From the NCBI GenBank assembly GCA_003990765.1, contig RBNJ01000260.1, forward strand, positions 1-35,139: a stretch of 35,139 nucleotides of DNA, in the 5' to 3' direction. A model generated the notes under the pieces. The model was not told the origin of the DNA. It made no database searches and was given only the letters and a program-made list of their open reading frames with translations. Positions within the stretch are counted from its first letter, which is position 1. Each line of letters starts with the position of its first letter. The position numbers and the translations under genes are program-made. Shown in pieces: positions 1 through 35,139 of the stretch. This DNA comes from Jimgerdemannia flammicorona. Lineage: Eukaryota.

Positions 1-107
1 ACTTAGCCAATAAATTCTTCTGAATATATCTCTCCTGTATCCCCTCTCAGGCTGTCTGGTCCAGTCACACTTTCTTGCCATTCATAATCTCTACAACTGT
101 CCTGGCC
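1..107 (-). mobile_element. Continuation of the LINE ORF1-like frame interrupted by LTR element A
   Basis: Removing element A and one TGGCC copy joins ...VWKEFEA (8133 side) in frame to RTVVEIMNGKKV*LDQTA*EGIQERYIQKNLLAK. Confidence 0.6.
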
Positions 108-406
108 TGTAAGCACACAACCTTCAAGCTACTGAAATCACACATCACCCTCCAACCAAGCCACTGAAATCACACATGACAGCTGAATGAATCTGGAAAT
201 TACCTGTAAGATTATGAAGCTGAGTCAAACAGAAGTCACAGTATACAAAGCTAAGTCAATATGAAGTCATAGAATATAAGATTTATATAAACAAAATCTT
301 ATCAATTAGGACCAAACATATATGTATATACTGAGTACTGAGATGTATCAAATAAAGAACCAAAACAAACTAAACATACAATACCAACTTCTGAACATAC
401 ACAAAT

Positions 407-1493
407 ATGACCACCAAGATCTACAATCATATCTGTGCTGACATTTGAAATGCTATTATCAATCAAGCCACACCCCCTCTGCCCCTCATGAATATCCATA
501 GTCTAGTACCCCTCTACTTTATAGAAGCCTGATGGAATACCCTGAATATGCTTAGTGAGGCCCACCAAATTGGACAAATCTCAAGCTACTACCAGATCAG
601 CCACCTCCTAGAAGACATGGTTGAACACCACCATGATATGGATATTACCCAGATGTCCCAACACTAGAAACTCATTACCTGCAAATATCGAGAACTCTTC
701 TATGAGTACAGTACCTTTATTCCCTATCTCCAAGTTACTACTGCTGAAATGGTTGCTACCCTGTCCTATGGCCAAATCAATGACATGATATAAGAACTCA
801 ATCATAAGTATCTCGAATATATTCAGACTACAGATAGAACCTTCCCACACCCTGATGACCATATCCTGCAAATGCCTCAAGTTAGATATGTCATGAAGGA
901 TGTCTATAGTATAATCTGATTTAATGAAGATGAAGCAGAAGATAATGACCAACATGACCTCAAGCTAAGGATCTCTGCCAACTCTGATCACTTTATCAAT
1001 ACTGCTGATGAACTTACAGTAGTTCATAACCACCTATAAGACCTATTGGGACAATGACTACTGGTATGAATACCAACCCACATTCACTCCTGATTACTTC
1101 AACTATAATGAAGAGACAGGAGAACACAACCTGTACCTTCAGACAACTCTCGAGATTGAACCAACTACTCTACCACCTGAGTACAAGCAACATGAACCAC
1201 AGCTGCCAGCTTACTACAACTCCATGACTCATAGTGCTATAATCTATAGAAGGTATACAGATAGCGAATCTGATGAAAGTGAAGATAATGTACCACTCCT
1301 CTGCCCACCAACTCCATACTCAGTATATGAGACAGACAATGCTATCCTGTGAGATGGTGATAAAGTTCCAATATATTACTATCTTAGTAAACAAGGAGAA
1401 TTAATCCACAAATAACTCTTCCTAGATGACTACTTCATCAGAGATAATATTATTGATGGTGATTTCATCGAAGACTACTCAGACAGTATCTAA
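407..1493 (+). pseudogene. Decayed LTR-internal ORF of unknown function (365-aa consensus), 5' LTR copy
   Basis: ATG407 MTTKIYNH...DFIEDYSDSI-TAA1493. One 11-bp deletion relative to the other LTR. Most stops are sense codons in the other copy. Confidence 0.75.
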
Positions 1494-1682
1494 ATCTATA
1501 GATAGCTTAGCAGTCATAGTATAGTTAGATTAGCCTTATATGATATGACTGTGAACTGACTTAGCAGTCAGATGATCTCTTGATATATCAGATCACACTT
1601 ATACTATATAACTGCATTCTGACTTAGCAAGATACTAAGTGCTATATCTATATTCAGTATAGTTCAGATAGCCCCTCACTAG

Positions 1683-1690
1683 TATAAATA
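1683..1690 (+). promoter_or_regulatory. Putative LTR TATA box
   Basis: TATAAATA in both LTRs (also 7628-7635), downstream of the LTR ORF stop and ~500 bp before the LTR end. Confidence 0.5.
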
Positions 1691-2191
1691 CCCCCCCCCC
1701 CCATATTTCAGAATCTCAGACTTAAATACTTAAAGACTCAAATACATAAAAACATTTCTGAACACTTTTTCACAAATATCCCTTTACACAACTACTCCTA
1801 GTATAGCAATATCATGAATAGCAAATAAATCTATTTATTAATCCATAAACTACTCTTAAGTAAATCTGCTCTCCATTAGGTCCCACTCCTAACCCCATCA
1901 CAAAATTTCCTAATTGGGTATTGTCTGTAGCGATATGCCAATTCAACTAAGCTGGTCTTAGTTTCTTGAACTTCCTAAAATATGGAAAATCCTAAACATC
2001 CAGAACTAGTCCAAAAAAGGGACTTTGGTTGAGATGTCAACCTGATCTTGAAATCAATAAGTATAGAGGATATACTCTATATGAAATTAATCTTGACCTT
2101 AAGAAAACAGTCTTCCAGAATATTCAGAACTTCCAGAAAACTCTTCCAGAACTATATAATAGTTACCCTAATAAGTAACCCTCTTATAACT

Positions 2192-2203
2192 TGGTAGTAG
2201 TGG
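2192..2203 (+). other. Primer-binding site of element A (initiator tRNA-Met type, mutated)
   Basis: TGGTAGTAGTGG 3 nt after the LTR; equals TGGTAGCAGCGG with two C>T changes and resembles the PBS of element B. Confidence 0.75.
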
Positions 2204-3130
2204 TTTACAATCTAATTCTGCTTCAAGATGCTTCCTCATCCTACTACAAACCCCTCTGAGAATTCCTACAAGTTGGTATAAAGCCCAACCTCTGAACCGG
2301 AATTTATCCTGAACTATCTGACAATCTGGAGAGAATTGAACCTAATATATAAGAACAATTTGATCTCCACACCTACAACAAGTGAGACAAACTTCATTCA
2401 AAGAAAGAAATACTTCAGATAAATCAGCAGATAGGTGAAACTCTATATATCAAACTTCTTACACTACATCCAACAAGTTAAGATGAAGAAGGTCTTATAG
2501 AAGTCTTCTTTACTCTTCTTAACAAGAGTTTTGTCAACTCCACAAATCTGAGTAACCTAGGACAATCATCAGCAGTCTTTCTAGCCTTAGTTCCTCATAA
2601 AGCCTAAGCCTCTATAGTCAAGTGGCTCAACTCTACTGACTTTCACTGTACCAGAACCAAGACCACATTATACTATTAATTCTAGAATAGTAAGACCCAC
2701 TATATTCTTAAGAGAAACCCTTCATCAACAATCTGACCCTGAACCAGAAGCAGGCCCTACTACAGCTCTACTTAAGCCTGAAACCAACACTGAACTGAAA
2801 CTTGATTTTGAATTAAGTCTATCTGAAATCAGATATACAACTGAGTCTGTCTACTTTGATGCTGAGCAAACCCAATTACATAGAGACCAAACTGAAGAAG
2901 AGGAGGAGTATCTTAGTAAATTCAATCCTAAATATATCACCGAAGGAGATGTATAATAGAATATACCTATACAGTAACAGATAGCTACCTATTGAGCCCT
3001 TACTCCAGACCCACAACTATTACTCCAGCAACTTACATAGACCCAAAGAACTCCATCACACTCTGTACTAGTACCTCAAGTAGTACCAGTAACACCACTA
3101 CCAATAGTCCAACTGCCTCTAGTGAATAAT

Positions 3131-4120
3131 ATGGCAAACTAATAGATTCTAAATCTCACAGCTCAGGTAGTCATAATGGCAGCAACCATTACTACCTTAG
3201 CTGAACAGATCTGACCAACAAAAAATCTGAGCCTACCTATCTTCAATGGTACTGCACAAGAAGTCCAAAGCTTCATTAGTATAGTTGATACTAACTTTGA
3301 AGCCAATCAATGGACAAATGAGCAAGTTGCTGACTGCCTTCTGACAAACAATCAAGACCACACCCTAGAACAACTCTTTGCTACCACTACAGCCTATATT
3401 TGCCAAGTTGTTATATTCTTCCAAGGACCTGCCAAAGAATGGTGGTAAACCCTTCCTGAAAAACCCCTTATATGAGATACCCAACCTGCAGTAGTTGCCC
3501 AGAATACAGCAAATAATGCCCCAGGATATAGAGCCTATCCTACAGCCCCTGGGCTCAAACAACTTATGATTGCTCAATACTACAGCAAAACCATGATTGC
3601 TGAATCTTGAGTAAAACTCTGTAATCTCAAATTTGATATATATGGCAAAGAAGAATTCAAAATCTTCTGTACAAAACTCGAGTCACTTCTGAATACTGTT
3701 GGCCTAGAATATATTGCTAATGGTGAAGTACAAAATAATATAAGAGCAGATAATTTATTTGACACACTGCCTGAATGGCTTACTAGAAAAATCTGAGAAC
3801 AAGGCCACCCAGTTGGTTGTGATCACCAACAATAGTGTCTGGTAAGAATCAAGACTATGATCAAGCAAATCCTAACAGCTGGACCAATTCTGCCCTGAAG
3901 ACAATTCAACAACAAGAAAAAGACTTGGACCAAGAAAGAAGAACCCAAGCACAAAGCATCCCAAGCTCCCTCCACATCCATCTCTTAGATACCCAGAAAT
4001 CATGAACTCACCTAGCTGAGCACTTTTAAAAAACTCACCAAAGGAGAAAGGAATGAACTTTGAAGAAGTGGAGCATACTTCTATTGCTGAAAAACAGAAT
4101 ATATAACAAGTGCCTGTCCT
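3131..4120 (+). pseudogene. Gag (capsid plus CCHC zinc knuckle) of element A
   Basis: LPIFNG and FQGPAKEWW capsid motifs; knuckle remnant YFYC*KTEYITSAC (from CX2CX4HX4C) at ~4076-4117. Confidence 0.85.
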
Positions 4121-4195
4121 AACCAAAAATCCCAAACAGCAATACAAGCAACTGTTACTACTCTGCACTACCTCAATAACCTGATCACTAGAACA

Positions 4196-4604
4196 CTGGA
4201 CTTTGTCAAGTTAAGGCAAACTGCCAAGACCCCAACCAAAGAAAGTCAAAAAGCAGCTGGATATAACCTGTATGTAGCTGAAGAAGCTACAGTCTCTAAC
4301 TGAGAAGTCAAGCGAGTCTATATAGGAATTACTATCCAAATTCCTAAAGAACATGTTAGAAGAATATGCTGTTGTAGTAGCCTAGCATTGAAAGGACTCT
4401 CAGTAGAAGAAGGAGTCATTGATGAAGATTACACAGGCGAAATTATTATCCTTATCTGAAACCATAGTTGAATATCCTTTAAGATCTCCATTGGTTTCTG
4501 TATTGCCCAGATCCTATTCAAAAAAAATTGAGTCAACTCTGACAGTCAAGAAAGTCTCTGAACTACTACCTACTATTCGAGGATCCAAAGGATTTAACTC
4601 ATCA
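4196..4604 (+). pseudogene. dut: dUTPase domain of element A
   Basis: Five motifs in order: AAGYNL, RICCCSSL, GVIDEDYTGEI, GFCIAQ, RGSKGFNSS. Internal stops and one frameshift in an A-run. Confidence 0.92.
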
Positions 4605-4819
4605 AACAAGGCCTCAGCCCAATTTATCATGAATAAAGAAGAATAATTCTACAAGAAAATTGAAGATGGATATGTACCAAGTAGCTGATACCCCCATGGT
4701 ATTAGAATGTACTCTTCCTGAATAATTGACAATTACTTCTCTTATATCAATGAACTGGCTCAAAGAAGAACCAATAGAAGGAAAGCTCTTATAACTGAAA
4801 TTACCACCATTGGATCAGA

Positions 4820-5182
4820 CAAACTACTTATACTTCAAGCTTTTATTAACTGAGCACTTGTCAAGATTATGATAGACAGTGGTACCTCAGGCAACTCATC
4901 AATGAAGAAACAGCTAATAGACTCAAGGTCTTTACCTCCCTGGTACAACAAACTCAAGCAGTTGCTATAGCTGATAGAATCTCCCATGTTATTAGCAAGG
5001 AAGTCCACAATCTACCCTTCCAAATTGGTGACTACTGAGTATATATTACCCTTCAGATTGTACCACTCTCTGACAATGAAATCATTCTTGAGACTCTATG
5101 GTTAAAACAAGAAAACCCCATAATCAATTGGGTAAACCATTCTCTGACTATCAAGAAAGGATATTATAACTTCAAACTACAA
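4820..5182 (+). pseudogene. Retropepsin-type aspartic protease of element A
   Basis: KIMIDSGTSGN (D at 4875) and IILETLWLKQENPIINW (from ILGxPWL...PxIDW). Confidence 0.9.
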
Positions 5183-5616
5183 GGTGAAAAAGTTCTACTA
5201 GACACCTGAGGATATCAAGTTGACAACCTCAAGTACAGACCATCTACAAAGCTGAACAGCAAGTTTATTGGACCATTTAAAGTCATTGCACAAGTCTCTC
5301 TGACCTCCTACAAATTGACACTACCAGATACCATTAATGTCTACCTAGTCTTTAATATCCAATGTCTCAAGTATACAATGAAAATAATGATGAACTATTT
5401 CCAAACTGAACTATAGAACCACCTGTGCCTGTCATTATTAATGACTAAGAAGAATATGAAGTTGAATAAATCCTCAACAAACATGGCTATAAGAACCACC
5501 CTGAATACCTTATCAAATAGAAAGATTACCTAATCCATGATATAATATGGGAACCCAAGACCAATCTTCAGAATGCAACTGACTTAGTTCAGAAATATGA
5601 TTCCTTGAACAACTAA
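5183..5616 (+). pseudogene. Integrase C-terminal GPY/F module plus chromodomain of element A
   Basis: GEKVLL...KLNSKFIGPFKVI...YKLTLP, then EYEVE*IL...EYLIK*KDY...WEPKTNL; TAA at 5614-5616. Confidence 0.9.
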
Positions 5617-6027
5617 AACTAAATACCCAACAACTATTAGTACATACTATATATTACCTCCTGAATATTATAATTATCATGAACAAAATCAAGGACTCAG
5701 CAAGTCAAGACAAAAAATACTGACTCTTTAGAAAAATAGCAAAACTGAAAGCAAGTCTATTCTCCCTATACTACTGGTGGGAAATGAGGCATAGACATTT
5801 AAGAAGATTCCTTAGAGGAAATTCTCCAGCAGTGAATGACATCAGAATTACTTCTAACATATAGCATTGAACACATGACCCTTTAACATATGAATCCAAT
5901 GTATTAGGCAACTATACTACAAGCATGCCACTTTCTGAAAAAATAGACTTCACCAGACTTTTTATCTCCCAAATAATATAACAATACTAGAACAAATTAG
6001 AAGGCCCCAACAAGGACATCAAAAGCT

Positions 6028-6040
6028 AAGAAGGAGAGAG
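6028..6040 (+). other. Polypurine tract of element A
   Basis: AAGAAGGAGAGAG one base before the TG of the 3' LTR. Confidence 0.85.
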
Positions 6041-6041
6041 T

Positions 6042-8132
6042 TGTAAGTATACAACCTCCAAGCCACTGAAATCACATATCACCCTCCAACTAAGTCACTG
6101 AAATCATATATGACAGCTGAATGAATCTGGAAATCACCTACAAGATCATAAAGCTGAGTCAAACAGAAGTCACAGTACACAAAGCTGAGTCAATATGAAG
6201 TTATGGAATACAAGATTTATACAAACATAATCTTACTAATCAGGACCAAACATATATATACCAAGCACCAAGACATATCAAACAAAGAACCAAAACAAAC
6301 CAAACATACAATACCAACTCTTGAATATATATAAACATGACTACTGAAATCTACAACTACATTCATACTGATATTTAGAATGCCATTATCAACCAAGCCA
6401 CACCCCCTCTGTCCCTCATGAATATCCATAGTCTAGCACCCCTCTACTTCATGGAAGCCTTATGGAATACCCTGAACATGCTTAGTAAGGTCCACCAAAT
6501 CAGACAAATCTCAAGCTACTATCAGATTGGCTGCCTTCTAGAAGATATGGTTAAACACCACTATGACACAGATATTATCCAGATGTCCCAATACTAGAAA
6601 CTCATCGCTCACAAACATCAAGAACTCTTCTATGAGTATAGCACCTTTATTCTCTACCTCCAAGTTACTACCACTGAAATGATCACTACTCTATCCTATA
6701 ACCAAATTAATGACATGATACAAAAACTCAACCATAAGTACCTTGAATATGTTCAGACCATAGACAGAACCTTTCTGCACCCTGATGACCATATCCTGCA
6801 AATGCCTTAAGTCAGATATATGTACCATAAAGAATGTCTATAGTATAATCTGATTTAATGAAGATGAAGCAAAAGACAATGATCCCTCTGATACCAACAT
6901 GATCTCAAGCCAAGGATCTCTGCCAACTCTGATCACTTTACTAATACTGCTGATGAACTTACAGCAGTTCATAACCACCTACAAGACCTATTAGGATAAT
7001 AACTACTGGTATGAATACCAACCTACATTCACCCTCAATTACTTCAACTATAATGAAGAGACAGGAGAATATAACCCATACCTTCAGATAACTCTCAAGA
7101 TTGAACTAACTACTCTACCATCTGAGTACAAGTGATATGAACTACAGCTGTCAGCTTACTACAACCCTATGATACATAGTACTATAACCTATAGAAGGTA
7201 TGCAGACAGTAAATCTGATGAAAGTGAAGATGATACACCACTCCTCTACCCACTAACTCTATATCTAGTATATGAGACAGACAATGCTATCCTGTGGAAT
7301 AGTAATAAAGTCTCAATATATTACTACCTTAGTAAATAAGGAGAATTAATCTACAAATAACTCTTCCTAGATAACTACTTCATCAGGGATGATATCATTG
7401 ATAGTGATATCATCAAAGACTACCCAGATAGTATCTAAATCTATAGATAGCTTAGCAGTCATAGTATAGTTAGATTAGCCTTATATAATATAACTGTGAA
7501 CTAACTCAGCAGTCAGATAATCTCTTGATATATCAGATCACACTTGTACTACATAACTGCATTCTGACTCAGCAAGGCACTAAGTACTACATCTATATTC
7601 AGCATAGTTCAGATAGTCCCTCACTAGTATAAATATTCCCTTTCCTATACCTCAGAATCTCAGACTTGAACATTTGAAGACTTGAATATATAAGAACATT
7701 CCTGAACACTTTCCCACAAATATCCCTTTACACAACTACTCCTAGTATAGCAATATCATGAATAGCAAATAAACCTATTTAATAACCCACAAACTACTCT
7801 TAAGTAAATCTACTCCCCATTAGGTCCTACTCCTAACCCCATCATAAAATTTCCTAATTGAGTATTGTCTGTAGTAATATGCCAATTCAACTAAGCTGGT
7901 CTTAGTTTCTTGAACTTTCTGAAATATGGAAAATTCTGAACATCCAGAACTAGTCCAAAAAAGGGACTTTAGTTGAGACATTAACCTGATCTTGAAATCA
8001 ATAAGTGTAGAGGACATACTCCATATGAAATTAATCTTGACCTTAAGAAAACAGTCTTTCAGAATATCCAGAACTTCCAGAAAACCCTTCCAGAACTATA
8101 TAATGGTTGCTCTAATAAGTAATCCTCTTATA
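6042..8132 (+). repeat. 3' LTR of element A (2091 bp)
   Basis: Second copy of 108-2188; followed by TSD TGGCC. Confidence 0.95.
6337..7438 (+). pseudogene. Decayed LTR-internal ORF, 3' LTR copy
   Basis: ATG6337 to TAA7438 is 1102 bp, i.e. 1098 plus a 4-bp insertion near 6820. Confidence 0.75.
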
Positions 8133-9110
8133 TGGCCTCAAACTCCTTCCATACCAATCTTCTTCTCTCTATGACTCCAGCCAGATCCTCCAATGCCTCC
8201 AGTAAGTTCTTTTCTTCCTCCAGCATTTCTTTCACTCTTGAGATCTTGCACTCCACAGGTCTCCATTTGAAGACTGCCAGCCAGTCTCTCATCTTCCCTG
8301 TATTCTTCTTGTCTATCAGCCATACTCTGATATCTATATTACCAGTTCTGAATTTGGTACCCTCCTAGATCTAAAACCCAACATTCACAATTTCCCCATA
8401 CTCCTTGATGGCCTCAACAATCAACCCCTTGGCTATTTCCTTTGACACTATAGAAATATCCAGCACTGTCAGCTGTACTACTTAGGAATCTCAGTATAAG
8501 TACTGGGCTATAGAGATCACCACCTCCCCCCCTACTACTACTCTCTTCTCTATCACTTCTAATAGTATATCCTCTTTCTTGAAGCCCACCTCCATCTCTT
8601 CCAAACCCTTCAAGAACTTTACCAACATTGCTCTTTTCACCTCCTGGACTAGAAGTCCTAGAATTATCCTTACTATTACCACTAAGCCTCAGAAGTACAA
8701 TATGACAGCAAATTCTGATCTCAATTTCTTGAGTAATAATACTGCCAATAGACCTATTATACCATCTGCCAGATCCCCAGGCCTCATGCCCCCCCCCCTC
8801 TGTCCAGATCTATCATCAACTATCACATCTGGATTTTTTTCCAGATTAGTAGTCTCCTTGCTATCAGTAGTCCCACTCTCCCCAGTTACTACTCCCCCAG
8901 CCCTACTACTCTCACCACTATGGACCACTCCACCAGCCTCTACAGTCCTTGCTATCTCCTTGTCCTTCCTCAGCCAGTCCTCCAGTTTAGTTGTCAGATG
9001 ATCTCCCTTCACCTTATCTGTAAAGCTTGTCCTCTCAGTCTCCTATCTTCCAGTACTGCCTCCTCTCCTTCTATGTCCTCTAGCCAGCAAGCTCTGCATA
9101 CTTTCCTCCA
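8133..9110 (-). mobile_element. Decayed non-LTR (L1-like) ORF1 remnant
   Basis: SFTDKVK N-terminal motif; RRM-like VQLTVLDI...IVEAIKEYGEIVNVGF...EGTKFRTGNIDIRV, resembling LINE ORF1 proteins. Confidence 0.6.
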
Positions 9111-9149
9111 AGTCATGACTCCTCCCTACATACTGCTAGTTAAATATAC

Positions 9150-11115
9150 TAGGGCCACTCTATCCAGTATGTACCTCAGAATACTTGTCAGTTATTATAT
9201 TACTAGTACCTTTTCTCCAAAAATAATGTCTTGAGTATTACCAGAAGTTTGTATAATCCGAATATTACCAGAGAAAGGTATCAAGTCTCTCTAACCTCTG
9301 TAAGGCCCATCTTATATAATTCCTCTGAGCCTCCTTTTCTCTCTCAGCCTCATCTCAGAACTACTGAGCATCAGATTTTAAATACTGCTAATGATCCCCA
9401 ATCTCCAACCCCTATACCCTCTAGCTAATAATTCTAGTACTAATATCTACTACCCATTTATCTTATAAGATGTATTCCTCTAGTAATAAAGTATTTAGAT
9501 ATCAATGTCCAGACCCTCTCCTTATTTCCCTCAAACCTCCTACAGCCCAGCAAACCCCAGTGATCAGATCAAGAATACCAAATTGTCTCAAGAAAACTCC
9601 AGACATCTGCTTCCCAATACTCAGCAGTTAATATCCAGTTGATCTTTAATTCTAGCCCAGCTACTTAGTGAGTGTAGACCTGGTGGCCTTCCCACCCAAG
9701 TTGCCCTATATCCACCAGTAAGCTCAATCTCTCAATCTCTCCCTAGTCTTCTATCTCTCCACTCCTACTCATCATCCTCCTCTCTCTATCAGTTCTGTCT
9801 AGCAGTCTATCACATATTATGTTAAAGTCACCCCCAGACAGTTAATTCTCTCTGCTACAATAACTTTAATATCTTGTAGTCTCCTTATCCATGCAATATG
9901 CTCTCCTCTTTCTGCTGGACAATAACAAGACTCAATAGTTAAGGGGCTCCAGCTCAGCCTCCTCTACACTCCTTATACTACTCTGTTCTCCTAATGTCCA
10001 ATATCTCCAATGTCTCCCTTACTCTTCCTAACCAGAATACTCACCTAACCTTACCATATAACCATACTTCCCCATTCTCTTGTCTAATCCTACCCATCCA
10101 AGCCAGTATTATAGTCTATATTCTATAATAAGAATAGATCTACATCTAGCCCCTTCAACCAGCTGAAGATATTCTGATGCCTTGATACATTCCTCAAGCC
10201 ATTGATATTTAAAGAGAAGATTCTAGTTATACTATTTATATTGAATAATATTCAAAGAGTAATCACTCACTCTACAATTCTATACTCACTATATTACTAG
10301 TAACATCTAGATTCTACTCTACCTTAAGCTCATCTGCCTCTCTCTCTACTGAGTATCTAGTACTTCTAAGATCTCCTAACAGTTCACACCATCCACTGCC
10401 TCTATGTTAGACTGATAGTCCTTACATACTATTTACTACTTCTCTAACTCTTTTCTAGATCTTTATAGATATACTGTCTGCTCATTTGTAATGGTTAGAA
10501 GTACTGTCTCTCTGGTATCATCTATCTCATACTCCTCTGCCTCTAACAGGTCTACCAATAATTTATTATGAAGCTTCTGAACCACCTCCTCTCCTCACAA
10601 GATCTCACCCCAGTATTACTTACTAATCACTCTAAAATCTACCTTATCTAACTTATCTGCTATAATATTTATCAATGTCTTCTATAGCCACTTCTTCTTC
10701 TCTATAGTCTCATTAATACCTAGGGCTACCTCCTGTCTCTCTGTCCTAGACCTCTCTCTGTATTCATCCTCACTAACTCATTTCAGTCCTCCTTCAGCAT
10801 ATCCTACAACTTGTCGGTTCTCTCTCCTCCTGTGGGCACCCCATACTGCACTTGGGCTTCCTCAACTATCATCACATCCTCAGCCACTGTACTCTGCTTG
10901 GAGTTTTCCCCTCTCCTCCAGGGTTACTGCAGGAGCTCCTCTCTTTTTCCCTATCCAAGTACTTGCCCTCAATTCTCCACCAACAGTAGTAGCCTCACCC
11001 TCTGCCCTCCCTCTCAGTTTTGCTAATAGTTTTTTTCTAACATTGCCTCTCTTATACATACCCTCTTTCAGGCAGTCTTATTAAGTTGCACTCTTCTGCT
11101 ATTCACTATCTCAAC
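9150..11115 (-). mobile_element. Decayed L1-like LINE fragment with APE endonuclease (about 10240-9545)
   Basis: RIFSLNINGL (10224-10195), IFSWLKGLDVDLFLL, SCYCPA, GGDFN (9835-9821), LLDR and SDH (9568-9560) in canonical APE order. No RT follows. Confidence 0.85.
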
Positions 11116-11125
11116 TAGTACTCTC

Positions 11126-11272
11126 AAATAAATTGAATCAAATTAGGGTTGATTCAAATTGAATTGAATTGGAGATTTTTATATTTGAATTAAATTTAAA
11201 TTAAATTGAATTTAAATTAAATTGAGGGTCTAATTTGAATTAGTCAAATTAAATTGAATATCAATTTGAGAT
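11126..11272. repeat. Subterminal short repeat array of the hAT element
   Basis: Many AATTGAAT/ATTCAAAT/AATTAAAT variants, consistent with a CG-centred motif mutated to TG, CA or TA. Confidence 0.6.
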
Positions 11273-11645
11273 TCTTGGTGGCTTATATTATGAGATAATC
11301 AGTTCTTTATTTAAAAGGCATGTCACTTGAAATTCATATATAAATATATAACCAAAATTCACACATAACTAAAATTTACATCTAATTGAAATTCACATAT
11401 AACCAATATATATTTCGAAATTCTCACACATATATACAACTCTGGTCCTGATCCTGATCTCAGCCATACCTGACTATAGTAGCAGCTATCTGGTGAGTAT
11501 TATTATATGATCTCTTTTTCAGCAGAAGATCAAAGATCAATAGATTGAGTTATTGACAGATTTTGAGAAGAGTATGACATAGTTTTCCATATCTTTTGCA
11601 ATTGTTGAAACTTGTATAAGATCAACCTTTAGTTTTTAGAGTGAC

Positions 11646-11970
11646 AGCTTGGGCAGTAGTGGTAGCTTAGGCAGTGGCTTGGACTTGGGCTTAGATAGCA
11701 GCTTAGGCTTGAGTAGTGGCTTGGGCTTGGGTGGTGGCTTAGGCTTGGATGGTAGCTTGGACTTGGGTGGTGACTTGGATGGTAGCTTGGGCTTAGGTGG
11801 TGGCTTGAGCTTAGGTGATAGCTTGGGTGGCAGCTTGAGCTTAGATGGTAGCTTAGGCTTAGGCTTAGATAGTAGCTTGGGCTTAGATAGTAGCTTAGGC
11901 TTAGACAGCAGCTTAGGCTAGAGCAGTGGTAGCTTGGACTTAGATAGCAGCTTGGGCTTAGGTGGTATCT
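11646..11970. repeat. Low-complexity 6/12/18-bp tandem array (GGCTTA, GATAGCAGCTTA variants)
   Basis: Directly visible; all unit lengths are multiples of 3. Confidence 0.85.
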
Positions 11971-12206
11971 TTAGAGATCTTAGGAGTGGAGACTTTAGGG
12001 GCAACTTGAGAGATAGCTTCTGGTGCAGTCTTTGAGATAAATTACTTAATTGCTTTTTCAATCTTTTTCTTCTTCTTCTTATATTCATCATTAGTCTTAG
12101 ATTCTTCATCATCCAACTAGATGACAACCTTGTTAATAGTATTATTTATATTCTCAAAGACTTCAGAAAGATAGTTAATATAGTATTGAAGTTTTTTATA
12201 AGATAA

Positions 12207-12608
12207 TGTAACAGTTCTAGTTTCTAAATGAGAAAGTGACTAGTTCTGATAATCCTAAGTAGCTCAAAGAGATACTAAGAATTCAAGTGTTCTCGAAGGA
12301 TTTCTGAGCAAAAATATTCTGAGGCTTTATTCATGAGAACAAAGGGGATATTTATATAAGATCTGAAGGAAGGATCCAGAAGGATCTGAGAAATCAAAAG
12401 AAAATTCCAAGAGGAAAGTTCTCAGCAAAGATGACAAATGATGATAAATAAAGTTCTATAAGTTTCCAGGATATTCCGTGACTAGCTAAATAAGTACTAG
12501 TTAATACTTAGTACCAAGAAGGGGATTTCTAAGTATGCGGAAAGTGCTGGAAGGTTATAGAATATTCAAGAAAGACAGAAAAGAAATAAACTATGCTAAA
12601 GTATTACA
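12207..12608 (-). repeat. 3' LTR of element B (402 bp)
   Basis: TGTAA...TTACA; aligns with 17819-18222. Confidence 0.95.
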
Positions 12609-12621
12609 TCTCCCCCTCCTT
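12609..12621 (-). other. Polypurine tract of element B
   Basis: AAGGAGGGGGAGA on the minus strand, abutting the 3' LTR. Confidence 0.9.
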
Positions 12622-12936
12622 AAGAATCAATATTCTCATTGAATTCTCAAAGTTACACATAATAAACAGTAAGACTAAAAGAAACTTCAAACTAAATATA
12701 TCAACTCATTGGCAAGGATTGGCCATCTTTGTATAAGGTAAGGGCCAAAGTATTATCTTGATTGGATGAGAACTGGTTTGAACCTCATTAATTGTAGGAT
12801 TTATAGAGTTTTCCTATATCTTTTGTCTCTGATGCTGTATCCCTTAGAGAGCCCTGATACATAATATGCCTGATCAGTACAGTAGGTCATCTACTATTCA
12901 AGGAGAGAACCTCATGGATAGTCAATGAGTTTCTTT

Positions 12937-15900
12937 TTACTCAAACTCTTGGATGAGGTCTTGGGAATTCTTGAGATTGGTGACAGGTTCCCAGATAGTA
13001 TCATATTCAGAGTAACCCATCTGCTTGATTAGGTATTCTGTGTGACAGTATCAGACTTGCTTGTCTAAGATTTTCTCAACTTCATACTCAATGTGGTCTT
13101 TAACTATGACTGGTGTTGATGGTGTCAGAATTCAGCTAAGATATGAAGGTGACTAGTTCTAGACCTTGAGTTATGACATATGAAATACTGGGTATATATG
13201 CATAGTTGTTGGCAAGTTGAGGTGGTAAGACCAGGTAGAGACTTGCTCAGTGATCTCAAAGGATCCAAGGTACTTGGGCTAGAATTTGGCTGACTGGCAG
13301 TTAACTTGAGATTGAACCTTGATATTGTCAGCTTTGAGTAGAACCATATCACCAATATTGTATATGATATCTCACCGCTTCTTATCTGCATACTTAGCTT
13401 GATATTGCTGAGCCTTTTGCAGGTTTATAGTAGTGATCTTGAGAAGGGAATCCATTTTGTCAATAAGGTTCTGGGCTGTAGAGACTTGTGTGTGACTGGA
13501 TTGCTGGAATGAGACTAGGCTTGTAGGGGTCTCAGGGTTTTGACCATGAAGTAGCTGAAATGGGGAAAGGTCAGTTGACAATTGGTTGGTATTGTTGTAG
13601 GCAAACTCAGTATAGGTCAGATAGTGGTCCCAATCATCTTGCTCATAAGACATATAGTTTCTGAGCATTTGTTCAAGTATTCTGTTTATTCGCTCTATCT
13701 GTCCATCAGTTTGAGGATAGAAGGCAGTAGATATAGCAATTTGGGTTCCAAGGGTCTTGAAGAGTGCTTGCCAGAAGTGACTTGTGAACTTGGGATCATG
13801 GTCACTGATAATTACTTGGGGAAGTCCATAATGGTGAATTCAAGGAAAAGTACACCATCAAGGACAATCTTGTGTACTATTAAGACAAAGTATATATTCC
13901 TGCCAACTCTGAACTATGGTACAAGATTCTTCATGAACATCATGACTCCCCACTAGCCAGTTACCTTGAAACTGAGAAGACCATCAAGAATATCCAATGA
14001 GACTACTACTGACCAAATATGCTCAAGGAAATCAAGAAGTATATCCAAAGCTATGATCTTTATCAAAGAAACAAGTCAAGCAACCAAGTACCTACCGGTC
14101 TTCTACAACTCTTATCAATTCTGACCAAGAAGTTCAAACAAGTCACAATGGACTTCATTGTGCAACTCCCACAAACCAAAACAGGCTATGATGCTATTGC
14201 TGTGTTTGTGGACCATCTCACTAAGATTACAATCACCAAGCCAACCACAACCAATGCCACTGCCCCAGAAATTGCAAGAATCTTCTTCAAGACTGTCTTT
14301 TCTTGATATTCCTTTGTAGAACCAGAGAGTCTTATTTGTATGCCTTCTTGATCTGATTGTAGAATTCAGATGCCACAGTGACTTGTAAGATCATGACAAG
14401 ATCAGGTCTTCTTAACAGTGCATCTGGTACAACTAGAGTTTTGCCAGACTTGTAGATGATGTTTGGGGTAAAGGTCTGAAGTAGTTGACTCCACTTGGCT
14501 TGTTGGTGAGAAAGAGTTGATTGAGTGTTGATGTACTGAAGGGACCTGTGATCAGTAATCATGTTGAACTCAACTTCTTCTAGATAGTATCACTAGGTCT
14601 TGAGGGCATACATGATTGCCAGGAGTTCCTTTTCATGAGTAGCCAGCTTTTGTTCTGCTGGGGACAATTTTCTTAACTCAAAGGCAATAGGTTGGTGTCC
14701 TTGACCATTATCTTGAGAAATGACTGCACTAATGGCAAAGTTAGATGCATCTGTAGTGACTGTAAACTTCAAGTTTGGGTCTATGTTTCTCAGGACAGGT
14801 GCATGGGTCAGGTGGTTCTTGAGTTCTTGAAAAGCTTGTTGACAGAAAGAATCCCAGATATAGGGGACATAGAGATCAGAGTTGGGTTCCTTTCACAGGA
14901 GGTTTGTCAAAGATTCTGCAATGCCAGAGAAGTTTTTAACAAATCGATGATAGTATCCAGCCAGACCAAGGAAGGACCTGAGTTCAGTGAGGTTTGCTGG
15001 TACAGGCCACTGTTCAATGACTTGTATTTTCCTTGGGTTTACTTGAATTTTGGCTGATACAATGTGTCCAAGGTATTCAACTTGATCCTTGAAAAATTCA
15101 CATTTCTTGAGCTTGTTCTTGCAGAGAATCTTGAGGACTTGTTCAATGTGCTTGAGGTGTTCTTCTTCAGTGCTACTAAAGATCAGGATGTCATCAATGT
15201 ATATAAGTACAAAGATATAGAGCTGATCCTTGAAGACAGTTTGCATGAGATCTTGAAAGATTTCTGGCACATTAGTGAGACCAAAGGCTATGACTAGAAA
15301 TTCATAGAGTCCAAAGGGTATTATGAAGGCAGTCTTGGATATGTCTTCTGGCTTGATTCGAATTTGGTGATACCCAGAGGTGAGATCAATCTTAGTGAAG
15401 TACTTTGCATTTTTGAGAGCATCAAAGATTTGATCTATGAGTAGTAGTGGGTAATAGTTCTTGACTATGATTTTGTTGAGTGCTCAGTAGTTTATATATA
15501 TTCACAGAGTATTATCCTTTTTCTTGACAAATAGGACTGGGAAACCAAAGGGTGACTTGCTTGGCTGAATGGCTCCTTGCTCGATGAGTTCATTGAGTTT
15601 CTTCTTGACTGCTTCAATTTTGAGTAGAGATATATAGTATATTTTCTTCTTAGATATAGCTGCATCAGGTACCAACTTGATTTCATAGTCATGGTCTCTT
15701 GACAGTGATAGACCAGGTAGTTTGTCCAGGAAGATATTCTTGTACTTGTTCAGTAGTAACTTGACACTTTCACTAATTGATAGCTTCTTGTCTTCTTTCT
15801 TTGGTCAGATCAGTGCCACAAAGGCACAGATAGCTTTCTTGAGGGCCTTCTTGAACTAAATTGCTGAAAGGGTAGCAATTGGGGTTCTCATCTGAGTCTT

Positions 15901-16265
15901 GTCTGACTTGATGATAATGTTGGCTTCATCTTGAATCAAGATGACTTCATTCTTGGTCCAATAAATCTGAGGGTTGTGCCATGTAAGCCAGGGTTTGCCT
16001 AGGATCAGGTCATGGTCTCCTAGTGGTACTACCTCAAAATCTAAATGTTTCCAGTATTTCTGAATCTTGAGGGGAAGTTTAGCAGCAATTGAGTCAATTG
16101 GTAAGGTGGTGCCATCTGTGGTGACAACTCCACCATTCTTGCTAGCTGGTTTGGTAAGAATCTTGAGCTTGTCGATGAGGTTCTTGTTGATGAAGTTCCC
16201 AACAGCTCTACTGTATGAGAACATCTAGTTCTTGTCCCTTGACTAGACCTTTGAAAATGAGCATT
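12937..16265 (-). pseudogene. Pol of element B: protease, reverse transcriptase, RNase H, integrase, chromodomain
   Basis: DLILGKPWL (PR), IYIDDILI and LRSFLGLAGYY (RT), DASNFA and ITDHRSL (RH), MDFI and ISDHDPKF (IN), EYEVEKIL...WEPVTNL (chromodomain). Many stops and some frameshifts. Confidence 0.95.
13837..14300 (+). other. 464-bp inverted segment of the element B integrase
   Basis: Integrase N-terminal part (HEHHDSP...VTMDFIVQLP...IFFKTVF) reads on the plus strand inside a minus-strand pol. Confidence 0.93.
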
Positions 16266-16300
16266 GAATTGGCTCAGTTCTCAGCTATACTTGCAACTTT

Positions 16301-16711
16301 ATCAGTACTGTCAAAGCCTTTCTGATCTCACTTAGTTGAAGGCAGCTTGGTGACTTCTTTGACAACTGGTAGGGTAGCTCACTCCAGAATGAGCTATGCA
16401 ATTCTGTCTCCTTCATTGACAGTATATGGTTGGTTCTTGTGGTTGACTAGCAGGACTTGCATTTCACCTTGGAAGTCAGGGTCAATGACTTCAGTACTAA
16501 CATTCAATGAATACTTAAAACTGAGGCCAGATCTTAGTACAATTCTTGCATAATATTCCTTGGGGATTTCGACTGAAAGGCCAGTTGGAATGAGCCTTCT
16601 TTCATATGCAGGAATAGTGACTTATTGTACTGCTTGAAGGTCCAAACCAATGGCTCCTTCTGACTGTGCTTGAGAGATCTGGGCCTTGGGGTTGACTCAT
16701 ATGAAATTGAG
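16301..16711 (-). pseudogene. dut: dUTPase domain of element B
   Basis: GAIGLDL, ARIVLRSGL, VIDPDFQGEM, GDRIA*LI, *DQKGFDST motifs. Confidence 0.93.
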
Positions 16712-16789
16712 TATAACTTCTTGTTCAACTGATTGACCTTGAGTGTCTTTGGACAGGACCAGGATCCTCTTTGGTTTAGCAGTTTTCTT

Positions 16790-17697
16790 GGGACATTTAG
16801 TTGCAATATGACCAGACTGATGGCAAAAGAAGCAGGCTCTAGCCTTCTTGAGGCACTTCTTTTTCTTGGGTGTAAGCTTGCCTTTCTTATTCTTGTTAAT
16901 GGTGTCTAGGTCTATGGGGGCAGGTCCAATAGTTCTGACTTTGGATTCCTCCCTTCTGTGGTTGTTGTTGTTAAAAGGCAGTCTCTTCTGTTCAAAGTGG
17001 TAACCATAGTGATGACATCAAATCTATCAGCAATCTTCATTGCTGTATCTAGATCCCTGAGTTCTTCTAGTTCAACACAAACTCAGGTTTGACCTTTCAG
17101 GCCTCAGATATACTTGTCAACCTTCTTATTTTCAGTGATATATAGTAATTCTAGCAGGATTGACAAGAATTGTACATTGTATGCTTGCACAGACTTGAGT
17201 TGTTTGACATTTACCAGATAGTCTCACATGGCCTTGGTGCTGTTGACTGGTTTGAATTAGCCTTAAATAGCATCAGTGAATTCACCCCAGGTCTTGATTC
17301 AGTCAGAGAATCTGATATTCTGGATATGATTTTACCACCAGATTGCAGCATTTCCTCAGAGGAGTATAGTGGTGAATTGGACTAGTGTTGCTTCTTCCAA
17401 ATTGGTCAGTTCTCCATATTGCTCTAATTGGAAAAGCCAGGCATCAGTAGACAGTCCTTCTCTTTGACCATTAAAAGTATCAAGCTTCTGAGGCTTGATA
17501 GTGACTGCTATCAGATATATTGATGTCGATAGAGGTGCAGAGGTATGAGCAGAGGTCTTGCTTTTCTTTCTTTCTATGCATTCTTGAAGTTGAGCAATCT
17601 GAGCTAATATAGTCTGCAAAAGACTCTCAATGGCCCCATTTGACTGAGTAGGGTTTTGCTGTTCCTCTTCTTCTTGCTGATTATATATATGAGACAT
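16790..17697 (-). pseudogene. Gag of element B
   Basis: KLDTFNG...AWLFQLEQY capsid start, PAPIDLD motif, intact knuckle CFFCHQSGHIATKC at ~16834-16793. Confidence 0.9.
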
Positions 17698-17798
17698 TAT
17701 CTGGACCATAGATACTATATGAAGGGTTCTACCCATTATCCTCTATAGTATTGTGACTGATATCTTGAGAGGTGTCTTGATAAGGCTAGGTATAACTT

Positions 17799-17816
17799 AA
17801 CCACCTGCTGCTACCA
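17799..17816 (-). other. 18-nt primer-binding site of element B (initiator tRNA-Met type)
   Basis: TGGTAGCAGCAGGTGGTT two bases from the 5' LTR; TGGTAGC matches the 3' end of fungal and animal initiator tRNAs. Confidence 0.85.
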
Positions 17817-17818
17817 AG

Positions 17819-18222
17819 TATAATGGTTCTAGTTTCTAAATGAGGAAGTGACTAGTTCTGGTAGTCCTAAGTAGCTCAAAGAGATACTAAGAATTTAAGT
17901 GTTCTCAAAGAATTTCTGAGTGAAAATATTCTGAGGCTTTATTCATGAGAACAAAGGGGATATTTATACAAGATCTGAAGGAAGGATCCAGAAGGATCTG
18001 AGAAATCAAAAGAAAATACCAAGAAGAAAGTTCTCAGCAAAGATGACAAATAATAACAAATAAAGTTCTATAAGTTTCCAGAATATTCTGTAACTAGCTA
18101 AATAAGTACTAGTTAATACTTGGTACCAAGAAGGAGATTTCTAAGTATGCGAAAAGTGCTGGAAGATTATAGAATATTCAAGAAAGATAAAGAAAAGAAA
18201 TAAACTATGCTAAAGTATTACA
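17819..18222 (-). repeat. 5' LTR of element B (404 bp)
   Basis: Copy of 12207-12608, flanked by TSD GATAA. Confidence 0.95.
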
Positions 18223-19249
18223 GATAAGATTATTTTTTAATTTTTGATTTATTTTTTATTATTAAAGCCAGCTTATTTATATATTTTTTATCTGTATTTG
18301 TTGCAATATCTAAAGCTCTCAGCTTATACTTATTGTACTTATTGTGATATTCAAAGCTCTCAGCTTATGCTTGTTACTTGTAGAATTATAGACTAGTACT
18401 TATATATTTACTTACTAGTACTAATATAATAAATTGGAGTATTTGTCATTGAATAATATATCTTTAACTTAGTAATAGCTGCAGTTAGTGTCAGGTAAAT
18501 AATATTCAGCTCTTCTATATGTTTTTGAATTTCTTGATCATTATCTACCAATATATTTATTAAAAAGTTATAAATAAGAATAATAGAATAAATTATTGAA
18601 TATTTATAATGAGCCTTAAGATTTATTACTTATTTAAAGCACTTTAGCATACTAATAATATCTTTTAGTATCTGCTAAGTATAATCTTCTATATTTTTAT
18701 AAATCTTTATTAGCTATAACTGTTAAGATTAAAGGCTATTAATAAATTAATTCATTAGATTATTTAAAGAAAAAACTGAAAAATAAAAAAATTAAATATA
18801 ATATAATCAGCTTATCTCTGATAATTCTAAGATCTATTCAACTATTAAATATATTGAATTTCATTAAGTTTTAATATCTAAAATATATAAGTTCTTTTAG
18901 ATTATAGACTCTAAAAGCTTTATATTATGTAGCAAATCTCTCTCAATATTGTAATGATGACTGGATCTTAATAATAATTAATCAGAGCATTGAAATTATT
19001 TCTTCAGAACTATCTTTACTTATATCATCATTAGCTTTTATATAAATAGACTAAAAAGTCCTGAACAGTCAAATTAATAATATAAGTCAAATAGTATATA
19101 TGTATTATATTTACTGATAGTTAAGGCCAGTATAATTGAACTCTGTCTTGATTGTTTGAAAAAATGTAGAATTGTTGGATATATTATCCATTATTATAGC
19201 TAACATCTAGAGTGAAAAATCAATAATTCAAATATAAGATAAAAATCTT

Positions 19250-19430
19250 ATCTTTTTCAAAAACCTGACCTTTTTCAAAAACCTAACCTTTTTTGAAAAC
19301 CTAACTATTTTTGAAAACTTAAAACTCAACCTTTTTTTTGAAAACTTGACTATTTTTGAAAACTCAACTTTTTCAAAAATCTGACCTTTTTTGAAAATCT
19401 AATCTTCTTAAAATATGATCCTTTTGAAAG
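19250..19430. repeat. ~18-bp tandem array inside a probable hAT transposase intron
   Basis: Roughly 8-9 units of TTTTT(CA/TG)AAAACCTGACC between the SENLA and MDNISNN motifs; acceptor-like TAG near 19207. Confidence 0.75.
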
Positions 19431-20109
19431 ACTTGTTCTCTATATATCTTTATCTATATGCTAAAATCTCAAACATAGTTCACAAAGGTACCAGCAAGAT
19501 TTTCACTCAAATAAGATCTTGACAGCTTGATAAAATCAATTAATATATAGTTAAGTTATCAATTTTGACAAATCTAGTATACATTAATTTCAAGAAATAT
19601 ATATATTAGATGATATCTATGTATCAATAATGAAGAATATTTAATCAGATACATTCTATTTCTAAATAAATAAATTGAAATAAGATTAATTCAAAGTTAT
19701 TCAACTTTGAAATATTTGAATTCATATTTAATATTAAAATATTAAATCTTACTTATAGTGTAATTTTGATAGTATCTCATTTTCAGTGAAAGATCAGTCT
19801 AATTTCATTTTGTATAGTTCCAGTAGAAGGAATAGTAATGTCCAGATTCAGATGATAAAAAAGATCTTTTAGCTCTAAATTCTCAACAATTACTATTATA
19901 GATAATTCAGCAAATAAGTTTATCTTGAAATAACTTTATAGAGAATCTTAGCTATTTAAAAAATTATTAAGTAGTAATGAATTAATAGTAAAAAAAGAAA
20001 AAAAAGCAGACAAATTATATAAAAACTATACTTTTTAAAAAAAAAGACTCTATTACTTCTATTTGACAACTCTTATAATTTGTTAAAATATACTAATAAA
20101 TTTGTTATC

Positions 20110-22090
20110 AGATAGAAGGTCAATGTGGAGTTCTGGGTACAAATAGTTGCTATGAAAGTAGCCATATTGAAGGCCAGCTAAATGATACTGAACTAGTGAT
20201 TGGTCTAGATGAGTACATAAGGCATCATGCTAAGTCTCCAAGTAGTAATAAATGCAAGGGTTGGAAGCCAGCAGAGGAGTAGCCAAATTAGCTATAGTGA
20301 ACAAGATATGCTATAGCTGTGTGGGGCTCATAGCAGAAAATACAAATGTGGGATCTGCTGCAATTGCTGTAACAGCTATAGCTATTGAAGTTCCAGTAGA
20401 TGGAGCTAGGGGTACCATTATAGAATAAGAGATTATCTGGTTTAACAGAAAATGCTGGACATTGGAGAGGTGCTTAGGTATAGAAAGTAGATGAATGTCC
20501 CCACACTCTATACTGAAAGTACAGAAGAGATCATGTAGATGAGTTTTTGGAGCTGATGGGTGAGATAGCAGAATATGTAACAGTTTGATTGATATGTTAC
20601 TGGGACAGATGCCAGTTGGCTGATAACTGTCTTGAAGGTATGCTGCACTATCTCTGGATTGCCAATATTTAGCTCTGGGAAGGAAGCCTTCAAGGTATAG
20701 ATCTGGTAGTCAAAATGCTATAGTGCAGCCTAGTTGTAACAGTCATTAATGACTTTAATGACAAAGATAATATAGGCTAAGAGCTGGGCTACATATGCTA
20801 TGTGGGTTGCAGACTTCATGGTCTCAAGAGCCAGTAGTATGCTATGAATGTTGAAGAGGACCTTGAGCCAGAAGGAGAAGTTGAGATCATAATTGAGCAA
20901 AGAGTTATCTATTTTCCACTTAGTATTGACTTATAAGAGTAGTATAGAGCCTGTCTATTTAGCTAGAATTTGATAATCCCCTATATTAAGGGAGGCTAGG
21001 AGATCTGCCAGTACCTAGTCACATCATAAAACTATGTCAGAAACAAAGGATGACTGAGACTCACTATATGGCACTGGCATGGTAGGAGTCTGTAGACCAA
21101 GAGAAAGGGCTGGAAGCAGGATAATGGAGTTTAGACCATCTAGAGCTGGGCCAAACAGTACTACAGAAGAGAAGGCTAGAGATACAGGTATCAGGACTAA
21201 GAGAGGGTTGCCTGTGAGGCATGCTATGATAGTAGAGAGAAGGCACTCAATTAATATATCATCTATAAGTGAACCAATCTAAGATACTAAAACAAATAAC
21301 AGATAAGAGTCTTCAAGCCATATAATTAATATATTTTTAGTATCATTGACAGGTAACTCATATTTGCAGCAGAGTACAATGAGATGCTCCTTCCATGATA
21401 TGTATAAGCCAGCTATATTTAGAATTAATGAGTATGTATAAGATGGAGTTAGTATAGATACTGACTAAATACTTTAAGAATAGTATATAGAGGGCATATA
21501 TATGTATATATAAAAACAACTTAGGAGCTACTACTAGAGACTAATGTTATATAAAGTACTAATGCTAAACTATTGTTTGGCCTATTGTTCAGTTAGATAA
21601 TGAGGGGTGGGGTGTACTACCCTATAGCAAATAAAGGCACTCCCAAATTGTACTAACTAAGTATACTATAGTTAAGATAAACTGAAATAAGCTAAAGACC
21701 TGGCTGAAACTATACTATATGTACTAAAACAGACTGTTCTAGACTCCTCCCACCTCAGGGACTTTGCTACAGTTTGAATTATATTTATAACTCTGATTAT
21801 TTCTTATAATAATAATAAAGATATTAATAATAAAATAATTTATTGCCTAAGATAGTTGAGAGATAATTTATAGCTAGATGACAATTTTCAAAAAAGGACC
21901 ACTGAGAACAATTATAGATAATAATGAGGATGTTGGCTGGCAATGAAGACATTGACAATGAGGACATTGGCAATGAGAATCAGTCAAAAAATCACTATGT
22001 GACTGCTCTTTTGGACATGTATACCTGCATACTATTATGGTCCCATAATTAGGAGCACAGATGTTACACCACATCATATCTAAGGAATGG
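20110..22090. other. Unidentified CpG-depleted decayed sequence, probably another repeat
   Basis: Near absence of CpG; composition differs from the hAT; no motif recognised. Confidence 0.4.
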
Positions 22091-22586
22091 ATAAGGGGAC
22101 GATATGCAAGGAACATGACTTGGTAAAACCGATAATCCCTTTTGGTATCCAACTGTGGCTTTGCTCCGTATGTCAAACATGTCTTTCGCACTTTAGGATA
22201 GCGCTTGGTCAAGCGAAGGTGAAAGCATTTTCCAGGGCACAGATTAAATTTTCGTGTGATGAGCCCGTTCGCCAAGGGAGTAACAAAGAATGTGATCACC
22301 GAAGCCAGAAAGGTTCTTCCAAGCCTTCGACAAAACAAGTTTACTCGGCCAAAAAAGGGGGGAAAGAAGCTCTCTCCCTTCTGTGCTGCCTCTGTCATAC
22401 AGCCGGAAATGTTCAAACGGCGCAGGGGCTTTGTTTATCGCATTCCGCTGGCATGGACGGTACAGCAACTTGACGTCAATATTTTATGTCTATATTGGCT
22501 CGTTGTTACACAAGCGTCGCTGGGTCGCGAGATAGACTTCGTCTATCTCTGTAACCCCTCTCCATCTTCTCTCAATTTTATACACC

Positions 22587-23323
22587 ATGTCCATGATTCT
22601 CGACCTCACCAAACAGCCTACTTACGGAAGTGTTATGCCATCGCCACCTTCGCGAGCATCGACCTTGGTTTCAGACACGAGCTCCGAAGTCGACACGCTA
22701 GTCGTATACGTTTCGACGCTGGCACTATTATGGCAAAACCTAAAGCAGTTCTATAACGAGAATCTGTCATTTTCCTTGTCCCTAGAGAATAAAGGTAGCG
22801 TGGCTAGAGATCATCTCTGTAAGTAAACCTTGATTGTTTATTTGCCTTCAAAGACTTTTCGACATAGGTCTCTACTGCGGGATATAGGCTTCTCACCTTT
22901 CCAAATCGCCTCAATTTAGCCAACGAAAGGACGTTCCTCGCCTGGGTCCGTACGTCTTTCTCGGTGATCACCTGCGGAATAGGTAATATTTTATTCAAGT
23001 CATCCAATATACCGTTTTCTTCACAAACACCGACTCTATCTCAATTCGTCTGCCACCCCTCCGCCCACACCGCAGCCGCGACGCAACTCATTGAGATGAA
23101 CGACACCAAACGGAAGCAGACCAATGTAGCCAAAAGCGTCGGCATGACCTTCATCATTTTGGGGATGCTCTTTGTCTTGTTTGGTGCGTCACGATACCTT
23201 AACTCGCAGGCCGCAATGACAAAGGGCATGTACCCCGTGGGGCGCACAACGTTCGCGTTGGCGGCGATGACGAGCATCGCCGTCGCGTTGGTCGCGGCGT
23301 CGATGGTGACGGTTGTGGGATAG
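22587..23323 (+). CDS. DUF202 (YidH/Vtc1-related) small membrane protein, 3 exons
   Basis: Exons 22587-22818, 22920-22982, 23076-23323 with GT-AG introns give NKGSVARDHLSNERTFLAWVRTS plus three hydrophobic segments. Confidence 0.88.
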
Positions 23324-23439
23324 AATTAGATCGATAAAAAATATTTGGTGCTAAGCGCGATCTTGACATTGTAAATGTAAATGTAGATAATGTCCGTTTT
23401 CGTTGTTCCCCGATCCGATGTGTGACAAGACAATCACCG

Positions 23440-25028
23440 CTTGTGACTGTACCTCTGTTGCTTGACCCTGATGACCTCAAGAATGTCAAAGAACTTACTC
23501 GAACTGCGGCCGATACCACCAAATACTATTGGGCCGAATGACAGTGAGACAAGCCGTTACAAGTGAACGGTGTAGTTGTGAAGTACACGCAAAAACTATA
23601 CCAAAAGATCTTCACAGATGAGTAAATAGTATTTTCACAAGGCCAATGCTGCGATAATATCATTGAACGTATTTGGCTATCTTCTCTCTCTTTGACCACG
23701 GTGTCTACTTTGACAGAGGTGAGCTCTTATAACACCAGGATGACTTCTTCATTTGTTATCACTCTAATGGGTTCCTATCGGAATCTTCGCCACCTTTAGA
23801 GGGTTGGTACTCCATCACTCCAGAGAAAATTGCTGCGCACATCGCGAACTAGTGCCGCTGTGACGTCATCATCGATGCCTTCACTGGGTGCGGAGGAAAT
23901 GCCATCCAATTTGCCTTCACGTGTGGAAGAGGTATGTGCCAGTTAGATTGGCGCTCTAGGGGTTCGAATGATTTTTCCATGTTTTTATCTTTTAATTTGA
24001 GGAGAGGAGGGATAAGTATATCAGATTTTTCAGGGTAAATCCATCCTCATTGCATTGTTCATCAACACCTCGCTGCATCTCTCTACAGTCATTGCCATTG
24101 ACATTGACCCCATCAAGCTTCACTGCAATGCCCACATTTACGGCGTCGAAGACCATTCTGGGAGATTACATGGTGCTGGCGCCAAAGCTGAAGGTTTGTG
24201 GCTTTCGGAGAAACATGGGTGGAGCCACCATCACAATGCCATCACGGAGTCTGATTTTCTCGTCGGGCCTATATTTCAATAGGCTAACGCAGTATTCCTG
24301 AACGTGGTCCTGGATCAAAGTATTTGATCTCAAGACCATGATGCCCATGGATGGGTACGTACTTCGCAATTGCGTCTTCCTACCACATATACACAATTGA
24401 CCTTGTGTCCACCCTCTTTTCCCAGGATCCACCTCCACAACCTCACGCCGACGCACATCACGCCTAACATTGCCACGTAACACGGACCCCAGGCAGCTGG
24501 TGAGCCTAGCTGGGCTCAAAGGGACGTGCGAATTGGAACGGAACCGCCTGCAGGACAAAGTCAAAGCCTTTGCGGCGTACTACGAGAGGCTAGTGGGCGT
24601 GACGGTGAGAGATACGGAAATGGGGAAGGGCAATGCTAATGACGGTGAGAAAGGACAGGATTTCGAGCAAGCGAAGGAGGTTGGGGAGCGCAAAAGGTGG
24701 GGGAAGGGCAATGTTAATGGCGGTGAGAAAGAGGTTAGGAAACCTGTTATGAAGGCGTTGAAGCGCAAAAGATGGGAAAACAGGAATGTTAATGGCGATG
24801 AGAAAGAGTCGGATTTCGAACAAGCGGAGGAGGTTAGGGAGCACAAAAGGTGGGAGAAGGGCAATTCTAATGGCAGTGAGAAAGAGGTTTGGAAGTCTGT
24901 TGTGAAACAAAAGATGGAGGGAGGGCAATGTTAATGGCGATGAGAGAAATCAAGTGGAGGAAGTTAGGGAGCCTGTTGTGAGGGCGTTGAAGAAGCGAAA
25001 GCTAGGGAAGGAGAATCGGAATGGCTAG
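23440..25028 (+). pseudogene. TGS1: Trimethylguanosine synthase pseudogene with introns; start approximate
   Basis: EGWYSITPEKIAAHIAN*C, IIDAFTGCGGNAIQFA, VIAIDIDP, LPRNTD, AYY. In-frame stops, frameshifts and loss of the SPPW motif near 24300. Confidence 0.88.
24615..25010 (+). repeat. Coding tandem repeat (~72-78 bp alternating units) in the TGS1 tail
   Basis: About five KRW-x-K-G-N-x-N-G-x-E-K units. Confidence 0.8.
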
Positions 25029-25211
25029 TGGTTTTAGTAAACAGCTGAAATGTAGACAAAAGATAGATATTATCATAGCTCTTTTCTTTTGTTGTGATCA
25101 TGATGATTGCATGTAATAATAGCCCAACGGTGGCGAAGCAACCAATGACCGCTTTTCCTCTCCCAACAAAACCCATTCCACCCCTTTCTACACTTTAGAG
25201 AGCGAAACGAA

Positions 25212-27510
25212 ATGGATCCCACGAACGACACCAATACCCCCAAAGCACCTGTTGAAACCGATGCCCATGAGCACGCTCTCGAGAAAACAGCACAACAACA
25301 GAAACCCCGCAAACGGTTCGTGGGTAAGGCGCGGCGACAGACACAGCAACCGAGTGGTGAGGGCGCCAGCATCGAAGATGGGGCCATGGACGTGCGAAGT
25401 GAGTCAGAAACGAGCGCCGTTTGAGGCTGTTTTCTTGATTTCTGGTTCTCAGGAGATCACCTATTCTCAAACTCTGTCGTTCATAGCCGCGTCCAGATCG
25501 TCAACGAACCGGGTTGTGAATCAGATACCAGACGACATCCTCAACGACACCCTCTTGAACAAGGCTATCGAACAGGTTCGTGTAATGGTCCGTCCTTTGT
25601 ATTTTGTGCATGCCAATAATTGAATTGCATTTATCTGACTTTCGAAACTGTTTGATTGTGCTCAGCTCCCCGCCAATTACAACTTTGAGATTCACAAGAC
25701 CATATGGAAGGTCAGGCAGGCAGAGGCGACGAAAGGTGTGTTATTACACATTCTCAAAGATAGATGAGCGATCGTGTTGAGAAATGATGAATCGGTGTCG
25801 CCGCTTTACTTTCTCAAGTTTCTCACCTATTAACGTCCTCTTATGCAGTTGCTCTCCAATTCCCGGAAGGTCTGTTAATGTTTGCATGCACGATCTCCGA
25901 CCTATTGGAGCGGTATGTTCTTAGAACTCTTTCTATTTTGTTTGATGAACGCAAGAGATGGTATAAATTACAATTAATTACGAATATACATCCGCTATTC
26001 CCACCATCCGCTCAGCTTTTGCAATGCCGACACACTTGTCATGGGCGACGTGACCTACGGCGCTTGCTGTATTGACGACTTCACCGCGCGAGCGCTAGGG
26101 TGCGATTTCCTAGTTCATTACGGACACAGCTGTCTAGGTACGCATACCTTCTTTGCCGAGGCTATCATCATCCTTCGCATTCCGACCATCTAACGTCTCG
26201 ACTGATTCGACCATGCAGTCCCTGTGGATGTGACACCCATCAAGACGCTCTACGTCTTTGTGGACATCAGCATCGACACGCAACACTTCATAGATACGGT
26301 GCGCAAGAATTTCGAGGCGGGAAAACGGTTGGCCGTCGTGGGAACGATCCAGTTTGCGACGGCGATCCAGGTTCGTGACGTGGTTTTGGGTATCAGCGGT
26401 TGTTCTTTTGGATTAATTTGGCCGTGGAAGAAGGTTTCGATGACTGAAACTATAATTGGTGCCTGCGTAGGCCGCGCGAAAGGTGTTGGAGGCCGAGTAC
26501 GGCGTCAATGTCCCGCAGTCAAAACCGTTGTCGCCGGGTGAGATTTTAGGCTGCACATCGCCCAAGCTGACGGATGTGGACACAATAATGTAGGTTTGTC
26601 ACGTAGCGGAGTGGGAGGTTCAATAATTATGGAGGCCTAGGCTCATGTGTTGTTTTTCGTCATCACCATTTAACTCCACCATGCAGATACCTCGGCGACG
26701 GCCGTTTCCATCTCGAGTCCATCATGATTCATAACCCGGACCTCCCCGCATTTCGGTTTGTTTTCGCACGTGCCATTGTACCATTCCGCACCCTTCTTTA
26801 TTTTCGTTCACACTGCCTCTAACCCAAATGAGCCATCTGCTCTCAATCACAGGTACGACCCATATAGCAAGAAGTTCACGCGGGAATGGTACGACCACGC
26901 CGACATGCTCGCGATGCGCAAACACGCCATCGACACGGCCAAGAAGGCGGACAAGTTCGGGCTGATTCTGGGGACGTTGGGAAGGCAGGGGAGCCCCAAG
27001 ATTATGGAGGTACGTGCACCTTTCTGGTTGTATCATTTTGGGGGAGGGGGTCCAATTTTAATTGTATTGCGTGCCCTGCTTGATATCCCGTAAACACCTT
27101 TGATTTAGTATATGGAAGAGAGGATCAAGGCCGCCGGCAAGGACCACGTAACCGTCCTGTTATCCGAGATCTTCCCGGGCAAGCTCGCCGAATTCGCTGA
27201 CGTGGACGCGTAAGTCGCTACATGTCTATATAAGCTTCTTAACCAAATCTCCTTCTCTCCTCGTAACTCTAACTCCTCTTACGTAACCACCCCATCTAGC
27301 TGGATCCAAATCGCGTGCCCGCGTCTCTCCATCGACTGGGGCTACGCCTTCCCGAAGCCGCTGCTCACGCCGTATGAGGCCTCGGTTGTGTTCGAGAGCG
27401 CCGAGTGGCGCGACGTATACCCCATGGATTTCTACGCCAACGAATCCCCAGGGCCGTGGACCGTCAATCATGGACGGAATATTAGGAAGCCTAAGGTCGG
27501 ACAGGCGTAG
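25212..27510 (+). CDS. DPH1: Diphthamide biosynthesis protein 1, about 11 exons
   Basis: [94 protein letters not shown] introns; TAG ends at 27510. Confidence 0.96.
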
Positions 27511-27957
27511 AGAGGTATAGTTGGGCAGATTGAGTCGTGGTGGGTCCGTCGTGCATGTCTGGGTGGGGGAAATTAAACGATGTTGATCTGGCGTATCAAC
27601 TTTGATGAATGTGCCATGTTGAGGAGTCTTTCAAAATTTAGCCCTAAGCTCTTCGCAAAGAGAGAAATGACTTTCTTCCCTTAAGTTTTGGGTGAAATGA
27701 TCTATTGTACGACGATAAATAAAAGAGATGTAATTATGTCTAGAAAAATCTAATGATGGATCAACAGACAAAATAGCCTCGCTAGAGATTAAAATCGGCT
27801 CGGATTCTTGACAAACCGTTTAGATGAACTGGGGGGAAATTCCGTAGCGAAAACGCAATGAGAAAAAATAACCCGTCGCCCTCACACCATCTCCACCCTC
27901 CGATTTACGGCCACCCAGGTATTAGCACCCCGCCCCACCACACAAATCAACCCCACA

Positions 27958-29638
27958 TCACTCCCTCTTCCCTATCCCTACTCGACTCCGCGTCCTCCTC
28001 GCTAGCGCCGGGGTTGGTGCCGCCCCAGCGACGGTATAATAGGCACTCATACCGTCCTCGACGTGATTCTCGACGCCACAGTGGATCAACCAGCGGCCGA
28101 CGTTGTCGGGAACCATGTCGACGGTGCGGAAGCTGGCAGGGAGAAGTTCGACCTGGCGAGGGTGAGGGAATTGTGGTCAATGAAGAGGGTTCCAGAATTC
28201 GAGATGAATGTCCCAACCTCTCATTCACAGCGAACCTAACTCAACCTACCGCATCAACACGATGTTGATCGTACAACAGCGTGTTCCCGTGGAACACAGC
28301 CGTGTGCAGGTCAACCTCGGTTCCCCATCCGAGCAGGTAGAACCGGACGCGGTCGCCAGCGAGGGTGTCCAGCCCACGGAGGTTTGCGAACAGCAGGCCG
28401 TTAATGGCGTGCTTCTGGTTCGATTCTTCGAAGGCTGCGCGGTCCGATGGTTCAGCGGGGAGGCCGGCGCGTTCTAAGTTGAGGGACATGTACTGGGATT
28501 CGTTCTCGTCGACGACTATGTAGGTGGAGAAGGATGATTGTTAGTTGAGAGAATGTATATCGAAGTGCGGGGAACGGATGTGTCGGATGGGAAGTCTTAC
28601 CTAGGAAAGAGAGGACAAACTCCTCCTCGAAGTTTTTGTGCTTGTTTTGTGCTGTGTCTAGAAGACCTTTTTTGTAGATGATGATGGCACCGGTCAAGCC
28701 AGCGTACCTATATATAAAAAACAAATCAGAAATCTGCGCACAATGGCGAAATACTGACGAGAGAGGCCCGGCGTCCACCTCCGACCAAAATGAAAAACCG
28801 CAAATATTTCACTCACAAGTCCTTATGATCCGTCACATGCGAGTGATATCCCCACACGATGGAATCCACGTCCGCCGGTCCCGGTCCCGACCGCTCGGGA
28901 ACTGACCAAGTGTATTTGTACCGGCCATTGGGCGGAACGACCGAGCCAGTCTGTGATCCCTCGTAGAGCGCGCCTTCGTTGTCGAGCGTATAGAGAACGC
29001 CCTGGTGGATCAAGGCATGATACGCTTATGTGGTTAAGAACATGTTCAAAAGAAATATAGAAAAAGAGAGAGAGAGAGGAAACCTTCAATGAAAGATCAG
29101 CGCTCACGTGGGGGTGCATGGAGAAGTTGTACCGGGCGCGGTTCCAGAAGTTGACCTCGATCTTGTCGCCGACCTCGGCGCGGAGGATCGGGCCCAAGTA
29201 ACCACTCCATGCGGGCCGCTCGGCGAGGGTGTTGAAGGTCGCGTCTGTATACTCGCGATAGAGGGCCTTGAGGTACTTTGTACCTATGGTGTGGTCGGCT
29301 GGGTAAAGCGAGTAGAGGGAAGGGGGAAGGGGGGGGGAGACGGCAATGAGCGACGGGCGTGTTACCCCTCCTTTCGCGCCCAAAACTCGGAGGCCAAAGA
29401 CGAGGCAGCTCGACTCACTTTTAACGGTCCAAGTGGCGGTCTCTAGGTCGGCGAGCGACACGTTGCGAAAGAGGTCGTATCCCGAGGGCGCGTAGTCCCA
29501 CTCGACCTCTTCGGCGGCGACGTAGTACCGCCGGACGACACCGGTGGTATCGTTCGCGGCGGGGTACGCAGAAGGGGCTTGCTGGATGGAGGTGGGGACG
29601 AGTGCGGCGATGATGAGTAAGGTTGCAGTCAGCCTCAT
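27958..29638 (-). CDS. Secreted two-domain ceruloplasmin/hephaestin-like cupredoxin (multicopper oxidase family), 387 aa
   Basis: Exons 29638-29419, 29298-29108, 29001-28817, 28707-28601, 28515-28250, 28152-27958 total 1164 nt. Hydrophobic N-terminus; RRYYVAAEEVEWDYAP, GPILRAEVGD, SMHPHG, WGYHSH, DLHTAVFHG, HCGVENHVEDGM. Confidence 0.9.
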
Positions 29639-29898
29639 TGATTGGAAGAAGGGTGGCTTTTCGTCGAGACAAGAAGCAATTAATTGCATTCTGCCATTTC
29701 AGGTTGGTCGAACTAATCACACCACTTTCTCAATGGAGTGAGGTGAGCGTTTAGCGTACCATTTTTATATTTTTATTAGGCACTGGTGCCTTACTTGAAC
29801 GTATACAGAACTTGAAAGGTTTCTTAGATGATTCTAATGCTGCTATAGTAATGAAGCCGATCTATGTACTTTGAGAGTGCTAAACACCATCCACTTCC

Positions 29899-30571
29899 TT
29901 ACCACATCTCCCACCTCTCCGCCTTTCTCCAATTCTCCGCCTGTTCCCACTTCTCCATCCACACCAACCTCTTCGCCCCGAAATCCACCAACGCCCTCGA
30001 GTAAATGTCGTGGAACCGCAACATAACTTTCGACGCCCCTATCCCATGCGCCTTGTCCGTAACCTCAGAGCTGACCCAAAATACACCTCCACGATCCCCT
30101 CCGCCTTCACCTCCGTCCCCAACACCTGCCATCCACCCGCAATATGCTTCTGCGTCTTCTCAACCTCTCAGGCATCTCCCACCTCAACAGCACCTCATCC
30201 TCGTTCCTTTCCTTCACCACAAACATCCCCGCCCCAACCGCATCCCCTTCCACAAACTGCAGCTTCCCCGGCCTCTGGCCTCGGACGCCATCACCACCGC
30301 TCATTTCAAGCATGTGCTTCTCGAAGGCGAACCCGGTCGAGCCCCAGAACGCCCGCGCCCAGCGCGTGGTCAGGTTGTCCGCCGCGGACGGGCCCGAGTC
30401 GGCGCGGAGGGCGGACGTTGGGATTTGCACACGGTAAGTGTCGCGCGTCGTCTGGCTTGGCTGGTCGGGAAGTTTCGCGAGGAGCGAGGTCGACCCGGGA
30501 GACATGCAAAGCGCGCCGCCGGTGACGGCGGCGGCTGTTGCGGTGAAGAGGATAGTGCTGGGGCGTGGCAT
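29899..30571 (-). pseudogene. Hypothetical protein gene apparently broken by two frameshifts
   Basis: GC-rich, coding-like sequence. MPRPSTILF...EVLLRWEMPE, GGWQVLG...VEVYFGSA and LRFHDIYSRALVDFGAKRL lie in three different frames with no convincing introns. Confidence 0.5.
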
Positions 30572-31300
30572 TTGAGCTTTGGGAGGGCTGTATATTGTAT
30601 GTGGGAGGTTATTGATTTTTTTAAATCTGTGGATTGACGCGAAATTGCCACCCAGACATGAATCATTTCCTGGTGTAGCCTGATTCATCCGAAATTGAGG
30701 GCAGTATGTCATCTCTTCGCTTATATTCACTTTTCAATAAATGTGCCACAGCCCGAAATATCGGCACCTTTGTAACAACCACAACACACACAACCATCGG
30801 ATTTCCGTGTTGGGTGATGTTCAATCATCGACCAGCGAGACAACAAAAGCAGAAAATGCGTATGAATACAGGTGCAGGGACTCTACAAAGAACGTTGGAC
30901 AGAGGCGATAGAAAAGATGGGAGGTTGGACGAGATAAATCACCCCTCCCTCCTCCCCCCTCCCAAAAAAAAAAAAAAAAAAAAAACTAAGAAACGAGATG
31001 ATGGGGAAACACAATCAAAGTACACAAAGGCAACCAAACCAACCCACAGAAACCCCACAGAAAAACAACAAATAAGTAGGCTACCATCAAAAGTAGGTCG
31101 GCAACGTTCTCGAGACCAGTCTCGTCGCGGGTAAACCGGAAACTGACGGCAAGACGTGGGTAACAATCTCAAAGCGATTGAATATATAGATACAAAGAAG
31201 GTCGTGGGAAGGGCGAGAGGCAAACCTCGGAATCCAACAACCCACACAAATAAAACACCAAAACCGAGCGTCCACAAAAACCACGCCATCCCTACTATCC

Positions 31301-32641
31301 TCATAGCGAGTTACGCTTTGGCGGCTGACTTCCGGCAACCTTATTTCCGACGATCTCGACGGGCGTCCCCATGACCTCAGCCCTCCTCTCCCTCCTTGCC
31401 ACCTGTGCATGCATCTGGGCGACAAGCTCCCTTTCCCTCTGCCTCTCGCGCTCGAGCATCATGTGGGCGCGAACCTCGGCCATGCTTTGCCTTTCGAGCG
31501 CGCGGCCCACGTGCTCGGCATAGTGCACAATGAACTCGGCCTGGCGCATCGTCTCGATCGCCTTGGGCGAGCGCCGCATCCGCACTAGCCGGATTGCTCG
31601 TTCGGGGCTCAGGCAGTATAGGTTTTTGAGGAACCAGCAGCAGGCAAAGAGACCCGCACGGCCGACGCCTGGTAGGAAGTTTGGAAGGAGAATGGTAGGT
31701 CGGAGGGTGAGGATTCCGTGGGATGCTTGGTTTCTGGTTTACAAGATTTTCTTTCTCGCAGATAAGATCTGGTTCCATCACCTCCACCCCGATCCAACCA
31801 CGCGCAAAAAAGAAAAAAAAAAAAACTCACCACCGCGGCAATGTGCCAGCACGTTTTGGCCGGTCTTCATCCGTTCGCTGACTTCGTCCACAATGGCGTC
31901 GATCCCTTCCACGTTTTCCGGGCAGCTACCCTCGATCATGGGCAGGCGAATGATATCGATGTTGTTCTTGGTTGCGAGTTCGTAGTACTTAGGCCAGGGG
32001 GCACCGAGGAACGCAAGCTCGGAGTCGTTGAGACAGCTGGCAGCGTGAGGGATGTTAGAATGTTGAGCGTGGATTCCAATATTGAACAATGCACGTATAT
32101 ATACACCCAAACGAAATGCAAGCAACTCACCAAACGACGGTGGTAATCCCAAAAGATCTTAGACGCTGGAAATCGAGGTCGAGGTCGCGGTTAATCGATG
32201 CACGACCTCTAACGGGCCCGTTCAGGCGGACCTTCTTTCCCGGGCACGAGCTGAGGGCGAGGTTCCCGATGAATCCGCCCATACGCTTCGTGGTATCTGC
32301 AGAGGCGAGGGCATCGGCTATACGGCCAGCCTCGAGCTCGTAGGCGGCCGGGTTAGTCAGGAGGTCGAAGAGGTCGATGTTTTCGGGGAGCCGTGTCGCG
32401 GTTAAGTAGGGGATGTGCTCATCGGGGATCATCCAGCTGATGCTGCAGGAGGGGATGGTTTGGGCGGACTTAGTTTCGCCGTGTGATTGCTGTCGGGATG
32501 GAATATGAAGTGTTGAAGGGTAACGAAGGCGACTTACTTGATAGGGTGTGTCAACGAGTTCTTTGGTATGACGACGGCGTGGCCGTCTGAGGAGTGGGCC
32601 TGGGTGGGATAGACGGGAGGCATAGAGTCGACGGAGGACAT
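31301..32641 (-). CDS. CDKN3-like dual-specificity/PTP-fold phosphatase, 4 exons
   Basis: Exons 32641-32538, 32442-32131, 32036-31831, 31668-31301. KNSLTHPINIS, GNLALSSCPGKK, RDLDLDF, catalytic HCRGGVGRAG (CX5R), AIETMRQ. Confidence 0.9.
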
Positions 32642-34857
32642 TGTGATGTTTGGGGAAGAAAAAGGGGGGGGGGGGGGGGAGAGAGGTTGGAAGGTTGAGG
32701 GTTCTTATTTTACGGAAGTAAGGTATGGAAAGATGCAGCCACATAACAATGGCCTCAGTTTAGAATAATCAATCAGATATCGCCGCACCGCTTCCTGATT
32801 GGTCGACCCATCGCCGTTCAGACCCACCTCTCCTTCCGCCACAGGCCACACCTTGCCACACCAACTTCCGCCTCTGCCACCCTGTATGTCCGAACCCCGC
32901 CCGATACCCCTATCCCCGGGGTCCGCCCTCGCTTAGAGTTGCTTTGTTTATGCCTCCCCTTCCGTGTGTGCCACGAGGGCTTATCACCGCCGGTCTTTCT
33001 GGTCACATGGTGGTACCCCCATCCATGGACCTTGACCGGCTATTATATTTGCCCATCTGTTTGTCATTCTCTCCCGTTTCCTTTTGTTGAACGGCAAGCG
33101 CGCTCCGATAGGACCTCGAGCTGCTGACCTCATCTCAGTTCATGATTTTTCCCCCACATCTCAACTCAGTCAATCATTCATGCAAGGGAATGTGATCATT
33201 CCGAAAACGTTTATTTCACAGGCAACATTACCTGCGGAGTTTCCAGATTCAATATCCACCTCTCCTTCGGGAGGGCCCTGAACGACATCTGTCCTTCCTC
33301 CCCCCGGTTTTTGTCCTTGTGAAACTGGGAAAGGTTAAAAGCGATCTAGACAAAAGTTGAAAGGTCAAATGTCAGGATGCAAATTGTCCCCACGTCAAGA
33401 TTCGTCCAATAATGAAGCTTCGAGAATCATCCTTATCTACACAAGCACATTTGACATACCTTCCCAAATCCGCAATTCAAAAAGACTCTTGGCTTCATAT
33501 GTACGAGTATGTGATGAAGTTACGCCCAATATCACCTGTCACGTCGCACAGCAGCGTGACGTACCAGTACATATTCCACTCCCATTTTCCCTGACTAGCT
33601 TGAAAGAGGAAATGTTTTCACCTTCCCAATGTTTCTACGTCAGGATCGTTGATGCTTTTGCCTGATCTGTAAATCGAGAACTATCACCCTTGAATAAATG
33701 TAACAACTGCACTAATAAGGGCCGAGAATGATAAGCCTATAATTTCATGATAATATTAGATCATTAATGTGTATTAGGGGGGACCAGCAAAACTAGAACA
33801 GGGGTACCTAATACTCGATCCTTGATGTCACCGAAGCGTTTGCATATACAATCCCCACGGACACGGGGCGAAGACCTGGAAGCTGATGGAGTACAGGGCG
33901 TTGATGTTTTTACTGCGGCACTGGGCAATGCAGTCCTGATCATCAACGTATCTGCGCAGGAGCCGATGGGAGGGAGGCAAACAGAGTATCCCCTATTGGA
34001 TGAGAGGTATCGCTGATATTCCTGTTGTAGGAGTAATCCATCACGCATTGCCAAGATCCTGAAGCTGGAAACTGATGGAAACAAAGGCACTGAGAAACTT
34101 ATGGCACAGGTTGGCTGACAGGTACTACAGCCAAAGCTTTAGGAAACAAGCATTCATGCAATTCCCACGATGGATGTGGGTAGGTTATCGTGTTGGGGAA
34201 GCCTACAGAAGTGCACTTTGGAGTTATGCAAGCTTTGGGTGTAAGCGGAACAAACAAAAGACCTAATTCTTGCCTTCAAGAATTTCTTACCTCCGGACCT
34301 TAGGCAATAGACCCCGAACCCTTCAAAAATGTGTTTGGGGGCCACGAAAGTCTTGGGTATAAGTAGGGAGGGACTAAGAATTTATAGAGATCTCTGCGAT
34401 GACGTCCTAGGAGCACCTTATGCAAAGCATGGGACGGATTCGGATGCCTGCAGAACAGAGTGAACGTGTCAGAGCTTCACCGGGAGTTAAACTAGGCACA
34501 TGCAATTTCAAAATAGCAAACACATCATGTACTTCTTGGCTTCATATCCGCCCATCAACGTTGAAGCAATGCATCTGAAACCACAGAAGCCTCAGAGCAA
34601 TGGGAAAAAAAAAAAAAAACATGCAAACCTTACGTTTCACACTGTGCTTCATAGCCCGGCCATCACGCCACTCAAAGCCTTTGGTGATGTGAGAATCCGT
34701 GCATGGAGGTGATGTCCCCGATTGATCGTCGGAGCGCATGCAAGGAGCCCGAGTGCGATGACGAAGATGCATCCCCCTCGGCGTGTGGGCCGTGCGGCAC
34801 ATTCAAAAAAAGATGCGTCTCTTTCAAACCGTCTTTTCATGCAGAGTTGAGGTTAAG

Positions 34858-34888
<31 letters not shown>

Positions 34889-35057
34889 CCGAGTTGTGTG
34901 CGGAGTTCTGATAGGTTGCAGTGCTTGGAGACGGAGATTTATTTTTTGTTTTCTCTTTTAGTTTGCGCGTGCCTGCCCCGACATACATATTGGAAGATTG
35001 TGGGAAGTGATGGTAGAAGGCAACTAACGGAAGCCTTCTTGTAGTTGCAAAACCATG

Positions 35058-35112
35058 AAAGCATCACACATGTTTAAATAACGCATGTGTGATGCTTTAA
35101 AGCATGTGTGAT
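35058..35112. repeat. Perfect 15-bp inverted repeat plus a partial third copy
   Basis: AAAGCATCACACATG (35058-35072) pairs with CATGTGTGATGCTTT (35084-35098); GCATGTGTGAT recurs at 35102-35112. Confidence 0.7.
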
Positions 35113-35139
35113 TTTTTTTTTTTTTTAAAAAAAAAAAAA

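What the first reader, a model, noticed from the sequence alone, without database searches (positions are those of the whole stretch)
407..1493. A 365-codon protein gene hidden inside the LTR (U3) of a Ty3/Gypsy element
Seen: the 2.1 kb LTRs each hold a sense frame that the ORF track misses. The 5' copy is 1087 bp (11-bp deletion) and the 3' copy is 1102 bp (4-bp insertion); correcting each with the other gives exactly 1098 bp from ATG to TAA. Most stops are private to one copy. One site is TGA versus TAG (ancestral TGG), and only three stops are shared. The product is acidic and Tyr-rich (YWDNDYWYEYQPTF, DSESDESED) and I do not recognise it. Known: U3-encoded proteins occur in retroviruses (MMTV Sag, part of HIV Nef). 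Inference: an accessory gene, possibly counter-defence, duplicated at each transposition and retained by solo LTRs.
Basis: partly seen in the sequence, partly recalled or inferred. Interest (0 to 1): 0.8.

Follow-up and report, generated by a model that had tools for sequence, protein, structure and literature searches.

The report
Protein gene inside a retrotransposon LTR
Each 2.1-kb terminal repeat of a mutated fungal-type Ty3/Gypsy retrotransposon carries the wreck of a real 365-codon gene for an unknown acidic protein, an unusual place for a retrotransposon gene.

Summary
The window holds a Ty3/Gypsy chromovirus with LTRs at 108-2188 and 6042-8132, a 5-bp target duplication (TGGCC), a polypurine tract and a PBS-like site. 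It is internally deleted: RT, RNase H and the integrase core are missing. The two LTRs differ almost only by RIP-like transitions (240 of 245 differences).

It has 9 internal stops in the 5' copy and 8 in the 3' copy, a lower density than in the element's own gag-pol frame (28 in 732).

Two stop-free database proteins tile the frame. P0006 covers codons 1-128 and starts at the same ATG. P0003 covers codons 115-365, ends at the same residue and spans both indel sites. Contigs from four public runs read sense codons at all four shared stops.

Replacements against P0003 are more conservative than random ones (1 of 1000 simulations reach the observed mean).

No family, fold or other relative was found. 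The N-terminal part is predicted helical at low confidence; the C-terminal part is acidic, Tyr/Pro-rich and has no confident fold.

Placement in U3, the mode of expression and any counter-defence role are not shown.

The parts
103..107 (.). target-site duplication TGGCC, left copy
   Evidence: same 5 bases directly before the 5' LTR and after the 3' LTR
108..2188 (+). 5' LTR (2081 bp), TG...TA ends
   Evidence: repeat of 6042-8132, 88% identical, 240 of 245 differences are transitions
217..278 (+). two tandem 31-nt units, each with the core GCTGAGTCA (219, 250); candidate upstream activating sites ahead of the ORF
   Evidence: 8 of the 9 window matches (up to 1 mismatch) to this 9-mer lie in the two LTRs
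407..1493 (+). LTR ORF, 5' copy: 1087 bp, 9 internal stops, 11-bp deletion after 947
   Evidence: homologues P0006 and P0003
1525..1628 (-). two inverted copies of the 31-41-nt unit (cores at 1557 and 1620) within a 63-nt tandem duplication, 55-126 nt upstream of the TATA box
1683..1690 (+). TATAAATA, candidate core promoter of the genomic RNA; identical in the 3' LTR at 7628-7635
   Evidence: function inferred
1824..1829 (+). only AATAAA between the ORF stop and the LTR end; candidate poly(A) signal (7768-7773 in the 3' LTR)
   Evidence: function inferred
2192..2203 (+). PBS-like TGG... stretch, 3 nt after the 5' LTR
   Evidence: the matching tRNA was not identified
2189..6041 (+). internal region, 3.85 kb: gag (zinc knuckle), dUTPase, protease remnant, then directly the integrase C-terminal SH3 and the chromodomain; RT, RNase H and integrase core absent
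   Evidence: dUTPase 1.5e-23, SH3_Tf2-1 3.3e-11, Chromo 6.5e-07, and no RT, RNase H or rve hit; 28 stops in 732 codons of this frame
6028..6040 (+). polypurine tract, 1 nt before the 3' LTR
6042..8132 (+). 3' LTR (2091 bp)
6337..7438 (+). LTR ORF, 3' copy: 1102 bp, 8 internal stops, 4-bp insertion GTAC at 6822-6825
8133..8137 (.). target-site duplication TGGCC, right copy

Best explanation
The frame is the RIP-inactivated remnant of a genuine accessory gene of about 365 codons. The gene belongs to the LTR of a family of dUTPase-bearing Ty3/Gypsy chromoviruses, probably of a soil fungus.

Shown:
- The gene lies wholly inside both LTRs of a bona fide insertion.
- Other, less mutated or diverged copies keep the same frame open from the same ATG to the same stop.
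- Its protein has evolved under constraint.
- It has no detectable relative outside this repeat family.

Inferred:
- The gene sits in U3, upstream of the TATA box and the poly(A) signal. It would therefore ride at the 3' end of every genomic RNA, beyond the polypurine tract, and reverse transcription would copy it into both LTRs.
- It is most likely expressed as its own roughly 1.5-kb mRNA. A pair of GCTGAGTCA-containing repeats lies 130-190 nt upstream of its ATG, and inverted copies of the same unit precede the TATA box. That mRNA would end at the LTR's single AATAAA.
- On this model every LTR, including a solo LTR, would be a complete gene, co-regulated with the element.

Function, my best guess only (about 1 in 4): a trans-acting regulator of the element's own transcription or silencing, with a helical N-terminal domain and an acidic, aromatic-rich, disordered C-terminal tail of the kind seen in acidic activation domains.

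In this window both copies are dead, and the element also lacks RT, RNase H and the integrase core.
For: The insertion is genuine:
- The LTR pair is 88% identical, with a 5-bp TSD, a PPT and a PBS-like site.
- The internal region holds gag, dUTPase, SH3 and a chromodomain.

The mutation pattern is RIP-like:
- 240 of 245 LTR differences are transitions.
- 101 of 162 C/T differences are at CpA, and 59 of 78 G/A differences are at TpG.

The frame stands out:
- It has 5 stops against 9-40 in the other five frames, and 0 of 2000 shuffles are as open.
- Its stop density (9/360 and 8/364) is below that of the element's own gag-pol frame (28/732).

Two independent open copies tile the frame:
- P0006 is 128 aa from a JGI/IMG contig and matches at E 5.5e-61. 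It starts with the same M-T-T and reads W, R and Q at the window's stop codons 14, 42 and 87.
- P0003 is 247 aa from an ENA contig and matches at E 1.5e-57. It covers codons 115-365, ends at the same ...DSI, runs unbroken across both indel sites, and differs only by in-frame gaps (three aligned blocks).

Contigs of four runs read sense codons at the shared stops:
- 448 A>G, 665 T>C and 1413 T>C in all or nearly all covering contigs.
- A loose end at 916 reads a sense codon at codon 171.
- They carry the 11 bp that the 5' copy lacks.
- Of the 12 listed indel places (21 more were not shown), only 1, in one contig, lies in the ORF.

The protein shows constraint:
- The 64 non-RIP replacements between P0003 and the window lineage have a mean BLOSUM62 of +0.30. 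Random single-step replacements give -0.37 (sd 0.21), and 1 of 1000 runs reaches the observed value.
- Unconstrained drift to the same divergence stays stop-free in 4.2% of 3000 runs.

The cis-elements are enriched in the LTRs: 8 of the 9 window matches to GCTGAGTCA (up to 1 mismatch) lie in the LTRs, in mirrored pairs around the ORF. TATAAATA and the single AATAAA lie downstream of the ORF.
Against: - No transcript start, end or splice was mapped, so U3, the ORF's own promoter and any expression at all are unproven.
- The TATA-like TATATAAA at 285, upstream of the ORF, is a RIP artefact. Other copies read C-rich letters there (loose ends at 269 and 282). A separate promoter would therefore be TATA-less.
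- Across the whole window the GCTGAGTCA count is not above chance (9 against 8.0 expected). Only its concentration in the LTRs is unusual.
- No single open copy spans all 365 codons. P0006 stops at codon 128, the site of a TAA in the 5' copy, and at position 791 only about 40% of the X1 contig depth reads C. Many copies may therefore be truncated there.
- P0003 starts at the Met of codon 115, so in its lineage the ORF might be shorter.
- P0003 and P0006 come from databases of called ORFs, which selects for open copies.
- No function can be read from the protein: no Pfam family, no PDB sequence match, AF2 pLDDT of 29.8 and 49.5, and no Foldseek match below E 1.8.
- The host is inferred, not identified.
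Confidence: 0.75

Rival explanations
1. Leader-ORF model. Transcription starts upstream of position 407, so the ORF lies in a very long R/U5. It would then be the first cistron of the genomic RNA, like the extra ORF upstream of gag in some plant elements, and not a U3 gene.
For: - Two GCTGAGTCA repeat units lie 130-190 nt upstream of the ATG.
- The ATG has an A at -3.
- Extra ORFs upstream of gag are known, for example Retrosat2 ORF0 (PMC3485330, passages read).
Against: - TATAAATA at 1683, preceded by two more copies of the repeat unit, and AATAAA at 1824 give the classical U3-TATA-R-poly(A) layout downstream of the ORF.
- R plus U5 would be about 1.8 kb, and the transcript would meet the poly(A) signal before the PBS.
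- The upstream TATA-like motif is a RIP artefact.
Confidence: 0.13
2. Passenger model. The ORF and its flanks (about 250-1628) are a foreign cassette, either a small terminal-inverted-repeat element or a captured host gene. It landed in an ancestral LTR, is merely carried along, and does nothing for the retrotransposon.
For: - The ORF is bracketed by imperfect inverted repeats: 250-290 against 1525-1565 (41 nt, 73%) and 250-280 against 1598-1628 (31 nt, 81%).
- The protein resembles no retroelement protein.
Against: - There is no transposase-like or host-gene relative among 1.84 billion representatives.
- The ORF is kept open and under amino-acid constraint in a lineage with about a quarter non-RIP replacements (64 of 245 compared positions).
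- Contigs in four runs join the ORF to the neighbouring LTR sequence on both sides (table 8).
- The 'arms' are tandemly duplicated on both sides and sit at UAS distance from the TATA box, as enhancer repeats do.
Confidence: 0.1
3. The frame is a chance or compositional artefact of an A-rich, G-poor repeat. No gene ever existed.
For: - One antisense frame is also rather open: 9 stops after resolving transitions, and an unbroken 115-aa antisense ORF at 608-955 in the 5' copy.
Against: - 0 of 2000 shuffles are as open.
- Two stop-free homologues match the sense frame at E 1e-57 and 1e-61.
- All shared stops are sense codons in other copies.
- Replacements are conservative.
Confidence: 0.02

Closest known systems
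MMTV sag (superantigen gene in the U3 of the mouse mammary tumour virus LTR); recalled from general knowledge, no paper read here
   Same: A complete protein-coding ORF in sense orientation inside the LTR, upstream of the LTR promoter. It is therefore present in both LTRs of every provirus and at the 3' end of the genomic RNA.
   Different: MMTV is a vertebrate betaretrovirus, not a fungal-type chromovirus. There is no sequence relation: no Pfam family at E up to 10 and no hit in the exhaustive search. Sag is a membrane glycoprotein, whereas this protein is acidic and partly disordered, and I saw no evident membrane segment by eye.
Retroviral accessory genes that overlap U3 (HIV/SIV nef, foamy-virus tas/bet); recalled
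   Same: Accessory or regulatory proteins encoded at the 3' end, reaching into U3. Foamy viruses use a second, internal promoter, which resembles the two-promoter layout proposed here.
   Different: Those genes only overlap the LTR, whereas this ORF lies entirely within it, 295 nt inside the LTR edge. No homology was found.
Additional ORFs (aORFs) of LTR retrotransposons: plant aORFs (PMC7264820), Retrosat2 ORF0 (PMC3485330), Boty/BcGypsy1 brtn (PMC8365987); passages read
   Same: Family-specific orphan ORFs of unknown function carried by Ty3/Gypsy elements in most copies. They evolve faster than gag-pol.
   Different: Those are described in the internal region, between pol and the 3' LTR or upstream of gag. 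This one lies beyond the polypurine tract, inside the LTR. The review's text contains none of the phrases 'within the LTR', 'in the LTR' or 'inside the LTR'.
dUTPase-bearing fungal chromoviruses (PMC2864245, passages read)
   Same: The host element has dUTPase between gag and protease and a chromodomain integrase. That paper cites such elements from basidiomycetes and from the ascomycete Tuber.
   Different: In the passages I read, those elements are not described as having kilobase LTRs with an ORF. The neighbouring dUTPase element in this window has LTRs of about 400 bp unrelated to this one.

Membership tests
Ty3/Gypsy chromovirus LTR retrotransposon (the carrier element) | Two direct LTRs flanked by a short target-site duplication | tested here: met
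   LTRs at 108-2188 and 6042-8132 are 88% identical. The 5-bp TGGCC is present on both sides.
Ty3/Gypsy chromovirus LTR retrotransposon (the carrier element) | PBS after the 5' LTR and a polypurine tract before the 3' LTR | tested here: met
   TGGTAGTAGTGG at 2192-2203 and AAGAAGGAGAGAG at 6028-6040. The primer tRNA was not identified.
Ty3/Gypsy chromovirus LTR retrotransposon (the carrier element) | gag, PR, RT, RNase H and IN in Gypsy order, with a C-terminal chromodomain | tested here: inconclusive
   A gag zinc knuckle, dUTPase, integrase SH3 (PF24626) and Chromo (PF00385) were found. No RT, RNase H or integrase-core hit was found in any sense frame. This copy is therefore an internal deletion derivative, and the order of the parts that remain fits.
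RIP-type hypermutation of repeats (fungal) | Near-exclusive C-to-T/G-to-A transitions between duplicated copies, with a CpA/TpG preference | tested here: met
   240 of 245 differences are transitions, with CpA at 101 of 162 and TpG at 59 of 78. The context is not CHG-specific: CAT 32, CAA 30, CAC 25, CAG 14. TpA/ApT is 0.95-1.02 against 0.68 in the GC-rich flank. The second index, (CpA+TpG)/(ApC+GpT), is 1.15-1.23, above the value I recall as the usual cut-off.
U3-encoded retroviral accessory gene (MMTV sag type) | Complete ORF inside the LTR, upstream of the LTR's transcription start | tested here: inconclusive
   Inside the LTR: yes. Upstream of TATAAATA and AATAAA: yes. The transcription start itself was not mapped.
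U3-encoded retroviral accessory gene (MMTV sag type) | Sequence or fold relation to Sag, Nef or another known accessory protein | tested here: not met
   No Pfam family at E up to 10. No PDB sequence match at E up to 10. No relative other than its own family among 1.84 billion representatives. No fold match.
aORF of LTR retrotransposons (internal-region extra ORF) | Located in the internal region, between the LTRs | tested here: not met
   The ORF starts 295 nt inside the LTR, beyond the PPT at 6028-6040, and ends 695 nt before the LTR end.
aORF of LTR retrotransposons (internal-region extra ORF) | Present and open in other copies of the family | tested here: met
   P0006 and P0003, and contigs of four runs.

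The most novel reading that the evidence does not exclude
The LTR of this chromovirus family is a self-contained gene. It has its own upstream repeat elements, a 365-codon ORF and a shared poly(A) signal, and it lies in front of the element's genomic promoter. Each transposition would then add two expressible copies, and every solo LTR would stay a working gene. The orphan protein acts in trans, as an activator of LTR transcription or an antagonist of host silencing. As far as my searches show, this would be the first accessory gene of an LTR retrotransposon that lives entirely in the LTR.
Probability: 0.3. Interest if true: 0.8.

Novelty: new variant of a known kind. Interest (0 to 1): 0.62.

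Why it matters
Protein genes inside LTRs are textbook for a few retroviruses. They do not appear in the accounts of LTR-retrotransposon extra ORFs that I could search and read: searches found 0 papers, and one search found 0 occurrences of the phrases in the review.

An LTR-borne gene has unusual population genetics. Its dose doubles with each insertion. It survives the LTR-LTR recombination that deletes gag-pol. It can also be supplied in trans to defective copies such as this one.

The finding also matters for annotation. Pipelines mask LTRs as non-coding, and RIP hides the frame, so such genes are missed systematically.

The protein is an orphan with no detectable relatives, which makes it a candidate for new biology of element-host conflict in fungi. 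Its function remains open.

Tried and rejected
Genome and databases
- No whole genome is held for this window, so genomic copies could not be collected directly.
- The word-based search with the N part, using lengths 199-634, found nothing among 219 candidates. It also missed P0003, which shares a 14-residue identical run with that query. That blank is therefore weak. The same part searched at lengths 99-315 found P0006.
- A staggered full-length protein alignment failed because MAFFT stacked the two halves. The exhaustive profile search therefore covered codons 115-365 only. Codons 1-114 were searched only by the word index.
- The exhaustive search returned two further hits, P0004 and P0005. 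They are tandem-repeat proteins that match a short motif many times, and I rejected them as relatives.
- The JGI metagenome contigs gave no relative among 25 pattern matches and 0 matches to a degenerate pattern for the most conserved peptide. No DNA of P0003 or P0006 could therefore be fetched, and no dN/dS was computed.
- The earlier-findings index held nothing for this place, this sequence or these words.

Structure
- ESM Atlas holds P0003 itself with pLDDT 0.39 and no usable look-alike.
- AF2 of the C part gave pLDDT 29.8 and was not searched further.
- AF2 of the N part gave five helices at pLDDT 49.5. Foldseek against the PDB gave nothing below E 1.8, only generic helical bundles.

Host identity
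- Ten ORFs of the GC-rich flank gave no Pfam family.
- An Atlas look-up with the neighbouring element's RT gave plant and basidiomycete clusters, which is uninformative.

Expression
- No RNA holder was listed by the look-up of sequencing runs.
- Run X4 is only guessed to be RNA, and all four runs are contigs. Their depth profiles, including the much higher X4 depth over 1741-2088, cannot be used for transcript starts, ends or levels.

Motifs
- TGAGTCA alone is not enriched in the window: 9 matches against 6.3 expected.
- TATATAAA at 285 was considered as an ORF promoter and rejected as a RIP artefact.
- I considered that the LTR ORF is a duplicated piece of gag-pol. A tblastn of P0003 against the window hits only the two LTRs.

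Literature
- The searches returned 0 papers. Searches gave listings.
- I read passages only, no whole papers and no supplements. The supplements of PMC2864245 and PMC8365987, which list element structures, may bear on whether similar LTR ORFs were already tabulated.

Full report
**What is in the window.** A direct repeat of about 2.1 kb lies at 108-2188 and 6042-8132.
- It is flanked by the same 5 bases, TGGCC, at 103-107 and 8133-8137.
- A 13-nt polypurine tract precedes the right copy by one base.
- A TGG-initiated PBS-like stretch starts 3 nt after the left copy.
- Read through with X at the stops, the 3.85 kb between the repeats holds a gag part with a zinc knuckle, a dUTPase domain (E 1.5e-23), and a protease-like remnant that I recognised by eye.
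- These are followed directly by the C-terminal SH3 of a Tf2-type integrase (3.3e-11) and a chromodomain (6.5e-07).
- No reverse transcriptase, RNase H or integrase core was found in any sense frame.

This is a genuine insertion of a Ty3/Gypsy chromovirus that is internally deleted and cannot move by itself. A second, unrelated dUTPase chromovirus with LTRs of about 400 bp lies on the minus strand at 12214-18222.

**The mutation process.**
- Over 2076 aligned LTR columns the two copies are 88.2% identical.
- 240 of the 245 differences are transitions.
- 101 of the 162 C/T differences are at CpA, and 59 of the 78 G/A differences are at TpG.
- The base after CpA does not matter: CAT 32, CAA 30, CAC 25, CAG 14.
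- TpA/ApT is 0.95-1.02 in the element against 0.68 in the GC-rich flank.

This is the pattern of repeat-induced point mutation (RIP). Together with the dUTPase chromovirus type, which the literature reports from fungi (PMC2864245, passages), it makes a fungal host likely. The host was not identified.

**Checking the observation.**
- The 5' copy spans 407-1493 (1087 bp) and the 3' copy spans 6337-7438 (1102 bp).
- There is a private 4-bp insertion (GTAC, 6822-6825) in the 3' copy and a private 11-bp deletion in the 5' copy.
- With both removed the frame has 1098 columns, i.e. 365 codons plus TAA.
- There are 9 internal stops in the 5' copy and 8 in the 3' copy.
- Nine of these stops are private. 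One site is TGA in one copy and TAG in the other (codon 14). Three are identical in both copies (codons 87, 171, 340).
- With transition differences resolved, the frame keeps 5 stops including the terminal one. The other five frames keep 9-40, and none of 2000 shuffles is as open.
- The frame carries fewer stops per codon (9/360 and 8/364) than the element's own gag-pol frame (28/732).

**Evidence from elsewhere.**
- The C-terminal part found one protein, P0003. It is 247 aa, from an ENA contig of 998 nt, matched at E 1.5e-57, and was the only hit among 597 candidates.
  - It has no stop and aligns to codons 115-365.
  - It ends with the same residues as the window's frame.
  - It runs without a shift across both indel sites.
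  - This confirms that the 4 bp are an insertion and the 11 bp a deletion.
- The N-terminal part found P0006. It is 128 aa, from a JGI/IMG contig of 1180 nt, matched at E 5.5e-61, and was the only hit among 6 candidates.
  - It reads W, R and Q where the window has stops at codons 14, 42 and 87.
- P0006 versus the window: 108 of 128 residues are identical to at least one window copy, 15 more differ in ways RIP could explain in both copies, 1 in one copy only, and 4 cannot be explained by RIP. It is essentially a clean copy of the same family.
- P0003 versus the window: 160 of 247 residues are identical to at least one copy, 31 are RIP-explainable in both copies, 3 in one copy only, and 53 are not. 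The only gaps are in-frame (three aligned blocks). It is a diverged relative that still keeps the frame.
- Contigs of four public runs were laid on 1-2600. Two are soil metagenomes and two are coded organisms. They hold many pieces 80-99% alike.
  - The commonest differences are T>C and A>G, as expected if the window copy is the mutated one.
  - Position 448 reads G in all covering contigs of all four runs, restoring TGG at codon 14.
  - Position 665 reads C in all or nearly all, giving CAG at codon 87.
  - Position 1413 reads C in all or nearly all, giving CAA at codon 340.
  - A loose end at 916 reads a sense codon at codon 171.
  - One contig carries 11 extra letters at the deletion site, and a loose end at 952 spells them.
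  - Of the 12 indel places listed (21 more were not shown), nine lie upstream of the ATG, two lie downstream of the stop, and one, in a single contig, lies in the ORF.

**Constraint on the protein.**
- I compared P0003 with the window's two-copy reading. After differences that RIP could explain were dropped, 64 replacements remained.
- Their mean BLOSUM62 score is +0.30, and 70% score 0 or more.
- Random single-nucleotide replacements on the same codons average -0.37 (sd 0.21), and 1 of 1000 runs reaches the observed mean.
- Unconstrained drift to the same amino-acid divergence stays stop-free in 4.2% of 3000 runs, indels not counted.

Two caveats apply. Both homologues come from collections of called ORFs, which favours open copies. 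Without their DNA no dN/dS could be computed.

**What the protein is.** It is an orphan.
- A profile of codons 115-365, searched against 1.84 billion representatives, found only P0003 and two repeat proteins that match a short motif by chance.
- Pfam, PDB sequences and the ESM Atlas gave nothing.
- P0003 has a pI of 4.05 and is rich in D, P, Y and E. AF2 gives it no confident fold, with pLDDT 29.8.
- The first 128 residues are predicted as five helices at low confidence (pLDDT 49.5, pTM 0.44). They have no structural match better than E 1.8.

**Layout of the LTR and the likely mode of expression (inferred).**
- Downstream of the ORF lie TATAAATA (1683-1690) and the only AATAAA of that stretch (1824-1829). 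Both are conserved in the 3' LTR. This is the usual U3-TATA-R-poly(A) order and puts the ORF in U3.
- A unit of about 31 nt with the core GCTGAGTCA occurs twice in tandem at 217-278, which is 130-190 nt before the ATG. It occurs twice in inverted orientation at 1525-1628, which is 55-126 nt before the TATA box.
- 8 of the 9 window matches to the core (up to 1 mismatch) lie in the two LTRs, although the window-wide count is not above chance.
- I read these units as enhancer-type repeats that serve two promoters, one for the ORF and one for the genomic RNA. The ORF's mRNA would end at the shared poly(A) signal.
- The TATA-like motif at 285 cannot be used. Other copies read C-rich letters there, so it was made by RIP.
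- The alternatives are a start upstream of the ORF (leader ORF) and a foreign cassette bounded by the inverted repeats. Both are listed as rivals.

**Function.** Nothing measured here speaks to function. My best guess, at about 1 in 4, is a trans-acting regulator of the element. The acidic, aromatic-rich tail is of the type found in acidic activation domains, a resemblance I recall rather than tested.

**Comparison with the known.**
- By position, the nearest analogue is the sag gene in the U3 of MMTV. HIV nef and foamy-virus tas/bet overlap U3 (all recalled). There is no sequence or fold relation to any of them.
- Extra ORFs of LTR retrotransposons are described between pol and the 3' LTR or upstream of gag (PMC7264820, PMC3485330, PMC8365987; passages). 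This ORF lies beyond the polypurine tract, inside the LTR.
- Phrase searches for an ORF within or in the LTR of a retrotransposon returned no paper. The library is incomplete and I read no supplements.
- I therefore rate it a new variant of a known kind.

**Verdict.** The core of the interpretation, a real accessory gene inside the LTR of a Ty3/Gypsy element, is well supported. U3 placement is probable. Expression and function are open.

Noticed in passing
window 12214-18222, minus strand: A second Ty3/Gypsy chromovirus with gag, dUTPase, protease, RT, RNase H, integrase SH3 and a chromodomain. Its LTRs are about 400 bp (12214-12608 and 17826-18222, 94% identical) and unrelated to the 2.1-kb LTR. 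No rve core hit was found. A plus-strand integrase zinc-finger (H2C2) fragment sits at about 13.9-14.1 kb inside it, which suggests a nested or inverted piece.
   Followed up: partly
window 8133-11000: The sequence into which element 1 inserted is strongly C-rich and G-poor on the plus strand (GC skew -0.45 to -0.49). It gave no Pfam hit in six frames and is possibly another degraded repeat.
   Followed up: no
window 18223-20000: An extremely AT-rich stretch (GC 0.21-0.22) lies directly beside element 2. It contrasts with 50-56% GC from 24 to 33 kb, giving an isochore-like boundary.
   Followed up: no
window 24632-24906: Two copies of a 122-nt unit, 153 nt apart and 84% identical, lie in the GC-rich part.
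   Followed up: no
window 407-1493 (protein level): When MAFFT stacked the two halves of the LTR protein, they shared about 20% identity, including a PYLQVTT / LYLQTTL motif. This may be an internal duplication or chance.
   Followed up: no
window 608-955, minus strand: An unbroken 115-aa antisense ORF lies opposite the N part of the LTR gene in the 5' copy. The matching antisense frame is also the second most open frame after resolving transitions (9 stops). This is probably the usual mirror effect of a coding frame.
   Followed up: partly
window 125-180: A tandem 24-nt repeat (CAAGCYACTGAAATCACACATSAC, 32-nt spacing) sits at the very start of the LTR, upstream of the GCTGAGTCA units.
   Followed up: no
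window 22000-33000: Ten ORFs of 136-288 aa in the GC-rich flank match no Pfam family. No recognisable host gene was found in the window.
   Followed up: partly
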